A stretch of 64,000 bases of DNA, from positions 7,978 through 71,977 of the forward strand of contig CAXAWH010000007.1 of NCBI GenBank assembly GCA_963972485.1, in the 5' to 3' direction. How positions within the stretch are numbered: position 1 is the first letter of the stretch; each line of letters begins with the position of its first letter. Position numbers and translations under genes: made by a program. Source of the DNA: an uncultured Planctomycetaceae bacterium (GTDB lineage: Bacteria; Planctomycetota; Planctomycetia; Planctomycetales; Planctomycetaceae). Below, piece by piece: positions 1 through 64,000 of the stretch. The notes beneath the pieces are model-generated. The model was not told the origin of the DNA. It saw only the letters and a list, made by a program, of their open reading frames with translations, and ran no database searches.

Positions 1-201
1 CAAAACTGCATTAAAACGCAATTTATTATGGGATTATTCGAGAAATACGGCACATTCTGGTCGATGATCAACCATAGGAGACATCTGAGTGATCGTATAG
101 GACCCATCGCTTCCAGTGAATAGAGCCGAATGGAGAGTCAGCCCGAGCGGGTTTTCAGGCGAGACGAATCAGTAATTGCGTGAGATCTCTTTCGAGACGC
201 A

Positions 202-3036
202 TTACATTTTGATGGACTGAATCTTTCCACGAACATCCTGAAGTTCGTCCTTCAATTTATTCAATTCATTTTCGTAGCGTGTGAGCAGCGAGTCGAGAAG
301 TTGGCTTCCCTGGTCTTTTATTTTTTGCTCAATAACCAGGATCGTTTCACAGGGAGGAAGCGAAGTGCCGAAGCTGTAAACGAGCCCCTTAAGTCGATGG
401 GCATGATGTCCTGCGGTCTCCCAGTTTTCGGCAGCAACTTCAGTCTGGAGTTCCTCAAATAATTGCGGGAAATCATCACAGTACATGGAAATCATTTCAC
501 AGAATAAAACCGCATCGTTTCCCATTCTTTGCAGAGCCCCATGAAATTTTTCCGGGATTGCAAATTCATCACGGGGTTTATCCGTCTTCGTCGGGATTCT
601 CGTCGATTTTCGACCGGATCGCCTTGCCAGTTTTTCAATCATATCCAGTAAGGCTTCGGCATCGACTGGCTTAGAAAGATAATCAGAAGCTCCCGCGTCG
701 ATGCAACGTTCCCGATCGCCTTTCATCGTGTGCGCAGTTAAAGCAATGATCGGGATGAGTGGCTCGTCAGGATCTTCAATATTTCGAATCGCTTTAGTGG
801 CCTGTAACCCATCCATTGTTGGCATCTGCATGTCCATCAGGATAAGATCGAAATCGTTCTCATAATAGAGGTCGAGTGCTTCCCGTCCGTTATTAGCCAA
901 GATAACATTATGCCCTCGTTTCCTGAGAATTTGTTCTACGACTTTCTGATTGACAGGAGTATCTTCAGCAACCAGGATCGTGAGCGGCTCATATTTTGTC
1001 GGACGGATGCGCTTCTCAAAAGTTTTTGGTCGTACTCGGCCACTCAGCAGGCTGACCAGAGTGTCCATCAATGTCGATTGACTGATCGGCTTCTCAATAA
1101 AGGCATCGACGGGAGCCGATTCACAGCGGGTCTCAAACATCATTCGATCTGCTGAAGAGAGCATCATTAATGAAGCCTCTGGAAGGATGCCATCTTTTTT
1201 CATGTTTTCCAGAAATTCAAATCCATCCATTTGAGGCATCAAGCCGTCGACAAGTAGAACCCGATAGGATTCTTCAGAGTCTTCACGAGGGGAATCCTTC
1301 AGTTTTTGCATCGCTTCTGCTGCCGTCGTTGCTGTTTCGGGGCACATACTCCAGTTTTCGAGTGTTGATTTGAGTGTGCGAAGACTGGTTTCGTTATCAT
1401 CGACGATGAGTACCCGGGCTCCATGAAAGTCATCAATTGTAATGGAACGTGTGGGCGTAGAGACGGTTTGAACCCCGGATTCCAGAGGGATGATAATATC
1501 GAAGCGACTTCCTTCTCCCGGTTCACTGGTGACCTCAATTCTCCCATCCATCCGGGAAATGATTTCCTGACAAATCGCAAGTCCCAATCCCGTACCGACA
1601 TAGTTGCGAGTTGTTGAGGCATCGACTTGGGTAAACGGCGAGAAAATACGAGTTTGATCCTCCTTAGAGATCCCAATACCCGTATCCAAAACGCTAATAT
1701 TTACCGAGTTGATTTGATCGTTCTCTGTCTCATCGTCAGTCAGGGAGACATCGACAAAGACTTCACCCTGTTCGGTAAACTTAATGGCATTAGAGACCAC
1801 ATTGACAATGATTTGTCGGATCCGGTTTTTGTCACCGTTGACATAGCGGGGCACCTGCGGAGAGATATGGGAAATTAGCTCCAGTCCTTTTTGATGTGCA
1901 CGAAGGGAAAGTGTCTTGAGCGTCTGCTCGACAAGGTTCGGCAATTCAAAGGAGTCGGCATCCAACTCGAAATGTCCGGTCTCCATACGAGAAAAATCGA
2001 GGACATCATTAATCAGAAATGTGAGTGTTTGTGCCGCGTCACGCGCGGTTTGAATGTAGTCTCTCATCACATCGGAAATGTCCTCATCGAGTGCGAGATC
2101 TGTCATTCCAATTATGGCATTGAGTGGCGTGCGAAGCTCATGGCTGATATTTGCCAGAAATTCTGTCTTTGTACGATTCGCGGTTTCGGCCAGATTCAGG
2201 GCGGTTTGCAATTCATCCTGAAACTGCGCATTTTCACTGCGATCGAGAACAAAAGCAATAAATTTATCTCCCGTGCCAGTCGAGGCGGCTCCGATCAAAA
2301 CGTTGCGAATTAAACCCGTTTTGGAAATAAGCTGCAATTCAAAAGGAGGGATTCTTCGATGCTTTTTGAGTTCTTCGATCGCATGCAGATCTCGATCACG
2401 AAAGTCTTTCGGAGTGAGGGAGATCCAGTTCAACTGGTTATTTTGTAAATCGTCTCGCGTATATTCGAGCAAGTCGAGAAATGCATCGTTCGCCTCGTAG
2501 AATTTGCCCTCAAAGCTGCAGAGCATCATGCCGATGACATTGGAATCAATCAAATCGCGATAAGTCGTTTCAAGGGCATTGAGTTCCTCCTGGGTGGTAA
2601 GAACCTGTTCGTAGTAATCCCGGGAAAACTTTTCTGCCAAAATCGCCTTGGCCTCATTGGTGACAGCCGTTTTACGGGTTTGCTGCAAAACGCCAATCAG
2701 GCTGCAAATGATCCCCCCTTCAAATATAAACACACCCGTTTTGATTAACGGTGTGATGTAATTCGGATCTGTGGCAGGAACAAGTGGTACAAATCGAAAG
2801 AAGGAATACAGAGACGTCACCGCCAGAGTCGTCACGCCCGCACGCAATCCGCCGATGCGAGCCGCTACGATGATAGAAGCGGGAAAAAGTAGAAATGGTG
2901 TTTCGTCTTGATCGAATGCGAAGCCTAACAATTCTCTGAGCAGAACGGCAATCAGTGCTGAAGCAATCCCTACTACTATTCCCTTCCAGAGTGGATTTAC
3001 AGGTAGCAGTTCAATTGTCTCAAGGCGATCATTCAT
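202..3036 (-). CDS. Hybrid sensor histidine kinase/response regulator (N-terminal membrane domain, PAS, HisKA, HATPase, two receiver domains, HPt)
   Basis: 944-aa ORF. H-box FLANISHELRTPLNAIIG and G2 box GTGLGLAICQEI. Two receiver cores (VLLVDGLMPQMDG, LILMDMQMPTMDG). C-terminal HPt motif HHAHRLKGL. Hydrophobic N-terminus with several TM helices. Confidence 0.9.
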   Translation of the reverse strand: MNDRLETIELLPVNPLWKGIVVGIASALIAVLLRELLGFAFDQDETPFLLFPASIIVAARIGGLRAGVTTLAVTSLYSFFRFVPLVPATDPNYITPLIKTGVFIFEGGIICSLIGVLQQTRKTAVTNEAKAILAEKFSRDYYEQVLTTQEELNALETTYRDLIDSNVIGMMLCSFEGKFYEANDAFLDLLEYTRDDLQNNQLNWISLTPKDFRDRDLHAIEELKKHRRIPPFELQLISKTGLIRNVLIGAASTGTGDKFIAFVLDRSENAQFQDELQTALNLAETANRTKTEFLANISHELRTPLNAIIGMTDLALDEDISDVMRDYIQTARDAAQTLTFLINDVLDFSRMETGHFELDADSFELPNLVEQTLKTLSLRAHQKGLELISHISPQVPRYVNGDKNRIRQIIVNVVSNAIKFTEQGEVFVDVSLTDDETENDQINSVNISVLDTGIGISKEDQTRIFSPFTQVDASTTRNYVGTGLGLAICQEIISRMDGRIEVTSEPGEGSRFDIIIPLESGVQTVSTPTRSITIDDFHGARVLIVDDNETSLRTLKSTLENWSMCPETATTAAEAMQKLKDSPREDSEESYRVLLVDGLMPQMDGFEFLENMKKDGILPEASLMMLSSADRMMFETRCESAPVDAFIEKPISQSTLMDTLVSLLSGRVRPKTFEKRIRPTKYEPLTILVAEDTPVNQKVVEQILRKRGHNVILANNGREALDLYYENDFDLILMDMQMPTMDGLQATKAIRNIEDPDEPLIPIIALTAHTMKGDRERCIDAGASDYLSKPVDAEALLDMIEKLARRSGRKSTRIPTKTDKPRDEFAIPEKFHGALQRMGNDAVLFCEMISMYCDDFPQLFEELQTEVAAENWETAGHHAHRLKGLVYSFGTSLPPCETILVIEQKIKDQGSQLLDSLLTRYENELNKLKDELQDVRGKIQSIKM

Positions 3037-3345
3037 AAAGAAACCGTGGTTTCGATAACGACCTCGTCAACAAGAAATGAGAGATGTTGAAAACGAGAAC
3101 AAAGTATACGGATGGAATTATATTCTGAGTTGGATAATATGCAGGTCCCAAAGTGTGAACGCTAAACGATCAATTCGCTTGATAATCGATCAATTGGAAA
3201 GTCAAAATAATGAAAACGAACTTTTTTAAGTTCAAATATGTGTTTTTGAACACACGAAATGAAATTGACTGTCCATAAAATATCAGTCGCAAATTCTGTA
3301 CCTGTTGATTCGGCAACGACTTTGAATTCGGCAGAGTAAAATGTA

Positions 3346-4857
3346 TTACTCTTCAGAGGTCGTGTTCTGGTCAACGTGAACATTTTTATCAAACTTGATG
3401 CCGAATGCCTGTATGCGGTCGCGGATTTTTCCTCGTGTAATTCCCAGAATTTCTGAGGCACGCGTCTGGTTTCCTTCTGTATGTTGAAGGACCTGTGTGA
3501 GGAGCACTTTTTCCATGACTTCCAGTGTTTCTGCATATAAATCGGTACTGCATTCATCGAGCCTATTCTTAATAAACCGCTCGATATTGACATGATCATC
3601 TGATTCCTCTTGTGATGCATTCGGCGAATTGAGCAGAGCGGGATCATCGACAAGCAGTTCATCTGGAATTGAATCGGGAACAATGACTGTTCCAGTTGTA
3701 TTCAATAACGATTGTCGGATTACACTCTGCAATTCACGCACATTGCCAGGCCAGGTATGCTTGCGATAAATTGCAAGTGCATCTGGCGAGATCCCGACAA
3801 CCTCATGTTTTCCCAATTCGATTCGAACTTTGGAAAAGAAGTATTCGATCAACTTGACGAGATCTTCTCCCCGTTCTCGAAGAGGTGGAAGGTTGATCGT
3901 AATTCCATTCAGACGATAGTACAAATCACCTCGGTATTCACCATCTTCGACCATCTGTTCGAGGTCGCGATTGGTCGCGGTGACAATGCGAACATTAGTC
4001 GAAATGGTTTCGTTGCCCCCGACACGTTCGAAATGCTGCTCCTGCAACAGACGCAGGACTTTACCCTGCACAAGCGGAGTCATGTCTCCAATTTCATCGA
4101 GAAATAGTGTGCCTCCATTGCATTGTTCAAATTTGCCGATTCGTCTTTTGTCTGCACCAGTGAATGCACCTTTTTCGTGACCGAACAATTCACTTTCCAA
4201 TAACTGGTCTGGGATTGCGGCACAGTTGACCGCCATAAAGGGTTCGTTGGACCGATTGCTGTACTGGTAAATCGCTCTGGCAACAAGTTCTTTTCCGCTA
4301 CCGCTTTCGCCACGAATTAATACCGTTACATCCTGAGTGGCAACTCGACCGACCTGCTTAAAGACTTCCATCATTTGCGAACTGCTGCCGACGAATAAAT
4401 CGCCCTGCATTTCAACAGACTCTAAGGCTTCAACGGCAACCGGCACATTCATCAAACGTTTGGATTTTATGGCAGACTGCACAAGTACGTTGAGTTTGGG
4501 AAGGTCGAGGGGCTTTGTCACATAATCAAAGGCTCCAAGTTGCATTGCCTTGATCGCCGTGGCACTGTCGGTGCCAGCCGTTATGAAGATAACTGGTGTT
4601 TTACGGTCAATTTCACGAATTCGCTGAAAAACATCCAAACCAGATACATGGGGCAGCATGATGTCTAACAGGACAACATCAGGATTTTTATCCAGTACGA
4701 CTGCCAATCCGCTTTGACTTTCTTCGGCTTCAATAACTTCACAGTCGAGTTGTTGGAGAGAACGTGTGATCATGTGTCGAATTGCGCGATCATCATCAAT
4801 CACCAGAACTAAAGGATTTGCAGAGTTTTGAGTATCCATCGCGTGTTTTCTAATCAT
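3346..4857 (-). CDS. Sigma-54-dependent response regulator (NtrC/Fis family)
   Basis: Receiver domain (VLVIDDD...VVLLDIMLP). AAA+ Walker A GESGSGKE, sigma-54 contact loop GAFTGA, Walker B LFLDEIGD. C-terminal Fis-type HTH GNQTRASEILGITRGKIRDRI. Confidence 0.92.
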   Translation of the reverse strand: MIRKHAMDTQNSANPLVLVIDDDRAIRHMITRSLQQLDCEVIEAEESQSGLAVVLDKNPDVVLLDIMLPHVSGLDVFQRIREIDRKTPVIFITAGTDSATAIKAMQLGAFDYVTKPLDLPKLNVLVQSAIKSKRLMNVPVAVEALESVEMQGDLFVGSSSQMMEVFKQVGRVATQDVTVLIRGESGSGKELVARAIYQYSNRSNEPFMAVNCAAIPDQLLESELFGHEKGAFTGADKRRIGKFEQCNGGTLFLDEIGDMTPLVQGKVLRLLQEQHFERVGGNETISTNVRIVTATNRDLEQMVEDGEYRGDLYYRLNGITINLPPLRERGEDLVKLIEYFFSKVRIELGKHEVVGISPDALAIYRKHTWPGNVRELQSVIRQSLLNTTGTVIVPDSIPDELLVDDPALLNSPNASQEESDDHVNIERFIKNRLDECSTDLYAETLEVMEKVLLTQVLQHTEGNQTRASEILGITRGKIRDRIQAFGIKFDKNVHVDQNTTSEE

Positions 4858-5100
4858 TTTCCAGTATTGTAATCAATCCGCCTGGCAAAGGTGCAGGCAG
4901 GGATTGAGGATGAGTTTTAAAATGAATTCTAGCAATCTACCCGAGAATTCTCATCATAAATTGCAGGCTATTAGTTTGAGCCAGTCCACAGCTGCGTTTT
5001 TCGGATTGGTTGATGTGCCCAACTTCATTTTCATTTGTCAGCGACGATTTTAAAGAATTCTCGAAGTGTTTATTCCACATGATTTGCGACTGTGATGAGC

Positions 5101-5682
5101 CTAAAATGGCCAGTAGATCATTAGCAGAGCAAAAGAAGTCAGCGTGAGCAGAAAGCCAACAAGTACGAACAGGCCATCGCGCGATGTCAAACCTAAAGAG
5201 AACAGGACGATCGCACCACTGGGAATAGCGACTGCCCATGGGAGCAATGCCAAAGGGTAGAACAATAATGCCAGTAGAATACAGATTCCTGCAACAATAC
5301 TGTCAAACGGACGTTGCGTCAGGAATGTCAATCGCTTGTATAAGGCACTGTCAACCCACTTGGCCCAGGGACGCATCACATCCGATGTCTTGTCCATTTT
5401 TTCTCGTGAGAACTGAATGTTCTCAATAAATTTAGGCAACCAGGGATGCCGCATTCCGAAAAGTAACTGTGCAGCAAACATAATAATAATGGTGCCGGTG
5501 ACGATAGACATCCCGGGTATCGCTCCAATCGGAGACAGAGCAATGAATGCAGGCAATAGAAGAATCGGACCATAACTACGCGAGTCGATCGTATCGAGCA
5601 ATTCACCTACAGTAATATGATCACCCGAGGTTCCCTCTTCAACGTCATCTAGCAAATCCGTCAGTGTATTGAGACTTGACAT
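5101..5682 (-). CDS. ExoD-like exopolysaccharide synthesis family membrane protein
   Basis: 193-aa ORF. N-terminal ITVGELLD...RSYGPILLLPA motif followed by several TM segments, typical of the ExoD family. Confidence 0.65.
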   Translation of the reverse strand: MSSLNTLTDLLDDVEEGTSGDHITVGELLDTIDSRSYGPILLLPAFIALSPIGAIPGMSIVTGTIIIMFAAQLLFGMRHPWLPKFIENIQFSREKMDKTSDVMRPWAKWVDSALYKRLTFLTQRPFDSIVAGICILLALLFYPLALLPWAVAIPSGAIVLFSLGLTSRDGLFVLVGFLLTLTSFALLMIYWPF

Positions 5683-5911
5683 GCTGGCCCTTTCAAAAAA
5701 TGAGATATGAACGCAAAACCAAGCGAATACTATGCCGACTTGCGATATCTCTCTTTTTTATGTGATTTTCTGGTTGCAAATCGACCATGCTGGTACTTTT
5801 TAACTCAAAAGTCGCTTCTTGATCAAATTCCCAAATTCGTGTGATAAATTTAATAACCCCCTTAAATACAAGGTTCATACGGGTGATACACCGTCTGTCG
5901 TCAAATACGAT

Positions 5912-5927
5912 TGGTATGTACTTTGCT
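5912..5927 (+). promoter_or_regulatory. Candidate sigma-54 (-24/-12) promoter, TGGTAT-N5-TTGCT
   Basis: TGGTATGTACTTTGCT has GG-N10-GC spacing and a TTGCT -12 box. It is intergenic, about 46 nt upstream of the ATG at 5974. An NtrC-type activator is encoded about 1 kb away. Confidence 0.45.
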
Positions 5928-5973
5928 GCTTTGAGCATTCAGATTGATTGACTTAACTCAAAGGGGGACAACG

Positions 5974-6246
5974 ATGAAATATTTACTGGTTATGCTGCTG
6001 GGCTTGTTTACAACTGCGGCATTTGTTGGTTGTGAAGAATCTGTAGAACAGAACGTTGATACCGCAGAAAAAGCAGTGGAAGACGGGATGGACAAAGCTG
6101 TTGAAGTGTCTGAGGATGTTGCCGAAGAAACTGGAAAAATGGTTGAAACTGCTGGCGATGAGATTGAAAAAGCAACGGATCAGCTAACTGACGATCCTAA
6201 GGATCCAGAAGATACTGCGACTCCTGAGCCAAAACCATCCAATTAA
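5974..6246 (+). CDS. Small acidic secreted lipoprotein (hypothetical)
   Basis: ATG at 5974 is preceded by an AGGGGG RBS. Lipobox-like signal MKYLLVMLLGLFTTAAFVGC. The remainder is rich in E, D, K and T. Confidence 0.6.
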   Translation: MKYLLVMLLGLFTTAAFVGCEESVEQNVDTAEKAVEDGMDKAVEVSEDVAEETGKMVETAGDEIEKATDQLTDDPKDPEDTATPEPKPSN

Positions 6247-6361
6247 TCAGATTACGCGATTCTATAACATCAGCGCACAATGAACGAATCGCTTTATAAT
6301 AATGATCTTGTGGTCACAACGATTTTGTGACTGGCCACATTCAGATTTTAAAGGAAAGGGA

Positions 6362-6835
6362 ATGCAAATGACTACGGAAACAAAGTTGAATCTTAATCAG
6401 CAAACCATCGAAAAGTTGCAGGATTTGATTCGGATCAATATCGATAGTGCTAAAGGATTTCGAGAAGCAGCTGAACAGCTCGATGAAAATATCCTTGGTG
6501 AAAAGCTGATTCAGCTCGCCAATGAGCGTGATCGTCAGGCTCGTGAACTGCAGGAGTATGTCAGTGTAAACAATGAGGATCCAGTTGATGAAGGATCCTA
6601 TGCGGCTGCGGTCCATCGCAGTTGGGTGAAAGCTCGCTCTTTGTTTACTGGTAACGATACCTATGCCATCATGGCTGAAGCCGAACGTGGTGAAGATCAT
6701 ATCAAGGCTGCCTACGAAGACGCACTCAAAGAGGAACCCGGCACCGCGATGAACGATATCCTGCTTCGCCAGTACGAAGAAGTGAAATCGATACACGACA
6801 ATGTCCGAGATATCCGCGATTCCTTGAAAAGTTAA
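6362..6835 (+). CDS. PA2169/DUF2383-type four-helix-bundle (ferritin-like) protein
   Basis: ATG at 6362 follows an AAAGGAAAGGG RBS. Motifs INIDSAKGFREAAEQ and AEAERGEDHIKAAYEDAL are typical of this family. A strong terminator follows. Confidence 0.6.
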   Translation: MQMTTETKLNLNQQTIEKLQDLIRINIDSAKGFREAAEQLDENILGEKLIQLANERDRQARELQEYVSVNNEDPVDEGSYAAAVHRSWVKARSLFTGNDTYAIMAEAERGEDHIKAAYEDALKEEPGTAMNDILLRQYEEVKSIHDNVRDIRDSLKS

Positions 6836-6865
6836 TCCCTGAATGTTCGATTACTTCAGTTTGAT

Positions 6866-6901
6866 AAACCGTTTCACAATAAACTGTGAAACGGTTTTTT
6901 T
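6866..6901 (+). terminator. Rho-independent terminator
   Basis: 13-bp perfect stem AAACCGTTTCACA / TGTGAAACGGTTT with a 6-nt loop, followed by a T-run. It lies inside the 5' part of ORF 6886..8055, which argues for the later start at 7021. Confidence 0.85.
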
Positions 6902-7020
6902 GTTGTCGATTCTTAATAAACACTTCTGGTGTTTATAATGCTTCCATTCGAGCAAACTTAAACCCGTTCCAGTCCCCATTTTTGTTGAAGACCAGGATTA
7001 TTGCTGATAAGGCATTCGAA

Positions 7021-8055
7021 ATGATGAATCTGCTGATAAAACTTGGATTACTTGTGATGACCTGGATACTGGGACTGGTCGCATCTCTGGACACACTACT
7101 GCACAATCAGATTGCGCCCTCGAGAGAAATTTATCGGCAGGTTTCAGTCCCCTATCGCGAAGTCATTCAGAAATTTGAAACGGAACAGTCCAGTCAAGTG
7201 GAGTTTCGACAAGCGGTTAATCTGACTGCGAGAGAACAATTGCTCCTGGAATTGATCAATCGCGCACGTCACAATCCGACTGCTGAAGCAAAGCGTTATG
7301 GCATCGATTTGAATGCGGATTTGGAAGAGAACGCCATTTCGAAATCTCCAAAACAGCCACTTGCTCCCAATCAGTTGCTGACAAATGCTTCTCGCGCACA
7401 TTCTGAGGACATGCTGGCGAATGATTATTTCGCCCATGAAAGTCCAGAAGGAACTCATCCCGGAGATCGGGCGAGTGCAGCCGGGTATGAATGGAATCAT
7501 GTGGGAGAGAATATTTCCTGGGGAGGTTCCACGGGTGAAATCAAAGAAGACGAACAAGTCCCGGAACGACACGAGCGACTCTTTCTAAGTGCCGGGCATC
7601 GCAAGAATCTTCTCAAAGACGAATTTCGAGAAGTTGGCATTGGTTTTCTGTTTGGTCGATACAAGCACGAGGATAAAGTCACTTACAATGCTTCAATGGT
7701 GACTGAGCTCTTCGGAGCAAACTTGCGGACGGGGTATTTTATTACTGGAGTCGTTTATAACGATGCCTCAGATGGTTCTATTGAAGATGACGACTTTTAT
7801 TCGATTGGTGAAGGTGTCAATGGAGGCGAAGTTGTCGCGGTGAATGTCGAAACTGAAGAAGAATTTCCGGGAGAAATTAACGCAGTTGGAGGTTATGGCA
7901 TACAGGTTCCCGAAGGAGCTTACCGGATCAGAGTCAACGGAGGTGGACCAGGGGCCGAGACCTATGAATCCGATCAAGTCACTGTGCAATCAGCGAATGT
8001 GAAAGTCGACTTCGAAACAACGACAGCGCGATTAATTTCATCCAAATCGGAATGA
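7021..8055 (+). CDS. CAP/SCP/PR1-like domain secreted protein
   Basis: Start moved to MMNLLIKLGLLVMTWILGLV (TM/signal). CAP-domain motifs RAHSEDMLANDYFAHESPEG and GENISWG. Beta-rich C-terminal extension. Confidence 0.7.
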   Translation: MMNLLIKLGLLVMTWILGLVASLDTLLHNQIAPSREIYRQVSVPYREVIQKFETEQSSQVEFRQAVNLTAREQLLLELINRARHNPTAEAKRYGIDLNADLEENAISKSPKQPLAPNQLLTNASRAHSEDMLANDYFAHESPEGTHPGDRASAAGYEWNHVGENISWGGSTGEIKEDEQVPERHERLFLSAGHRKNLLKDEFREVGIGFLFGRYKHEDKVTYNASMVTELFGANLRTGYFITGVVYNDASDGSIEDDDFYSIGEGVNGGEVVAVNVETEEEFPGEINAVGGYGIQVPEGAYRIRVNGGGPGAETYESDQVTVQSANVKVDFETTTARLISSKSE

Positions 8056-8382
8056 TTGACCATTTCAATAAATATCATATGGAAGATACTACTCTTGAAT
8101 CAGGAATTCAAAATCACCATCAACTATTGCACCCAATGTCGCTGGTTATTGAGGTCGGCTTGGATGGCTCAGGAATTGTTGACAACTTTTGAGCAGGAGT
8201 TGTCCGAGGTCGCTTTGAGACCGGGAACTGGAGGAGTCTTTGATATCACGATCAATGGCAAGTTGCTCTGGTCTAGAGCAGAACAAGGCGGCTTTCCTGA
8301 TATTAAAGTCCTCAAACAAATCGTCCGGGATGTCATCGCGCCCGATCGGGATTTAGGTCATTCCGAGAAGAAGCCGGATTGA
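8056..8382 (+). CDS. Rdx family (SelW/SelT-like) CxxC redox protein, Cys form
   Basis: Motif ITINYCTQCRW...GGVFDI...LWSR...GGFPD is typical of Rdx/SelW-like proteins. Both redox positions are TGC/TGT Cys codons. The true start may be TTG at 8095 (MNQEFKITINYC). Confidence 0.65.
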   Translation: MTISINIIWKILLLNQEFKITINYCTQCRWLLRSAWMAQELLTTFEQELSEVALRPGTGGVFDITINGKLLWSRAEQGGFPDIKVLKQIVRDVIAPDRDLGHSEKKPD

Positions 8383-8440
8383 AGTGTCGACAATCAGCAA
8401 AACTCACAGCGACACACTCGCTTGCGATTCGTGCATGTTT

Positions 8441-9079
8441 TCATAATTTTCTTAGCAGCACGACATCATTCCCGGCGACAACAAGTTCGGCCTTCCACGC
8501 ATTTGCCATCCATTGAAATGTCTCGATCGAGTAAAAACAGACGTGGGTAGGGTCCTGTTTGTAGTGCCAATTGCGAAACGAGTCCAAATCGCGAACGCGT
8601 TTTGTCATGATGCCAAGCCAGCCCTGGGGTTTCAGTAACGACCATAAAAGATTCAACTCGCGTTGAGGCTGATGGAAATGCTCGACAACTTCACTGGCTG
8701 TAATGAAATCGTATGACTGATTGAGGACTGATTGGTCGGGAGCATAAAAGGGATCGTAAATCTCCATTTCATGGCTGGCTTCTGTAAACATGAGGGAGAG
8801 TGTTGGGCCAGGACCGCTGCCGAAATCCAACCCACTGCTAGCTGGCTTTAATCGTTCGTTCAGTGGCGCAAACAGTCGACTCAAAAATTTGCGATACCCA
8901 AGATCTTCGGGATGATTTTCATGCAGATCGTAATGACGTTTTTCCGTTTCCGGTGTGGGCAGGTTCTCCCGGTCAACAAAAACCAGAGAGCAGGTGCGAC
9001 ATCGAAAGTATTCTCTCAATCGATCTTGATGAAAATGCTCTGAGAGCGTGTTGCAGAGTGGGCAAGATTGCGTCTTCAC
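8441..9079 (-). CDS. Class I SAM-dependent methyltransferase with N-terminal Zn-ribbon
   Basis: CPLC...CRTC zinc-ribbon pair. SAM-binding motif I GLDFGSGPG. Confidence 0.7.
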   Translation of the reverse strand: MKTQSCPLCNTLSEHFHQDRLREYFRCRTCSLVFVDRENLPTPETEKRHYDLHENHPEDLGYRKFLSRLFAPLNERLKPASSGLDFGSGPGPTLSLMFTEASHEMEIYDPFYAPDQSVLNQSYDFITASEVVEHFHQPQRELNLLWSLLKPQGWLGIMTKRVRDLDSFRNWHYKQDPTHVCFYSIETFQWMANAWKAELVVAGNDVVLLRKL

Positions 9080-9107
9080 TGGGGAGGCTTAATCCTTTTT
9101 ATGGATA

Positions 9108-10550
9108 TTACAGTGCAGGCATCTTTTCATGCCAACTGCATTCCTGCTCATACATGCGAGCGGCACGCAGCAGGGTTTCTTCACCAAGGACAGGGCCGAG
9201 CAATTGAGTGCCGAGAGGCAAACCGTCTTCTGTAAAACCACAGGGAATGGACATGGCAGGAATACCAGCCAGATTTGCTCCAATGGTGAAGATATCGGCC
9301 ATATACATCTGCAGAGGATCGTCGACTAATTCTCCCCGTTTGAAAGCTGGCCCGGGCGTGACTGGTCCTATCAGCAGGTCGACTTTCTCGAAGGCGTTGA
9401 GATAATCCTTTTGAATCAAGCGGCGCACTTTCAAAGCTTTGAGATAGTAGGCATCGTAATAGCCGCTGGAAAGTGCATAGCAACCGAGCATGATGCGACG
9501 TTTGACTTCTTCGCCGAACCCTTCGGTACGCGTCTTTTCATACATCTCCTGCAGACTGCCGTAATCCTGAGCGCGATGTCCATATTGAACGCCATCGTAA
9601 CGGGAAAGATTACTGGAAGCCTCCGAAGGAGCGATGATGTAATAGGTTGCAACGCAATACTTCGAGTGTGGCAATTCAATTGGCACGATCTCGGCACCAA
9701 GTTTTCGATAAGTGTCGACCGATTGGGTGACCGATTCTTTTACGGAATCTTCCACTCCTTCACCCAACCATTCTTCGATAAAGCCGAGTCGAAGATTTTC
9801 CAGGGGGCGATCGAGCGTTTCGAGATAATTGGGGACAGGTTCGTTGAGTGAGGTCGAGTCAAGTTCATCGTGCCCGGCGATTGTCTGCAGCACGGCTGCT
9901 GCTCCGTAAACATCTTGCGAGAAGGGGCCGATTTGATCGAGCGAACTGGCAAAGGCAACCAGGCCGTAGCGGGAGACGCGGCCATAAGTCGGCTTCATTC
10001 CCACAACTCCGCAAAAGGCAGCGGGTTGACGGATCGAGCCTCCGGTATCACTTCCCAATGCGACAGGTGCTAAACCCGCAGCGACAGCAGCGGCTGAACC
10101 TCCCGAAGATCCACCGGGAACATAATCAAGATTCCAGGGATTATTCGTCTTACCCAGAGCCGAGTTTTCGGTGGACGATCCCATCGCGAATTCATCGAGA
10201 TTCGTCTTCCCAAGAATGACCGCACCGGCTTCGTTCAATTTTCTGATGACCGTTGCATCGTAAGGCGATCGAAAATTCTCCAGCATCCGCGAAGCACAGG
10301 TGGTTCCCGAGCCGATGTTGCAGATATTATCTTTAATGGCAATCGGCATGCCCGACATCGGGGAATCGGTCGCAGATAACTCCCCTGCTCTGTTTTTTAC
10401 CGCAGTGGAATCTGACTGTAAATACGCCCCGACTTTGGGATTAATTGATTCGATACGATTCAGGTAAGCCTCAGTCACTTCCTGAGGGGAAGTGGACTGA
10501 TTCTTAATATTATTGACGAGAATGCGCGGATTACTGATCGAAGCGGACAC
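9108..10550 (-). CDS. gatA: Glutamyl-tRNA(Gln)/aspartyl-tRNA(Asn) amidotransferase subunit A
   Basis: 480 aa. Amidase signature GGSSGGSAAAVAAG. Full-length GatA-like architecture (IAIKDNI...GSDTGGSIRQPA). Confidence 0.88.
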   Translation of the reverse strand: MSASISNPRILVNNIKNQSTSPQEVTEAYLNRIESINPKVGAYLQSDSTAVKNRAGELSATDSPMSGMPIAIKDNICNIGSGTTCASRMLENFRSPYDATVIRKLNEAGAVILGKTNLDEFAMGSSTENSALGKTNNPWNLDYVPGGSSGGSAAAVAAGLAPVALGSDTGGSIRQPAAFCGVVGMKPTYGRVSRYGLVAFASSLDQIGPFSQDVYGAAAVLQTIAGHDELDSTSLNEPVPNYLETLDRPLENLRLGFIEEWLGEGVEDSVKESVTQSVDTYRKLGAEIVPIELPHSKYCVATYYIIAPSEASSNLSRYDGVQYGHRAQDYGSLQEMYEKTRTEGFGEEVKRRIMLGCYALSSGYYDAYYLKALKVRRLIQKDYLNAFEKVDLLIGPVTPGPAFKRGELVDDPLQMYMADIFTIGANLAGIPAMSIPCGFTEDGLPLGTQLLGPVLGEETLLRAARMYEQECSWHEKMPAL

Positions 10551-10756
10551 GGGAACGGTTTCTCCCTGGAAATCTATTAATAATTCATTGGATATTCTTG
10601 TGAATAGTAGAAGAATAGTCGTTCCCGGGGCGATGTCGAGTCTGTATCGGAAATAGGAATCGTGGATTGCCCCTCAACTACTTGCAAACATCACTTTTCC
10701 GGTACATACTGACAGTTCAATCGCACTCTTGATGAACCTTACAGAAAGTAACTCCC

Positions 10757-10981
10757 GTGATTCGAATTTGTCTGACACTCGTTGTGCTGTATGGTTGTGT
10801 ATCGTCTGCGCGAGCCGATAAAACAGCCGCTGTCTATGCCACCTTCCTGCCGAATGATGCCAACTCTGTTTCGGTGGTGCATATGGATAGAATTCTGAGT
10901 TCACAACTGGCCAACAAAGAGGACTGGACCGACAAACAGAATCAGCTCTTTTCTGAGGGACATATCGGTTTGCCCCCCTGA
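10757..10981 (+). CDS. Signal-peptide-bearing fragment, probably the N-terminal part of the downstream ORF interrupted by an in-frame TGA
   Basis: GTG start. Signal peptide MIRICLTLVVLYGCVSSARA. It ends at TGA 10979-10981, in the same frame as ORF 10994..12235 with only 4 sense codons between them. Confidence 0.35.
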   Translation: MIRICLTLVVLYGCVSSARADKTAAVYATFLPNDANSVSVVHMDRILSSQLANKEDWTDKQNQLFSEGHIGLPP

Positions 10982-10993
10982 TTAAAAACATTT

Positions 10994-12235
10994 GTGCTTG
11001 CCTCGCTTGTCCATCCTGCTGTTCCGGAAGAAGTCTGGGCAGCCGCGATCATGGATATTCCCGAGGACATGACGATTCAGCAGGTTGCCAGTAAGACCAA
11101 TGCCGCAATGATTACACTGGCCGATAAACCAGCCTTCCAGACATCCACAGGAGCCTATGTCGTCGAATTGCCGGATCATAAGCTGGCAGGATATCGCCCC
11201 GGTCACCGACAGGATGCAGCTGCCTGGATTCGCAGTCTGGGATCGGGCACGAACTCATTGAGTCCCTATTTGATGAAAGCGGCAGCTTCAGAAGAGCATG
11301 TGGTGATGAGTATCGAGTTGATCGATATGTTTGATGTCGATTTTCTGAAAACGCATTTGGAGCAGGATAAGCGTTTCGCTTCTCAACAGGGGTTGATTCC
11401 ACGACTGCTGCCTCTTCTCTCGAGCTTGCAGGGTGTGACACTGAAAATTTCGATCACCGATCAGATCAATAGTGAGGTGACAATCGATTTCGGTGACGAA
11501 GTCGGCCCCTCAGCTGCGATTGTCAAAACCTTATTCATTACGGCTTTGGATGATACCGGCGCGAGTATTGAAGAGTTCAGTAAAGCAACCATTACGCCTG
11601 CGGGAAATTCTGTCACATTAACCTGTTCACTTTCGGATCAAAGTCTGCAGCGAATACTTTCATTGATTGTTCCTCCACGTGTTCCCGAGCAAAAACTGTT
11701 CGCCAGTTCGGAAACTCCGGAACAGACAGCCGAGGAGTCAGCCGCCAAACAAAAAGAAGATGAGCAGAAGGCAACGCAGCGGTATGTGAGTGCCGTTTCA
11801 GGCATGGTTGAGGATTTACAGAGAGCGAGTGCGAATCTCGATAACTACACCAAAACAATCGCCTGGCACGAAACCTATGCCAAAAAGATCGAGCAACTGT
11901 CCACGAGAAATGTCCCTAAGGAAGTTGTCGATATGGGACTGGACATCGCAGCCAAATTTCGAACCTTGACACGTTCTTTACGGGGACAACAGGTTCAAAT
12001 TGGAGCTGAAAATAAATCGGTTGTCTACGATTACAAAGTGAACCCCGGCTATATCAATGCGAATATCTGGGGAGGAGTTGGGTATGGACAGCCAACAGTC
12101 AACTGGACCAGCAATTTGCAGGAAGTACGAGAAAAACAGGCCGCTGCGGTGATCGCAGGTCAATCCAGTCGCGATAAAATCTGGGCTGAGATTGATGACA
12201 GTCTCACAAAGATGAAAAAGATTGCGATCCAGTAA
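10994..12235 (+). CDS. Hypothetical protein (body of a possibly split secreted protein)
   Basis: 413-aa ORF with normal composition and no recognisable domain. It has no signal peptide of its own and is followed by a terminator. Confidence 0.6.
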   Translation: MLASLVHPAVPEEVWAAAIMDIPEDMTIQQVASKTNAAMITLADKPAFQTSTGAYVVELPDHKLAGYRPGHRQDAAAWIRSLGSGTNSLSPYLMKAAASEEHVVMSIELIDMFDVDFLKTHLEQDKRFASQQGLIPRLLPLLSSLQGVTLKISITDQINSEVTIDFGDEVGPSAAIVKTLFITALDDTGASIEEFSKATITPAGNSVTLTCSLSDQSLQRILSLIVPPRVPEQKLFASSETPEQTAEESAAKQKEDEQKATQRYVSAVSGMVEDLQRASANLDNYTKTIAWHETYAKKIEQLSTRNVPKEVVDMGLDIAAKFRTLTRSLRGQQVQIGAENKSVVYDYKVNPGYINANIWGGVGYGQPTVNWTSNLQEVREKQAAAVIAGQSSRDKIWAEIDDSLTKMKKIAIQ

Positions 12236-12267
12236 TCATCTCGCGAAATACATCAGTGCCAGGAATA

Positions 12268-12301
12268 CAAACTCCTTGTCGTTTTCGGCAGGGAGTTTTT
12301 T
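12268..12301 (+). terminator. Rho-independent terminator
   Basis: Stem CAAACTCCTTG / CAGGGAGTTTT with one G-U pair, followed by a T-run. Confidence 0.7.
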
Positions 12302-12431
12302 AATTCCGACAAAACGCAATGATATCTAATTCCATCACCGTAAATATTATCATTATCCGTGAACCTTCAAACTCAGTATTGCGTTGATGTGATGCTTATC
12401 ATTCGACATTGTCCTTAGAAACTGACCGCTC

Positions 12432-13214
12432 ATGATTGAACTTGAACATGTCTGGCAACATTACGGAGTCCGTCCGGTCTTAAAGGATGTCTCTGTCACG
12501 ATCAATCCAGGCGAACTCGTCGCAATTCTTGGCCCGAATGGTATGGGGAAATCGACCTTGATGGGCGTGATCGCCGGGACAATTTCTCCGCTCAAAGGTA
12601 CTGTCAGGATTGAAGGAAACCGACGACGAGGTTCGGTGGATGAGGAACTCGAAATTCGTAGTCGTGTCATCTATGTACCCGATCATCCCTGGTTACCGAT
12701 CAAGCGGACAGGTCGTGAATTTGCTCTCAGCGTCGCCCGCTTATACGATGTCGACGATGAGCGACTGATGATGCATCTCGATAAATTGTTGAAGTTATTC
12801 GATCTGGATGAACAGGCAAACTGGACCATCGAGAGTTATTCGAACGGTCAAAAACACAAGATCGCATTGATCGCCGCATTGCTTTCCGATGCACCGATTT
12901 TACTGCTTGATGAAGCATTTTCTGGTGGTCTGGATCCCGCGGGTATTCATACGCTCAAGAAGATCCTCCGGCATCGTGTTCAGGTGCAGGGAGCAACGGT
13001 TGTCATTACAACGCCTGTTGCAGAACTGGTGGAAGAAGTGGCAGATCGAATTCTGATTCTGCATGGAGGAGAAGTCGTCGCTTACGATTCTCTGGTCGGT
13101 TTACGAAAACTGGCCAATTGTCACGGCAGTCTGAACGACGTGCTGCAGAACTTGACGCATCCGGAATCGCTGTCCCGTTTGGAAGACTATCTGCGAGAGG
13201 AACTTAAACCATGA
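12432..13214 (+). CDS. ABC transporter ATP-binding protein with atypical signature and H-loop
   Basis: Walker A GPNGMGKST and Walker B ILLLDEAFSGGLD. Signature is YSNGQ instead of LSGGQ. The H-loop position reads TTP rather than SH. Confidence 0.8.
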   Translation: MIELEHVWQHYGVRPVLKDVSVTINPGELVAILGPNGMGKSTLMGVIAGTISPLKGTVRIEGNRRRGSVDEELEIRSRVIYVPDHPWLPIKRTGREFALSVARLYDVDDERLMMHLDKLLKLFDLDEQANWTIESYSNGQKHKIALIAALLSDAPILLLDEAFSGGLDPAGIHTLKKILRHRVQVQGATVVITTPVAELVEEVADRILILHGGEVVAYDSLVGLRKLANCHGSLNDVLQNLTHPESLSRLEDYLREELKP

Positions 13215-14443
13215 TGCGCTGGTGGCGGGCGGTATTACCTTCAACACAGTATGTTGTGCTATTCCTATTGGCCTTACTCTCTTTAGAAGCCTTTGCGATT
13301 TATGATCAATTCATGAATAACTGGCGGAATCCGGTTGTCGAAATTCATTATGCACGCGATGTCTTATTAGTCATTTGTGCTTTCGGTTACGGGATCTATC
13401 GCGCATCTGCATTCAATCCGTTTTTAAGGATCGAATATCGAGACTGGTTAATGACAACCCCGTGGCGATATGGCAAACCCTTGCCGCTCGGTCCCTTGCG
13501 ATTGATTCCCCAGGATGTCCTGATCGTCCTCTTTTTGATGATTTTGGGATTGTATCGACCGCCTGAACTGCAGTTTATCTTACGGATCCCATTCGCATTC
13601 CTGTTTGCATACACACTTAGCTCGATCCTTTCTTTTGTGATCGCAAGACACTGGTTTATCATGTATGTCTTGGCATTCGGATTAACCGTGACTCCCCTGC
13701 TCTTGTTCCTGCCGTTTGGCTATGCGGAAATGGCGATCATTTTACTGTATGTGGTCGTCTGGTTGGGTTATCGAAAAATACTGATCGATCTTCCAGTTCA
13801 GGCGGAGACCTTTACTACCAATTTCAATTACAGCTTTATTATGGATGCGGAAACCGAAGCCCGTTACACCAATAAGCTCGGCACGCCATTCGATCAGCTT
13901 CGTCCCGATTTACCTCCCTGGCAATTGCCACGTTGGCATGGCGTGATGTTCAGTCTGTTGATAGGCACTGTTTGCTATATCGCATTGAGTATGCTTGAAC
14001 TGGGATCCGGAAAACCAGGTTTTATGGAAGATGTCGCGTTCACTAATTTTCCAATGATGTGCATGATGATCTTCGTCGCATTTGGAGTGTATCTGGTCAC
14101 GATGACGCGCAACCATTTTCCGCCTTTAAGTTTATTGGGACGACTCCGGACAGGCAGACTGCTCATTCCCAGTTACGACCGCGTCTACAGTCCTGCACTG
14201 GGGATTATCACTGTGATTTCATTTGTCTCTGGACAATGGTGGAACCGAGCGCCTTATTTTGCAATCACTTCGATAGCTGGTTTGGCCCTCTGCATTATGT
14301 GCCTCCTGGTCTTCTCGCCCAATCTAGCCGAGTGGCAATTGTCCAGTTCCTGTCGCATTGGCATGGGAGCTGTGGGGAAGCAATCTGCATTTCAGGCACA
14401 GCAACAAAAGAAAAATGACCAGCAACTGGCTTCATCGGGGTAA
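13211..14443 (+). CDS. Polytopic membrane protein (hypothetical; putative partner of the ABC ATPase)
   Basis: 410 aa with about 9-10 hydrophobic helices. ATGA start/stop overlap with the ATPase gene suggests translational coupling. No recognisable permease family motif. Confidence 0.6.
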   Translation: MMRWWRAVLPSTQYVVLFLLALLSLEAFAIYDQFMNNWRNPVVEIHYARDVLLVICAFGYGIYRASAFNPFLRIEYRDWLMTTPWRYGKPLPLGPLRLIPQDVLIVLFLMILGLYRPPELQFILRIPFAFLFAYTLSSILSFVIARHWFIMYVLAFGLTVTPLLLFLPFGYAEMAIILLYVVVWLGYRKILIDLPVQAETFTTNFNYSFIMDAETEARYTNKLGTPFDQLRPDLPPWQLPRWHGVMFSLLIGTVCYIALSMLELGSGKPGFMEDVAFTNFPMMCMMIFVAFGVYLVTMTRNHFPPLSLLGRLRTGRLLIPSYDRVYSPALGIITVISFVSGQWWNRAPYFAITSIAGLALCIMCLLVFSPNLAEWQLSSSCRIGMGAVGKQSAFQAQQQKKNDQQLASSG

Positions 14444-14638
14444 GCATCCGTATTTAAAGCAGCCCAACGACATATCACAAAATCGAAAAGGAACCGCAGA
14501 ATATCTTGGTTCCGTAATCGCGACGAGGCAGATTTCGATAAAATTCATCAGTGTAGTTTGATGGATATTCCCATTTCCACTCGTGGATTGATACAATTCC
14601 GATAAGCAAAAGACATCCAGTATCTCAGGAGATATTCC

Positions 14639-15946
14639 ATGAAAAAAACAGTGAGTGATTCCCGACGTCAATTTCTGATCAGCTCCACTGCTGCAACTGC
14701 AGCCGCTTCGATGGCAACAATGGTGCCTGCCAATGCGCTTGGGTTGGACGCAAATTCTACACCCGGCGAGATGATCAACCTCGGTGTGATCGGAATTGGC
14801 CCTCGCTGTACTTATGATTTGACGGCTATGTTGAAATTCAAAGATGTCCGGTGTGTCGCGATTGCCGACGTACAGGAGAGTCGTCGCGACAAAGGCAAAG
14901 AACTCGTTGACAGCACCTATGGGAATAGTGAATGCAAACTCTATCGCGATTTTCGTGAGTTGTTGGATCGGCCAGATATTGATGCGGTTCTGGTCGCGAC
15001 AGGGGATCGCTGGCACGCGGCTGCTTCGATGCTGGCTGCTCAGGCTGGCAAAGATGTTTACAGCGAAAAGCCTTGCGGCATCACGATTGCAGATTGTCAA
15101 AAACTGGCTGATACGATGCATAATGAAAAGCGTGTCTTCCAGGCGGGTACGCAACGTCGCAGTGTGCCTAACTTTCAGCAGGCTGTAGAATTTGCGCACA
15201 ACGGAAAGCTGGGGAAAATCCACACACTGCACGCTTCGATTTATCAACCAGTTCTCGATAACACCTGGTTGCCAGCTGAACCGTTGCCTCCACAGGAAGT
15301 GGTCGACTGGAATCTCTGGCTCGGGCCAGCTGCCTGGCGGCCGTACAATCAGAAGTATGTTCAAGGTCGCTGGCGCGGACAGTGGGATTTCGATTCGGGT
15401 GCCCGCCTGCTCGATTGGGGAGCCCATACCGTCGATTTATGTCAATGGGCCAATCAGGCCGATGGCACGATGCCGATTGAATATGAGCCTACGGATAAGA
15501 ATATTGTCTGCACCTATGAAAATGGTGTCAAACTGATTATCGACTTCCTGCCCGATCCATTCGGCGATCGTTCTCCCGATTACATCACACGTCTGGGAAC
15601 CTGCCCGGTGCGTTTCATCGGCGATAAAGGCTGGGTCGAAACCGGTGATGAAGGTGAGATTGTCGCCTCCTCAGAAGAACTCCAAAAGCAATTGCCCGAT
15701 TCCAGCAAACGTGTCCGTGGACTGGATGTCGGTGCTCATGCTCGAAACTTCTTCGACTGCATGCGTTCTCGCAAAATGACAGCCGCCAATCAGGATGTGA
15801 TGCGTCGATCTCACATCGCCTGCCATGCTGCTGCGATTGCCTGGATCCTCAACCGAAAGTTGAAGCTTGATCCCGTCAAAGAAGAATTTGTAAATGACGA
15901 GGCAGCGAACCGCTTACGTTCTCGCCCTTCGCGTGAATGGGCTTAA
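14639..15946 (+). CDS. Gfo/Idh/MocA family oxidoreductase with Tat signal
   Basis: Twin-arginine signal SRRQFLISSTAATAAA. Rossmann motif INLGVIGIGPR. Typical length for the family. Confidence 0.85.
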   Translation: MKKTVSDSRRQFLISSTAATAAASMATMVPANALGLDANSTPGEMINLGVIGIGPRCTYDLTAMLKFKDVRCVAIADVQESRRDKGKELVDSTYGNSECKLYRDFRELLDRPDIDAVLVATGDRWHAAASMLAAQAGKDVYSEKPCGITIADCQKLADTMHNEKRVFQAGTQRRSVPNFQQAVEFAHNGKLGKIHTLHASIYQPVLDNTWLPAEPLPPQEVVDWNLWLGPAAWRPYNQKYVQGRWRGQWDFDSGARLLDWGAHTVDLCQWANQADGTMPIEYEPTDKNIVCTYENGVKLIIDFLPDPFGDRSPDYITRLGTCPVRFIGDKGWVETGDEGEIVASSEELQKQLPDSSKRVRGLDVGAHARNFFDCMRSRKMTAANQDVMRRSHIACHAAAIAWILNRKLKLDPVKEEFVNDEAANRLRSRPSREWA

Positions 15947-15973
15947 TAGACTCATTGATTTGATTCGAAAAAT

Positions 15974-16005
15974 GCTCATTCGTTTCATGACGAGTGAGCG
16001 TTTTT
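15974..16005 (+). terminator. Rho-independent terminator in a convergent gene gap
   Basis: Stem GCTCATTCGT / ACGAGTGAGC with one wobble pair and loop TTCATG, followed by GTTTTT. Confidence 0.65.
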
Positions 16006-16020
16006 CTTCTGATGCCATCG

Positions 16021-16698
16021 TTATTCGGTTGCCGCTGAATCAGGTTCTGAAGGTGCATTCTCGTTGTTCGTTTTTTGGGTCGTCGCATCGAAGATAGTTT
16101 GCTTAATCACCTTCCCCTGACGGACAAAGGAAATTCCCTGCTGACTGCTTGTGTCAATCATCACGGTTTCAATGATCGGGGCTGAAACAGGTTCATCTGC
16201 GTGCCATTCGACAATGAAGTTGGCTCCGCTTCCTCCGGTCGCATCTTTGCGTTCCACCAGAAATTCTGTCGTGGCTAATGGTCTCAGTTTTTGTGGCCGT
16301 TCCATGTGGGACTTCACCATTTTGCCGGTTGTGTCGTAATACTTAACGGATGTCACAACGATATCATTTTCCAGATCTGTATTTCTAATGCTCAGTGTGT
16401 TGGTCAGCAATTGAGGTTTGCCATCCCCATGGTATACGTGTGAATAAGCGGGGACGTATACAGTTTGCCCTTCGATGGGGTAGTAGAGTTCCATGTTGAC
16501 CAGGCGGGACTCAAGCAATTCTGATGTTGGCATCGGCGGACGATACTGCATCGTATTTTCGAAAGAATCGAGTCGTGAATCGAGATAGATCGCATAGATC
16601 ATCAGCGGAACAGTCAGAAGTGCTCCGCAGACAAACAGGATCAATTTAAACCGACGCATAAAGGCATCGGCTTCATCTTCAATTGTTTTAGCCATCAT
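16021..16698 (-). CDS. DUF3124-like membrane-anchored protein
   Basis: N-terminal TM helix. The motif VYVPAYSHVY and the beta-rich domain resemble DUF3124 as I remember it. Confidence 0.5.
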   Translation of the reverse strand: MMAKTIEDEADAFMRRFKLILFVCGALLTVPLMIYAIYLDSRLDSFENTMQYRPPMPTSELLESRLVNMELYYPIEGQTVYVPAYSHVYHGDGKPQLLTNTLSIRNTDLENDIVVTSVKYYDTTGKMVKSHMERPQKLRPLATTEFLVERKDATGGSGANFIVEWHADEPVSAPIIETVMIDTSSQQGISFVRQGKVIKQTIFDATTQKTNNENAPSEPDSAATE

Positions 16699-17032
16699 TT
16701 TTATCCTGTGAAATCGCAGTGCAGCATGCGATTGAATTTCGATATTTCCTCAATTTAAGCACTAAGAATAATCATAACAATTCGCATTCAAGCACACCAG
16801 AATACTTATTCACCTGAGCAAATCATCTGAGTTATGCGAACTCGTCATCTTCAATCGGTGTCTTTCAGATTAAGTGTTTTCTGAATTACTAAACTACAAA
16901 ATGACCACGTGACTGAAAAATCTCAAAAATTTTTCAGAAAAATAAAAATGTCCATTTTTCTCAATCATTTTCTCTCAATCTCACGTAAAATTAATAGTGA
17001 TTCGAAGTTCTGGTTTACCTGAAAGGAACGCT

Positions 17033-17386
17033 ATGAAGATCGATTGCGTAATCGACTGTGACTTACCTGGCTTAGTTCGTGAGTCTGCCGAGCAGCGTGC
17101 TCAAACACGTCTGGGACGTTTTGAAGAAGTGATTGAGGATGTCAAAATTGCATTCAAAGATCACAACGGTCCCAAAAAAGGCGTCGATACTGAGTGCATT
17201 GTTGAAGTGCATCTGCATGATCATCCTGATGTGATCATTCATGAAACTTCCGATAAAGTGGGCAAGGCTTTGTATCAAGGTTTGATTCGCGCGGCTCATG
17301 CGGTCGCCCGGACAGTCGATGTCAAACAGAATCGACGAAAGTATCAGGAAGGCCGTCAGGCTAAACTGGAAGTTGCTGAAGTTTAA
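17033..17386 (+). CDS. HPF/RaiA family ribosome-associated protein (short form)
   Basis: ATG at 17033 follows a GAAAGGAA RBS. The pattern RLGRFEE...V...KDHNGPKKGVDTECIVEVHL matches the short HPF/RaiA-like family. Confidence 0.55.
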   Translation: MKIDCVIDCDLPGLVRESAEQRAQTRLGRFEEVIEDVKIAFKDHNGPKKGVDTECIVEVHLHDHPDVIIHETSDKVGKALYQGLIRAAHAVARTVDVKQNRRKYQEGRQAKLEVAEV

Positions 17387-17444
17387 CCGATTTTCTACTA
17401 CCGATGTCACTCGAGTTGACTGCATGTCAATGAACTCGTAATCA

Positions 17445-17500
17445 ATCCCAGAACCAGTCATTTTACTTTTAAAGTAAGAGGCTGGCTTCTGGGATTTTCT
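17445..17500 (+). terminator. Rho-independent terminator (long bulged stem)
   Basis: ATCCCAGAACCAG pairs with CTGGCTTCTGGGAT. There is an inner hairpin TTACTTT/AAAGTAA, and a TTTT run follows. Confidence 0.6.
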
Positions 17501-17606
17501 TATTGCTTTACTCGATCGCTTGATGGATTTATCAGTTCCCGCCTATGCTGTGGTGAGTTGCCGTAGAACTGAGTTACTAACCACACCTTCTATCGAGATT
17601 TTCATT

Positions 17607-18725
17607 ATGATCAAATTTCTTCCCTGCCTAACACTGCTCATTCATTGGATGATGACCAATTCTGTTTGTGTGAATGCTGAGGAAGTCCAGATTCCTCCAG
17701 TTACTCAACCTGGCCAGGAGGCTTATCTGAATAGCGAATTGATTTACCCACTGGAAGGTCGACAGACACCACAGTGTCACGCATCAACAATCGCCGAAAC
17801 TTCAAACGGTATAGTTGCGGCCTGGTTTGGTGGAGAGCATGAAAAGAACCCTGATGTTGGAATTTGGGTTTCTCGTAACGATGGTCGAGGGTGGTCCACT
17901 CCGGTTGAAGTAGTCGATGGTTCTGAAGGAGAAGAGCAGGAATACGCCTGCTGGAATCCTGTATTGTTTCAGCCTGCTGATGGGCCATTGATGTTGTTCT
18001 ATAAAGTCGGTCTGGATCCTCGCCAATGGTGGGGGATGTTGATGACGTCCAGCGATGCAGGTCGCACCTGGACGAAGCCTCGTCGTTTAGGGACAAATTC
18101 AGCTTTGCCGGAGGAGAATCAGAATTTACTGGGTCCGGTTAAGAACAAGCCAATTCAACTCGCCAATGGCGATATTCTTTGCCCTTCCAGTACAGAGAAC
18201 GAAGGTTGGAAGGTGCATTTTGAATTGACGAAGGATCTGGGAAAGACCTGGGAAGTGATTGGTCCTATTCACGATGCGTCAAAATATAATGCCATCCAGC
18301 CTAGCATTTTGACATATCCTGAACATCGTATGCAGGTTTTGTGCAGGAGTCAGGAAGGAATGATTGTCCAGAGTTGGTCAGAAGATGATGGCAAAACGTG
18401 GGGACCTGTGACAGCAACCGAACTTCCGAATCCTAATTCGGGAACCGATGCCGTCACCTTGGCCGACGGGCGACAACTTCTGGTTTATAACCACACTCAA
18501 AAACGTGGTGATTTTCCAGCAGGCCGCACCATGCTAAATGTAGCGACCTCGCAAGATGGAATAACCTGGACTCCTATGATGACATTGGAGAAAGACCGTG
18601 GAGAATTTTCTTACCCCGCAGTCATTCAAACGCGAGATGGCCTTGTGCATATCACATATACGTGGATGCGACAGAGCGTTAAACATGTCGTGCTGGATCC
18701 TGCAAAAATTAATCAGCAAGATTAG
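17607..18725 (+). CDS. BNR/Asp-box repeat exo-alpha-sialidase-like glycoside hydrolase
   Basis: Signal peptide from MIKFLPCLTLL. Asp-box SxDxGxTW repeats SSDAGRTW, TKDLGKTW, SEDDGKTW and SQDGITW. Confidence 0.8.
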   Translation: MIKFLPCLTLLIHWMMTNSVCVNAEEVQIPPVTQPGQEAYLNSELIYPLEGRQTPQCHASTIAETSNGIVAAWFGGEHEKNPDVGIWVSRNDGRGWSTPVEVVDGSEGEEQEYACWNPVLFQPADGPLMLFYKVGLDPRQWWGMLMTSSDAGRTWTKPRRLGTNSALPEENQNLLGPVKNKPIQLANGDILCPSSTENEGWKVHFELTKDLGKTWEVIGPIHDASKYNAIQPSILTYPEHRMQVLCRSQEGMIVQSWSEDDGKTWGPVTATELPNPNSGTDAVTLADGRQLLVYNHTQKRGDFPAGRTMLNVATSQDGITWTPMMTLEKDRGEFSYPAVIQTRDGLVHITYTWMRQSVKHVVLDPAKINQQD

Positions 18726-18735
18726 CGCTCATGAA

Positions 18736-19527
18736 TTACACTCCCTGGCTTTTAATAATTGGCGAGGGACTATCTTTATTGTTTCTAAGCGGGACGAGCT
18801 GATTGATTGTCGCGGTCGCTTCTGCAAGTGTCATAATTCGAGCGTAACGATCACGTAATGTCGCCAACGAAGCTTCCTGCAGTTCTGGAGTGACGGTTGC
18901 ACAACAGTCATCAACCAGGGTGACAAGATATCCCAGATCGCAGGCATCCCGGACAGTCGTTTCTACACATTCATTCGTATAAACACCAACGATGAACAGC
19001 GATTCAATTCCCATGTTCTTGAGCACATAGTGCAGATTCGTTGAGGAAAAAACGCCGCTGGCCGTTTTATTGATCACGATTTCATCACGAAATTCATCCG
19101 GGGCAACTGCTTCAATGAAATCGGCATCGCGCGATCCCGGAGGGGCAAGCAGATTCAGTCGTTTATGTCCTTTACTGCGGTCACGTCCATTTCGAGTCAG
19201 CGATTGGATGCGTGTGTGAATCACTTCCAGATTATGCGCTCGAAACGACTCCTGGAGTTTGTGCACATTCGGCAGAACCATTGATGAAAGTCGTTCAAAG
19301 TAATAAGCGTATTCTTCAGAGGGGATACCAGCCTTTGCTGCATCTCGGAAAACACCGTGATCTGGAGCCGCATCGAGATATTGCAAGTCGATGCACAAGA
19401 GAGCCGTATGTCTGTTAACGAGAAAATCACTATGAGCCGGGTTATCGATGAACGATTCGTGATAGACGTCTCTGAGGGGATCGATATGCTCGGGGAGATT
19501 GTTTTCGAGAGGATTTCCGTCAGTCAT
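18736..19527 (-). CDS. Isochorismatase-family cysteine hydrolase
   Basis: Motifs ALLCIDLQ and IVGVYTNECVETTVRDA (catalytic Cys). Start taken at MTDGNPL (19527); the upstream 37 codons of the ORF look non-coding. Confidence 0.8.
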   Translation of the reverse strand: MTDGNPLENNLPEHIDPLRDVYHESFIDNPAHSDFLVNRHTALLCIDLQYLDAAPDHGVFRDAAKAGIPSEEYAYYFERLSSMVLPNVHKLQESFRAHNLEVIHTRIQSLTRNGRDRSKGHKRLNLLAPPGSRDADFIEAVAPDEFRDEIVINKTASGVFSSTNLHYVLKNMGIESLFIVGVYTNECVETTVRDACDLGYLVTLVDDCCATVTPELQEASLATLRDRYARIMTLAEATATINQLVPLRNNKDSPSPIIKSQGV

Positions 19528-19662
19528 AGTACTATTTTCATTCCGGCGGAATTGCCGAGAGTTTGAGCACAGCTCTATAGCATATTCAAAAATAAACGGC
19601 AGCGTAAGGCAGAAGCAAACCCGATGTTTTACGGTCATTTGATGCTCATGCGACTGCAGAAA

Positions 19663-19681
19663 CCATTTGAAAATGGTCTAA
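19663..19681. repeat. 19-nt motif CCATTTGAAAATGGTCTAA (dyad CCATTT-N2-AAATGG), copy 1 of 2
   Basis: Identical 19-mer recurs at 63662-63680. It overlaps the stop codon of the M20 amidase gene and lies about 140 nt upstream of the isochorismatase-like start. Confidence 0.6.
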
Positions 19682-20943
19682 TTTTGTGCAAGATGCAGTA
19701 GTGTTTGCAACATCACATTGGCTCCAGCTTCAATATCTGACCAAGCAGTCCATTCGGCTGGAGAGTGACTTTTTCCATTTTTGCTGGGGACGAATATCAT
19801 ACCGACTGGCACCATTCGCCCCATAATTTGAGCATCGTGAGCGGCTCCGCTGGGCATTTGATGGTATTCCAGGTCTAATTCCTCCGCTTGTGTTCTCAGC
19901 TGCTCGACAATGTCTTCACTGCAGGCAACCGGTTGAAGATAACTTTTCTGTTCGAAATCAAATTTCAGATTTCGACGTCTTGCAATCGCTGAGAGTGCTT
20001 TTTGAAATGCGGTCGATAAATCATCAAGAAACTCTTCAGAGGTATCTCTAACATCGAGCGAAAACTCAACAATTCCTGGAACGGTATTCGCCGCCCCAGG
20101 TAGAATCTGGGCTTTTCCAATTGTCGCACGACTGCGTTCGCTACCATTTTCTTCAAGGATTCGTGGCACTTCATGGGCAAAATCGGCCAGTCCCATGAAG
20201 GCATCGTTTCGCATGTCCATCGGCGTTGTGCCTGCATGATTGGCCTCGCCTCTGAGCCAGACCGACCAGGTAAACAGTCCAGTAATCTCATCGACTATCC
20301 CAACGGATTTGTGCATGCGATCCAGCACTGGCCCCTGTTCAATATGCAATTCGAGATAACTGCGGATCGAATCAGGATCGCGGGCGGCATCAAGAGCTGC
20401 CAGAGGATCATAGCCTTGTCGGCGCATTTCTTCCTGTAACAGAACCCCATCCAGATCGGACATCGTCGCCAGCGAATCGGGGGTGATGTATCCACAAACC
20501 GATTGGGAGCCGAACATTCCGCCAAAGCGACCTTCTTCATCGCTGAAGGCAATCAGTTCGAGTGTTCGTTCTGTCTCAATACCAGCCTCGACAAGACGAC
20601 GCAGGCATTCCAGTCCAACGACGACACCTAATGTTCCATCCAGAGCCCCTGCACAAGGAACGGTATCAATATGAGAGCCAACAAGCACACGAGGCTTCTC
20701 CGTTTTTCCGATAAAGATCCCCGAGATATTTGCGGCTCCATCCACATTGGATTTTAAGCCTGCCTGCTCAATACGATCGATCAACCAGCGTTTGCCCCGC
20801 ATATCGGCATCGGTGAAGGCCATCCGATAAATTCCACGGTCTTCTTCATCCTTTCCGATTTCTGAGAGAGCGAGTATGTCTTCCTTAATCCGTTGAAGAT
20901 CAATTCGTAAATCGGTTGGATTAGTCGCTGTCGATTCCGGCAT
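19678..20943 (-). CDS. M20-family Zn-dependent amidase (allantoate amidohydrolase / N-carbamoyl-L-amino-acid hydrolase type)
   Basis: 421 aa. VGSHIDTVPCAGALDGTLGVV and the dimerisation-domain layout are typical of the hydantoinase/carbamoylase amidase family. Confidence 0.8.
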   Translation of the reverse strand: MPESTATNPTDLRIDLQRIKEDILALSEIGKDEEDRGIYRMAFTDADMRGKRWLIDRIEQAGLKSNVDGAANISGIFIGKTEKPRVLVGSHIDTVPCAGALDGTLGVVVGLECLRRLVEAGIETERTLELIAFSDEEGRFGGMFGSQSVCGYITPDSLATMSDLDGVLLQEEMRRQGYDPLAALDAARDPDSIRSYLELHIEQGPVLDRMHKSVGIVDEITGLFTWSVWLRGEANHAGTTPMDMRNDAFMGLADFAHEVPRILEENGSERSRATIGKAQILPGAANTVPGIVEFSLDVRDTSEEFLDDLSTAFQKALSAIARRRNLKFDFEQKSYLQPVACSEDIVEQLRTQAEELDLEYHQMPSGAAHDAQIMGRMVPVGMIFVPSKNGKSHSPAEWTAWSDIEAGANVMLQTLLHLAQN

Positions 20944-20979
20944 CGCTATGTACCTCTATATGAGTTGATTTTACTGTCT

Positions 20980-22899
20980 CTAATCGACTACTGGCAAAGG
21001 CAATCCCTCGACATATTGCCCATGGAGCATGTGCAACTGCAATGTGTGATTGAGAACAATATCGTTGCGGCGGGCCACTGTGCTGTCGGTTTCGTTCCAG
21101 GATTGATCGATGAATTGAATCAGTCGATCATAGTCGAAGAAGCCAACTTCGCGAACGCGTTCTGGTGTCAGCCAGTGGTTAATCATCTCCTGAACGGCAT
21201 TGCGTTTGACGGGATCGGTATGGGCGGGGGGAGCCATGAAGGCGAATTTTTTTCGCTCGTACAATTCTTTTGGTAGCACATTAATCATCGCTTCTCGCAA
21301 TACCCATTTTTCGATGCCATCTCGAATTCTAACATCTGGCGGAATCGTCACCGCATACTCGGCGACGTGATGATCCAGAAACGCCGGACGCGCTTCCATG
21401 CTGTTGGCCATATCCATCCGGTCGCCACCCCAGGTCAAAATCTGACCTTCGAGCATCGTTTTACTCCACGTGTATTGCGAAATATCGAGTCGATGTCGTC
21501 CACGGACTTGAGCCGGGTCGATGGCTGCTGCGACTTCTCCGACGGGATCGTATTCTTCAAACAAGTCCTGCATCGCGTTGGAGAGGATCGGCTGGAATCG
21601 TTTCAGAGTCAGCATCCAGGGTTGCATCCAGGAGGGAGTGAATCCGCACAAATCCTGCCAGGCAGGATGCTGGAGATCTTCTTCTGCGAGAATCGCGCCA
21701 GCAAAAATGCCCCCTTCATCGTCGCGGCCGAGCCAGTCGCGTTTGAAGAATGGATAACCGCCGAATAACTCGTCGGAGCCTTCTCCGGTAATGACGGCTT
21801 TATAATTGCAGGCACGGACGCGACGGCTCATATGCCATTTCGCGACTGCTAATGTGTTATAGAATGTTCGTTCGGCATGCCAGGTCGCTCGTTCAAAGGC
21901 CGGGCCGTAGAGTTCTTTTTCTGTCAGCCGCAGAAGTTCCTGCTCGGCTCCGGTTCGATCAGCCATCAGCTTGGCGATATTGGATTCATCATATTCATCG
22001 CTATCGAAAGCAATCGTAAAGGCTTTGACGGCGGATTGCTGTAATGTTGTTGCGAGGCCAAGAATCGAACAACTGTCGATGCCGCCTGAAAGATAACAGC
22101 CTACAGGAACATCCGCTTCGAGACGTGTTGCAACAGCATCAATGAGTCTGTCCTGTACACCCTGAACGTATTCTTGTGGATCGGCATTTTCTTCGTGAGA
22201 CTCAGGAAAAACGAAATCCCACCAGCGTTTCGTGCGGGTTTCCAGTCGTCCATCCTGCAGATTGACAATCAGCATATGCCCTGGCTTTAAGGCTTCAACA
22301 CCTTTAAAAGCCGTCGAACCGGGGACCATCACCTGCATCATTTGATGCAGCGCCGCTTTAGGGCAGAGTTCAGGATTAATATCGGGATGTTTTAGAATCG
22401 ATTTGACTTCCGAGCCCCAGACGATGCCATTGTCGTTCATGGCATAATAGAGTGGCTTGATGCCGAAACGATCACGAACGAGAATCAGTTGTTTCTTCTT
22501 GTTGTCATACAGAACGACCGCGAATTCTCCACGAAGATGCTCGACGAAGGACAATCCATCTCTCAAGTATAAAGGAAGAGCGATCGCACTATCACTTTTT
22601 CCACTTGTTGAGAAATTGTTGCACCCGAGTTGGGTCCGAATCCTTTTGTAATTGTATAACTCACCATTGACGGTGAGGGCATAATCGCCATCGGTCGTTT
22701 CGATTGGCTGATGCCCGTGATCCAGTCCGATAATTGAGAGTCGCGTATGCCCTAATGCAAGACCTTGATCCACATAAAGCCGACTCCCCCGATCATCCGG
22801 ACCACGGTGATCGAGAACATCGAGCATGCGATCAAGAGTAAACCGCAGTTCGCGTTCATTGGTTCGAGAAGGATTCCAAAATCCGGAGATACCACACAT
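20980..22899 (-). CDS. asnB: Asparagine synthase-type glutamine-hydrolysing amidotransferase
   Basis: Ntn start MCGISGFW. PP-loop YLSGGIDSCS. 639 aa. The symbol reflects the family only; the substrate may not be aspartate. Confidence 0.8.
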   Translation of the reverse strand: MCGISGFWNPSRTNERELRFTLDRMLDVLDHRGPDDRGSRLYVDQGLALGHTRLSIIGLDHGHQPIETTDGDYALTVNGELYNYKRIRTQLGCNNFSTSGKSDSAIALPLYLRDGLSFVEHLRGEFAVVLYDNKKKQLILVRDRFGIKPLYYAMNDNGIVWGSEVKSILKHPDINPELCPKAALHQMMQVMVPGSTAFKGVEALKPGHMLIVNLQDGRLETRTKRWWDFVFPESHEENADPQEYVQGVQDRLIDAVATRLEADVPVGCYLSGGIDSCSILGLATTLQQSAVKAFTIAFDSDEYDESNIAKLMADRTGAEQELLRLTEKELYGPAFERATWHAERTFYNTLAVAKWHMSRRVRACNYKAVITGEGSDELFGGYPFFKRDWLGRDDEGGIFAGAILAEEDLQHPAWQDLCGFTPSWMQPWMLTLKRFQPILSNAMQDLFEEYDPVGEVAAAIDPAQVRGRHRLDISQYTWSKTMLEGQILTWGGDRMDMANSMEARPAFLDHHVAEYAVTIPPDVRIRDGIEKWVLREAMINVLPKELYERKKFAFMAPPAHTDPVKRNAVQEMINHWLTPERVREVGFFDYDRLIQFIDQSWNETDSTVARRNDIVLNHTLQLHMLHGQYVEGLPLPVVD

Positions 22900-22985
22900 A
22901 ACTCACCTTGTTTATTTTCTTTAGCTGCAATCAATTCAATACGAAGGCTGGATTTAAGAAACGTCGCCCATCTGTCGCGATTATT

Positions 22986-24068
22986 TTAAACGCCGCTCAA
23001 ACGATCCAGACGATTCAAAACGGCAATCAACAACGCCTGCCTGACAAACACAGCCCCGGCTGCCTGCGCGAAGTAAAGATTGTGACTCGTCTCGTCGAAA
23101 CATTCGGGCAGTTCATCATTTCTGGCCAGCGGGTGCATAATGACAGCATCTTTTTTAAGAGGACTTTTTTCCTGCAGCTTGGAACGACTGTCCAAATTGC
23201 GGTAACTGTCACCCAGAAACGCAATCGAATTGACATAGACAATGTCGAGGTCCGGTAATACTGATTGGACATTGTTCGTGATGTCAATTGGAATGGGAGA
23301 TTCTTCTATCGGTTCGGTCAAGTCGAGTCCGACGGGATCGGCCATTTCAGAGATGAGCGTAATTTTCTTGACGGCTCCTGTGAACATCAGCGAGAGTCTC
23401 AGAAAGCTTTTTACGGCTCTCATTGAACCGGGCGTACCGATGATTCCGAGATGCACTTTACGCTCTTCCGGACAATCATCCTGACACAGTTCCGGTCGCC
23501 ATTTCAATAACGCATACCAGTCGATCAGGGCTTGTGTCGGATGATGACCTGACCCATTTCCTGCATTAATGAGTGGACGTTGTAAATTTCTTTGAATCTC
23601 TTCCAGGCTATTCGTATCGGGATGCCGCATAATGACGATATCGCCATAGGTATTGAACATCTCGCCGATATCAGCCAACGATTCGCCCTTGGCAACTCCC
23701 GTTACCTGACCATCGGGCACAGAGAGGACTTTACCATCCAGTCGCTGCACCGCACTTTCAAAGGAAAGCCGGGTGCGAGTGCTGGCTTCAAAAAATGCAG
23801 TGATGGCAATTTTGCCATCGAGTGGTTTATCCATCTCAACATTTCTCGACTCCAGTAAAGCCGCAAGTTGAGCAATCGCGACAATGGTTCGACGATCAAA
23901 CTGACGCGGGTTCAAAATGGATTGCCCTGCGATTGAGTCGAGTGCTTCTCGATCGATTTTACCATTTGTAAAATCCAGCAACTGCTGCGGACTCAATTTG
24001 CAGCCTTTGGAATTGGATGCGAAATTTGTCAGCGCACGCGAAATTTGTTCTTCGGACAACCGTTTCAT
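22986..24068 (-). CDS. ATCase/OTCase-fold transcarbamylase with a non-canonical second-substrate site
   Basis: Carbamoyl-phosphate motifs FFEASTRTRLSFE and HPTQAL, plus ATCase-like HPLAR. The canonical aspartate-binding segment (E. coli MTRVQKER) reads VNSIAFLGD. About 48 extra N-terminal residues. Confidence 0.75.
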   Translation of the reverse strand: MKRLSEEQISRALTNFASNSKGCKLSPQQLLDFTNGKIDREALDSIAGQSILNPRQFDRRTIVAIAQLAALLESRNVEMDKPLDGKIAITAFFEASTRTRLSFESAVQRLDGKVLSVPDGQVTGVAKGESLADIGEMFNTYGDIVIMRHPDTNSLEEIQRNLQRPLINAGNGSGHHPTQALIDWYALLKWRPELCQDDCPEERKVHLGIIGTPGSMRAVKSFLRLSLMFTGAVKKITLISEMADPVGLDLTEPIEESPIPIDITNNVQSVLPDLDIVYVNSIAFLGDSYRNLDSRSKLQEKSPLKKDAVIMHPLARNDELPECFDETSHNLYFAQAAGAVFVRQALLIAVLNRLDRLSGV

Positions 24069-24194
24069 GGTTCTACCAGATATTATTTTGTTTGGAATCG
24101 ATTATAAAAAATGTCAACAGTCCTATGACTCCCAGTGTGCACAAGAACAGACCACCAAAAACGATCAGTTGCAAAAACCAGAGTGGAAATAAAA

Positions 24195-25667
24195 TCATCT
24201 GGAAGCCTCTGCTAAGATAGGTTTAGGAATGCTTCTGTCCGGCGGTGGGGCGGAGAGTGTTTTGAAATCAAAATTATCGGGAGCAATCTTCATCGCGATT
24301 CCGAAAACAATTCCGGAAACTGTCGCTCCAATGAGCGAAGAAACAAACCAGCCAATCGTAAAATAGGCGATTAAACCACACGTTGTCCCCAGAATCATTG
24401 CCAGAGATGCGGCGATGGGACTGGCTTTGCGAGAGTACAATCCTCCTACAATCGGCCAGATACAGCTCCCTACCATTGGTCCTGCAAAAAACAAAACGGT
24501 TGCCAGTGTACCCACATTCGGTAAGGCAACTCCCCACGCCAGTAGACCCAATCCGACGATACTCATCGCCGCCCAGCGACGTTTGGATGTGTCTGAAATT
24601 TCTCCTGGTATGATGGGTTCAATAATATCGTTGACAAGCAAATCAGCTGTCGCAGCCAGTAAGCTATCGATACTGGACGCTAATGAACAGAAAATGACGA
24701 TGAATACCAGCAACGCGCCCACAGAGCCCAGCAAAGTGGCCGCAACAAGTGGGCCTACGGTATCGGGTTGACTGATTCCAATTCCCAATGCGGGAGCAGC
24801 TAACCCTAAAAAGCCTGCCACAATCGGAACCGGTAGCCACAGCAAACCACCTAAGGCATACGCTTTGGGGCCAACGCCTTTTCGCATGGAAAACGCCCTG
24901 CTCCACCAGACGTTGCTATGAAAGATTTCACCAAACCCAAACAACATATTATTGAACAGAGACATCAATGCAGCCGGAAAGAAGATCGAGAGCAGCATCG
25001 GCCGCTGAACCTCCAGTTTCGTATACACATCGCCAATATCAACCTGCATCAGAACTGCGATGGAAACAACGACAAGACCAATCAGGATAATCAGACTTTG
25101 GATAAAGTCTGTTCCAATGACCGCATACATCCCACCGAATAAGGTGTAGAGCACACAAACGGCCAGTACAACGGTCATGCCAATCGGATACGGAATTCCT
25201 GAGAGGACATTCAATAATTTGCCGCCTGCCATCGACATGGAAATCAACCAGGTAATTGCATAAAACAGCGAGATCAATAAAAATGGTACGGTTGCAATTT
25301 GACCATATCGTTTCCGCACAAACTCGACGGCAGTGTATCCCTCGGGCATCAACTGGCGAATTCGGCCGCTCATCGGTGCGAATGCAAACAGTCCAAAACT
25401 TGCTGTCGAGTAGGCAAGCGCTCCCCAGATTCCCAGTTGCAGAGCAAACTGCGGAGCAAGCATGGTTGTGTTGGAAGTGATCCAGGTTGCAACAGCCGTT
25501 GCAGTCCCTAATGCCAGTCCGACATTGCGGCCAGCCACTGCGAAACCATCGTAGGATTTCGCACGTTTCCCCCACCAGATTCCCAGGGAGACCCACAGAA
25601 CACCAAACAGCCCGAGCATCACATACCCAGCCTGCGGACTTAAAATGGTTCCGACAGCCAGGATCAT
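24195..25667 (-). CDS. Sodium:solute symporter (SSS) family transporter
   Basis: 490 aa with about 13 TM helices. SSS-like N-terminal GRNVGLALGTATAVATWITS segment. Confidence 0.8.
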   Translation of the reverse strand: MILAVGTILSPQAGYVMLGLFGVLWVSLGIWWGKRAKSYDGFAVAGRNVGLALGTATAVATWITSNTTMLAPQFALQLGIWGALAYSTASFGLFAFAPMSGRIRQLMPEGYTAVEFVRKRYGQIATVPFLLISLFYAITWLISMSMAGGKLLNVLSGIPYPIGMTVVLAVCVLYTLFGGMYAVIGTDFIQSLIILIGLVVVSIAVLMQVDIGDVYTKLEVQRPMLLSIFFPAALMSLFNNMLFGFGEIFHSNVWWSRAFSMRKGVGPKAYALGGLLWLPVPIVAGFLGLAAPALGIGISQPDTVGPLVAATLLGSVGALLVFIVIFCSLASSIDSLLAATADLLVNDIIEPIIPGEISDTSKRRWAAMSIVGLGLLAWGVALPNVGTLATVLFFAGPMVGSCIWPIVGGLYSRKASPIAASLAMILGTTCGLIAYFTIGWFVSSLIGATVSGIVFGIAMKIAPDNFDFKTLSAPPPDRSIPKPILAEASR

Positions 25668-26239
25668 TCCGCTATTTCCTTCTGAACTAAAACTGATTCA
25701 GGTTGAGTTTCCCGGGTAGCCATCGCTCCTTGAATTATGACAAAGATGATTGCCAGAAAGACAATCAAACCAATCGAAAACAGACTCAGAGCCTGCCACA
25801 ATGGCCAGTGATCTACCGTGACTAATGCAGGCTCATTCGATTGAGCGATCAGTTCTCCCTGAGCGTTAAGGGCTTTGACCTGATACGAATACTCGCCGTT
25901 AGCTAACCCCGAAATCATGGCCTGAGGAAAGGCACCGCGAAATACGACAAGGCCATCATTCTCGAAAACCTGATACTCTGCTGCCCCTTCGACTGCGCTC
26001 CAGCGAAGATCGATATAACCTTCACGAACGTCGGCAAACTTTTTCTGAACAAATTCGATAGGAGGCGAGACCGCGAGTGCTGCTTCAGGGGATGATGTTG
26101 AAGGGGGTTCTGAGTTTTCAGAGGACGGATTTTGCCCGAATCCAGACGAAGCCTGAAAGATAATCAGCAGGAGTAAAACAGATACAAAAGAGACTGTTTC
26201 ACAACTGGAATCCGCGTTGCCGGACCGGCAAAATAACAC
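25664..26239 (-). CDS. Single-pass membrane protein with Fn3-like ectodomain, translationally coupled to the symporter
   Basis: Signal/TM at the N-terminus. Fn3-like core (IDLRWSAVEGAAEYQVF...YSYQVKALN). C-terminal TM. 4-nt overlap with the SSS gene start. Confidence 0.6.
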   Translation of the reverse strand: MLFCRSGNADSSCETVSFVSVLLLLIIFQASSGFGQNPSSENSEPPSTSSPEAALAVSPPIEFVQKKFADVREGYIDLRWSAVEGAAEYQVFENDGLVVFRGAFPQAMISGLANGEYSYQVKALNAQGELIAQSNEPALVTVDHWPLWQALSLFSIGLIVFLAIIFVIIQGAMATRETQPESVLVQKEIAE

Positions 26240-26355
26240 AACAACTCCTGTGCTCTTCCTAATTGCAAACGAGTGGCATGAGCATTTGCCAACGCTGTTA
26301 AATTTTTGTCAATGCTCCAGAATAGTCGATTTACTCTTTTAAGCAAACCCTATCC

Positions 26356-26895
26356 TTGAATAAGACAGAGAATTCGCTTGCTTGCCAGACGCCATCTGCC
26401 AAAATGCTAGATGTCTTGGTGAAGTTATTTATGAAAGAGAAACACAGACACATGGAATTCAAGCACGAATTTGAAATCTGTATGAGACTGCTCGCAGCTG
26501 TCATTGCAGGTGGAGTGGTTGGTTGGGAAAGAGGGACACACGAAAAGTCTGCTGGTCTGCGAACTCACATGCTCGTCGCATTGGGTTCTGCTGCCTTTAC
26601 ATTAATTTCCATTCATACTCCGCAGACATTTGAAGGATTTGATTGGTTTAAGATCGATCCAACTCGCGTGATTCAGGGCATTATTGGCGGAGTCGGTTTT
26701 CTGGGAGCCGGTGCCATATTTCGCAGAAAGTCTTCAGTACACGGTTTAACGACGGCCTCTGGAATCTGGGTCATCGCTTCGGTCGGTATCGCGTGTGGCT
26801 TTGGTTATTACGCAATTGCATTGCCTGTAGTTGTGCTGACGGTCATTGTGAATGGACTCATTATATTTATTGACCCGAAGAAAAAGGAGGAATGA
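26356..26895 (+). CDS. MgtC/SapB family membrane protein
   Basis: RLLAAVIAGGVVGWERGTHEKSAGLRTHMLVALGSAAFTL is a classic MgtC N-domain. The true start may be ATG at 26452. Confidence 0.8.
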   Translation: MNKTENSLACQTPSAKMLDVLVKLFMKEKHRHMEFKHEFEICMRLLAAVIAGGVVGWERGTHEKSAGLRTHMLVALGSAAFTLISIHTPQTFEGFDWFKIDPTRVIQGIIGGVGFLGAGAIFRRKSSVHGLTTASGIWVIASVGIACGFGYYAIALPVVVLTVIVNGLIIFIDPKKKEE

Positions 26896-26907
26896 ATCGT
26901 CATCATT

Positions 26908-28749
26908 TCACTGCTCAATTACTCCTGGCTCCTGACTGCGAAACAGATATGAGAATTCAATCAATACTCGCTCTACGGGGCTCATCTCGGCTCGGTCTTC
27001 GAGGACTTCACGAGCCATTTCCGGATCATCCGTGATGATGTTGTCGACTCCGCGACCGATCATTGTCGACATAGTGACAGGGTCGTTGACCGTCCAGCCA
27101 TAAACTGATTTACCTTTGCGATGAGCGGTTTGAATGAAGTCTCGTTTTGCCAATTTGGTACTCACAGCTAAAAAATCCACATCGGAGCGCGTCAAGTCTC
27201 CAGCTGCAACTGCTGTCAGTAAGCCAACCGTCCAGTCAGGACGCAGCTTCTGGATTTTTCTGATCCCATCGATTTTCAGGGACATGACAACGATGTGATC
27301 TTCCATGTCATTGGCTTCGACAAGATCGACAACCTTTTGTTCGAGGCTTTGTGTGTGCCCATAATATTTAAGTTCGATATTGACGCGAGCTTTGCCTTTG
27401 CAGAGCTTCAAAACATCTTCTAACGTAGGAACGCGTTCGCTGGCATAGTCGGCACTGAAGTAACTGCCGATATCGATGGTCTGTAACTCAGCCGCAGTTC
27501 CCTCCCAGATTTTAAGTGGCGAACCAGCCACTTTCATCAAGTCGTTATCGTGGGCGACCAGCACGATCCCATCTTTAGATTCCTGCACATCTATCTCAAT
27601 CCAGTCGGCACCATCGGCAATCCCCTGACGAATGGCGGCCAGAGTATTCTCGGGAGCCTTGAATGCTCCGCCACGATGAGCAGTGATTTCGACATCATCC
27701 TCCAGTTGAACAGTATGGATTGCAGTAATCCCTATTGTCGTTGCAAGCAAGGAGGCAATCACGAATGCAGCCGCTAATCGTCTTCGAGTCCAACGAATCT
27801 CCCAGGAAAATTGATGGCCTGAATCTTCGGGAAGCGTAAAGGCTTCAGAACGCCCGTAGGAAACGTAGAGGTAGCTTAATAAAACCGCGAAGGAAATATT
27901 CGCTAACAGATTCGTGATGAAATTTACAAGAGTCCAGATCGAGAGAACGAAACCTAAAGTGATCGCTAACCACCAGATGGAATCGACGTTTTCTGGGACG
28001 ATTAATGAACCCAGCGTTACCGTCACCGCTGTGAGAATTGCCGAGATTAGAAAATTGCCAATGGCCCAGAGGAGAATTCCTTTGGCGATTTTCCATTTGT
28101 GACCATGCGTTCTCTGTCGACTGATTCGCAGACAATCTGTAGCAGCCACATGTTCGAATAGGTGTAGTGAAAAAGCAAAACTCCAATTCACCAGACTTCG
28201 CAGCACAAGCAATACCATGATCAACAGTAGAGGACCAATGCTAAAGACGGCATACCAAAACGGAAGTGGTTTTTCGGTCAGATAGTAATTGATGTCGTGA
28301 TCGGTCAGGAAATACCAGAACAGCATTCCACCGGTTGCCAGGAACGGAATTGCGAGCCCGAGTAAACGAATAATTATTCGAGCTGTAATCCGGTATATGC
28401 CAGTGGCATTATGTAAGACACTCCTCAAACTTTCCCAAACGCTCAATTGAAGACCGTGAAACGCACACAGACTAAGAGTTATCAGGACCGCTTGTTCCAG
28501 TGCTAAAGTGCAGACAAAAGCACTCCCGACAATAATAAAGGCCAGCCAGCCGAGTGGGTGGATCAGGAATATCGCAATATCGGTATCTGCTAGAACAGTT
28601 CTTCCAGACAACTCCACAAAAAAACGAAACATCAGACTGATAGTGGGCGTGAGAGCAAGAAACAGAATGAGCTTGAAAGCGATATCGGCCACAATCAGTT
28701 TTCGCCAGAAGGGTTTCAGGCTCTGTAGTATTTGAAATTCCATTTGCAA
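26908..28749 (-). CDS. Membrane-anchored glycerophosphodiester phosphodiesterase (GDPD) family protein
   Basis: N-terminal domain of about 330 aa with many TM helices. GDPD motifs ITAHRGG...PENTL and EIDVQESKDGIVLVAHD. Confidence 0.8.
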   Translation of the reverse strand: MQMEFQILQSLKPFWRKLIVADIAFKLILFLALTPTISLMFRFFVELSGRTVLADTDIAIFLIHPLGWLAFIIVGSAFVCTLALEQAVLITLSLCAFHGLQLSVWESLRSVLHNATGIYRITARIIIRLLGLAIPFLATGGMLFWYFLTDHDINYYLTEKPLPFWYAVFSIGPLLLIMVLLVLRSLVNWSFAFSLHLFEHVAATDCLRISRQRTHGHKWKIAKGILLWAIGNFLISAILTAVTVTLGSLIVPENVDSIWWLAITLGFVLSIWTLVNFITNLLANISFAVLLSYLYVSYGRSEAFTLPEDSGHQFSWEIRWTRRRLAAAFVIASLLATTIGITAIHTVQLEDDVEITAHRGGAFKAPENTLAAIRQGIADGADWIEIDVQESKDGIVLVAHDNDLMKVAGSPLKIWEGTAAELQTIDIGSYFSADYASERVPTLEDVLKLCKGKARVNIELKYYGHTQSLEQKVVDLVEANDMEDHIVVMSLKIDGIRKIQKLRPDWTVGLLTAVAAGDLTRSDVDFLAVSTKLAKRDFIQTAHRKGKSVYGWTVNDPVTMSTMIGRGVDNIITDDPEMAREVLEDRAEMSPVERVLIEFSYLFRSQEPGVIEQ

Positions 28750-29003
28750 TTAGTTCAGTGAGAGTAGCTTTTTGATGAACTCGTATCTTACAGCGTGGTG
28801 ACTTTTAAGATTAAAATCAATTTACAAGATCGGGAACGTGAATTGCACTCACTTGATTTGATTGAAATTTCAAAATTCGAGTCTCGTAACCGCGACGAAA
28901 CATTACGGGAGTGGTTAATGGAATAGGGCTGCTGTAATTTGAAAGAATAACTCCCTCTGACATATCACTGAGCTATCATGAAATTCAAACATGGAGAACG
29001 AAA

Positions 29004-30182
29004 ATGAAATTGCTGTGCTTACTGACTGCAGGTTTCTTGCTAATGAGTATAGAAATGACATTCGGTCAACCTGAAGGAATTTCTCGACCCGGCAATCCCC
29101 CCGACCGTGCACGAATGATGCAGAATATAAAAACTCATCAGAATTTGGAATATGTCTCCGATGGGCATGAACGACATAAACTCGATTTATTTCTTCCGAA
29201 GGAAGCGAGTGAGCCCTTGCCCTTAATCATCTGGATTCATGGTGGTGCCTGGCAGAACGGAAGTAAAGAGGGGTGTCCTCCTCTGCGCAAAGGATACACA
29301 GAACATGGTTATGCCGTCGCCAGTATTAATTATCGATTGAGCGGTCATGCGATTTTCCCGGCTCAAATTGAAGATTGTAAAGCGGCAATTCGCTGGCTGC
29401 GGGGTCACGCTGAAGAATACAATCTCGATCCTGATCGATTTGGAGTGTGGGGAAGTTCAGCTGGCGGTCATCTGGTGGCGCTGGTCGGAACTTCTGGAGG
29501 TGTTACTGAATATGATGTCGGCGACTACATGGAACAGTCGAGCAGCGTTCAGGCGGTCTGTAATTTTTACGGACCGACCGATCTGATCGCCTTCGTGCAA
29601 ACACCCGGATATACAAAACATGCCGATATTTATTCTCCTGAATCCAAACTGATTGGCGGCCTCGTGCTGGAAAATGAAGAGCAGGCAGCCCGTGCCAATC
29701 CCATCGAATATATCAGCGAAGACGATCCTCCATTTTTAATTGTACATGGCGACAAGGATCCCGTCGTGCCGATTAACCAGAGTGAGTTGCTGTTTAAGGC
29801 AATGAAGTCACAGAATTTGAGTGTGCATTTTCATACGATTCATGGAGCAGGTCATGGACGCCCGGGATTTGACGCCCCCGAATTGAACGAAATGGTTCTC
29901 AAGTTCTTTGACTCCACATTGAAGGACAATTCAGGTGAAAAGGAACCGGCTCAGGCGATAACTTCTGAGAGTACAGCCCAGGCGGATTCGAGGCCTGATC
30001 CCAATGAACGCTTTAGGCCTTCGTTTGAGAAGATTCTGAATCGTATTGACAAAGATTACGATGGCAAAATATCTGCACAGGAATTTTCAGCGTCGCCAGA
30101 TTTGTTTAAACGTCTGGATCGGAATCAGGATGGATATATCACTCAAGAAGAGCACAATCATTTATTTGGAACTAAGGAGTGA
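29004..30182 (+). CDS. Secreted alpha/beta hydrolase (esterase) fused to two C-terminal EF-hands
   Basis: Signal peptide. Oxyanion IWIHGGAW, nucleophile elbow GSSAGGH, and HGDKD. EF-hand loops DKDYDGKISAQEF and DRNQDGYITQEE. Confidence 0.8.
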   Translation: MKLLCLLTAGFLLMSIEMTFGQPEGISRPGNPPDRARMMQNIKTHQNLEYVSDGHERHKLDLFLPKEASEPLPLIIWIHGGAWQNGSKEGCPPLRKGYTEHGYAVASINYRLSGHAIFPAQIEDCKAAIRWLRGHAEEYNLDPDRFGVWGSSAGGHLVALVGTSGGVTEYDVGDYMEQSSSVQAVCNFYGPTDLIAFVQTPGYTKHADIYSPESKLIGGLVLENEEQAARANPIEYISEDDPPFLIVHGDKDPVVPINQSELLFKAMKSQNLSVHFHTIHGAGHGRPGFDAPELNEMVLKFFDSTLKDNSGEKEPAQAITSESTAQADSRPDPNERFRPSFEKILNRIDKDYDGKISAQEFSASPDLFKRLDRNQDGYITQEEHNHLFGTKE

Positions 30183-30458
30183 TGGCTTGCCGTTCCAAAC
30201 ATTTTTCTTGAACAGCTAATTGAGTCATAATCAATGCGTACGTACATTTTGTTGATCCCATGACTAATAAATCGATATCGAGCTAAGTGGTGGTGTTGCT
30301 GCTTTGATTGGGATGTTGTCATGTTGAATACTTCGTTGGCTTGACACCGCTGTCCTAACAATGCGAGCATTCACAATTCGCATTCGCTTTCCTGGATTTG
30401 TTTTCCTGAAACGGATCCTTGCTGATATTGAATCACTACCGCTATCTATGGAAACAAG

Positions 30459-33400
30459 ATGTTCGTGATAAATATGCTCTCAATGTTCAATTCCCAATTC
30501 TCGAAATGTGCTTTGGGATTGATTTCCATTTCACTTGCCCAACCTGTTCAAGCAGATCAAGTCTACGAACAAATCCCTGAAATTTCCGCTTCGACAACTT
30601 TGGAAAAATTGGACAGCGGTGATAAGGCTCCTGTAAAAGAGATTGATTTCGCCGCTGGAATTCAACCCGAGTGGATCTGGGGGCCAAAAGATAAGCAAAA
30701 CTATTCGCTTGAGTATAGTCTGACATTGAATCAAGATCCCAAGCAGGCTTTAGCCGCTCGCGTGATGGCTTCCTGTGATAATGAGATGGAATTAAAAATC
30801 AACGGACAGATGGTATTTTCCAGTACGGAATGGCAGTCTCCAGAAAACAAAGACGTCAAGAACTTTCTGCAGAAGGGAGAAAACAAAATACAGGCTCGGG
30901 TGAAAAATCATGGAGGAGTCGCGGCATTTTTGTTCAAGCTGGTGCTCATCGATAGCAAGGGAGAAACTCAGGAAATTGTTTCCAATGGTCTATGGAATGT
31001 TTTTTCTGCAGATGGAACTTCCTTATCGGATAAGCCAACGATTAAAGGAAAGCTGGGAGATGGCCCCTGGGGCAATATCTTCAGCCAGGCACAAGACGAC
31101 TCTTTTGTGCCACGAGATACTTTTCTACTGAAGCCAGGATATCAGGTTGAGAAATTGTTCACTGTTCCTAAAGCAGAACTTGGTTCCTGGGTTTCAATCG
31201 CATTCGATCCCCAAGGCCGAATGCTCGCCAGTGATCAAGGGGATAAGGGAATTTGTCGTATTACCCCTGCTCCACCAGGCAGCGATGAACCAACTCGAGT
31301 GGAGCGACTGAACCTCCCGATCAGCTCCGCACAGGGTATGCTGTGTGCTTTTGATGCCCTGTATCTGTCAATCAATGGTGGTCCAGGATCGGGACTTTAT
31401 CGGGCACGAGATACGACCGGTGATGATCAGTATGATGAATTGACCAAACTGAAAGATTTCCGTGGAGGGGGCGAGCATGGTCCCCATGCACTCCGGTTGA
31501 GTCCTGATGGGAAATCGATTTTTGTAATCTGCGGAAATCATACCGATCCCCCCTTCTCTGTCGAACAGATTTCGGAAGAAGAATATTCCAGCCGAGTCCC
31601 CATCAACTGGAGTGAAGACTTGTTATTGCCTCGTCAATGGGATGCCAATGGGCATGCCCGCGGCAAACTGGCTCCCGGCGGCTGGATTGCCAAAACCGAT
31701 CCCGAAGGCAATACCTGGGAAATCTACAGCAGTGGATATCGCAATCCATACGATATGGATTTTAATACGGATGGAGAATTGTTTGCCTACGATGCGGATA
31801 TGGAATGGGATTTAGGTTCGCCCTGGTATCGTCCGACGCGTGTCTCCCATGCGACGAGCGGTAGTGAATTTGGATGGCGTAGCGGAACGGGAAAATGGCC
31901 CGCCTACTATCCAGATAGCTTACCTGCACTTGTTAACATCGGTCCGGGGTCTCCCGTAGGTGTTTGTTTTGGTACGGGAACTAATTTCCCAGAACGTGAT
32001 CAGAATGCATTGTTCATTTGCGACTGGACATTCGGAACAATGTACGCCATTCACATACAACCACACGGTGCAAGCTACACCGCAACTAAAGAAGAGTTTC
32101 TCTCTCGCACTCCACTCCCGTTGACCGATAATGCAGTCGGTCCGGATGGAGCGATGTATTTCACGGTAGGTGGACGTGGAACACAATCGGAATTGTATCG
32201 CGTGCGATACATTGGGAAAGAAAAAGAGCATCGCGGAATTGCAAAGGAATCCCAGGCCGATCAGAAACTGAAATCGATTCGCCATCATCTCGAAACATTC
32301 CACGCTTCTGAAAGTGAGATGTCGGAGTCCGAGATTATGAATGCTGTTAATTATCTACAACACGAAGATCGTTTCCTCCGCTATGCGGCTCGAATTGCCC
32401 TGGAACATCAACCCGTAGAGAAATGGTCTCAAGCAGTACTCGATGGGGACTTAAAATCGACCGGCATCATCAATGGAGTTGTTGGATTGGCCCGTCAGGG
32501 GGATGCCGGGATTCAAACTCAATTGATCGAAGCTCTCGATTCGCTGCACTTTGGAGAATTGTCGACAACTGATCAACTGGAGTTGTTACGTGCATGGCAG
32601 CTAGTCTTCACCAGGTTAGGACCTCCTTCTGAAGAGTGGGAACAGAAACTGGCCGCCAAGTACGATCCTTATTTTCCAGTGAATCGAATCCAGAATTCAA
32701 ATGATGATCGTCTCAATGATCCCTGGGATATCAGTGCAGACGATGCGTTGAATCGTGAATTGGCGACATTGCTGGTTTATTGGAACTCGCCGAATATCGC
32801 TGCAAAAATCGTGAAGGAACTGCAAAGCGAAAGTTCGACATTAAGCGATCAGGATCAGTTAAATCAGTTGATTGCCCGTAATAAAGGCTACGGTCGAGCG
32901 GTCGAAAGCATGCTGGAAAGACAACCAGATCTCCAGCAGATTCACTATGCGTTCGTATTACGAAATCTTAAGCAGGGTTGGACGCTTGAGGAACGTAAGA
33001 ATTATTTCTCCTGGTTCGAAAAAGCATCGAAGTGGAGCGGTGGTAACAGCTTCCAAAAGTTTCTGCAGAATATTGAAACCGAAGCCTTTGAGAATGCGAG
33101 TGAAAAAGAACGCTTGGCAATTGAAGCCTCCGGTGCCAGAAAACCATATCAGGTGCCAGAGTTGCCTAAGCCGGTCGGTCCGGGGAAAGATCGTTCAACC
33201 AGTGATATCTTGGAATTGGCCGAAACTGGTTTGAAGAGTAAACGTGATTATGAAAACGGTAAAAAAATGTTTGCTGCGACCCGCTGTATTGTGTGCCATC
33301 GATTCGATGGAGATGGTGGTGCGACGGGCCCTGATTTGACTCAACTGGCAGGCCGCTTCAATTTGAAAGATTTGACGGAGGCGATTGTCGAACCGAGCAA

Positions 33401-33692
33401 AGTCATTTCTGATCAATACCGTGCGATGCAGGTCGTGACTATTGACGGAAAAGTTTATACGGGACGTGTTCTGAGTGAATCTCAGGATCAGTTCACATTA
33501 CTATTAGACCCTGAAGATGCGACAAAATTCATCGACATTGCTCGCGATGATGTCGATGCAATGGTCGCTGCGAAGACGTCGTTGATGCCGAATGATTTAT
33601 TGAAATCACTCAATGACGAGGAAGTGCTTGATTTACTGGCCTATCTGCTCTCGCGGGGAAACCCGAACGATCCGATTTTTCGAGGACGGTGA
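30459..33692 (+). CDS. Large secreted heme-binding CxxCH protein (PVC-type membrane-bound-dehydrogenase domain plus C-terminal cytochrome c domain)
   Basis: 1077 aa with a signal peptide. Beta-propeller/HEAT-like middle region. C-terminal RCIVCHRFDGDGGATGPDL heme c motif. The architecture is common in Planctomycetota. Confidence 0.65.
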   Translation: MFVINMLSMFNSQFSKCALGLISISLAQPVQADQVYEQIPEISASTTLEKLDSGDKAPVKEIDFAAGIQPEWIWGPKDKQNYSLEYSLTLNQDPKQALAARVMASCDNEMELKINGQMVFSSTEWQSPENKDVKNFLQKGENKIQARVKNHGGVAAFLFKLVLIDSKGETQEIVSNGLWNVFSADGTSLSDKPTIKGKLGDGPWGNIFSQAQDDSFVPRDTFLLKPGYQVEKLFTVPKAELGSWVSIAFDPQGRMLASDQGDKGICRITPAPPGSDEPTRVERLNLPISSAQGMLCAFDALYLSINGGPGSGLYRARDTTGDDQYDELTKLKDFRGGGEHGPHALRLSPDGKSIFVICGNHTDPPFSVEQISEEEYSSRVPINWSEDLLLPRQWDANGHARGKLAPGGWIAKTDPEGNTWEIYSSGYRNPYDMDFNTDGELFAYDADMEWDLGSPWYRPTRVSHATSGSEFGWRSGTGKWPAYYPDSLPALVNIGPGSPVGVCFGTGTNFPERDQNALFICDWTFGTMYAIHIQPHGASYTATKEEFLSRTPLPLTDNAVGPDGAMYFTVGGRGTQSELYRVRYIGKEKEHRGIAKESQADQKLKSIRHHLETFHASESEMSESEIMNAVNYLQHEDRFLRYAARIALEHQPVEKWSQAVLDGDLKSTGIINGVVGLARQGDAGIQTQLIEALDSLHFGELSTTDQLELLRAWQLVFTRLGPPSEEWEQKLAAKYDPYFPVNRIQNSNDDRLNDPWDISADDALNRELATLLVYWNSPNIAAKIVKELQSESSTLSDQDQLNQLIARNKGYGRAVESMLERQPDLQQIHYAFVLRNLKQGWTLEERKNYFSWFEKASKWSGGNSFQKFLQNIETEAFENASEKERLAIEASGARKPYQVPELPKPVGPGKDRSTSDILELAETGLKSKRDYENGKKMFAATRCIVCHRFDGDGGATGPDLTQLAGRFNLKDLTEAIVEPSKVISDQYRAMQVVTIDGKVYTGRVLSESQDQFTLLLDPEDATKFIDIARDDVDAMVAAKTSLMPNDLLKSLNDEEVLDLLAYLLSRGNPNDPIFRGR

Positions 33693-33703
33693 TTGTTAGG
33701 AGT

Positions 33704-34909
33704 TCAGCATTTCATGGCCTGTGAAAACAGCCGCATGGATGGGAAGTAATCTGCAATAATTTTTAGAACCGCAAGAATCGGTACGGCAAGAAATACGCCG
33801 CCGATACCCCACATCCAGCCCCAGATGGCTATGAACAGGAAAACTATCAAGGGGTTCAGGCTCATCGAACGTCCCAGCAGAAATGGAGTGACAAACTGTC
33901 CTTCCAGCGAAGTTAATCCAAAATAGACTGCCGGAAATACGCAAGCGTAACCGATGCTGAAGGGTTGCAAAATTGCTATGAAAAAGACGATTACTGTCCC
34001 TGTCCAGGCACCCAGAAATGGAATGAAATTAAACAGAGCGGCCATAACTCCAACCAGGAAAGCATTCGGCAGACCGAGCAGATACATTGCCAGGCCCGTA
34101 ATGATTCCCAATGACACATTGATTACTGTGACAGTAAACAGATACAGCGACATTCCATGTTGCAGGTCTTCAATTAAATCCTTCGCTTTTGCTTTGGAGG
34201 ATGTAATTTCGAAGCCAGCGATCAAATTGGAGATCGTTGTATGGCCATAGACCAGGAGAAAAAATAAAAGCCCCAATGTGATAACCGTACCTGCCACCAA
34301 ACCTCCGGAATTGCTGACAATCTCCACGCCAGGAAAAAGTTTTGGTTGTTGGATTGCAACGGGCACAGGTTCATCGGCTTCATCCGGTTTGGCAATTTCC
34401 TTAATCTTTGCAGAAGCCTGCTCCATGTCCTCAATTTGTTTTTCAACTCCACTGAGCTTCATTTCAATTTGATTGAGATATTCCGGAGCATTGGCGATCC
34501 AATCTTTGATTGGTCCAGTTAAATTCATCATGGCTGCAGCGAATGCCCCAATGATGACAAACAGACAGATCGTAGCTCCCACGACGGGGGGAAGGTGCCA
34601 TTGATGAAAAATAGTCATAACTGGTCTGAGAACCAGATAGAGTATTAAAGCCAATACCACAGGCATCGCGACAGATTTTGCGAACGTTAGAACACTCAGA
34701 ACAGAAATTACAGCCAATATCGTTGTTGCAGCCTGAGGTAAGACGACTTTAACTCTGGGTATTTTAACAGACTCCTTGCTATCAGACCGCTGCAGCATTT
34801 TTTCATGTTCATTGTGAGGTGGGTCCTGTGCGGTACGCTGTCCCACGGACTGTTGCCAGTTGGTAAACGCATTGCTTCTGGCCATCGTGGGCATATTAGT
34901 CACTTTCAT
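33704..34909 (-). CDS. AI-2E (PerM/UPF0118) family transporter, paralog 1
   Basis: Multi-TM protein with a central soluble insertion. C-terminal IWGWMWGIGGVFLAVPI motif is typical of AI-2E transporters. Confidence 0.75.
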   Translation of the reverse strand: MKVTNMPTMARSNAFTNWQQSVGQRTAQDPPHNEHEKMLQRSDSKESVKIPRVKVVLPQAATTILAVISVLSVLTFAKSVAMPVVLALILYLVLRPVMTIFHQWHLPPVVGATICLFVIIGAFAAAMMNLTGPIKDWIANAPEYLNQIEMKLSGVEKQIEDMEQASAKIKEIAKPDEADEPVPVAIQQPKLFPGVEIVSNSGGLVAGTVITLGLLFFLLVYGHTTISNLIAGFEITSSKAKAKDLIEDLQHGMSLYLFTVTVINVSLGIITGLAMYLLGLPNAFLVGVMAALFNFIPFLGAWTGTVIVFFIAILQPFSIGYACVFPAVYFGLTSLEGQFVTPFLLGRSMSLNPLIVFLFIAIWGWMWGIGGVFLAVPILAVLKIIADYFPSMRLFSQAMKC

Positions 34910-35016
34910 TCCACTGGGTTTATCAGATTACAAATCTGTAAAAATAGCCTGCTCACAAGCTGAGGAATAGATTTCCCATACTTCTAAACAGGCGCTGCTA
35001 ACTTTGCCAGATTGGC

Positions 35017-35220
35017 TTACCAGGGCTTCAATTTCCAGCCGACGACGAATCCAATACCGAAACACCACAAGGCGGCTGCTTCAGGTTTTTGACGTGCATA
35101 ATCTTTCACATAAGCGATGAGATCCTGCCCAGGATGCAGACTTTCCTGCGGGTTTGGAAATGGTGCAGTGCGTGATGGAGAAGCCGTTTTGCTGGCTTGA
35201 TTGGATGCTGGAGTATTCAT
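35017..35220 (-). CDS. Small membrane protein (YqjK-like position in the stress cluster)
   Basis: 67 codons from ATG at 35220 with an AGGAG RBS. C-terminal TM AALWCFGIGFVVGW. The longer 180-aa ORF overlaps the upstream gene and was rejected. Confidence 0.5.
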   Translation of the reverse strand: MNTPASNQASKTASPSRTAPFPNPQESLHPGQDLIAYVKDYARQKPEAAALWCFGIGFVVGWKLKPW

Positions 35221-35261
35221 TCTTATCTCCTGTATTATTGTTTGAAGTGAGAATTCATTTG

Positions 35262-35753
35262 TTAAAAACGCGAATAGCGACGCCTGGCTGCTTCTCCAGG
35301 TGAAAGTCCAACTGAATCTGTTTCCACAAGTGCAGATTTGATCCAGGCAATATTTTCTTTCAGTTCTTCTTGAGAACGCCGAAGCAAGCCAATTCCTGAA
35401 GCAGAGAGTCTGAAACCTGCATAACACAGTGCAGCTGCAATCATTGTGGCAAGGGAGGCGACGCTCATTAAACTGGCCCCCAAGCTCCATTCGGCTTGTT
35501 GGTGCAAGTAAAAAGCCAGACCGCCGAGGAAAACAGGGATCATGCCCAGAAACAGACACATTCCGACAATTAACAAAGCAGCAGGCAATTTTAAAGAATT
35601 CGTCGAATCCCTTAAATCAACAGCTAATAACTTTCCCTGGAGCTCAAAGAGTTCAATTACGTTATGCAAAAATGCAGAAACATTTCTTTGAATACGTCTC
35701 TCGGGAGCCCCAGTTTTTTGGCGGGACTGATTTATCGTCTCTTGATAAGACAT
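35262..35753 (-). CDS. Holin-X/DUF1469 (YqjE-like) membrane protein
   Basis: Start at MSYQET. Segment LFELQGKLLAVDLRD followed by two TM helices, as in YqjE-type phage-holin-family proteins. Confidence 0.55.
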   Translation of the reverse strand: MSYQETINQSRQKTGAPERRIQRNVSAFLHNVIELFELQGKLLAVDLRDSTNSLKLPAALLIVGMCLFLGMIPVFLGGLAFYLHQQAEWSLGASLMSVASLATMIAAALCYAGFRLSASGIGLLRRSQEELKENIAWIKSALVETDSVGLSPGEAARRRYSRF

Positions 35754-35950
35754 CCGAGTGTTACTCCAATCGTTGCTGCAATTCCTAAGGCAATGTATGG
35801 ATTTGAGGAAACCCACTTGCGTGAAGTCTTCTCAAATGCTTTTAGAGGTCCCCAAACTTCTTTGGGATCTAAAGGTCCATTGGAATGGGAACGAATGTTT
35901 TTCGCGAAACCTTCAATCCCATTACTTTTTAGATTATGTGCAGAGATCAT
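35732..35950 (-). CDS. DUF883 (ElaB/YqjD-like) tail-anchored protein
   Basis: 72 aa. C-terminal NPYIALGIAATIGVTLGCLIKRR tail anchor. ATGA overlap with the upstream gene. Confidence 0.55.
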   Translation of the reverse strand: MISAHNLKSNGIEGFAKNIRSHSNGPLDPKEVWGPLKAFEKTSRKWVSSNPYIALGIAATIGVTLGCLIKRR

Positions 35951-36393
35951 GAATTCACCTGTTGCGGTTCTTGAGAACGTTGTTGAGATTTAGAATTCTC
36001 TTCAATTTGCTTGCCGATATATTGCCCTGCATACCCAACGCCGGCTCGCAAAGCGGTCATGGCTAGAAAGCCTGCTAAAGAAGCAATAGGTCCTGTGCGA
36101 GAGTTTGCTTTAGGTTTTGGCTCGACGACGAGCCGTTGCTTTTTGGATAGTTTTTCCAGTTCATCCGCATCAGGACTCATCACCTCTAAACGCTTTGGGA
36201 CAAGTACATAACCGACTGCGGCTGCAACACCGAGCATCATCCAAGGGGCTCTCTTCATGTAATAATGCCAGTCCATTAGCTTTTGAGCATCTTCGACAAT
36301 CCTGTTGACTTCAGGTTGGAGATGACAGCGTGTCTGCCGCATTTGCTCCCTGATTTGTTCCGCATTTTCAGGATTACTTTGCTGTACACTCAT
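35947..36393 (-). CDS. Hypothetical two-TM membrane protein of the stress cluster
   Basis: 148-aa ORF. Coiled N-terminus and TM helices WMMLGVAAAVGYVLVP and LAGFLAMTALRAGVGYA. Co-oriented and tightly packed with its neighbours. Confidence 0.5.
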   Translation of the reverse strand: MSVQQSNPENAEQIREQMRQTRCHLQPEVNRIVEDAQKLMDWHYYMKRAPWMMLGVAAAVGYVLVPKRLEVMSPDADELEKLSKKQRLVVEPKPKANSRTGPIASLAGFLAMTALRAGVGYAGQYIGKQIEENSKSQQRSQEPQQVNS

Positions 36394-36453
36394 AAGATAA
36401 TTTTTCGCTGATTGACACTAATTCACTTAGAAAGAGGTTACCACATAAGTCGA

Positions 36454-36717
36454 TTATCGACTGAATGAACCCGGAACCATACCGTGTAACGAGTCCATGA
36501 CGCGTCGGCTGATTTGTTCGCTGGTCGATAGACGTGAAGAAGAATTGCCAATCATCATGCCGATGCAAACTCCTGTTGCAATTCCGACAGCAAAAGTTGC
36601 CATAGTGGCTGCAAGAGGTTGTTCGGCGATGGCATGCTCCACCTGATGTGTCATCTGAGCACATTCCTGTTGAAGATTTCCACCAGTATCAATACGATTC
36701 GTTGTTTGTTGATTCAT
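36454..36717 (-). CDS. Small tail-anchored membrane protein (DUF883-like)
   Basis: ATG at 36717 with an AAGGAG RBS. TM helix LAATMATFAVGIATGVCIGMMIG. Confidence 0.5.
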   Translation of the reverse strand: MNQQTTNRIDTGGNLQQECAQMTHQVEHAIAEQPLAATMATFAVGIATGVCIGMMIGNSSSRLSTSEQISRRVMDSLHGMVPGSFSR

Positions 36718-36783
36718 CACGATCTCCTTGTGAAATAGAGTGACTTGTCTTGGGTAACCCGATTGAAACAATTTCAAAAATGA

Positions 36784-37239
36784 TTAGCCGCGACGACTGC
36801 TCGTCAACCCGATAATCACACCAGCGATCAAGCCAGCTCCAAAGGTGACAGCGATCGATTCCAAGGGGTTTTTGCGAACAACACCCTGGACATTTTCGTA
36901 ACCATCGTGCACCGCGTGAGAAGCATTCTCGTATTGATTCTTCGCATATTCAGACGCATCGTGAGTGTATTGCTCGGCCTGATTACGGACTTCATTGGCG
37001 TAATGTCGAACTTTGTCAGTTGCTGAGTCGGCCTGAGCAGTACCTTCGGCGATAATATCCTCGACGAAGTTTTCAATTTCAGAACGAGTTTTGCCCGTTT
37101 TTTCCTGAACAACACCGATCAGCTGTTCCATGTCACCATAGGCCGCATCAAGGTCGTCGCCTTTGAGATCCGCCCATTTTTCTCTTAAAGAACCTTTAAC
37201 CTGATTCCAATGGCCTTCTAATTCCTGTCGGGTCATCAT
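36784..37239 (-). CDS. CsbD-like stress protein fused to a DUF883/YtxH-like tail-anchored domain
   Basis: The N-terminus ELEGHWNQVKGSLREKWADLKGDDLD...GVVQEKTGKTRSEIE is CsbD-like. C-terminal PLESIAVTFGAGLIAGVIIGLTSSRR tail anchor. Confidence 0.75.
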   Translation of the reverse strand: MMTRQELEGHWNQVKGSLREKWADLKGDDLDAAYGDMEQLIGVVQEKTGKTRSEIENFVEDIIAEGTAQADSATDKVRHYANEVRNQAEQYTHDASEYAKNQYENASHAVHDGYENVQGVVRKNPLESIAVTFGAGLIAGVIIGLTSSRRG

Positions 37240-37293
37240 CTCTATTACTCCTGGTTAGTAGTTTGAAGACTAATTTGTCTAACTAATCCAGGA

Positions 37294-37309
37294 GCAAATC
37301 AGAGGCCAA
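37294..37309 (-). promoter_or_regulatory. Candidate sigma-54 (-24/-12) promoter, TGGCCT-N5-TTGCT
   Basis: The minus strand reads TGGCCTCTGATTTGCT, with GG-N10-GC spacing and a TTGCT -12 box. It sits about 55 nt upstream of the CsbD-like ATG (37239), which has an AGGAG RBS. Confidence 0.45.
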
Positions 37310-37422
37310 ACTTTATTTCTGATAGAAATAGCACAAATTGGACAGTTTTTTAGGAAAGTCTGGTTGTGAAACGATCATGCTGGATCGTGAGAGTCCAGTC
37401 AATTCCATGCAAAGTGGCCAGC

Positions 37423-38493
37423 TTAGACCACTTGTTTTGGAGTTGTTTCTGCAGGAGGCTTCCAATGACCGGCTAAAATTGCAGCAATTGACTTTGTCGC
37501 ATCAATCTTCCCCAATACGATCTTTATGCCAGCTGTAATCGGTGTCGCCAGAAACATGCCGACAATGCCCCACATCATTCCCCAGAACATCAAAGCCAGC
37601 AGCACAACCACAGGATGCAAGTCGGTTGATTCTCCCATCATTTTCGGCTCAATAATATTTCCACTGGCGAATTGGATCCCCGAGAGCACCAGAATCGCAG
37701 CGACCATCCAGCCAATCCCGGCTTCGGGTTGTAGAATGATCAGGGGAATCGGCAGCACTGTCGCAACGAGTGGGCCAATATTGGGAATGTAATTGAGCAG
37801 GAACGCGAGTAATCCAAATGTCATTGCCATCGGTAGTCCGAACAAAGCAATCGCCAAACCAAAGATTGCTCCCGTGATGACTGAGATCACCGTTTTCAGG
37901 CGAAGATAATTCCGAATTTGCAGATCGATTTCGTTCCAGGTTCCCGTCACTCCTAACGGAGCCGTAGCTCCAAGTAAGAGAAAGAAGACATAAATTAAAA
38001 CCACAATACTGGTCATCATCAGATTCAGAAGTGCTCCTGAAAGTTCTGATATTCCGTGTGTCATAAGAGACTCTAAGGACAGATCTATCTTCTTATCTGT
38101 TGGCGTTATCGATGTTTCGTCATCTGGGAGATCCCCTTTAACGAAACGCTCAGGTATATAATCCTGAATTGTGTTCACAATTTCCTGAATTCGCATGCGG
38201 TAAGCAGGAGCCATTTCGCGAAGTTCAATCGTCGAGGTCCATAACGTCCAGCCGAGTATCACCACAATGACCAACCCCAGCAGGAATGTGATCCCTGCAG
38301 CGACGAGCCGATCGACACCGAGCCGTCGCTGTAAAGTCTCCAGAACAGGAGCAATTCCACTGACGACAAACACTGCAATTACAAAGGGCAACAACACGGG
38401 GCGAAGCCAGTAAATGGCGTAGCCAATTGCTGCTGTGGTTAAAATCATCAGACAGATCGTCTGAACTCTCGAACGAGCCTCTTCATTATGCAT
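37423..38493 (-). CDS. AI-2E (PerM/UPF0118) family transporter, paralog 2
   Basis: 356 aa, multi-TM. Motif FWGMMWGIVGMFLATPITA. Confidence 0.8.
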   Translation of the reverse strand: MHNEEARSRVQTICLMILTTAAIGYAIYWLRPVLLPFVIAVFVVSGIAPVLETLQRRLGVDRLVAAGITFLLGLVIVVILGWTLWTSTIELREMAPAYRMRIQEIVNTIQDYIPERFVKGDLPDDETSITPTDKKIDLSLESLMTHGISELSGALLNLMMTSIVVLIYVFFLLLGATAPLGVTGTWNEIDLQIRNYLRLKTVISVITGAIFGLAIALFGLPMAMTFGLLAFLLNYIPNIGPLVATVLPIPLIILQPEAGIGWMVAAILVLSGIQFASGNIIEPKMMGESTDLHPVVVLLALMFWGMMWGIVGMFLATPITAGIKIVLGKIDATKSIAAILAGHWKPPAETTPKQVV

Positions 38494-38721
38494 CCTGATA
38501 ATCCAGTCTATTATACAATTCCGGCAATGATCTGATGCCGCATGAGCGCGAAGTTGGCGCCGATTTCATGACTCACGATTAAGAGCGTCTAATGTAACTC
38601 GATTTGGTCAAGATAGCTGGTGTGGCGGGGGAGCCCCGATTTAGCGGAAGCTCCCGAAGTTTCTATGACTCGGGGGCTTCTCTTCGAGAGCGCCCCCACC
38701 ACCCCTGTTAGAATTACATTC

Positions 38722-39885
38722 TTAACTATTCCCATTTAAAATATTGTCAGAGTTTCTGAGATGAAGTTTGCGTTCAATGTAAGCTTCACAGATTCGATAG
38801 TAGGTGACCATCGAATCGATGTCGATCCATTCGTCAAGGGCATGCAGATTTCCGACGAGCGGGCGAGAGAGGTTGACCGGGATGTCATATTTTCGAAAAA
38901 ATCGACTATCGCTTCCGCCTGATGCGCGAACCAGCTTGAGGGAATCTGTGAATTCTCTGGTGAGTTCGCAGAACAGCGGATCGGGATCCAGATGAGTCGG
39001 CTCGGCAATCATCATCTTTGGTTGAATCTGACACTCTGGTCCAAGAATGCTTGCCAGATCCGACAAGATCGATTGGGACGTATGTGGAGGTGGGAAACGG
39101 ATATCCAGAACAGCCGAGGCTTGATCGGGGATGCGATTGGTGGTTGTGTTTTCTGTTTCGCAAATCGTAATACTGCATGTGGGGAACCAGTGATTCTTCT
39201 GCTCGACGATCGGTTCATCAGGCCAGTATGTCGCAAAATGGGCTTTGAGCTGCATGAGTTTTTGCATCAGCTTTTCTAATGCGTTATCGCCCAGCCAGGG
39301 ACGGGCTCCGTGTGCTTCCTGTCCATGAAATGAGACACGAGCATGCACGACCCCCTTCTCTTCAACCGTGATATCACTCAATGAACCTCCATCGGGAATG
39401 ATGACAACTCCACAGCGTAAGCCGATGTCATCGCACAAATACCGGACGCCATCAGTCCCCCCCTGCTCTTCATCGGAAGTCAGAGCCAGTCCGATTGAAA
39501 TTCCTGGATGTCGAGCGTTCAACGCACAATACAGTTCAACGAGAATCGCGATCTGACCTTTCATATCTCCTGTTCCAGGGCCATAAATGCGACCTTCTCG
39601 AATTACGGAATGATAGCAATTGGGCTGGGGGTGCTCGATGACATCGAGATGTCCACACAACAAGATTACAGGAGCTTCAATTCCAATGGGACGGACGACC
39701 ATCGAGCGATGATCGTTGACAATGTAATTGTCGATTTTCACATCTGGGATACAGTCAATATGATTATGCAAAAACTCAAAGCACCGCTCCCGCTCTGAGG
39801 GGCGGCTTTCGGTACTCGGTATAATGACCAGGTCACGAGTCAGGGCCGTCAATCGAGATTTCAGGTCATCATCATTCAAACGCAT
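38722..39885 (-). CDS. M20 family metallopeptidase (ArgE/DapE/ACY1 type)
   Basis: Metal-ligand motifs [15 protein letters not shown] and TSDEEQGG. Confidence 0.8.
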
Positions 39886-39936
39886 ATTCTATCCTGCATG
39901 GCTGTGCATGCTGCTCAGTTCTTTTGTTTAGAGTAA

Positions 39937-41328
39937 TCAATCCCGGTCGCTATCCCATTGAACGGGCAAGTCTTTCTCGGCTAGTTCGAGATACTTCTGG
40001 CAAGCATCTGGGGTCTCGGCCAGACAAAGGAATTGTCCTTTGTGGACTCGGTTGTCAGAGCCGAAATTCAAGTTCAGTGGGATAATGCCAGCTTTTCGAT
40101 CTGGATAGAAGAGATGCCCCGGCTGATCGAACAAATTGAGAAGTTCCTCGGTAGTAATTGGGGTTCTCAATCGTAAATTCCTTAACAACCAGGCTCCATT
40201 CGGTAGAAAATGTCGAGCGACCAGCGAAGGATAAGTGGCCCCTGTTACGCGGGCATTGATCTCGCAGACAATCACTTCAAGCTCTTTTTGACCAGCGTAT
40301 TCAATGGCCAGCCAATCGATACTGGCTGTCCCGCGATATCCTGTTTGATGCAACCAGCGACCAACCTGCTCCGCCTGACGCATTGTTTCTTCTCGCAAAC
40401 CAGGCCAGTCATTCATGTAAGGAGGTGGTGAAATATTACCCTGATGAATACTCTCATTGCTGAGAATCTGCTCGGTCATGTCATAGGCATAAACGGTCGT
40501 GTCGTTCAGAAATAACTGTGTACTTGGACTTCGAATTTTTACAATCTCTTTGACTCCAGGCTCCAGCCAGCCCTGCACCAGACAAGCCCCTTCAAAGAAG
40601 AAATAGGAAGGAATTTCGGGAAGGGTTTCCAGATTGGATAAGTCCTTTAATCGCATCATCCCGATTCCGGATGCTCCAATTTGAGCTCTGACCACTGCTG
40701 ATCGATAACCACGACGAAATAGTTCCTGAGCACAATTTTGGATATCCAGTGGAGACTCGGCAAGCATCGTTTCAAAAGCAGGCAAACCTGCCTCGATCAA
40801 AAACTGATGCAGTTTGAATTTATTATTGCCATCCCGGCTGGCCTCGGTTGACGCAATCGTTTGACACCCTGAATGAAAGGCAATTCCCGTTATGGTCTCA
40901 TCGGTGACGTAGCCATCAATCCAATTGATATTGTGTTTCTTGATCTGATCGATCCAGGATGCCGGTTTGAGATCCTGAGCGTTTGAAATCTGACGACCAA
41001 TTTCAACATATTCCTGATGTGGTAATACTTCTAAATGAGGGAGCGAGAGGCCCAGATCGTTTTTCAAGTAATTACAGAGAGAGATGTCGGGGTCCCGTTC
41101 CAGGACGAGCAGGTTATGAGAATCGTGAAAGAGCAGATTCATGATGGGAATCAGTCGAGCACTGTAGGAGTCAATCTCGCCGACTTCTATCCGCAACGCT
41201 TCGGTTTGTGCTTCGTTGCCGTAAAACAATGCCAGCAAATTTGCAAAGAAAGCGACTCTACGATTCCAGAGCGGAGGTAATTTTCCATTAGTATCAACAA
41301 ACGGAATTTGATTGACATTCTGATTCAC
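39937..41328 (-). CDS. ATP-grasp-like ligase (pre-ATP-grasp plus ATP-grasp fold), hypothetical
   Basis: 463 aa. ATP-grasp-like blocks NKFKLHQFLIEAGLP, VVRAQIGASGIGM, YRGTASIDWL and VCEINARVTGATYP. No exact family recognised. Confidence 0.5.
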   Translation of the reverse strand: MNQNVNQIPFVDTNGKLPPLWNRRVAFFANLLALFYGNEAQTEALRIEVGEIDSYSARLIPIMNLLFHDSHNLLVLERDPDISLCNYLKNDLGLSLPHLEVLPHQEYVEIGRQISNAQDLKPASWIDQIKKHNINWIDGYVTDETITGIAFHSGCQTIASTEASRDGNNKFKLHQFLIEAGLPAFETMLAESPLDIQNCAQELFRRGYRSAVVRAQIGASGIGMMRLKDLSNLETLPEIPSYFFFEGACLVQGWLEPGVKEIVKIRSPSTQLFLNDTTVYAYDMTEQILSNESIHQGNISPPPYMNDWPGLREETMRQAEQVGRWLHQTGYRGTASIDWLAIEYAGQKELEVIVCEINARVTGATYPSLVARHFLPNGAWLLRNLRLRTPITTEELLNLFDQPGHLFYPDRKAGIIPLNLNFGSDNRVHKGQFLCLAETPDACQKYLELAEKDLPVQWDSDRD

Positions 41329-41441
41329 GATGTTTGCTTCTCCCGAGCGGGAACAGAGGGAAGTCGAATTGCATATCTGGTTATAAAATCTGCTACGTTA
41401 TCTTCGACGATTTCCCTTAGGAATCAAGCGTGGAAATTGCC

Positions 41442-41891
41442 TTACTTTTTGGCTTTGGTCAGCCAGCGGTCCAATTGATTGGCAAATGTCTGACGATCTT
41501 TATCACTGAAGTTAGCTGGACCGCCTGTGATTTCGCCTCCGCCTCGTAAATCATCCATCAGATTTCGCATTGCCAGCCGTTCGCCGATATTGGCAGACGT
41601 ATAAAGTTCGCCGCGGGGATTGAGCGCCTGTGCCCCATTTGCAACGACGTCTGCTGCCAGAGGGATATCAGCAGTGATAACCAGATCACCAGGGGCAACC
41701 AGTTCGACAATTCGCTGATCTGCGACATTCAAGCCCGCAGGGACCAGAATGCTGTCGATCCATTCTGAGCGTGGAAAACTCATATTCTGATTGGCTACGA
41801 GTGTGACTTTTGTCTGCGTCCTTTTGGCCGCGCGAAACAGTAAGTCTTTAATTTCCCGCGGACAAGCATCCGCATCAATCCAGATCTGCAT
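41442..41891 (-). CDS. YaiI/YqxD (UPF0178, DUF188) family protein
   Basis: MQIWIDADACPREIK is the canonical UPF0178 N-terminus. Confidence 0.8.
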   Translation of the reverse strand: MQIWIDADACPREIKDLLFRAAKRTQTKVTLVANQNMSFPRSEWIDSILVPAGLNVADQRIVELVAPGDLVITADIPLAADVVANGAQALNPRGELYTSANIGERLAMRNLMDDLRGGGEITGGPANFSDKDRQTFANQLDRWLTKAKK

Positions 41892-41952
41892 CAACAATTT
41901 CACTTTCAATTGCTGGATTCTGTAGGTGCGTGTTTATTGTGGATCCGATCTA

Positions 41953-43413
41953 TTATTGAGTATCTGCATTTGAACCCTCAAGCACGACAGGTTGAATCCA
42001 GGCGGACTTCAAGTCTCCCAATTCGGATGGGTTGGAATGTTTTGCATCCGAGGTGACCCGGGCACGGACGTAAATTTCGTCTCCTGCGTATTCGTACTCC
42101 GCTGTTATTCCCTGAACCGTTTTCAAAACTTCGCCGATGTCTTTGCTGTAGCGTCTGGTCAACAAGAGAGGCTGGCCCTCTTTATCCAGAACAGGCATGC
42201 TGGTTGAATCATACCCGATGCGAGTGCCAATAAACTCAGTCGTATATAATTCTCCATCGACGGCATCGATCTCGATTGTCAGTTTTTGTTGTGTTGATTC
42301 GATCTTCTGAATTGCAACTCCATTTGATGCGTAAAACCTGCCTGATTCCAGAGACTCAATAAGAGAAGCAGGTGATAATTCATTGGCCAAGACCACGACC
42401 CACCCTCTTCCAGGTTCACTCGCACGGCTGGGGATGTTGTGATAGTTGTGACCATCATCGACTGCGATGCCGTACATGGCTGGTAAATCAAACTCAGCCA
42501 GACGTCTGGTTAGGACGATGTCCCAGATTCTTTCTGTCGATGCGTGCTGGTCATCTCCGCTGTTATGAACGCCGGGATGACCATTGTAGACTTCAAAGAA
42601 TTTGTCGCCCACAACCCGCATCAAATCTTCTGCAGTTACAGCATATCCAAAATTGGGATGATTCAAATGAATGAACATCGGCTGCCCGGTTCGTTCCCGT
42701 TGAGTCACAATCGCATTCACATTGTTTTGAATCGTTTCTGCGACACTCTCTCCACCACGCGGCCTAACCAGTTCTTTGACATTGCTGACGTTCAGGTGAA
42801 TCGGGAATTTTTCAAATCTATCGCTGATTTCTTCCCCCTGAATGAGCAGATATTTTCCGGGATCGTTGAATCGTTTTGCGATTTCTGCATAGGTCTGCAA
42901 CCGGACTTGTTTGCTTCCGTCCTGATCACGGGTCTCTGTTTGTTCTGGAAAATTTTTGATGAGCTTATCAAATGCTTTTTGCCCACCCTTTGTCTTCTCA
43001 ATATCGACCCACTTCATACTGTTGGCCAGAACGTTGTGATCGGTGAATACGAGAAACTGATATCCATGATCTCGATACCACAAGGCGATATTGTCGAGAT
43101 AGTCATCACCGTCACTCCAGTGGGAATGCGTGTGCATATTCCCGCGATACCATTGTTGTTCATTTCCTGACTGAAGTTTGAAGGCATTGGGCGTTTCTGC
43201 CAGAACAGAACCTGAGACGCATAAAATGCAGAGAAATGAGCAGATTATCAACTGGAACGGAAAGAAAAGAATGTGAACATTTTCGGATGCTGAGAAGTAC
43301 TTCAAAGGATATCTCCGATATTCCAACAGGATGTCGCGCGAAAATTCGCTGTGTAGGTTTGTTATTGAATCGCAATATTGTCGATCAGAACAAGCGTAAG
43401 TGCCGTCGATCAA
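41953..43413 (-). CDS. Secreted PHP-domain (CehA/McbA-like) metallohydrolase
   Basis: PHP motifs GNMHTHSHWSDGD and FTDHN. Signal peptide LIICSFLCILCVSGSVLA. The likely real start is TTG at 43305 (MKYFSASEN...). Confidence 0.65.
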   Translation of the reverse strand: MIDGTYACSDRQYCDSITNLHSEFSRDILLEYRRYPLKYFSASENVHILFFPFQLIICSFLCILCVSGSVLAETPNAFKLQSGNEQQWYRGNMHTHSHWSDGDDYLDNIALWYRDHGYQFLVFTDHNVLANSMKWVDIEKTKGGQKAFDKLIKNFPEQTETRDQDGSKQVRLQTYAEIAKRFNDPGKYLLIQGEEISDRFEKFPIHLNVSNVKELVRPRGGESVAETIQNNVNAIVTQRERTGQPMFIHLNHPNFGYAVTAEDLMRVVGDKFFEVYNGHPGVHNSGDDQHASTERIWDIVLTRRLAEFDLPAMYGIAVDDGHNYHNIPSRASEPGRGWVVVLANELSPASLIESLESGRFYASNGVAIQKIESTQQKLTIEIDAVDGELYTTEFIGTRIGYDSTSMPVLDKEGQPLLLTRRYSKDIGEVLKTVQGITAEYEYAGDEIYVRARVTSDAKHSNPSELGDLKSAWIQPVVLEGSNADTQ

Positions 43414-44221
43414 ATAGATCTGATATTATCCTAAAGCCTGTGGGTGAAATTCGAAAGCAAGAGGGAGTCTGCAATTTTGTCAATGTCGTCCTGAGTACGA
43501 TATTTATCGAGTCAGAGCTATTGTCTCAGAAGGGGCGGTTTGTCAGTTGGAGCAATTATGGAATCGAAAGAATTGTCGAATAAAATCTGACCATTGACGT
43601 AATTCAAGATACAGCAGTAAATATGTCCCGGAGGATAAAGTGAGAAAAAAGTGCAGTCTCGTCCGCCTGTCGAATTCTGATTTCCTGTTCCCACTTAATA
43701 CTGAGCAAACACTGTCGGCTTCCTATCTGTGGTGTCTCAGGTTTGGCGAATCCGAGCATTGTAAATTCCCGAGTCCACGATAATTCGAATCGATACCGTT
43801 AACAGGTTGAACTTAAACCGCGTTTCCTTTGAAAACCTGATAATAATCTAACAGCGGTGGAATTTTCCAAGATGTTACAGGAAATCCGGTTGCCAATTGG
43901 AACAGGGTTTCGATTGCATTCACATCTCAGTCAGGTACGACATGACAGACTTGACTTACCGTAATATTCATTTCACATCGGCGGTTATCAGCATGCTGCT
44001 CAGGAATTATTACTGAGGGAAGCATGTTCATGCGAATATGTTATTTATGAATTTATGAGGAAGAATATGTGAAATCGAATAGCAAATATCTTTCTGTCTG
44101 GTAGTATCAAAATACTGCACAAATACATGTCTCTTTCTCCTGAGAGAGGGGAGTAAAGTGAATTCCATCTTAAAAACCCTGTTGATTTATCATTTTGTGG
44201 TTTAACCGAAGGTCGCGGGTC

Positions 44222-45862
44222 ATGGCAAAGCTGGAAACGATTGCCGGTCCAAATGCGGGAGACACTTACCCGATTCGAAACACGGGTGTCACAATTGTTG
44301 GACGTGATGAAACCTGTGATATTGTGCTGGCTTACCGATCGATCTCGCGGCATCATGCCCAATTCATTTGTGAAGGCGATGACTATTTCCTGGAAGACAT
44401 GGGGAGTGTGAACGGCACATTCGTCAATGGGGAAAAAGTGACAGATCGCGTTCGTCTGTATGATGGACATCGCATTAACTTTTACGAAATCCCTCTCATT
44501 TTCCGTGGTGACAATTATGTCGCCGACAGCAATTCTCACGAAACTGCTGAGATTGAAGAAACATCTTACGAACTCGATGTCATGCAGGACCATTCTCAAC
44601 TGAGCATGAATTCAATCACTCAGCAGAAGAGACGGCTCAAGTATCTTCTGGCAATCAATTCCAAGCTTGCAGGCTCGCTGGATATTGATGAGATCCTGCC
44701 CAAAGTTCTGGACATTCTGTTTGAAATATTTCCACAGTCGATCAACGGTCACATCATGCTGCTCGACGAGGATAAAAAATTGATCCCCCGAGCATTCAAG
44801 CAGGGACGGGATGATGACAGCAGTGTTCTAACGATGATTCCCTCGAACAGTAAGTTAGCGCCAGAAGTTATCCGTATGAAGCAGGGAGTTCTTCGCGACT
44901 CGGATGAAGTCAGTGAATCGGTACTCGATGAACCTGTCTGTTCCACAATGTGCGTCCCCTTGCTCTCTCCTAATAAAAAACCGTTAGGAGCAATCGAGTT
45001 AGAAACAGCCGAGGAAATCAACAGATTTCTCGATGAGGATCTGGAAGTATTGAGCAGTGTTGCCGATATGACGGGCTTGGCGATTGCCTATGCGAAAGCC
45101 CACACGGAATCTCTGGCACGTCAAAAACATTTGCAACAGATGGAAATGGCACATGAAGTTCAGATGAAAATGCTGCCACGCAATCGTCCTGATTCGAATG
45201 AGTATGATTTTGCTGATTTCTATTGTGCAGCCGAGCAGGTTGGCGGTGATTTCTTTTATTACCGATGGCTCTCCTCAAAACGACTCGTAATTGCCTTAGG
45301 AGACATCTGTGGTAAAGGGATGCCAGCTGCCTTGAAAATGGCACAAATGACTGTTCGACTGCATCACATTATGGAAACAGCAAAAAGTCTAAAGTCCGCC
45401 ATGCAGCGTCTCAATGCGGCTTCTTTTACAGATATCGAAGAGCTTGATATATCGATGACCACTTTGGTCGTCTGCGTGTTGAATATTCAAGATCATACAT
45501 TATCAATTGCCAATGCCGGGCACATTCCGCCTATTTGTGTCATGTCAGAAAACCAAAAATTAGTCCATTTGACACATGCTGGAGATGGCCTGCCGCTTGG
45601 TGTGGCAATTGATGCAGACTATCACCCGGCTACCTATAAGATCAATCCAGGAGATGTTGTTCTGCTTTGCACCGACGGGGCAACCGAAGCCATGGATACA
45701 CACGGGGATTTATACGGAATTGAAGGTATTTGCCAATCGATTAAAAAGTCCGAGCCATCTGCTCAATCCGTAGTCAACCAAATCGTGAAAGATGTTCGCA
45801 CCTTCAGCATCGGACAGGCAAGACAGGACGACATGTGCATTCTGGCCTTTGGACGTAAGTGA
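44222..45862 (+). CDS. FHA-GAF-PP2C (SpoIIE-type) serine phosphatase
   Basis: FHA motif (GRDETCDIVL...SISRHHA...GSVNGTFVNG), central GAF-like region, and PP2C/SpoIIE motifs GGDFFYY, GDICGKGMPAAL and CTDGATEA. Confidence 0.85.
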   Translation: MAKLETIAGPNAGDTYPIRNTGVTIVGRDETCDIVLAYRSISRHHAQFICEGDDYFLEDMGSVNGTFVNGEKVTDRVRLYDGHRINFYEIPLIFRGDNYVADSNSHETAEIEETSYELDVMQDHSQLSMNSITQQKRRLKYLLAINSKLAGSLDIDEILPKVLDILFEIFPQSINGHIMLLDEDKKLIPRAFKQGRDDDSSVLTMIPSNSKLAPEVIRMKQGVLRDSDEVSESVLDEPVCSTMCVPLLSPNKKPLGAIELETAEEINRFLDEDLEVLSSVADMTGLAIAYAKAHTESLARQKHLQQMEMAHEVQMKMLPRNRPDSNEYDFADFYCAAEQVGGDFFYYRWLSSKRLVIALGDICGKGMPAALKMAQMTVRLHHIMETAKSLKSAMQRLNAASFTDIEELDISMTTLVVCVLNIQDHTLSIANAGHIPPICVMSENQKLVHLTHAGDGLPLGVAIDADYHPATYKINPGDVVLLCTDGATEAMDTHGDLYGIEGICQSIKKSEPSAQSVVNQIVKDVRTFSIGQARQDDMCILAFGRK

Positions 45863-45876
45863 CACTTTCTGAACGA

Positions 45877-46416
45877 TCAATTGCGATAGAAATCAATCCA
45901 TTGCATTTGCATCGTCTCTGAACTCCCCTTTAGCAATTCTTCTGGCAACAGAATCTTGAAGTATCCGTTTTGCAAGGGGACTTGTGTCTTTTTTGCTACG
46001 ATTTGAACTTCAGCAAAAAGTGGGCTCTCGCTTGTAATTTCTTTTTCCTGCTGATCTCCATTCCTGATTGTGCAGATCACTCGCTCACCAGTGCTCGACA
46101 CATTCCATTGAATAAAGGTTTGCCCTAGATGAACGCGAAAAGATTCGAGTCCACTTAAGTGCAGTTGGACTTCCATTGATTTTGGCCAATGATCGACAGT
46201 TCGCTTAAGAACTGCATGATCGATCCCGGATGGACAGTGTATCTTCAGGATTGTTTTCTCTGCAGTTGTTTGAATATGAACTTGAGTTCCTGGTTTGCTT
46301 TTTGATTGCAATTGAATGGAAGGACAGGATTTCATTGTCGTGGCATGAGAGACTTCTCCAGAGAAATCCGAAGTGATTAACGTCAGGGCCAGAATTGCAA
46401 TACCAGTAAAAGTCAT
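45877..46416 (-). CDS. Hypothetical secreted protein
   Basis: Start at MTFTGIAILALTLITS (signal/TM). No recognisable domain. Confidence 0.45.
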   Translation of the reverse strand: MTFTGIAILALTLITSDFSGEVSHATTMKSCPSIQLQSKSKPGTQVHIQTTAEKTILKIHCPSGIDHAVLKRTVDHWPKSMEVQLHLSGLESFRVHLGQTFIQWNVSSTGERVICTIRNGDQQEKEITSESPLFAEVQIVAKKTQVPLQNGYFKILLPEELLKGSSETMQMQWIDFYRN

Positions 46417-47036
46417 TGGCTCATACTCCTGCTGAGTCTTATCGGAAAATTTATCCACTCTTCAACTCCATTGAGCCTCAATACTACCAACGATTGAATG
46501 TTGGGTGGCTAGTGAAAGTTTTGAAAACACCACATCCATTTGGGTTCCGGCGAACTGATCAAGCCAGCTGGGCTGGGATTATCTCAGCAGTTCTTTCCAA
46601 TCGCCAGTATCAGAGCCGTCCGTTCACCCAACAAACGCTCATGCTTGAATTCTTTGATGCGACTGATCAAAACCTTGATGAAAATTTTTAGTCTTTTGAT
46701 TTTCAACTTCTGTAATCAGGGTGAATGCATTAAAAGAGGAGCATCGAATCGGGCAATAGATATGATCGCAGATTACGATAATCCCAGATCGACAATCCCC
46801 ATAGAACCCACCGTTCGCACTTCATTCTTGCCAAAGATTAAGATCCAATGTAACAGAGCCCCGATTCCATCGGAAATGATTGATTTCTCTCTGCTATATT
46901 GCATGAGAGTACTTGCTTAAGTCGTCTGTGCTAAGCATTTTGGAACAGAAATGCAATCTCCCGCATCTTTGCACAGATGATTGTCACGGTCCTGCGTTCG
47001 CTTGGCAGACCGAACTCAACTATTTTTGGAGTATTG

Positions 47037-48764
47037 ATGTTAGAATATTTTTCGAAGCATAGAGCTTCGGTTAAAAACGATGTCTTAGCCGCGATCACTG
47101 TCGCATTAGCCTTGGTACCAGAAGCGGTTGCCTTTGCCTTTGTTGCAGGAGTTCCCCCGACGGTCGGTTTGTATTCTGCCTTCTTCATTGGCTTTGTCAG
47201 TGCAATTGTTGGTGGTCGTCCGGGGATGATTTCTGGTGCGACAGGCGCGATGGCTGTTGTCGTCGTTTCGTTGGTGGCGATGCATGGGATTGAATATCTG
47301 TTCCCAGCAGTCATTTTGTGCGGCCTGCTGCAAATTACAGTGGGACTATTGAGGATGGGAAAACTGATACGCCTCGTCCCACATTCGGTGATGTTAGGAT
47401 TTGTGAATGGACTTGCCATCGTTATTGGGCTGGCTCAATTAGGCAGTTTTAAAATACTTGGTAGTGATGGCACGATGACTTTTTTGCAGGGTGCCCCCCT
47501 ACTCATCATGCTCGGGCTCGTCGGCCTCACCATGGCGATTATTGTTCTTCTGCCGAGATTCACAAAGGCGATTCCCAGTTCGCTGGCAGCAATCTTGCTG
47601 GTCTCATTGATCTCCGTCGGCATCAATCAATACGCCCCTCAAACTCTGGCTCCAACCGGTCAGGCTAATGTTGTCCAAACGGTTGACGATCTCGTCATGA
47701 ATAATCTGAAAGCGAAAGCCGTCCAGGAAGCAGCCCTTGAACAGACTCATACTGAAGGGACGCCACTCGCAGCCGATCATCATGCCACAATCGATACCTC
47801 AGTTCTAAGTTCCTCAGAAATCGAGACAGCTATTGCCACTGTGCAACCGACCAAAGAACCATTACCGATGCTGTTCTTTCTGGATTCCCGTTATGTCATG
47901 GCTCCTTTCACCTGGCAAACTCTGGTGATCATCTTTCCATTTTCATTGATCCTGGCTGGTGTCGGACTGATTGAATCGTTGATGACATTAACTCTGATTG
48001 ATGAAATTACTGAGACACGGGGAAATGGAAATCGGGAATGTATCGGACAGGGCACAGCGAATATCGTCTGTGGTTTGTTTGGTGGAATGGGAGGCTGTGC
48101 CATGATTGGGCAGTCGCTGATTAACGTCAATTCGGGTGGACGCGGACGGCTTTCTGGCATCGTGGCAGCTGTTGGCCTTCTGGTGCTGGTCGTGCTATTA
48201 AAACCAGTGATTTCAATGGTGCCGATGGCTGCTCTAGTTGGTGTGATGTTTATGGTCGTGATCGGCACCTTTGAATGGAGTACTCTACATACTTGGAATA
48301 AAGTTCCTCGCAGCGATGTCCTAGTGATGATTCTTGTCGCTGGCTACACCGTATTATTCCATAATCTGGCGATCGCGGTGCTCCTGGGGATTGTGGTTCA
48401 GGCTTTGACTTTTGCCTGGCATCATGCCACTCACATGATGGCCGATATTCATTTTGAAGATGAGAAAAAAATCTATCAGCTTCATGGCCCTCTGTTTTTT
48501 GCATCGGTCAGCAGCTTTCGCGACCTGTTCGATCCCGTCAACGATCCCCCTGTCGTCGCAGTCGATTTTTACTTCTCACGGGTCTACGATCAGTCGGCTA
48601 TGGAGTCAATCACCAAATTAGCAGAACGATATCGGCAAGAAGGGAAGCAGTTAAAACTGCAAAATCTTAATGGTGATTGTAAACGCCTCCTTGAACGAGC
48701 GGGCGAATTTGCAGAGGTTGATATTTCAGAGAGCCGACATTATCACATCACGAAAATGATTTGA
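47037..48764 (+). CDS. SulP family anion transporter with C-terminal STAS domain
   Basis: N-terminal [25 protein letters not shown] motif, multi-TM core, and a C-terminal STAS domain ([13 protein letters not shown]...). Confidence 0.88.
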
Positions 48765-48786
48765 GCATCTCGAAATCAGAACCATA

Positions 48787-48823
48787 AATCCCGAAGGTTG
48801 AATGCCAACCCTCGGGATTTTTT
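48787..48823 (+). terminator. Rho-independent terminator
   Basis: Stem AATCCCGA(A)GG / CCTCGGGATT followed by a T-run, directly after the SulP gene. Confidence 0.75.
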
Positions 48824-49000
48824 CATTCTCGGATCTCCTGCATGCCATTGCGATTAACATGGAGTCAGGGAGTGACGTTGGCCAAGTTGCTACAACATGT
48901 TGATGTTGACCAACTGAGGGAAGGTGTAATGAGTGTGAGTGTGTAAGAAATCGCAATCAGTTCCTGTACTTGAAATGATCAAACGACAATAGGAATTCGA

Positions 49001-49393
49001 TTATGTTTCGACGGCATATCCGGCTTCTTTCCAACCGCGGAAGCCTCCATCCATCGAGATGACATTTCGATATCCCATTTTCTGAAGATTTTCCGCCGCT
49101 AATGCAGAGCGGTAACCCCCACCGCAGTAGAGGTAAACTTCAGCCTCAGGATCTGGTACTTTTTCTTCGATGTCTCTTTCAATAATTCCTTTACCAAGAT
49201 GCTGAGATTGAGGGATATGCCCCTTTTCCCATTCGTGATCTTCACGGACATCGAATAACAGGATCTCCTGCCCCTGCTCCAGTTTTGCATGCACATCTGC
49301 CACAGTGCATTCGCGAATCTGCCCGCGAACAGAGTCGCACAATTCTACAAATCGTTCTCCATGCTTCGGTGCCATCATATCCTCCAAAATCAA
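49001..49393 (-). CDS. Rhodanese-like sulfurtransferase domain protein
   Basis: Active-site loop YCGGGYRSALAA. Single rhodanese domain of about 125 aa. Confidence 0.85.
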   Translation of the reverse strand: MILEDMMAPKHGERFVELCDSVRGQIRECTVADVHAKLEQGQEILLFDVREDHEWEKGHIPQSQHLGKGIIERDIEEKVPDPEAEVYLYCGGGYRSALAAENLQKMGYRNVISMDGGFRGWKEAGYAVET

Positions 49394-49494
49394 TCAATAT
49401 TATCGTCAGATTATCCGTGCTCATTTTACGAGTGCGAAATCAATCCGTCGACTCATTGATATATTATTTTGAATACCTGGAAGATGAATCTTTA

Positions 49495-51723
49495 TTATTC
49501 TCCACCATTGAGAAGCTTTGCAGGCGGGACATTGGCGGCAATACGGGAAAACGCTTCGAGCATCTGCGCTTCAACTTCCGCAATGGTCGTTCCTCCGGGG
49601 ACATTAATCCATTCCCCTTTTCCGGCAAATGCCATTGCACGCATCAAATCGCGGTCTGCACCAGCACCAACAGAAAGTGTGTGAATGGTATACCCCTTAT
49701 CGATGGCGAGCTTCGCCTGATAAAATGCATACTGTTTGTGTCGATTCGACGTTGTATAATCCGCGGTGCCATCATCATCGAAGTCCGTCAGCTCATTCCA
49801 GTTCCAATCTGAGGGCAGGCTCCATCCCGACGGACTGCGATTGGCATTACCATCTGTCATCACCAGTAATGTCGGACGAGAACCGGGACGCGCCTGAGTA
49901 TCGAGCAGATTCACCGCTTCTTCAATACCGTAGCCCAAACCTGTATAAACATTGTAATGACCGGCTTGCTTGCGACGTTGAATTTCATCCAGGCTCTCGT
50001 AGTCATTTGTAATCCATTCTGTCCCGAGATCTCGTAAAACAACACCGTTTTTATTCTTGACCTGATATTCAACACGGGACATCGAATCGTAAGTAGCGAT
50101 GCCAGCGTGATCTCCGAAATCGAGATCCTCCAGAAATCCAAGAAACAGACTCATGCCGTTTTTCATGGCATGAAATGGATAGTGAGGCGTTTTCCACAAA
50201 TCAGCAGTCTGTGTCGTCCGAGGTTGCTGACTGAGCAGATAGTCAACAAAGTTCAAGCCACCATATTTTTTTCGATAGCCAGCGTCTTTTACTTGAGCAC
50301 TCGTTCGGACATAGTTGATGTAACTGTCCCAACTCCCAGAATCATATGGATATGAGGTGTTGTCCAGACAGAATGCTTCTTTCACATTTTCATTGCTGTC
50401 TTCAAAAAATTGATACTCAGCACCACCGCTACCTGGATTCTCGAAAGATTCTCCGTATCCGGGACCATCACCGCTGAAGTTTCTGCCTGATTTGATCCAG
50501 GCATTTACGATCGCTTTCCCTTCATTGGATCCTGTTCCCAGGAACGTTCCCGTATGGCCGGTTAAATTATCAAATTTCTGTTGGACTCCATCAGTGAATT
50601 CCAGAACAACATTCGAGAGATCCTTAGTCGATTCCACATAAATCGAATTCTCCATAAATGTCACTTCAATATGAGGGATCCTAGTGCCTTGTGCGTCCTG
50701 TCCTGCGACCGTAACGGCCGTTGTTCCCGCGCGAATATAAGCCGCATGAATCGATTCGTTGTCGTGACTGCCTGAACCAGCATACGTACGATTCGTCCCC
50801 GATTGATTATCAAAAAACTGATAACCTCCATCCTCAAAAATCAAATAGACTTCATGAATTTCCTGATCGGAATCGACATCGATTTCATCGTCGCGAAATT
50901 TGACATAGATCTTTGCTTCCCCGGCTTGATCAGGGTCTTCACCTTCAACCGTTAACCATTCCGGAGTGAATTCGAGGCAGCCTATATCCAGCGGTTGTAA
51001 GGCATCGTAAATATCTCGTATATTCCCTTCGAGCGCGACTCGACCAAATCGGCTCAGTGAACTGAGTTGACTGTCGTAATTCATACTGCCGGAATAATCG
51101 AGTACTGAAACGATGTCGCGAGCTTCGACGAATGCAACTGCTGAGGCCGCGACGGCTGCTTTATCGTTTCCACCAATCGGGGCAAAAAAGAGATCGACCA
51201 TACCATCGGGCAGTGTGGTATCGGGATTTGTCCGTCGGGCCGTCACCTGGACGACATTATAAGAGGCGCTCCCACTGTAAGGAGCATCGCCCCATTCGAC
51301 TTCGAATCGTTGTAAGTTTTCATTGAAGACACGCCGACCGAATGCGACATCGACATCAGGATCGACATACACGCCATTGAGGGCCGCTACCTTTTCTGCC
51401 ATTAGTTTTGCTGAATCAATGGCAATCGAATTGATATCACCTGCCGCTGATCCTCCACCGACCGTTTCCCCATCTTCTCCAGCCGTTTCGATCACTGCGA
51501 TTATTTCTTGAGCAGCAGCCAGGGCGGCTGCATCAACTGCTTTCTGCAGATTAATTTTTGTTAGAGACAACACACCAATGTCGACACTTAAGGCGACAAA
51601 TCCTATGGCTCCAACCAGACATATCGCCGCAAGGACCATAAAGGCCCCGCGTCTCTGGTTGAATTCGTCCACGAGTTTGCGACGACTGTTTTTGATTCTG
51701 ACTATGGGGTTCATCATGGCCAT
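49495..51723 (-). CDS. TadG-like pilus-associated protein with a vWA domain carrying a large repeat-containing insertion
   Basis: TadE/G-like N-terminus RRGAFMVLAAICLVGAIGFVALSVDIG. MIDAS motif VLDYSGSM. Distal vWA block LLVMTDGNAN lies about 400 residues later. Two homologous modules of about 65 aa sit in between. Confidence 0.75.
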   Translation of the reverse strand: MAMMNPIVRIKNSRRKLVDEFNQRRGAFMVLAAICLVGAIGFVALSVDIGVLSLTKINLQKAVDAAALAAAQEIIAVIETAGEDGETVGGGSAAGDINSIAIDSAKLMAEKVAALNGVYVDPDVDVAFGRRVFNENLQRFEVEWGDAPYSGSASYNVVQVTARRTNPDTTLPDGMVDLFFAPIGGNDKAAVAASAVAFVEARDIVSVLDYSGSMNYDSQLSSLSRFGRVALEGNIRDIYDALQPLDIGCLEFTPEWLTVEGEDPDQAGEAKIYVKFRDDEIDVDSDQEIHEVYLIFEDGGYQFFDNQSGTNRTYAGSGSHDNESIHAAYIRAGTTAVTVAGQDAQGTRIPHIEVTFMENSIYVESTKDLSNVVLEFTDGVQQKFDNLTGHTGTFLGTGSNEGKAIVNAWIKSGRNFSGDGPGYGESFENPGSGGAEYQFFEDSNENVKEAFCLDNTSYPYDSGSWDSYINYVRTSAQVKDAGYRKKYGGLNFVDYLLSQQPRTTQTADLWKTPHYPFHAMKNGMSLFLGFLEDLDFGDHAGIATYDSMSRVEYQVKNKNGVVLRDLGTEWITNDYESLDEIQRRKQAGHYNVYTGLGYGIEEAVNLLDTQARPGSRPTLLVMTDGNANRSPSGWSLPSDWNWNELTDFDDDGTADYTTSNRHKQYAFYQAKLAIDKGYTIHTLSVGAGADRDLMRAMAFAGKGEWINVPGGTTIAEVEAQMLEAFSRIAANVPPAKLLNGGE

Positions 51724-51832
51724 GGCCTCTAGTGTTTCATTGTTCTCATGAGTGCTCTCCTGGCGAATAATTCCTGAAGCTCGCGGCCCGAGTTTACTTT
51801 TTAAAGACTTCGTTTTGTAAATTGCTCATGTT

Positions 51833-52333
51833 TCAATTCATCAGCGAGATTCGTCCGGCTCGCATTACAATTCGAGCGTTAATATTTCGCCCGTTCATCA
51901 ACCCATGCGGGAAAGTGCTGACTTGTTCAAATGGGATCGTCGCTTCTAATTTAAAGAGACGTCGCTCATTAGCGGGATCTGCCAGGTCAAATGTTTGACC
52001 GACATCATTTCCATCAGCTGAGGTCAGTGTGATCGTAATGTCATCTCCGGGATAACCTCCAGCTTTCAGAAAATTACGGATATCGCGAATGACTTTCTCG
52101 TTTGGAGATTCCCCTTCGGGAACAATTTCCGACCAATCCATACTTGCCAACCGGCCAGCTTCCCTCAGTGCTGCAGAAAGTTGTGTCGTGGCTTCCAGGG
52201 CATTCCCCATTTCGACCATTCCGAGAATCAGAAACATGAACACCGGAGCGACAATTGCAAATTCGACGAGTGCTGCTCCTCGGCGATCATTGAGTTCTGG
52301 TTGAATTTGAGGTTTTGGAATGATGCGATTCAT
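51833..52333 (-). CDS. TadE-like pseudopilin
   Basis: TadE motif RRGAALVEFAIVAPVFMFLILGMVEMG. Confidence 0.8.
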   Translation of the reverse strand: MNRIIPKPQIQPELNDRRGAALVEFAIVAPVFMFLILGMVEMGNALEATTQLSAALREAGRLASMDWSEIVPEGESPNEKVIRDIRNFLKAGGYPGDDITITLTSADGNDVGQTFDLADPANERRLFKLEATIPFEQVSTFPHGLMNGRNINARIVMRAGRISLMN

Positions 52334-52374
52334 TGTGGCTATATTCTTTGGAGATTGGCTTCAAATGAAAAATA

Positions 52375-52872
52375 CTATTCATGCCTCATCACGGACTGAC
52401 TGTGTAGTGTGAGATTGTCAGTCCAGAATGGCGGAAACAGGGCAACTTCTTCATAGGGGATAGACAGTCTGATAATATACAGATGACGTGTGGTCGCATT
52501 GGCCAGTTCAATGTCCGGCAGGTCTTCAAAGTCGAGGTCATCGGTTGGAGAATCCGAGGAGTCAAACACATCGGCATCTTTGACAATGATTGACAGCGAA
52601 CTCGTATCGATGGCCGAAGAGACCACTCGCAAAGCTTCCAGTTTGACATCGGTCGTTGTCACGCCATTGGCGACTCCATACCGGGCGGCTTTCTTAGCTG
52701 CGCCTCTCAATGTCGTTTGCACCATATAGGCATGACCAAATTCCACCATCGCTGCCAGAAAGATTCCAAAGACCGGAACCACAACCGCAAATTCAACGGT
52801 AGCGGCTCCGCGACGTTTTTGATCGCAAGTGTTCTTGACTGCAGTCCGTGATTTTTTGTTGAAGAGTTTCAT
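52375..52872 (-). CDS. TadE-like pseudopilin
   Basis: TadE motif RRGAATVEFAVVVPVFGIFLAAMVEFG. Confidence 0.8.
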   Translation of the reverse strand: MKLFNKKSRTAVKNTCDQKRRGAATVEFAVVVPVFGIFLAAMVEFGHAYMVQTTLRGAAKKAARYGVANGVTTTDVKLEALRVVSSAIDTSSLSIIVKDADVFDSSDSPTDDLDFEDLPDIELANATTRHLYIIRLSIPYEEVALFPPFWTDNLTLHSQSVMRHE

Positions 52873-53341
52873 TTGTGGTTTGATCTAAAAAAAGATTCCG
52901 TCCGAATCCTGTTTTCAGCAGAATGCATGTTCGAGAATTTCCAGAATGAAAAATCTGAACCATCATGAAAACGTACATTGTTTTATTGAGAAATCACTCA
53001 ACAAACTGCGACATTTTCAGAGAAATTTCCAAATGGTGAAATTTGAAAATCCATGCGTAGTTCTTAGAGAACCTGATGAGATTACAAAGCAACATTAGAG
53101 AGTTGTGTTGCCTATTTTCATCGGGGTTGGGTTGCGAATTCACAACACGTTTTGTTGCTCTCGATTAGCATCGTTATTGCTGAACAATGAAATGAAGCAG
53201 AATGATCCAGCCGAAATATGCAATGAGTGCTGATGCAGAAACAGTGCCACTGAGAGTATAATTACAGCCTGCGTGCAGGTGGGAAAGTAAAATAATTGGA
53301 ACAGTAACCAAAGAAAAATATCCTCTGAATGGAAGTGCTTC

Positions 53342-54232
53342 TTATGGACTGAGCAAATATTCTTTCACGAAAGCGGTCGCACGATCTGTCACTTGAGGGC
53401 CGGCGCCTGCGACGCCATGATTTCCGCCGGGAATAATCAATAGTTCTGATTTCACACCGGCTTCCTGTAATTTTCGATCCATCTTTTTCGCATGTTCGAT
53501 CGGTACGATATCATCATGATCGCCGTGGACCTGCATGACTGGGGGATCATCATCTGAAACAAAACTGATTGGAGAAACATCATCTTTGGCGTCCTGTTTC
53601 ATCTCATCAGCGGGAGTTCGGGGCTCATATCCGAGTAGTTGACGATAAGCGGGATGTTTATGTTCTATCTCGCTGAGCAAGGACCAGTCGGTCGGTCCGG
53701 CAAAACTGATGGCACAATTGACGCGGGACGATTCCTGTTCGACAGGATCCTCTGATTTCGGTTCCGCTGCATCGTCATGCAAAGCAACCCATAACGTAAG
53801 ATGCCCGCCGGCAGACCCACCTGTCACTCCAATCCGATGTGGATCCAGATTCCATTTTCCCGCATTGTGTCTGATGAACTGAATCGCCCGGACACAATCG
53901 TTGACCTGAGCAGGATGTGGATCGACATTGGTAAAGCGATATTCGACGGCAACAACTGAAAACAGACCTTGTTCAACGCCTTGCCGGAGCCATCCGGGAA
54001 TTTGATTTTTAGAGCCCCCTCTCCAACCGCCGCCGTGGATGTAAACCATTACCGGTGCAGGCTTCTCTGATTTTGTCTGATAAACATCCAACACCTGAGA
54101 CTTATCCTGGTCATCATAAGCGACGTTTTTCATGGCAGGAGCGAATTGAGGTTGACCCATAATTGACGACGTATGCTCCATACTGGCAGCAACGAGAACC
54201 ATTCCGATCATCAATCTGCAAAACCGCTTCAT
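53342..54232 (-). CDS. Secreted alpha/beta hydrolase (esterase/lipase)
   Basis: Signal peptide. Motifs VYIHGGGW, GGSAGGH and HGDHDDIVP. Confidence 0.8.
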   Translation of the reverse strand: MKRFCRLMIGMVLVAASMEHTSSIMGQPQFAPAMKNVAYDDQDKSQVLDVYQTKSEKPAPVMVYIHGGGWRGGSKNQIPGWLRQGVEQGLFSVVAVEYRFTNVDPHPAQVNDCVRAIQFIRHNAGKWNLDPHRIGVTGGSAGGHLTLWVALHDDAAEPKSEDPVEQESSRVNCAISFAGPTDWSLLSEIEHKHPAYRQLLGYEPRTPADEMKQDAKDDVSPISFVSDDDPPVMQVHGDHDDIVPIEHAKKMDRKLQEAGVKSELLIIPGGNHGVAGAGPQVTDRATAFVKEYLLSP

Positions 54233-54474
54233 CTGCTGATTCCTTTATCTGTTCAGAGCACACAATTCCTGCCACATGCATTCATGCTGACCAAAACTAT
54301 AAGATAACAACATATAACGCAAAGTCGATCTTAACAGTCACGTCGATTTTCTCAATTTCGTTTCTTCGCAATCCCCTCTATACTCTTGCAAGACTCGATC
54401 ACAAAATAATGGATGCATGACTGCACGAAACACAAAAGTTGGTCGAGTTTCAGCAAAGATGCGAAAGGCAACTC

Positions 54475-57168
54475 ATGGCGAATGATTCACCGACTCAAGA
54501 CAAACAACTTACAGCCGAGCATAAGCGATTACAGGAAAGCCGGGAACGGAAAGTCAACTGGAAACGTTGGGGGCCGTATTTAGCCGAACGACAATGGGGA
54601 ACGGTCCGCGAAGATTATTCGGCTTATGGGCATGCCTGGTGGCATTTTCCTCACGATCATTCCCGCAATCGAGTTTATCGCTGGGGGGAAGATGGACTGC
54701 TCGGATTGACGGACCGGGAATGTCGACTCTGCTTTTCGTTCGCACTTTGGAATGGAAATGATTCCATTTTGAAAGAACGACTCTTCGGATTGACAGGGCC
54801 AGAGGGGAATCATGGTGAGGATGTCAAAGAGTATTATTACTACCAGGATTCCACGCCCACACATTCCTACATGAAGGCGATGTATCGCTATCCCCAGGCT
54901 GCGTACCCGTATATTGAACTGGTTACGGAAAATCGTAAGCGGTCGTTAGAGGAACGTGAATACGAACTGCTCGACACCGGCATTTTTGATGAGAATCGAT
55001 TTTTCGATGTCGAAATTGAATACGCCAAGCAAACTGAAGACGATATTCTCATTCGTTTGACGATTACAAATCAAGGGCCGGAAGATCATGACATTTCTGT
55101 ACTACCTACGTTCTGGTTTCGCAACACCTGGATCTGGGGTTGTCGTCATGAAGGGTGTTCACTCAAACCTCGCATTCGAGAAATTGATGAGAACACCGTC
55201 GAAACAAACCACGAGTCTCTCGAACCATTCCGATGCTCTTTCGGACCCAATCCTCAGGGAAACCCTCGCCCACTCTTGTTTACAGAAAATGAAACCAACA
55301 ATCCTGCATTATACGGAACTGAGTCTTACACACCTTACATGAAGGACGCTTTTCATCGATATGTTGTCAATGGTGAAAAGGAAACGGTTAATCCGGCCAA
55401 AAAAGGGACAAAAGCGGCGGCATTGTATGAGCTTAACATTAAGTCTGGTGAAAGTGTTCAAATTGAAGTTCGCATGACCGACATTGAATCCGCGAGCCCT
55501 GAACCATTCAACCCTGAGTTTGACACAATCATGTCTCAAAGGAAGGCCGAGTCGAATGAGTTTTATCAGACAATCATTCCTCAAACAGCGTCTCCAGATC
55601 AGACAGCCGTCATGCGTCAGGCATATTCAGGCTTGCTTTGGTCAAAACAGTTTTATCACTACATTGTCGAAGACTGGATCAACGGAGACACTCTGGTCAA
55701 CTCACCGCCAGAACCGAGAAATGAAGGCCGTAATCACAACTGGAAACACGTCTACGCGCGAGACATTATTTCCATGCCAGATACTTGGGAGTATCCGTGG
55801 TTTGCGGCCTGGGATCTGGCGTTTCACATGATTCCGATGGCCAGGCTCGATCCCGATTTTGCCAAGCGTCAATTGATGTTGCTGATGCGGGAATGGTACA
55901 TGCACCCCAATGGGCAGTTGCCAGCGTACGAGTATGCGTTTTACGACGTCAATCCACCCGTTCATGCCTGGGCCTGTTTACGAGTATTTCAAATGACAGG
56001 CTCCCAGGATTTTCGATTTTTGTCGAAAGCCTTTCAACGTCTCTTATTGAATTTCACCTGGTGGGTGAATCAGATCGACAAAAACGGTGACAATGTATTC
56101 GCAGGAGGATTCCTCGGGTTGGATAATATTGGAGTTTTCGACCGTACCAAAGGGCTGCCCAAAGGCGCCTTTCTGGAACAGGCCGATGGAACTTCCTGGA
56201 TGGCATTCTATTGCGGCACAATGTTGATGATCGCCCTCGAGCTGGCCAGGAACGACGATTCGTATGCTGAAATGGCTTCCAAGTTTCTCGATCACTTTGT
56301 CCGAATCACCGATGCAATGAATTCACTCGATGGTTCCGGTTTATGGGACGAAGAGGATCATTTCTATTACGATCACTTGCGTATCGACGGTCAGAATATG
56401 CCCCTCAAAGTTCGCTCACTGGTCGGTCTACTCCCGTTGATCGCAGTGGTCATTCTGGATGAAGCACAGATTGACAAACTTCCCAGTTTCCGTCGCAAAC
56501 TCGACTGGTTTTTGAAGTATCGTCACGATCTGGTGAAGCATATCACGTTTGCAAAAAGCGATGATAACAGCAGCCGAATGTTACTCTCCATTCCTTCGGA
56601 AGAACGACTTATACACGTCATTTCAATCCTGCTGGACGAAACTGAGTTTTTATCGGAATACGGCATCCGTTCATTATCCAAGCGTCACAAGGAAGAGCCC
56701 TTTGAACTGGAAATTCAGGGAGTTAAACACTGTGTCGCTTACATTCCAGGAGAATCCGATAGCTGGATGTTTGGTGGGAATTCAAACTGGCGAGGGCCAA
56801 TCTGGTTTCCAATCAATTACATTTTGATCGAGTCTTTAAGACATTATTATCGTTTCTACGACGACGATTTGATGGTTGAATGCCCGACCGGTTCTGGGAA
56901 AATGATGAATCTCGATCAGGTTGCCGATGAATTAATGCATCGACTTTCCAAATTGTTCCTGATGGATGACAAAGAAAAACATCGCCCAAGTATGATCAGC
57001 CATGCCAATGGAATTGATCCTGAATTGTGGCAGCAGAATCTCTTATTCTACGAATATTTTCATGGAGATACAGGGGAAGGATTGGGAGCAAGTCATCAGA
57101 CAGGGTGGACCTCGCTTATCGCGACCTGTATGGAAATGCTCAATCGGAAATCACCTTCAACCGATTGA
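54475..57168 (+). CDS. GH63-like (MGH1-type) glucosidase
   Basis: About 900 aa with an (alpha/alpha)6-barrel-type C-terminal half. The YPWFAAWDLAFH motif resembles GH63/MGH1-like hydrolases. Start at MANDSPTQ. Confidence 0.55.
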   Translation: MANDSPTQDKQLTAEHKRLQESRERKVNWKRWGPYLAERQWGTVREDYSAYGHAWWHFPHDHSRNRVYRWGEDGLLGLTDRECRLCFSFALWNGNDSILKERLFGLTGPEGNHGEDVKEYYYYQDSTPTHSYMKAMYRYPQAAYPYIELVTENRKRSLEEREYELLDTGIFDENRFFDVEIEYAKQTEDDILIRLTITNQGPEDHDISVLPTFWFRNTWIWGCRHEGCSLKPRIREIDENTVETNHESLEPFRCSFGPNPQGNPRPLLFTENETNNPALYGTESYTPYMKDAFHRYVVNGEKETVNPAKKGTKAAALYELNIKSGESVQIEVRMTDIESASPEPFNPEFDTIMSQRKAESNEFYQTIIPQTASPDQTAVMRQAYSGLLWSKQFYHYIVEDWINGDTLVNSPPEPRNEGRNHNWKHVYARDIISMPDTWEYPWFAAWDLAFHMIPMARLDPDFAKRQLMLLMREWYMHPNGQLPAYEYAFYDVNPPVHAWACLRVFQMTGSQDFRFLSKAFQRLLLNFTWWVNQIDKNGDNVFAGGFLGLDNIGVFDRTKGLPKGAFLEQADGTSWMAFYCGTMLMIALELARNDDSYAEMASKFLDHFVRITDAMNSLDGSGLWDEEDHFYYDHLRIDGQNMPLKVRSLVGLLPLIAVVILDEAQIDKLPSFRRKLDWFLKYRHDLVKHITFAKSDDNSSRMLLSIPSEERLIHVISILLDETEFLSEYGIRSLSKRHKEEPFELEIQGVKHCVAYIPGESDSWMFGGNSNWRGPIWFPINYILIESLRHYYRFYDDDLMVECPTGSGKMMNLDQVADELMHRLSKLFLMDDKEKHRPSMISHANGIDPELWQQNLLFYEYFHGDTGEGLGASHQTGWTSLIATCMEMLNRKSPSTD

Positions 57169-57267
57169 TTTCCATAAATTGTATATTCTGAATAATTATT
57201 CGTTTCAGCGCGAACCAATGTGCACCAGTTAGTCTCTTATCCTCCAGTAATTAAGGAGGAAATAGAG

Positions 57268-58845
57268 ATGGCAAATAAGAATTTATTCAACACGTTAATC
57301 GGGAATTCTGGCCCAAAGGCGAACACTCGCAATGAAGCAGGTGGGTTGGCTTATCAGATGTCACCGAAGCAGTCGCTGGCCCAGTATGCAGCGACGGGTT
57401 GTTTCAATGGGACATTCTACTCCAGTGGAGCCGATCAGGTCGATGCCGTGCTCGAACTGTGCGAACAGATCGAACCAGAATTTATCGCTCGAACTGCATT
57501 GTACGCCCGCAATGAAGGTCATATGAAGGATATGCCTGCATTGTTATGTGCAGTGTTATCGGTTAAGGCACCGGGGTTGTTGATCAAGATCTTCAATCAG
57601 GTCATCGATTCACCGAAGATGCTGCGTAACTTTGTGCAGATCATGCGTTCGGGAATTGTCGGACGTAGAAGCCTGGGGACGTTACCAAAGCAGTTGATTC
57701 GCAACTGGCTGGAAGCTCGAGCGGCTGAGCAGTTGTTTGTCGGATCTATAGGAAACGATCCCTCACTCGCCGATGTGATCAAGATGGTTCACCCAAAGCC
57801 AGCAACGCCAGAGCGTTCGGCTTTGTATGCCTACCTAATTGGTCGTGAGAGCAATTGGTCAGATCTCCCCGAGTTGATTGGGCAGTATGAAAAGTTCAAG
57901 CGAAACACAAATCCAGGTAAGGTTGCCGTGCCTGATGTTCCCTTCCAGATGTTGACGGCTTTGCCATTAACGAAGAAGGACTGGGGACAGATCGCCCGAA
58001 ACGCTTCCTGGCAAATGACTCGTATGAACTTGAATACGTTTTTGCGTCACGGTGTTTTTGAGAGTGCGGAATTGACAGGAATTGTGGCAAATCGATTGCG
58101 AAATCCGCGAAAGATTGCTGCTGCCCGTGTGTTTCCGTATCAGTTAATGGCGGCTTACATGAACTCTGCGAACGAAGTGCCGCAGATCATTCTTAACGCA
58201 TTGCAGGATGCGATGGAAATCGCCATTAAGAATGTGCCTCGTGTGACTGGTAAAGTGTATGTCTTTCCGGACGTTTCGGGATCGATGCATTCTCCAGTGA
58301 CGGGACATCGTGCCGGATCGACTTCCAAGGTTCGCTGTCTGGACGTTGCAGCTCTTGTGGCGGCAGCGATTCTGCGAAAGAACCCGGAAGCCGAAGTGAT
58401 TCCATTCGAATCGAAGGCGATCACCTGTCGGTTGAATCCACGTGATAGCGTGATGACGAATGCCAGAACTCTGGCTTCGTTGCCAGCTGGTGGAACCAAC
58501 TGCAGTGCTCCTCTGGAGTACTTGAATCGTCAGAAGGCGAAGGGAGATTTGTTGATTTACGTTTCGGATAACGAATCGTGGGTCGACTCGCCTCACTACG
58601 GATGGTGCGGAGGCGGAGCAACCGCGACGATGCAGGAATGGGCTACGTTCAAGCGACGAAATCGTCAGGCCAAAATGGTCTGCATCGATATTCAGCCGTA
58701 TGCACATACGCAGGCGGTCGAACGAGCTGATATTGTTAACGTCGGTGGTTTCAGTGACCAGGTCTTCAAGTTGATTGCCAATGTCTCAAAAGGACAGGCC
58801 AGCGAGAATCACTGGGTGAATGAAATCGAACGGATGCGTTTGTAA
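57268..58845 (+). CDS. rsr: Ro60-related TROVE/vWA RNA-binding protein (Rsr)
   Basis: ATG at 57268 follows an AAGGAGGA RBS. The TROVE N-terminus matches (NEAGGLAY...L..YAATGCFNGTFY...ARTALYARNEGHMKD). C-terminal vWA with MIDAS motif FPDVSGSM. Confidence 0.85.
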   Translation: MANKNLFNTLIGNSGPKANTRNEAGGLAYQMSPKQSLAQYAATGCFNGTFYSSGADQVDAVLELCEQIEPEFIARTALYARNEGHMKDMPALLCAVLSVKAPGLLIKIFNQVIDSPKMLRNFVQIMRSGIVGRRSLGTLPKQLIRNWLEARAAEQLFVGSIGNDPSLADVIKMVHPKPATPERSALYAYLIGRESNWSDLPELIGQYEKFKRNTNPGKVAVPDVPFQMLTALPLTKKDWGQIARNASWQMTRMNLNTFLRHGVFESAELTGIVANRLRNPRKIAAARVFPYQLMAAYMNSANEVPQIILNALQDAMEIAIKNVPRVTGKVYVFPDVSGSMHSPVTGHRAGSTSKVRCLDVAALVAAAILRKNPEAEVIPFESKAITCRLNPRDSVMTNARTLASLPAGGTNCSAPLEYLNRQKAKGDLLIYVSDNESWVDSPHYGWCGGGATATMQEWATFKRRNRQAKMVCIDIQPYAHTQAVERADIVNVGGFSDQVFKLIANVSKGQASENHWVNEIERMRL

Positions 58846-58855
58846 CCAAGGAACC

Positions 58856-58884
58856 GTAACCCCCGGTGCAAGCCGGGGTGTTAC
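58856..58884 (+). other. Strong GC hairpin immediately after the rsr stop codon (terminator, processing site or RNA element)
   Basis: GTAAC-CCCCGG / CCGGGG-(T)-GTTAC gives 11 bp with one bulge and loop TGCAAG. No U-tract follows. A second small hairpin GCCCT-TTC-AGGGC lies at 58891-58903. Confidence 0.4.
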
Positions 58885-59107
58885 ATCACTGCCCTTTCAG
58901 GGCTTAGATTTGGGCCTCAAAGCTCTGTAACGCACTCCTTTGTCGTGCTTTACAACAACATCATCAACAATAATTGTTAGAATAGATGATGCACTACTCG
59001 TATTTTGTCAAAACCTTGAAGCCAGGAGTCGAATGCTTTTGGGACTACATTTTAGATAGTGTGAAATGTCTCAAAAAAACCTTGTCGACTTCTTTTCTAT
59101 GTTTCAA

Positions 59108-59216
59108 GTGTAGGTCAGGCACTGCCTGACGAATTGTGGTCACGATTCCTCTCGTCAGGCACTGCCTGACGAATTGTGGTCACGATTCCTCTCGTCAGGC
59201 ACTGCCTGACCTACAC
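59108..59216 (+). repeat. Perfect 40-nt tandem repeat (2.4 copies) carrying three 17-nt palindromes, bracketed by an extended inverted repeat
   Basis: The unit GTCAGGCACTGCCTGAC+GAATTGTGGTCACGATTCCTCTC occurs at 59114-59153 and 59154-59193. A third palindrome lies at 59194-59210. The flanks GTGTAG (59108-13) and CTACAC (59211-16) are reverse complements. Confidence 0.9.
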
Positions 59217-59235
59217 CATTATGAATATTGAACCC

Positions 59236-59330
59236 GTCAGGGAATGCCGTTGGGAGTACATGGTCTTAACCGGTTCAACTCCGGTCCGCTTTGCGGAAAC
59301 TCTCAGCAACACTTGTCCCTGGCTTTTTTT
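59236..59330 (+). ncRNA. Candidate Y-RNA-like structured RNA 1 (T-arm-like hairpin, end-to-end closing stem, U7 tail)
   Basis: Closing stem GTCAGGGA (59236-43) / TCCCTGGC (59316-23) followed by TTTTTTT. Second stem TGGGAGT (59251-57) / ACTCTCA (59299-305). T-arm-like ACCGG-TTCAACT-CCGGT, then hairpin TCCGC-TTT-GCGGA. Shares sequence blocks with RNA 2. Confidence 0.45.
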
Positions 59331-59340
59331 GATGGAGACA

Positions 59341-59520
59341 CCCACCGTCACGAATGCGGATGGAACTACAAGACTTTAGATCTCGAGGTCGTGAGTTCGA
59401 ATCTCACCGGCTCCCATCGTTTTGCAATTGCAGAACAATTTTGATGGAGCCGTAGCTCAGTCTGGTAGAGCGCGTTTACGTTTCGTCAATTCTTGTTGTG
59501 ACGGTGGGCTTTTCTATTTT
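59341..59520 (+). ncRNA. YrlA-type bacterial Y RNA candidate with circularly permuted tRNA mimic
   Basis: 11-bp closing stem CCCACCGTCAC (59341-51) / GTGACGGTGGG (59499-509), followed by a CTTTTCTATTTTT tail.
Inside, in order: variable-loop/T-arm GAGGTC-GTGAG-TTCGAAT-CTCAC (59385-407); acceptor 3' strand CGGCTCC (59408-14); capping hairpin (59419-36); acceptor 5' strand GGAGCCG (59446-52); D-arm TA-GCTC-AGTCTGGTA-GAGC (59453-71).
It lies directly downstream of rsr on the same strand. Confidence 0.7.
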
Positions 59521-59525
59521 TCGTT

Positions 59526-60479
59526 TTAACGACGCCCTTCTCTTTCCACCCACTTGTAAGCTTTTTTTGCATTCAGAGAACAGAATTTCTTTGTCGCTTC
59601 CTTCCCCTTCTCGGTGGCATACTCCATCACAATTCTTTGGAGAGTTTCATAATCGGCGGCTCTCTCTGAGACGGGCCAGTTACTCCCGTAGATGACGTGA
59701 TCATTTCCAAAAGCATTCCAGACGACATCAATATAAGGTCGATAAAATTCCAGCGACTCGGAAGGCTTATTTCCATCCCGAGCCGCTCCTTCGACCAGTG
59801 CCGATACTTTGCAATATACATTTGGATGCTTCGCGGCGGATTGAATTCCAGATTGCCAATCTGAAGGGGGAGCCTCTGTAGTGATTTTGACATTGCCAAT
59901 ATGATTCAAGACAATCCGCAGGTTTGGGACTTTTTCAGCCAGATCAGCAATCACCTGTGGTGTTTCCGGGCCACCATTCACATCGAGAGACAAGTCGAGA
60001 TCAGCCAGTAACTGAAAATCTTTCAGAGTCCCCTGCTCCAGCATCGCTTTCACCTGCTTGACGGAAACCCGGATACCACGGAAGAGGGGATTCTTTGCCA
60101 GTTCACTTACATGCTGCGCAAATTCAGGAGTCCCCGGATCCAAACGTCCAACAATACCCACGATAAAGGGATCGTCCTTGGCCAGATCGAGCAGCCAGGT
60201 GTTATCTTCCAGTCGATTGACCGCTTCAACAATGACGGTGCCCGTGACTGGTTGAAACTTCTTCAACTCTCTGAGGTGTTGAGGTAGCACCGTTCGATAA
60301 AGCGATGAATTCTCTGGCGGCCAGGGGATTCCTTCAGGTCGGGTTGGATCATAAAAATGCGTGTGGCAATCAATGATGTCGATTCCCGTCTGCTTATCTT
60401 CTGCTCTGATGAAATCAGCTGAAATGAAAAGCATTCCCGTGAAGATACAGACAATCCAGTGTCGGTGAGTTTCTTTCAT
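59526..60479 (-). CDS. Secreted amidohydrolase-2 family (TIM-barrel metal-dependent hydrolase) protein
   Basis: Signal peptide. Metal motif IIDCHTHFYD. Later NHIGN and YGSNWP blocks. Confidence 0.7.
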   Translation of the reverse strand: MKETHRHWIVCIFTGMLFISADFIRAEDKQTGIDIIDCHTHFYDPTRPEGIPWPPENSSLYRTVLPQHLRELKKFQPVTGTVIVEAVNRLEDNTWLLDLAKDDPFIVGIVGRLDPGTPEFAQHVSELAKNPLFRGIRVSVKQVKAMLEQGTLKDFQLLADLDLSLDVNGGPETPQVIADLAEKVPNLRIVLNHIGNVKITTEAPPSDWQSGIQSAAKHPNVYCKVSALVEGAARDGNKPSESLEFYRPYIDVVWNAFGNDHVIYGSNWPVSERAADYETLQRIVMEYATEKGKEATKKFCSLNAKKAYKWVEREGRR

Positions 60480-60645
60480 CTTGTTCGATTTTTCTGAGAG
60501 TGAGCGGAAATGAGAGATGGTATACCGCTAGTGGACAGGTCGTAATGACTGCAATTTAACCAGCTGTTGTGTGAACTGCAAATCATTAAACCAGAGCAAT
60601 GTGTCCTGACTTGTTCACATTCGTCTGAGTAACAGGTTAAGCAGG

Positions 60646-61089
60646 TTACTCATCTTGCTCAAATTCAGATATCGCAGAGTGCAGATCTTTCACTTGTGGA
60701 ATGAATCGATTGATTCCCTGATTTTGCATATGAAGCTGAATCCATTCACATGCTCCTGAGATCACGACTCTGCCCTCCAGATCGACAAAAACAAGTCCTA
60801 TCGCAATCAAATCTTCCAAATCCGTTACTGAGGCTTGCGGAGCATCGGTGAGGTCGAAAATAATTCGATACGGAGGTAATAGGCTTTCGACTGTTCTGAA
60901 AAAGTAAGGCAGTATGGGGGCACACTCCTCATCAGCTGCATCTTGAGATGAAATCTTGAACACATGGATCTTCATTAAGCCAGGTGTCATATGTTCAATA
61001 TGACTACAAACACTCAAGGTTGATTGGTTTGATTTTTTATCAGCATTAAATAAATTGACTCTCATTATCATATCTGTATGCCCGTGCAA
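60646..61089 (-). CDS. Hypothetical protein, possibly STAS-like; start uncertain
   Basis: The C-terminal 110 aa have a STAS-like pattern (IIFDLTD...ISGA...). More plausible starts are ATG at 60990 or 60975 (MKIHVFKISS). Confidence 0.35.
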   Translation of the reverse strand: MHGHTDMIMRVNLFNADKKSNQSTLSVCSHIEHMTPGLMKIHVFKISSQDAADEECAPILPYFFRTVESLLPPYRIIFDLTDAPQASVTDLEDLIAIGLVFVDLEGRVVISGACEWIQLHMQNQGINRFIPQVKDLHSAISEFEQDE

Positions 61090-61486
61090 TAATTGGACTA
61101 AGTTTATGAGTTCGCGCTGCCGATACGTGCCTATATGAGCACCTTCAAGATGTGTATGCCCGTGTAGTAACGCTTTAGTTCTCTCTCGATTGTGGACGTA
61201 TTGACATATAAGATGGATTGAATCTGAAATAAATTCGCTTCAGAACATTACGGCTTGAAACCTTTAGTGCTGCCAGATGGGTATCAAGTATATTCTTCAA
61301 AGAATAAGGCGAACGAATTCTAATTGTGTGACGTCATATATTCAGAAATTGAATAAATATTGCAAAATCACATGTTGATTCGCTGCAAACATGGAGTTAT
61401 TTACAGATAGTGCTCAAATTTATTCAGGTGGATCATTCTTCCATTGAATACTTTTCATTCTCTCCCATCTTGGTCATGTTTCATAA

Positions 61487-62092
61487 ATGTCATCTTCCTC
61501 CCGGAATGAAAATTGTACTTGGTCTGAATTGCTGGAATTTGCTCGAGCAGGTAATGATGCTGCATTCATGCAGCTGTGCGAACGATTCCGAGATTATCTG
61601 ACAACAATTGCTCAATCCGAATTAAGGCAGGAATTGCAGTCCAAAGTGGGGACCTCGGATTTGATCCAGGAATCGATGCTCGAAGCCTGGTCAGAAATGC
61701 ACTGTTTTCGCGGATCGAGCGAAGGAGAGTTTCGCCTGTGGATTGCTCGCCTTTTTCGCCACAATCTGATTGATCAAGCCAGGAAATATCGCAAAACCCA
61801 ATCGCGGAATCTCTCTCTGGAAATCAGGATTGACCAGCACCATCACCAAAACAGTCTGGAAAGCAATGAACTGAGTGGTAGCAGGATCATGCTTCTTCGG
61901 GAGAATGACGAGATGCTGCTACGAGCCGTTAATCAACTTCCTGAAAAACAGAAATCGGTGATTCTGTTGAAACATGAAAATGGATTAAGCTATGAGGAAA
62001 TTGCGGAGCAGATGAACGTAAAAGAGGCTGCGATACGTAAGATCTGGTCGCGAGCCATTCAAACCCTGCGCAGTGAGATTGGAGGAGATTAG
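61487..62092 (+). CDS. ECF-type RNA polymerase sigma-70 family factor
   Basis: Region 2 (DLIQESMLEAW...FRLWIARLFRHNLID) and region 4 HTH (LSYEEIAEQMNVKEAAIRKIWSRA). Confidence 0.85.
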   Translation: MSSSSRNENCTWSELLEFARAGNDAAFMQLCERFRDYLTTIAQSELRQELQSKVGTSDLIQESMLEAWSEMHCFRGSSEGEFRLWIARLFRHNLIDQARKYRKTQSRNLSLEIRIDQHHHQNSLESNELSGSRIMLLRENDEMLLRAVNQLPEKQKSVILLKHENGLSYEEIAEQMNVKEAAIRKIWSRAIQTLRSEIGGD

Positions 62093-62095
62093 TCG

Positions 62096-63580
62096 GTGTC
62101 AGACCAACCTCCCCTTCCCGAAGATCGTGACTCCTCACTCGACTCAGGAAAAATCCCTTCCGTCGAAGAAATTGCCACACGCCTTGACAGGCTGCTGGCA
62201 AATCCCCATGTCAATAAATCCAAAGACTTCCATCTTACGGACAAAGATTTTCAACAGCGGTATCAGATTCTGAATGAAGTCGGTCGTGGAGCATTTGGGG
62301 TTGTCTATCGAGCGCTTGATGCTCAGTTAAATCGATATGTGGCTTTGAAAATACCTCGCCCGGAAGTCATTGTCGATCGGGAAAAACTTCGTCGCTTTGA
62401 AACTGAAGCGGGCACTGCTGCTAAACTCGATCACCCTTGTATTGTCCCTGTCTACGAAGCAAATTTAAGGGCGTCTCCTCCGTTTATTGCCTCTGCATTT
62501 TGCAAGGGGCCCGATTTGGGGCATTGGCTGGAACAGCGCCAGAAGCCAGTTGATAGTACTGAAGCGGCCGAGTTTATCTCACAAATCGCAGAAGCAGTGC
62601 AGTATATTCATGACCAGGGTGTTCTGCACCGCGATCTGAAACCTGGCAATATTATGCTCGAACCAAAACAAGAAAACTCTCAAATCGAGTCACTTTCGCA
62701 GTGTGTGCCTCGTTTGACTGATTTCGGGTTGAGTAGACTCATTGAACAAAGCTTGCATTTCACGCGATCGAGTCTGATGATCGGCACTCCTCAATACATG
62801 GCTCCTGAACTGTTAGCGGTCAAATCCGAACCCTACACCAAAGCCAGTGAAGTCTATTCATTGGGTGTTTTACTCTATGAATTACTCACACTGCATCCTC
62901 CCAGTGAAGGCGGGAATTATCTCGAGGTAATTGATCGAGTGCGCTCTCAGGAACCTGTCCGTCCCAGTACCTTCAATAAGTCTATTTCATCTGATTTGGA
63001 ACTCATCTGCCTGAAGAGTCTCTCGCGGCACCCTGAAGATCGCTATGACTCTGCAGTGGAACTTCACCAGGATTTGCAGCGATTTCTTGCAGATAAGCCG
63101 ATCCACGCCAGAGCAACCTCTCAACTGGTTCATATGAGTCGGTGGAGTCGTAAAGCAGATCGTATTCGGCAGGCTGGCCTGTATGCGTTTTGTTTCCAAG
63201 GTTTGATCATTATCTGGCTATATACGCTGCTAATAATGGGCTTGTACCTTAACGAGTTCAATCGTGCAGAAACTCTTAACGCAAATGCAAATGACATAAT
63301 CATGGTCACACTCGGCTTTCACGCCCCGTTGACGGTTGGAGGATGGTTAACGATGCAAAAAAAACGCTGGTCTTTCTGGCCAACGCTAGCAGGATCCTAT
63401 GGTCTTTTGGGGGTGCTCATTTATTCCGTCGTATACCCTTCAGTTGCATTTGAATATAACTACAATAGTTTTTCGGCAAAAATGGGTGTGTTCATGGGCC
63501 TCATCATGGGCTGTGGCATTCAGTCAATTTTGTACACACTGGCAATCCCTGCCTGGAAAAAGCTTTACCGGAATGATTAA
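62096..63580 (+). CDS. Ser/Thr protein kinase with C-terminal four-TM domain
   Basis: GTG start 3 nt after the sigma-factor stop. Kinase motifs GRGAFGVVY, VALKIPR, HRDLKPGNIML, DFGLS and GTPQYMAPE. Four C-terminal hydrophobic helices. Confidence 0.88.
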   Translation: MSDQPPLPEDRDSSLDSGKIPSVEEIATRLDRLLANPHVNKSKDFHLTDKDFQQRYQILNEVGRGAFGVVYRALDAQLNRYVALKIPRPEVIVDREKLRRFETEAGTAAKLDHPCIVPVYEANLRASPPFIASAFCKGPDLGHWLEQRQKPVDSTEAAEFISQIAEAVQYIHDQGVLHRDLKPGNIMLEPKQENSQIESLSQCVPRLTDFGLSRLIEQSLHFTRSSLMIGTPQYMAPELLAVKSEPYTKASEVYSLGVLLYELLTLHPPSEGGNYLEVIDRVRSQEPVRPSTFNKSISSDLELICLKSLSRHPEDRYDSAVELHQDLQRFLADKPIHARATSQLVHMSRWSRKADRIRQAGLYAFCFQGLIIIWLYTLLIMGLYLNEFNRAETLNANANDIIMVTLGFHAPLTVGGWLTMQKKRWSFWPTLAGSYGLLGVLIYSVVYPSVAFEYNYNSFSAKMGVFMGLIMGCGIQSILYTLAIPAWKKLYRND

Positions 63581-63661
63581 TAGCACATTCGGATAACGGT
63601 GGGGCTGACAGGGATTTTCTCCTCTGTATACAAATGACAGTTACTCTTGTGAATTCGAAAG

Positions 63662-63680
63662 CCATTTGAAAATGGTCTAA
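63662..63680. repeat. 19-nt motif CCATTTGAAAATGGTCTAA, copy 2 of 2
   Basis: Identical to 19663-19681. It lies about 20 nt beyond the stop of the DUF542-like gene. Confidence 0.6.
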
Positions 63681-63702
63681 ATATGCCCCATAATGACTCC
63701 AG

Positions 63703-63897
63703 TTAACATGTCGACTTGATTGCATCCACCAGTTTTGACAATACAAACTGCTTATCCAAATCTTGGAGAAGACACAGATATTCCAGAGATTTGCCACCAC
63801 AGGAAGAGTCGAATCCCAACTCTTTAAAGATCGGAATCGTTTCCGGGTGATCGATAATCCAATCTGGAACCGAGGATTCCAGAGAACAATCCGTCAT
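63703..63897 (-). CDS. DUF542 (ScdA N-terminal domain)-like small protein
   Basis: 64 aa. IPIFKELGFDSSCGGKSLEYLC resembles the ScdA/YtfE N-terminal pattern (F...G.D.CCGG..L..AC). Confidence 0.45.
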   Translation of the reverse strand: MTDCSLESSVPDWIIDHPETIPIFKELGFDSSCGGKSLEYLCLLQDLDKQFVLSKLVDAIKSTC

Positions 63898-63911
63898 TTC
63901 CTACCTCAAAA

Positions 63912-64000
63912 TTATTGTGCCTGACTCTTCGAGACATGCTCTTCAATAAAGCGAACGACACGTTCGGGATCTGGATGCGTGAAGTGATGGCCATTCGACT
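63912..64000 (-). CDS. 3' end of a gene running off the window (alpha/beta-hydrolase-like C-terminus)
   Basis: The minus-strand frame reads ...SNGHHFTHPDPERVVRFIEEHVSKSQAQ*, with stop TAA at 63912-63914. The GHxF...PE...FI pattern is typical of hydrolase C-termini. Confidence 0.35.
   Translation of the reverse strand, partial: SNGHHFTHPDPERVVRFIEEHVSKSQAQ

What the first reader, a model, noticed from the sequence alone, without database searches (positions are those of the whole stretch)
18736..26239. Six-gene operon pairing a transcarbamylase with an AsnB-type amidotransferase, a decarbamoylase-type M20 amidase, an isochorismatase-type amidase and a dedicated symporter
All six genes are on the minus strand, separated by a 4-nt overlap or by gaps of 36-150 nt. 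In order they encode an Fn3 single-pass protein, an SSS symporter, an ATCase-fold enzyme, an AsnB homologue, an allantoate-amidohydrolase/N-carbamoyl-amino-acid-hydrolase-type M20 enzyme, and an isochorismatase-family Cys hydrolase. The last family includes N-carbamoylsarcosine amidase, RutB ureidoacrylate amidohydrolase and nicotinamidase.

Every enzyme handles carbamoyl, ureido or amide nitrogen, and a transporter leads the operon. This suggests import and stepwise processing, or import-coupled synthesis, of a ureido/amide compound. I cannot match this combination to any textbook pathway. It is not pyrimidine synthesis (no pyrC or pyrI), not allantoin or arginine deiminase (no carbamate kinase), and not NAGGN synthesis.
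Basis: partly seen in the sequence, partly recalled or inferred. Interest (0 to 1): 0.65.

Follow-up and report, generated by a model that had tools for sequence, protein, structure and literature searches.

The report
Operon for a carbamoylated amino-acid amide
A seven-gene operon found in several bacterial phyla, mostly marine ones, pairs a new kind of aspartate-transcarbamylase-like enzyme with an asparagine-synthetase-like amidotransferase, and most likely makes, re-imports and recycles a nitrogen-rich small solute to which no genes have yet been assigned.

Summary
The six minus-strand genes are real and belong to the stated families. A seventh gene, a 41-aa membrane micro-ORF, fills the "gap" between the symporter and the transcarbamylase.

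The ATCase-fold protein is not a normal PyrB. It keeps all carbamoyl-phosphate and alpha-carboxylate contacts. It has lost the RxQxER motif that binds aspartate's beta-carboxylate (N-S-I-A instead of T-R-x-Q) and reads HPLAR instead of HPLPR. It scores below every NCBIfam transcarbamylase cut-off and forms its own clade.

In 14 of 15 independent loci an orthologous AsnB-like amidotransferase lies immediately downstream. These loci come from Planctomycetota, Verrucomicrobiota, Alpha- and Gammaproteobacteria and Actinomycetota. The symporter, the M20 decarbamoylase, the isochorismatase-type amidase and a MarR regulator recur in shuffled order. One locus reads carA-carB-ATC-AsnB. Two loci sit beside sugar-osmolyte synthase genes.

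Best reading (about 0.45): synthesis of an N-carbamoyl amino-acid amide, plus its re-uptake and hydrolytic recycling. [quoted passage not shown] The substrate, the product and any salt response are inferred, not shown. I found no prior description.

The parts
25664..26239 (-). Small type-I membrane protein: signal or anchor helix, a beta-rich (Fn3/Ig-like?) periplasmic domain, and a C-terminal TM helix. It is the first gene of the operon and overlaps the symporter start by 4 nt.
   Evidence: Orthologues lie at the head of the cluster in L001, L002, L004, L006, L011 and L015. A positional equivalent in L092 was not tested for homology. Only weak Fn3/Ig Pfam hits. The AF2 model is poor, pLDDT 54.
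24195..25667 (-). Divergent sodium:solute symporter (SSS/SSF family), 490 aa.
   Evidence: Pfam SSF E 7e-18. TIGR00813 scores 110.8 bits, below its cut-off of 184, and no specific equivalog is reached. An orthologue (505-817 bits) is adjacent in 10 of 15 loci.
24073..24198 (-). It has an ATGA overlap with the symporter stop and ends 4 nt before the transcarbamylase ATG.
   Evidence: Called as a 39-41-aa gene in L001, L003, L006 and L092. Alignment A2 has invariant V13, G15, L19, L27, D34 and a C-terminal W. phmmer hits in L001, L002 and L004.
22986..24068 (-). ATCase-fold carbamoyltransferase of a new subfamily. STRTR, KGES, MRHP, HPTQ and the R167 equivalent are kept. The RxQxER motif is replaced (YVNSIAFLG) and HPLPR becomes HPLAR.
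   Evidence: AF2 model pLDDT 76, pTM 0.83; best folds are ATCases at target-normalised TM about 0.85.
20980..22899 (-). AsnB-type glutamine-dependent amidotransferase, 639 aa. It has the N-terminal Cys2 (MCGISG) and the SGGIDS PP-loop.
   Evidence: The orthologue (597-1287 bits) lies directly downstream of the transcarbamylase in 14 of 15 loci. The closest solved structure is the hydroxyamidotransferase 7YLZ, ahead of AsnB 1CT9.
19678..20943 (-). M20 amidohydrolase of the hydantoinase/carbamoylase family, a likely N-carbamoyl-L-amino-acid decarbamoylase.
   Evidence: TIGR01879 361 > 204. NF006771 538 > 399. ErtE (N-carbamyl-L-glutamate amidohydrolase) 371 < 520. The closest solved structure is N-carbamoyl-L-amino-acid hydrolase 3N5F (273 bits), ahead of allantoate amidohydrolase 1Z2L (200 bits). 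Present in 9 of 15 loci.
18736..19527 (-). Isochorismatase-family cysteine hydrolase (amidase) with the Asp-Lys-Cys triad D84/K191/C224. The start is revised to Met38.
   Evidence: It is 55-74% identical between planctomycete and gammaproteobacterial clusters. Present in 6 of 15 loci.
20968..20997 (-). Best sigma-70-like match in the region (TTGCCA-18-TAAAAT, 10 of 12), 25 nt upstream of the M20 start. It could be an internal promoter for the hydrolase pair. This is a weak hint only.
   Evidence: The number of promoter-like sites in the region is not above the shuffle expectation.

Best explanation
The operon encodes the synthesis, re-uptake and recycling of a small, nitrogen-rich, charge-masked solute: an N-carbamoyl amino-acid amide.

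Proposed steps (all inferred):

1. The ATCase-like enzyme transfers the carbamoyl group of carbamoyl phosphate to the alpha-amino group of a non-acidic L-amino acid, most likely glutamine.
2. The AsnB-like enzyme adenylates a carboxylate of that N-carbamoyl amino acid. It then amidates it with ammonia from glutamine hydrolysis at its Cys2 domain. [quoted passage not shown]
3. The SSS symporter, with the Fn3-like anchor protein and the 41-aa TM peptide, takes the solute up or recaptures it.
4. The isochorismatase-type amidase and the M20 decarbamoylase reverse steps 2 and 1 when the solute is no longer needed, returning the amino acid, CO2 and NH3.

Shown here: gene content, motifs, and conservation of the cluster. 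Inferred: direction, order of steps, substrate, and osmolyte role.
For: 1. The enzyme is competent but is not an ATCase. The carbamoyl-phosphate residues (STRTR, KGES, R105, HPTQ) and the alpha-carboxylate residues (R167, K84) are invariant in all 16 family members. R229 and Q231 of the RxQxER motif, which anchor aspartate's beta-carboxylate (PMC4581275), are replaced by S/A/T/V and A/T/V/I.

2. The transcarbamylase-AsnB pair is kept in 14 of 15 loci across five phyla or classes. The AsnB-like enzyme has an intact glutaminase Cys and PP-loop.

3. The direction is biosynthetic. L008 reads carA-carB-ATC-AsnB, and no locus contains a carbamate kinase.

4. There is a precedent for an AsnB-type enzyme making the C-terminal amide of an osmolyte: AsnO in NAGGN synthesis. 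TIGR03104 is among the best NCBIfam hits at 277 bits.

5. The cluster associates with other osmolyte genes.
- In the Chromatiales locus L015 a bona fide sucrose-phosphate synthase (TIGR02472, 667 > 576), a sucrose-phosphate phosphatase, a fructokinase and an amylosucrase-like gene follow directly on the same strand.
- In L008 a HAD plus GT20 fusion of the glucosylglycerol-phosphate/trehalose-phosphate synthase type is the divergent neighbour.

6. An orthologous MarR regulator (45-46% identical across phyla) lies next to the cluster in L001, L002/L003, L010, L015 and L092, with a weaker match in L013. This resembles the MarR-type ectoine regulator EctR (my own knowledge).

7. The hydrolases match the proposed reverse steps. 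The M20 enzyme is closest to N-carbamoyl-L-amino-acid hydrolase and scores 371 bits on the N-carbamyl-L-glutamate amidohydrolase model. In L013 a glutaminase A gene lies 1.3 kb downstream.

8. The hydrolase pair is accessory. It is absent in L004, L005, L008, L010 and L012, and convergent in L002, L006 and L011.

9. Named hosts of the full cluster are mostly marine taxa (habitats from my own knowledge): many Pirellulales and Planctomycetales, Novosphingobium profundi, Ca. Thiodiazotropha, and Sedimenticolaceae.

10. CGA is a documented osmolyte. No biosynthetic genes turned up in the searched literature.
Against: - No N-carbamoyl solute is among the compatible solutes listed for Planctomycetota: sucrose, trehalose, glutamate, glucosylglycerate (GG), mannosylglucosylglycerate (MGG), NAGGN and ectoines (PMC13342039; PMC3694870). 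Whether the species examined carry the cluster is unknown.
- I could not show the cluster in Ectothiorhodospira.
- In the window, L001 and L092, the synthetic and hydrolytic genes appear co-transcribed. That would be a futile cycle unless the enzymes are regulated after translation.
- In three loci (Actinosynnema, Actinophytocola and an unnamed metagenome contig), the transcarbamylase (with AsnB in two of them) sits in a pyrimidine-antimetabolite-like cluster. There its product is probably a building block.
- The AsnB-like protein passes the generic asparagine synthase model TIGR01536 (406 > 267). An Asp-to-Asn role followed by carbamoylation of Asn is therefore not excluded.
- The window's own neighbours (MgtC, GDPD, BNR sialidase-like) have no osmotic theme.
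Confidence: 0.45

Rival explanations
1. Protecting-group biosynthesis. The amino group is carbamoylated transiently, as it is acetylated in arginine synthesis. The AsnB-like enzyme amidates a carboxylate, and the M20 enzyme then removes the carbamoyl group. The end product would be a free amino-acid amide or another amine, with the isochorismatase-type amidase acting in salvage or proofreading.
For: All four enzymes are co-directional and closely spaced in the window, L001 and L092. M20 deacylases such as ArgE play this role in arginine synthesis (established knowledge). This reading avoids a futile cycle.
Against: The M20 gene is missing from 6 of 15 loci and convergent in three more. It is therefore not an obligatory pathway step. 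The isochorismatase-type amidase has no clear role in this scheme.
Confidence: 0.15
2. The product of the pair is not an osmolyte. It is a nitrogen store, a signal, or a precursor for a secondary metabolite. The transporter would import the precursor amino acid rather than the product.
For: In L005, L012 and L090 the transcarbamylase (with AsnB in the first two) is embedded in a conserved cluster. That cluster also holds ThyA-like, dCMP-deaminase-like, nucleoside 2-deoxyribosyltransferase-like, ThiD-like, TENA, JmjC and APH genes. The product would carry up to four nitrogens. A MarR regulator fits ligand-responsive control just as well.
Against: The actinobacterial branch has a different specificity motif (NSLT/NALV) and lacks the transporter and the hydrolases. 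The full cluster is adjacent to sucrose and GT20 osmolyte genes in two loci and to carAB in one. These links argue for bulk synthesis.
Confidence: 0.2
3. This is the first reader's 'import and stepwise processing': a catabolic route for an imported ureido/amide compound. The transcarbamylase would work phosphorolytically to yield carbamoyl phosphate.
For: A transporter leads the operon. Two hydrolases for ureido and amide groups are present. Catabolic transcarbamylases exist, for example PTCase and the oxamate enzyme (PMC4581275).
Against: No carbamate kinase appears in any of the 15 loci. An ATP- and glutamine-consuming AsnB-type amidotransferase is the most tightly linked partner. One locus is carA-carB-ATC-AsnB. 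Several loci have the ATC-AsnB pair with no transporter or hydrolase at all.
Confidence: 0.1
4. These are ordinary housekeeping pyrB and asnB genes that merely lie next to unrelated hydrolases and a transporter.
For: The best NCBIfam and PDB matches of the transcarbamylase are ATCases. The AsnB-like protein passes TIGR01536. I could not locate a second pyrB in the genome.
Against: The RxQxER motif is absent in every member. All ATCase equivalog cut-offs are missed (161 bits against 237 and 263). The family forms its own clade, separate from about 90 canonical ATCases. Rubripirellula lacrimiformis carries two copies. Synteny is conserved across phyla with shuffled gene order. NCBI's own pipeline names the protein only as a 'family protein'.
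Confidence: 0.03

Closest known systems
NAGGN (N-acetylglutaminylglutamine amide) synthesis, AsnO plus Ngg
   Same: An AsnB-type, glutamine-dependent amidotransferase turns a free alpha-carboxylate of an N-capped glutamine derivative into an amide. The result is an uncharged, nitrogen-rich osmolyte made by a two-enzyme core. NAGGN is already reported in Planctomycetota (PMC13342039).
   Different: NAGGN instead uses an acetyl-glutaminyl cap added by the GNAT/ATP-grasp enzyme Ngg, and no Ngg gene is present. The AsnB-like protein scores 277 bits against the 570 cut-off of the AsnO model. This cluster also carries a transporter and two hydrolases.
Aspartate carbamoyltransferase catalytic chain (PyrB)
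   Same: Same unknotted two-domain fold (target-normalised TM about 0.85). Same carbamoyl-phosphate site (SxRT, HPxQ, R105, K84). Same alpha-carboxylate Arg (R167).
   Different: The RxQxER 240s-loop motif is replaced by N-[SATV]-[IL]-x. HxLP reads HPLA. There is an extra 'KWRPEL...' insertion after HPTQ and a roughly 45-residue N-terminal extension. No pyrI or pyrC is nearby. It falls below all equivalog thresholds.
[quoted passage not shown]
   Same: It is the compound that a 'carbamoylate the alpha-amine, amidate the alpha-carboxylate' pair would make from glutamine. It is known as an osmolyte from a phototrophic gammaproteobacterium (PMC1224877, PMC7824335), and the cluster is common in marine gammaproteobacteria such as Chromatiales and Sedimenticolaceae.
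   Different: It is a compound, not a gene system, and no link between the two has been shown. Ectothiorhodospira was not among the hits I could list.
Ectoine system (ectABC with MarR-type EctR, SSS/TRAP/ABC importers, doe degradation genes) and the sps-spp-fruK-ams sucrose cluster
   Same: Genes for synthesis, uptake, regulation and breakdown of an osmolyte are gathered together. SSS-type osmolyte importers exist in Planctomycetota (EctI, PMC13342039). The sucrose cluster combines synthetic and degradative genes, as seen next to this cluster in L015.
   Different: The enzyme families and the chemistry are entirely different.
L-carbamoylase / N-carbamoylsarcosine amidase type ureide hydrolases
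   Same: The M20 enzyme is closest to N-carbamoyl-L-amino-acid hydrolase 3N5F. The isochorismatase-like enzyme has the Asp-Lys-Cys triad of CSHase, RutB and BiuH.
   Different: No hydantoinase, dihydropyrimidinase or creatinine-pathway genes are present. Both enzymes fall below the specific equivalog cut-offs for ErtE, AllC, BiuH and RutB.

Membership tests
Aspartate carbamoyltransferase (PyrB) | [quoted passage not shown] | tested here: not met
   The window has Y-V-N-S-I-A-F-L-G at that position. All 16 family members have N-[SATV]-[IL]-x.
Aspartate carbamoyltransferase (PyrB) | Score at or above NCBIfam equivalog cut-offs (TIGR00670, NF002032, NF006046, NF008853). | tested here: not met
   161.4 against 237; 160.7 against 263; 143 against 512; 130 against 560.
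Transcarbamylase superfamily | SxRT, HPxQ and HxLP motifs, and the two-domain alpha/beta fold. | tested here: met
   STRTR and HPTQ are present. HxLP is present as the variant HPLA. Pfam OTCace_N 121 bits and OTCace 32 bits, both above cut-off. The AF2 model matches ATCases at target-normalised TM about 0.85.
Ornithine carbamoyltransferase | DxxxSMG ornithine loop and HCLP motif. | tested here: not met
   Neither motif is present. The best OTC model scores 80 bits against a cut-off of 306.
Asparagine synthetase B-type amidotransferases | N-terminal Cys nucleophile, SGGxDS PP-loop, and GATase_7 plus Asn_synthase domains. | tested here: met
   MCGISG, SGGIDS; Pfam E 3e-91; TIGR01536 406 > 267.
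E. coli-type AsnB (true asparagine synthetase) | NF006949 equivalog score. | tested here: not met
   270 bits against a cut-off of 499, matched in three separate stretches. Aspartate specificity itself cannot be tested here.
NAGGN amidotransferase AsnO | TIGR03104 score and an adjacent ngg gene. | tested here: not met
   277 against 570. No GNAT/ATP-grasp gene appears in any locus.
Hydantoinase/carbamoylase-family M20 amidase | TIGR01879 score, and M20 plus dimerisation domains. | tested here: met
   361 > 204; Pfam M20 and M20_dimer. The closest structure is L-carbamoylase 3N5F.
Allantoate deiminase AllC / ErtE | Equivalog cut-offs TIGR03176 and NF058540. | tested here: not met
   272 against 598; 371 against 520. 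The broader subfamily model NF006771 is passed (538 > 399).
Isochorismatase-like cysteine hydrolases | Asp-Lys-Cys catalytic triad and the Pfam domain. | tested here: met
   D84, K191 and C224 are invariant in six orthologues. PF00857 127 bits.
BiuH / RutB / PncA / CSHase | Specific equivalog cut-offs. | tested here: not met
   BiuH 66 against 370; RutB 55 against 378; PncA 42 against 174.
Compatible-solute biosynthesis cluster | The product accumulates with external osmolarity, and the genes are osmotically induced. | not testable with these tools
   Only indirect evidence: adjacency to sucrose-phosphate synthase and GT20 genes, mostly marine hosts, a carAB link, and a MarR regulator.

The most novel reading that the evidence does not exclude
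[quoted passage not shown] This nitrogen-rich osmolyte would then not be a curiosity of one Dead Sea phototroph. It would be made, released, re-imported and recycled by many marine bacteria, including planctomycetes, verrucomicrobia, sphingomonads, and sulfur-oxidising free-living and symbiotic gammaproteobacteria. The key enzyme would be a transcarbamylase with a new amino-acid specificity.
Probability: 0.25. Interest if true: 0.8.

Novelty: new variant of a known kind. Interest (0 to 1): 0.66.

Why it matters
If the reading is right, four things follow.

- It defines a new substrate class for the transcarbamylase family, whose known second substrates are few. The family can be recognised by a crisp sequence signature: N-[SATV]-[IL]-x plus HPLAR.
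- It gives a genetic handle on a class of ureido-amide osmolytes whose biosynthesis has had no genes since the compound was described in 1991.
- It points to an unrecognised sink for carbamoyl phosphate and glutamine nitrogen, and to an unrecognised ureido component of marine dissolved organic nitrogen with its own transporter. Hosts include lucinid-clam symbionts (Ca. Thiodiazotropha).
- Thousands of database entries now named 'aspartate carbamoyltransferase' would need renaming.

Tried and rejected
- **Ectothiorhodospira test.** I looked for the cluster in the only known CGA producer.
  - The 120 listed relatives of the Chromatiales protein were all at least 70% identical MAG or Thiodiazotropha sequences.
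  - The result is inconclusive, not negative. I left the third protein search unused because only the top 120 hits are listed, which made success unlikely.
- **Separate housekeeping pyrB in Rubinisphaera italica.** No tool searches a named genome. The only planctomycete PyrB in hand (L083, 72% GC, canonical TRLQ/HPLPR) is too distant to pull out Rubinisphaera within 120 hits.
- **Fn3 fold of the first protein.**
  - The single-sequence model was poor (pLDDT 54), so I ran no fold search.
- **Literature.**
  - Searches on transcarbamylase, asparagine synthetase, osmolyte and isochorismatase combinations found nothing relevant.
  - Two transcarbamylase reviews do not mention an AsnB-linked subfamily.
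- **Rhodopirellula baltica.** The salt-stress transcriptome and solute papers mention no carbamoyl or asparagine-synthetase genes or solutes.
- **RNA elements and signals.**
  - Rfam gathering-level search of the window found no riboswitch or leader near the operon.
  - Promoter and terminator scans were not above shuffle expectation.
- **Degenerate sister subfamily (P0136 and others).** Its genomic context is unrelated, so I dropped it.

Full report
**Observation**

The six minus-strand ORFs are at the stated coordinates and belong to the stated families.
- 24195-25667: SSS symporter.
- 22986-24068: OTCace_N/OTCace carbamoyltransferase.
- 20980-22899: GATase_7 plus Asn_synthase amidotransferase.
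- 19678-20943: M20 hydantoinase/carbamoylase-family amidase.
- 18736-19638: isochorismatase-family hydrolase.

The first ORF (25664-26239) has no significant Pfam match. Its sequence shows a signal or anchor helix, a beta-rich middle with a W...Y...Y-G...Y-x-V-x-A pattern, and a C-terminal TM helix. Fn3/Ig-like hits are weak (E 0.014-0.2) and the single-sequence AlphaFold model is poor. 'Fn3' is therefore plausible, not shown.

Two corrections apply.
- The 126-nt gap between the symporter and the transcarbamylase contains a seventh gene. It is a 41-aa single-TM ORF (24073-24198) with an ATGA overlap onto the symporter stop, and it ends 4 nt before the next ATG. It is conserved in other loci.
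- The isochorismatase gene most likely starts at 19527.

Spacing along the operon is then: a 4-nt overlap, a 4-nt overlap, then gaps of 4, 86, 36 and 150 nt. No internal terminator signal stands out. The best promoter-like match lies just upstream of the M20 gene. The protein is 99% identical to one from Rubinisphaera italica.

**The transcarbamylase is a new subfamily, not PyrB**

It scores below every NCBIfam transcarbamylase cut-off; the best is ATCase at 161 bits against 237.

Alignment with E. coli, Pyrococcus and Plasmodium ATCases and with relatives shows what is kept and what is lost.
- Kept: STRTR, K84 (KGES), R105 (MRHP), HPTQ and R167.
- Lost: the 240s-loop RxQxER motif. The review PMC4581275 says this motif occurs in all known ATCases, and that its R229 and Q231 anchor aspartate's beta-carboxylate. 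Here it reads Y-V-N-S-I-A-F-L-G.
- Changed: HPLPR is HPLAR.

All 16 family members examined share N-[SATV]-[IL]-x plus HPLAR. About 90 other full-length representatives carry TRxQ/HPLPR.

In a neighbour-joining tree of 122 sequences, the family groups with a degenerate sister group that has lost its catalytic motifs. That combined clade is separate from canonical ATCases. The AlphaFold model (pLDDT 76, pTM 0.83) has the ATCase fold.

The enzyme should therefore carbamoylate the alpha-amine of a substrate that has an alpha-carboxylate but not aspartate's beta-carboxylate.

**Gene-neighbourhood conservation**

I examined 15 independent loci with visible flanks.

| Locus | Source | Gene order |
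|---|---|---|
| window | Rubinisphaera | Fn3TM-SSF-micro-ATC-AsnB-M20-IsoC |
| L001 | Rosistilla | same order as the window, plus a divergent MarR |
| L002/L003 | Phycisphaerales MAG | same core; M20 and IsoC convergent; MarR and a methyltransferase |
| L004 | Aureliella | core only |
| L006/L007 | Unnamed NCBI assembly; ATC-like protein groups with the gammaproteobacterial clade | core plus a convergent M20 |
| L008/L009 | unknown taxon, 42% GC | carA-carB-ATC-AsnB |
| L010 | Verrucomicrobiales | MarR, SSF-ATC-AsnB |
| L011 | Novosphingobium profundi | Fn3TM-SSF-ATC-AsnB; M20 convergent |
| L013 | Gammaproteobacteria MAG | M20-IsoC-ATC-AsnB, then a methyltransferase and glutaminase A |
| L014 | Gammaproteobacteria MAG | SSF-ATC-AsnB-M20 |
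| L015 | Chromatiales MAG | MarR, Fn3TM-M20-IsoC-SSF-ATC-AsnB |
| L092 | Ca. Thiodiazotropha | MarR, then Fn3TM-M20-IsoC-SSF-micro-ATC-AsnB, with four 4-nt overlaps |
| L005, L012, L090 | Actinophytocola (L005), Actinosynnema (L012), an unnamed metagenome contig (L090) | ATC, with AsnB in L005 and L012, inside another cluster |

Counts across the 15 loci:
- An orthologous AsnB-like gene (597-1287 bits, against about 170 for an ordinary AsnB) lies directly downstream of the transcarbamylase in 14.
- The symporter is present in 10.
- The M20 gene is present in 9.
- The isochorismatase gene is present in 6.
- An orthologous MarR (45-46% identical between phyla) is present in 5, with a weaker match in L013.

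The same genes recur in shuffled order across phyla. That is strong evidence for a single function with an ATC-AsnB core and accessory transport, hydrolysis and regulation modules.

**Mechanism**

The AsnB-like protein has the Cys2 glutaminase nucleophile and the SGGIDS PP-loop. It should adenylate a carboxylate and amidate it with glutamine-derived ammonia. Its closest solved relative is a hydroxyamidotransferase that acts on a non-aspartate acid (7YLZ), ahead of AsnB itself.

Three observations show the pair works in the synthetic direction: the carA-carB-ATC-AsnB operon, the ATP cost of AsnB chemistry, and the absence of carbamate kinase from every locus. The expected product is an N-carbamoyl amino-acid amide.

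The two hydrolases are the formal reverse of these steps.
- The isochorismatase-type enzyme has the Asp-Lys-Cys triad. Its nearest characterised relatives are biuret/triuret hydrolases, RutB and N-carbamoylsarcosine amidase.
- The M20 enzyme is closest to N-carbamoyl-L-amino-acid hydrolase 3N5F. It also scores 371 bits on the N-carbamyl-L-glutamate amidohydrolase model.

Because the hydrolases are often absent or convergently transcribed, I read them as a recycling module. They do not look like obligatory pathway steps.

**Why an osmolyte, and why CGA**

[quoted passage not shown] NAGGN's final step uses an AsnB-type enzyme. CGA is documented in Ectothiorhodospira marismortui (PMC7824335). I found no genes assigned to it.

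Context supports an osmotic role.
- In L015 the cluster is followed on the same strand by a bona fide sucrose-phosphate synthase, a sucrose-phosphate phosphatase, a fructokinase and an amylosucrase-like gene.
- In L008 the divergent neighbour is a HAD plus GT20 fusion of the glucosylglycerol-phosphate/trehalose-phosphate synthase type.
- L013 has a glutaminase nearby.
- A divergent MarR regulator recalls EctR of ectoine operons (my own knowledge).
- SSS-type osmolyte importers are known in Planctomycetota (PMC13342039).
- Named hosts of the full cluster are mostly marine taxa, by my own knowledge of their habitats.

None of this identifies the amino acid. Gln is the leading guess; Asn or other neutral residues are possible.

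**Evidence against, and rivals**

- No carbamoyl solute has been reported in the planctomycetes studied so far.
- I could not show the cluster in Ectothiorhodospira.
- Co-transcribing synthesis with hydrolysis needs post-translational control.
- In Actinosynnema, Actinophytocola and one metagenome contig, the transcarbamylase sits in a conserved cluster. That cluster has ThyA-like, dCMP-deaminase-like, nucleoside deoxyribosyltransferase-like, ThiD-like, TENA, JmjC and APH genes. It looks like a modified-pyrimidine natural-product pathway. That branch has a different motif (NSLT/NALV) and probably a different substrate.

Rivals and rough weights:
- Transient carbamoyl protection leading to a free amide: 0.15.
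- A non-osmolyte product, such as a nitrogen store, signal or precursor: 0.2.
- Catabolism of an imported ureide: 0.1.
- Coincidental housekeeping genes: 0.03.

**Verdict**

The evidence points to synthesis, uptake and recycling of an N-carbamoyl amino-acid amide, not stepwise catabolism.

It is a new variant built from known enzyme families, and I found no prior description. The housekeeping-pyrB test and the Ectothiorhodospira test remain open. The decisive experiments are simple.

Noticed in passing
window 57220-58845 (+) and 59347-59505 (+); also 59024-59093 (+): A Ro60/TROVE plus vWA protein gene is followed about 500 nt downstream by a YrlA-type Y RNA-like match. The match scores 67.2 bits, E 1.5e-14, just under Rfam's gathering score of 69, so the default scan missed it. 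A weak YrlB-like match (26 bits) lies between them. This looks like a Ro60-Y RNA module in a planctomycete.
   Followed up: partly
L005 10001-21008; L012 9773-20896; L090 1-14710: In Actinophytocola, Actinosynnema pretiosum and a metagenome contig, the ATC-like gene sits in a conserved cluster; the AsnB-like gene accompanies it in the first two. The cluster also has JmjC, TENA/THI-4, two APH kinases, dCMP-deaminase-like, nucleoside 2-deoxyribosyltransferase-like, ThyA-like and ThiD-like genes. It resembles bacimethrin/mildiomycin-type modified-pyrimidine pathways. The transcarbamylase motif there is NSLT/NALV rather than NSIA.
   Followed up: partly
P0136, P0142, P0143, P0146 and about 10 more representatives; L093 594-1670: A sister group of roughly 357-aa ATCase-fold proteins shares the family's 'KWRPEL' insertion. 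One named member comes from a gammaproteobacterial MAG. The group has lost STRTR, KGES, HPTQ and HPLxR, so these are probably pseudo-enzymes. The one context examined (spermine-synthase-like, Fe-S/CCG, hydrolase) is unrelated to AsnB.
   Followed up: partly
L002 6847-7638; L003 632-1423; L013 13027-13860: An orthologous SAM-methyltransferase (44% identical between a Phycisphaerales and a gammaproteobacterial locus) lies next to the cluster in two lineages. It may be an optional tailoring or regulatory partner. None is adjacent in the window.
   Followed up: partly
window 54439-57168 (+): A 909-aa protein with an MGH1-like/GH63 domain (mannosylglycerate- or glucosylglycerate-hydrolase type). 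It may hydrolyse a compatible solute, and lies 28 kb from the operon.
   Followed up: no
P0013 and P0014 (Rubripirellula lacrimiformis, same 8.54-Mb contig): This genome carries two copies of the ATC-like gene, both about 81-82% identical to the window protein.
   Followed up: no
window 8441-9079 (-) and 9108-10550 (-): An amidase-signature amidase (Pfam Amidase, 521 bits) is followed by a Methyltransf_23 protein, 8 kb from the operon. This is another amide-nitrogen enzyme, with no demonstrated link.
   Followed up: no
window 33704-34909 (-) and 37423-38493 (-): Two AI-2E family transporter paralogues lie within 4 kb of each other.
   Followed up: no

Follow-up and report, generated by a model that had tools for sequence, protein, structure and literature searches.

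Here, we analyzed a 64-kb stretch of DNA from an uncultured planctomycete (hereafter, the window) and found that the plus-strand segment 59341–59508 very probably encodes a bacterial Y RNA of the YrlA type. It comes third in a tandem series of Y RNAs located after rsr, the gene for the Ro60 orthologue (Table 1). The YrlA assignment, put forward in an initial annotation of this DNA, is borne out by the full-length match to the Rfam YrlA family (RF02553), by the position and strand of the element relative to rsr, and by the T arm–acceptor–D arm order, with T and D stem-loops and a YUAY motif as in the YrlA family; the CGAAUGC/CUUGU module, the G15:C48 Levitt pair, and covariation across about 150 homologues point the same way. 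The Rfam match, which is the outcome of a covariance-model check suggested in the initial annotation, extends over 59347–59505 on the plus strand and covers model positions 1–114 of 114 (67.2 bits, E = 8.9e-15, in E-value mode); it is an independent test of identity, given that the seed of our own covariance model, R1, was chosen with pairing filters. The rsr stop is at 58845, and the YrlA starts 496 nt further 3′ (previously estimated at about 500 nt), i.e., a Ro60/TROVE gene lies on the same strand at a distance of less than 4 kb. YrlA RNAs adjoining rsr are already known from more than 250 species, and the idea that they mimic a circularly permuted tRNA is part of that work (PMC4201824). 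The element is, accordingly, a member of a known RNA family in a planctomycete MAG, and in a phylum, where the standard threshold misses it, and to a specialist its presence is expected rather than surprising.

Run at the gathering threshold over the entire window, Rfam reports nothing. The YrlA score falls 1.8 bits below the gathering threshold of 69, which is an annotation threshold and not a biological feature, so that the gene is not called by standard pipelines, in keeping with its earlier description as unannotated. The shortfall stems from two insertions, one of 32 nt at the acceptor cap and the other of 14 nt in the V region. Among the 19 closest loci, only 11 YrlAs exceed the threshold, all of them with 69.8–74.9 bits, and the YrlA of the nearly identical locus of Planctomycetaceae bacterium UBA2671 (L001) is missed as well. 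ARAGORN finds no tRNA genes and no tmRNA genes in the entire 64 kb, as had been anticipated for scanners that look for linear tRNAs.

The rsr product shares 94% identity with the Rsr of UBA2671. The gene is preceded by a GH63-like hydrolase and followed by a convergent amidohydrolase, an ECF sigma factor, and a Ser/Thr kinase (Pfam); none of rtcB, rtcA, and rtcR was found among the flanking genes scanned, and no separate promoter was detected for the Y RNA elements. A coding reading of the small ORFs that overlap the elements (59176–59379, 59244–59444, and 59498–59695) was rejected, given that Pfam gives no match for them. A blastn search of the RNA against 50,697 phage records yielded no match.

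R1 was built from 35 homologues, with every cap in the seed replaced by GAAA; the seed, which includes the window sequence but not L001, was altered nowhere but at the cap, and the model was afterwards used to align natural sequences. Run unfiltered over every position of 58800–59600, R1 gave three plus-strand matches, and with default filters over the entire 64-kb window it recovered the same three elements and no others. The initial annotation described the third element only; two further Y RNAs precede it. Y RNA 1 consists of an Rsr-binding-type module (GUCGAAUGC ... CUUGUCGAC) with both strands of the stem module, closed by a simple hairpin and devoid of a tRNA-like domain; the Rfam YrlB model scores it at 26.2 bits (E = 0.016), with the gathering threshold of 97 far above, and the z-score of its minimum free energy (MFE) is −3.05. 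Y RNA 2 combines an Rsr-binding-type module with a T arm (CCGG-UUCAACU-CCGG) and a 4-bp hairpin (CCGC-UUU-GCGG), lacks a D arm, and is directly followed by a U7 run (MFE −35.7, z = −2.7). A T-arm-like motif near 59270, the second in the region, lies within the span of Y RNA 2. Each of the three elements terminates in a stem with a U-rich run behind it. L001 has all three in nearly the same form, with Y RNA 1 kept apart from its apical loop and only two positions differing within 59236–59324 of Y RNA 2, whereas divergence or indels mark the stretch directly after the rsr stop and that past the YrlA 3′ end.

Table 1. Coordinates of rsr, the three Y RNAs, and the parts of the YrlA element in the window
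Feature	Coordinates	Strand	Basis and remarks
rsr, Ro60 orthologue, 541 aa	57220–58845	+	Pfam vWA_Ro60 2.7e-16, TROVE 3.2e-9
Y RNA 1, YrlB-like	59024–59093	+	R1 45.0 bits, E = 1.5e-10, model 1–128 with tRNA core deleted
Y RNA 2	59235–59324	+	R1 45.5 bits, E = 1e-10
Y RNA 3, complete YrlA	59346–59503 (unfiltered R1); 59345–59504 (filtered R1)	+	89.6 bits (unfiltered); 101.4 bits (filtered)
Helix P1, 5′ strand CCCACCGUCACGA	59341–59353	+	pairs with 59496–59508, 13 bp, MFE
Helix P2, 5′ strand GAUGGAAC	59359–59366	+	pairs with 59480–59487, MFE; covaries
V region	59368–59390	+	Rfam alignment
T arm GUGAG-UUCGAAU-CUCAC	59391–59407	+	sequence, Rfam alignment, MFE; 5-bp T stem stacked under acceptor
Acceptor 3′ strand CGGCUCC (66–72) and discriminator-position C (59415)	59408–59415	+	complement of 59446–59452
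Connector, 31 nt	59415–59445 (59416–59445 without the discriminator-position C)	+	
Acceptor 5′ strand GGAGCCG, U8 A9, D arm GCUC-AGUCUGGUA-GAGC	59446–59471	+	sequence, Rfam alignment, MFE
P2 3′ strand (59480–59487) and P1 3′ strand (59496–59508)	59480–59508	+	flank conserved loop AAUUCUUG
U-rich tail CUUUUCUAUUUUU	59509–59521	+	directly 3′ of P1

Every piece of the permuted tRNA halves described in the initial annotation is present in the sequence. The variable loop, T arm, and acceptor 3′ strand (GAGGTC-GTGAG-TTCGAAT-CTCAC-CGGCTCC, 59385–59414) come first, and the acceptor 5′ strand, U8-A9, and D arm (GGAGCCG-TA-GCTC-AGTCTGGTA-GAGC, 59446–59471, with the D arm at 59455–71) follow after the connector. 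The acceptor strands (59408–14/59446–52) are indeed exact complements, GGAGCCG and CGGCTCC forming 7 bp that are all Watson-Crick, and the 31-nt connector contains the reported hairpin, GTTTTGC-AATT-GCAGAAC (59419–59436), with strands 59419–25/59430–36 that make 7 bp including one G.U. The 11-bp closing stem is real as well, but its 3′ strand (GTGACGGTGGG) is located at 59498–59508 and not at 59499–59509; the stem lengthens to 13 bp (59341–59353 with 59496–59508) once a G.U and an A-U pair are included, and the U-rich tail follows it as described. Similarly, the inner helix for which a 6-bp candidate (59361–66/59480–85) had been offered exists but is longer, with 8 bp in the MFE structure (59359–59366/59480–59487), the first seven of which are placed by the Rfam alignment; covariation also supports it. 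The thermodynamic fold of 59335–59525, another of the checks proposed at the outset, reproduces the closing stem, T arm, acceptor, connector hairpin, and D arm, with an MFE of −71.9 kcal/mol compared to −50.3 for dinucleotide shuffles (z = −5.6; none of 200 shuffles was as good).

Sequence and comparison thus show that the ends of the RNA pair into two stacked helices, P1 and P2, with an internal loop between them that carries the family-invariant GAAUGC and CUUGU, and that the middle folds as a circularly permuted tRNA that lacks the anticodon loop and has all the elbow nucleotides (G18 G19, U54 U55 C56, and G15:C48). The tRNA tertiary set is complete, also including U8, A14, A58, and G53:C61, and the Levitt pair joins G15 (59460) to C48 (59390). 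The anticodon position leads into P2/P1, and there is no anticodon arm anywhere; a true linear tRNA gene was rejected on this ground, together with the permuted order of the halves and the absence of genes called by ARAGORN.

The 5′ strand of P1 overlaps the CGAAUGC motif (59351–59357). Compared with GNCGAAN0-1G, the window motif CACGAAUG (59349–59356) contains the core CGAAUG and has C instead of G as its first base, a variant that is found also in the relatives L002, L004, L005, L006, L015, and L023. At the end of the P2 5′ strand, CUAC (the YUAY motif, 59366–69) opens the V region, which comprises the 14-nt insertion relative to Rfam (59368–59381), pairs 42:28 (C59384-G59474) and 43:27 (G59385-C59473), and the variable loop AGGUC (59386–59390, with C48 at 59390). 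Alignment columns 43/44 covary with 107/106, and the three changes that distinguish the window from L001 in the V region all fall inside the insertion. In the T stem, pair 52:62 is A-U in the window and G-C in nearly all relatives (columns 74/173: GC 140, AU 10), which is a lineage-specific compensatory double change from G-C to A-U with respect to all close relatives. At the acceptor end, CCA is not encoded (CGGCUCC-CAUC), and U occupies position −1 relative to G1. The connector differs from that of L001 at a single position that keeps the pairing (G-C to G.U) and, when folded alone, has an MFE of −7.9 versus −3.3 (z about −3, with a range of −2.9 to −3.2); in the MFE structure of the RNA, AUC (59416–18) pairs with GAU (59443–45), extending the acceptor across a bulged C73. 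The connector hairpin was flagged as terminator-like, a reading that was rejected, given that the connectors of relatives have hairpins without U tracts.

The same architecture recurs beside rsr in many genomes. A protein-guided scan assembled 80 rsr loci from Planctomycetota, Acidobacteriota, Verrucomicrobiota, Myxococcota, and others, and a motif scan for a T arm, a 7-nt strand, a connector, a complementary 7-nt strand, U8-A9, and a D arm detected the permuted arrangement in 66 of 81 sources; GAAUGC...ACUAC precedes nearly all instances on the 5′ side, and GUUUC...CUUGUCG follows them on the 3′ side. With R1, we obtained 235 Y-RNA-like matches (E ≤ 0.01), spread over the window and 76 of the 80 loci. 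All but one (234) share the strand of rsr, and nearly all lie downstream of it; L001, which is outside the seed, scored 101.9 bits, next to 101.4 for the window. Most loci carry at least two Y RNA units, with up to about seven, and arrays of at least two after rsr are common in the four phyla named above within the comparison set. Most planctomycete rsr loci have no true tRNA in the region; true tRNA arrays are present at some rsr loci (L020, L041, L050, L057, and L058). The Rfam tRNA model can span neighboring YrlAs.

A comparison of rsr-downstream regions, likewise proposed in the initial annotation, reveals compensatory changes in all helices across loci of several phyla. Among the best 150 natural matches, in an alignment fitted to R1, 95.8% of the pair cells are standard, compared to 70.4% in shuffled alignments and 36–58% with slid partners, and 32 of 35 pairs are changed on both sides; a second homologue alignment gives 95.7% paired and 29 of 35, where pairedness is in part built in, because the homologues for the motif scan and the seed were picked by pairing filters (T, acceptor, D, and P1). 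For the 150 matches, the covariation score reaches 0.64, compared to 0.18, with none of 500 shuffles as high. In each of the 9 modelled P1 pairs, both partners have changed among homologues; in the family, covariation is seen for all 7 pairs of the acceptor, and P2, which was not a criterion in choosing the homologues, covaries as well. The Levitt pair 15:48 is G:C in 71 and A:U in 27 of 101 homologues, a covariation that Chen et al. have already reported for YrlA (PMC4201824). As for the loop motifs, CUUGU(C/U)G varies hardly at all in the family alignment, and AAUGC is invariant in the seed alignment.

Could the element instead consist of decayed tRNA gene fragments, or of two adjacent tRNA pseudogenes, a 3′ half and a 5′ half, with no function? 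The true tRNA arrays at some rsr loci and the spanning of neighboring YrlAs by the Rfam tRNA model would fit such an origin, but the acceptor strands of the two halves are perfectly complementary, the halves are enclosed by P1/P2 with their Y-RNA motifs, no anticodon arm is detected anywhere (ARAGORN), the arrangement recurs beside rsr in 66 sources with compensatory changes, and the element is nearly the same in the window and L001, by contrast to the divergent or indel-bearing sequence just after the rsr stop and past the YrlA 3′ end, all of which makes decay extremely improbable. A two-piece (circularly permuted) tmRNA gene would have an identical gene order (T arm, acceptor 3′ strand, intervening segment, and acceptor 5′ strand), and there is a weak Rfam tmRNA_permuted match at 59391–59454; the 17.8 bits of this match are, however, far under the gathering threshold of 47, and ARAGORN, which is able to detect permuted tmRNAs, finds none. 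Moreover, the RNA has a complete D arm, Y-RNA motifs, and linkage to rsr, has neither pseudoknots nor a tag reading frame, and, with A-U at 3:70 and C at position 73, is without the alanine identity that a tmRNA requires, so that the probability of this interpretation is practically negligible. Somewhat more credence, although still very little, can be given to a cis-acting structure in the rsr 3′ UTR, i.e., a stabilizer or terminator and not a trans-acting RNP component. The stem and U-rich run that end all three elements are compatible with such a role, as is the lack of a detectable separate promoter; by contrast, the homology to RNAs that are bound by Rsr as discrete RNAs, the full set of tRNA tertiary interactions, and the arrays of at least two (up to about seven) units per locus, which are unnecessary for termination, all argue for a Y RNA gene.

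A separate question is whether this YrlA RNA remains closed. Two classes of YrlA occur together in the rsr loci of the comparison set: class A, the classic YrlA, has an acceptor-like stem of free sequence capped by a 2–8 nt loop, whereas class B has a 7-bp acceptor followed by a long connector (13–69 nt), usually with its own hairpin (z about −2 to −5.7 versus shuffles). By its sequence, the window RNA falls into class B, the less common subclass, whose acceptor is of the tRNA type, with 7 bp, and is joined to a connector. RNase P cleaves the YrlA of Mycobacterium smegmatis both in vitro and in vivo, after which CCA is added, and the 7-bp acceptor of this RNA has been named as the reason; in the same study, Chen et al. 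saw no RNase P cleavage in two of the three species tested (PMC4201824). For the window RNA, the chances appear evenly balanced that RNase P may cut between 59445 and 59446, with subsequent trimming of the 31-nt connector and addition of CCA. By analogy with M. smegmatis YrlA, the processed outcome would be a two-piece Y RNA, the halves of which are held together by the helices. Opening by RNase P is plausible because of the 7-bp acceptor, the U at −1, and the unpaired position 73; the AUC/GAU pairing in the MFE structure implies, however, that the RNase P site may sit inside a helix. It is also quite possible, if a little on the doubtful side, that the RNA stays closed and unprocessed as a single molecule, with the connector hairpin retained as a long acceptor cap, similar to most YrlAs and to the long-acceptor cyanobacterial ones. 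Indeed, the MFE structure stacks the three extra AUC/GAU pairs and the 7-bp hairpin on the acceptor, connector hairpins are conserved in relatives, which suggests that the connector is kept for a reason, and in the published view most YrlAs are poor RNase P substrates and probably closed permuted tRNA mimics. Against retention, the connector is conserved in neither sequence nor length (13–69 nt), the 7-bp acceptor, the unpaired discriminator position, and the pyrimidine at −1 in 29 of 31 related “GG.GC” acceptors resemble a pre-tRNA site, and the 7-bp-stem YrlA of M. smegmatis is cleaved in vivo (PMC4201824).

The acceptors of the relatives show a further tRNA-like feature. Of 101 permuted YrlAs, 34 have a G3.U70 wobble, whereas G.U at any other acceptor position is found in 13 at most. 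These 34 RNAs largely share A73 (30), G1-C72 (32), G2-C71 (31), G4-C69 (28), and C5-G68 (all 34), and their pair 6:67 covaries (C-G 22, U-A 5, and G-C 5). Where the acceptor reads GG.GC/GC.CC (31 RNAs), position 3:70 holds G.U in 26 cases and A-U in the other 5; G-C does not occur. The 26–34 related YrlAs with the alanine-type set span Planctomycetota, Blastocatellia, and Myxococcota. By textbook identity rules, the set of G3:U70 plus A73 is the acceptor identity of tRNA-Ala and tmRNA, an attribution that is said to go back to work by Hou and Schimmel and by McClain and Foss in 1988. The relatives L002–L019 have G3:U70 and A73, whereas the window and L001 have A3:U70 and C73, so that the AlaRS determinants are absent from the window copy, with A at position 3 (an A-U pair) and C at position 73. 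The window RNA keeps G1-C72, G2-C71, G4-C69, C5-G68, and U70, like the full-set relatives; the acceptor shared with UBA2671 is a derived state in which the alanine-type set was lost. A more daring reading, which we regard as unlikely, is that there is a distinct YrlA subclass built like a permuted pre-tRNA, marked by a genuine acceptor of 7 bp, a nucleotide in the discriminator position, a connector that bears a hairpin and can be excised, and a pyrimidine at −1. In this reading, RNase P and a 3′ processing enzyme would open these RNAs, CCA would be added, and in relatives alanine would be attached; the members would be aminoacylated, Ro60-bound tRNA mimics, and the RNA of the window and UBA2671 a loss-of-identity variant. 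We found no mention of alanine identity in YrlA in the literature searched, which left aside the supplementary tables of Chen et al. 2014 and the review of Sim and Wolin 2018; Chen et al. raised the possibility of aminoacylation for M. smegmatis only (PMC4201824).

By analogy with Deinococcus radiodurans Yrn1, Salmonella Typhimurium YrlA, and M. smegmatis YrlA (PMC4201824; bioRxiv 10.1101/312249), the P1/P2 module with its GAAUGC/CUUGU loop would bind the Rsr ring, and the tRNA-like module would be a stable handle by which Rsr is tethered or gated together with a partner; PNPase is this partner in D. radiodurans and Salmonella (PMC4201824; bioRxiv 10.1101/312249). The RNA itself would derive from the rsr transcript or from read-through and be trimmed to the stem.

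The window thus gains a correct non-coding annotation, namely, three Y RNAs arrayed beside rsr in an uncultured planctomycete. More generally, the threshold of Rfam for YrlA lies so near the scores of true members that many of those with connectors or V insertions are missed, and the comparison set contains a sizeable YrlA subclass with a pre-tRNA-like acceptor end. Given that experimental evidence of a Y RNA being cut by RNase P and receiving CCA comes so far from M. smegmatis only, the class B sequences represent many natural test cases, and matched pairs with and without the alanine identity pair could settle both the aminoacylation of Y RNAs and the purpose of the tRNA-like module. The value lies in the correct annotation, in the exposed threshold problem, and in the lead on pre-tRNA-like or alanine-type acceptor ends in the relatives.

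Among known systems, permuted tmRNA and the permuted tRNA genes of Cyanidioschyzon merolae resemble the window RNA in that the 3′ half is encoded first and an intervening segment lies at the acceptor end, but the window RNA has no tag-coding piece, and the Ro-binding stem replaces the anticodon arm. We know of no circularization pathway in bacteria. Yrn1 of D. radiodurans is likewise an Rsr-bound Y RNA with a T-arm-containing tRNA-like end, where Rsr is tethered to PNPase, but its tRNA-like parts have a different orientation, with no clear D arm, and it represents a separate lineage according to Chen et al. The M. smegmatis YrlA, compared here by its published description, likewise has a seven-base-pair tRNA-like acceptor stem and, alone among YrlAs, has been demonstrated to be cleaved by RNase P and to acquire CCA (PMC4201824); it is located upstream of rsr, by contrast to the downstream location in the window, where processing is a prediction. 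Another counterpart is YrlA of S. Typhimurium (RF02553), which is adjacent to rsr on the same strand, carries a 5′ CGAAUGC motif, follows the order V region, T arm, acceptor-like stem, and D arm, contains the tRNA tertiary nucleotides, and forms the Ro-binding stem from its paired ends (Chen et al. 2014, PMC4201824; Wang et al. 2018, bioRxiv 10.1101/312249). The Salmonella RNA differs in having a 6-bp acceptor-like stem with a small loop, as opposed to 7 bp and a 31-nt hairpin-bearing connector in the window, where the 14-nt V insertion and the score 1.8 bits under the gathering threshold further set the RNA apart from RF02553; the Salmonella genes also form an rsr-yrlBA-rtcBA operon under RtcR, of which the rtc genes have no counterpart among the flanking genes scanned here. 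Finally, the three-element layout of the window resembles both the yrlB, yrlA arrangement of Salmonella and that of M. smegmatis, where a T-arm-bearing YrlB accompanies YrlA and one precursor gives rise to both (PMC4201824).

The interval from rsr, the gene of the Ro60 orthologue, to the YrlA RNA of the window is occupied by two further Y-RNA-like elements, both of which are kept in L001 (Planctomycetaceae UBA2671), one of the 80 rsr loci from our protein-guided scan, to which all L handles refer. A 40-nt unit, repeated perfectly in tandem over 2.4 copies, separates the two elements; this stretch has a folding energy of -71.6 kcal/mol (z -10.5), and the near-palindrome GTCAGGCACTGCCTGAC is found inside every unit. 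This palindrome has no occurrence in the window outside the repeat and, among the rsr loci, is present only in L001, which has one copy fewer than the window.

Immediately 3' of the rsr stop codon, the window contains a G+C-rich hairpin (GUAACCCCCGG...CCGGGGUGUUAC), partially conserved in L001, followed by a terminator-like stem. In L011, a planctomycete MAG, two matches to Acido-Lenti-1 RNA above the gathering score both sit between rsr and the Y RNAs. Elsewhere in the window, an ECF sigma factor gene is followed directly by a Ser/Thr protein kinase gene, a pairing typical of planctomycetes.

Coordinates of features in the window and in the rsr loci
Feature	Coordinates	Strand	Remarks
G+C-rich hairpin	58855-58903 (together with the terminator-like stem)		
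Terminator-like stem	58891-58903		
Y RNA 1	59024-59093	+	YrlB-like; Rsr-binding-type module only
Tandem repeat	59114-59210		
Y RNA 2	59235-59324	+	Rsr-binding-type module, T arm and 4-bp hairpin; without D arm
Sigma factor and kinase genes	61487-63580		PF07638 type (sigma factor)
Alanine-type-acceptor YrlA	L007:4813-4959		example
Alanine-type-acceptor YrlA	L003:4867-5064		example
Interleaved array	L041:4735-5884		main example
'Split tRNA'	L005:5058-5229		
'Split tRNA'	L010:5242-5385		
'Split tRNA'	L014:5173-5325		
Acido-Lenti-1 RNA	L011:5011-5056	+	RF01687
Acido-Lenti-1 RNA	L011:4861-4906	-	RF01687

Some rsr loci carry a single same-strand array in which Y RNAs are interspersed with genuine tRNA genes, in the order YrlA, tRNA-Pro, tRNA-Met, short Y, tRNA-Leu, tRNA-His, YrlA, tRNA-Gln, YrlA, tRNA-Arg in L041, with further cases in L020, L050, L057, L058 and L064. 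The arrangement suggests that these Y RNAs and tRNAs are transcribed and processed in common.

The Rfam tRNA model scores at or above its gathering score on three 'split tRNAs', each of which in fact spans two successive YrlAs, with the D-arm half taken from the first and the T-arm half from the second. The adjacent YrlAs behind these calls have identical acceptor sequences, and such acceptor-sharing neighbours give rise to false tRNA calls. The gathering score of the Rfam YrlA model (69) coincides with the true score distribution in L001-L019, where the 11 called YrlAs score 69.8-74.9 bits and many clear YrlAs, those of the window and L001 among them, lie just under it.

Related long-connector YrlAs keep an acceptor of the tRNA-Ala/tmRNA type (L002-L019, L021-L023, L039, L046, L058, L062, L065, L073 and L079), for which we found no earlier report in the literature searched. 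This acceptor (GGGGC../..GCUCC) combines a G3.U70 wobble with A73 and a pyrimidine at -1, and G-C never occurs at 3:70 within the group. By contrast, the window YrlA has A3:U70 and C73.
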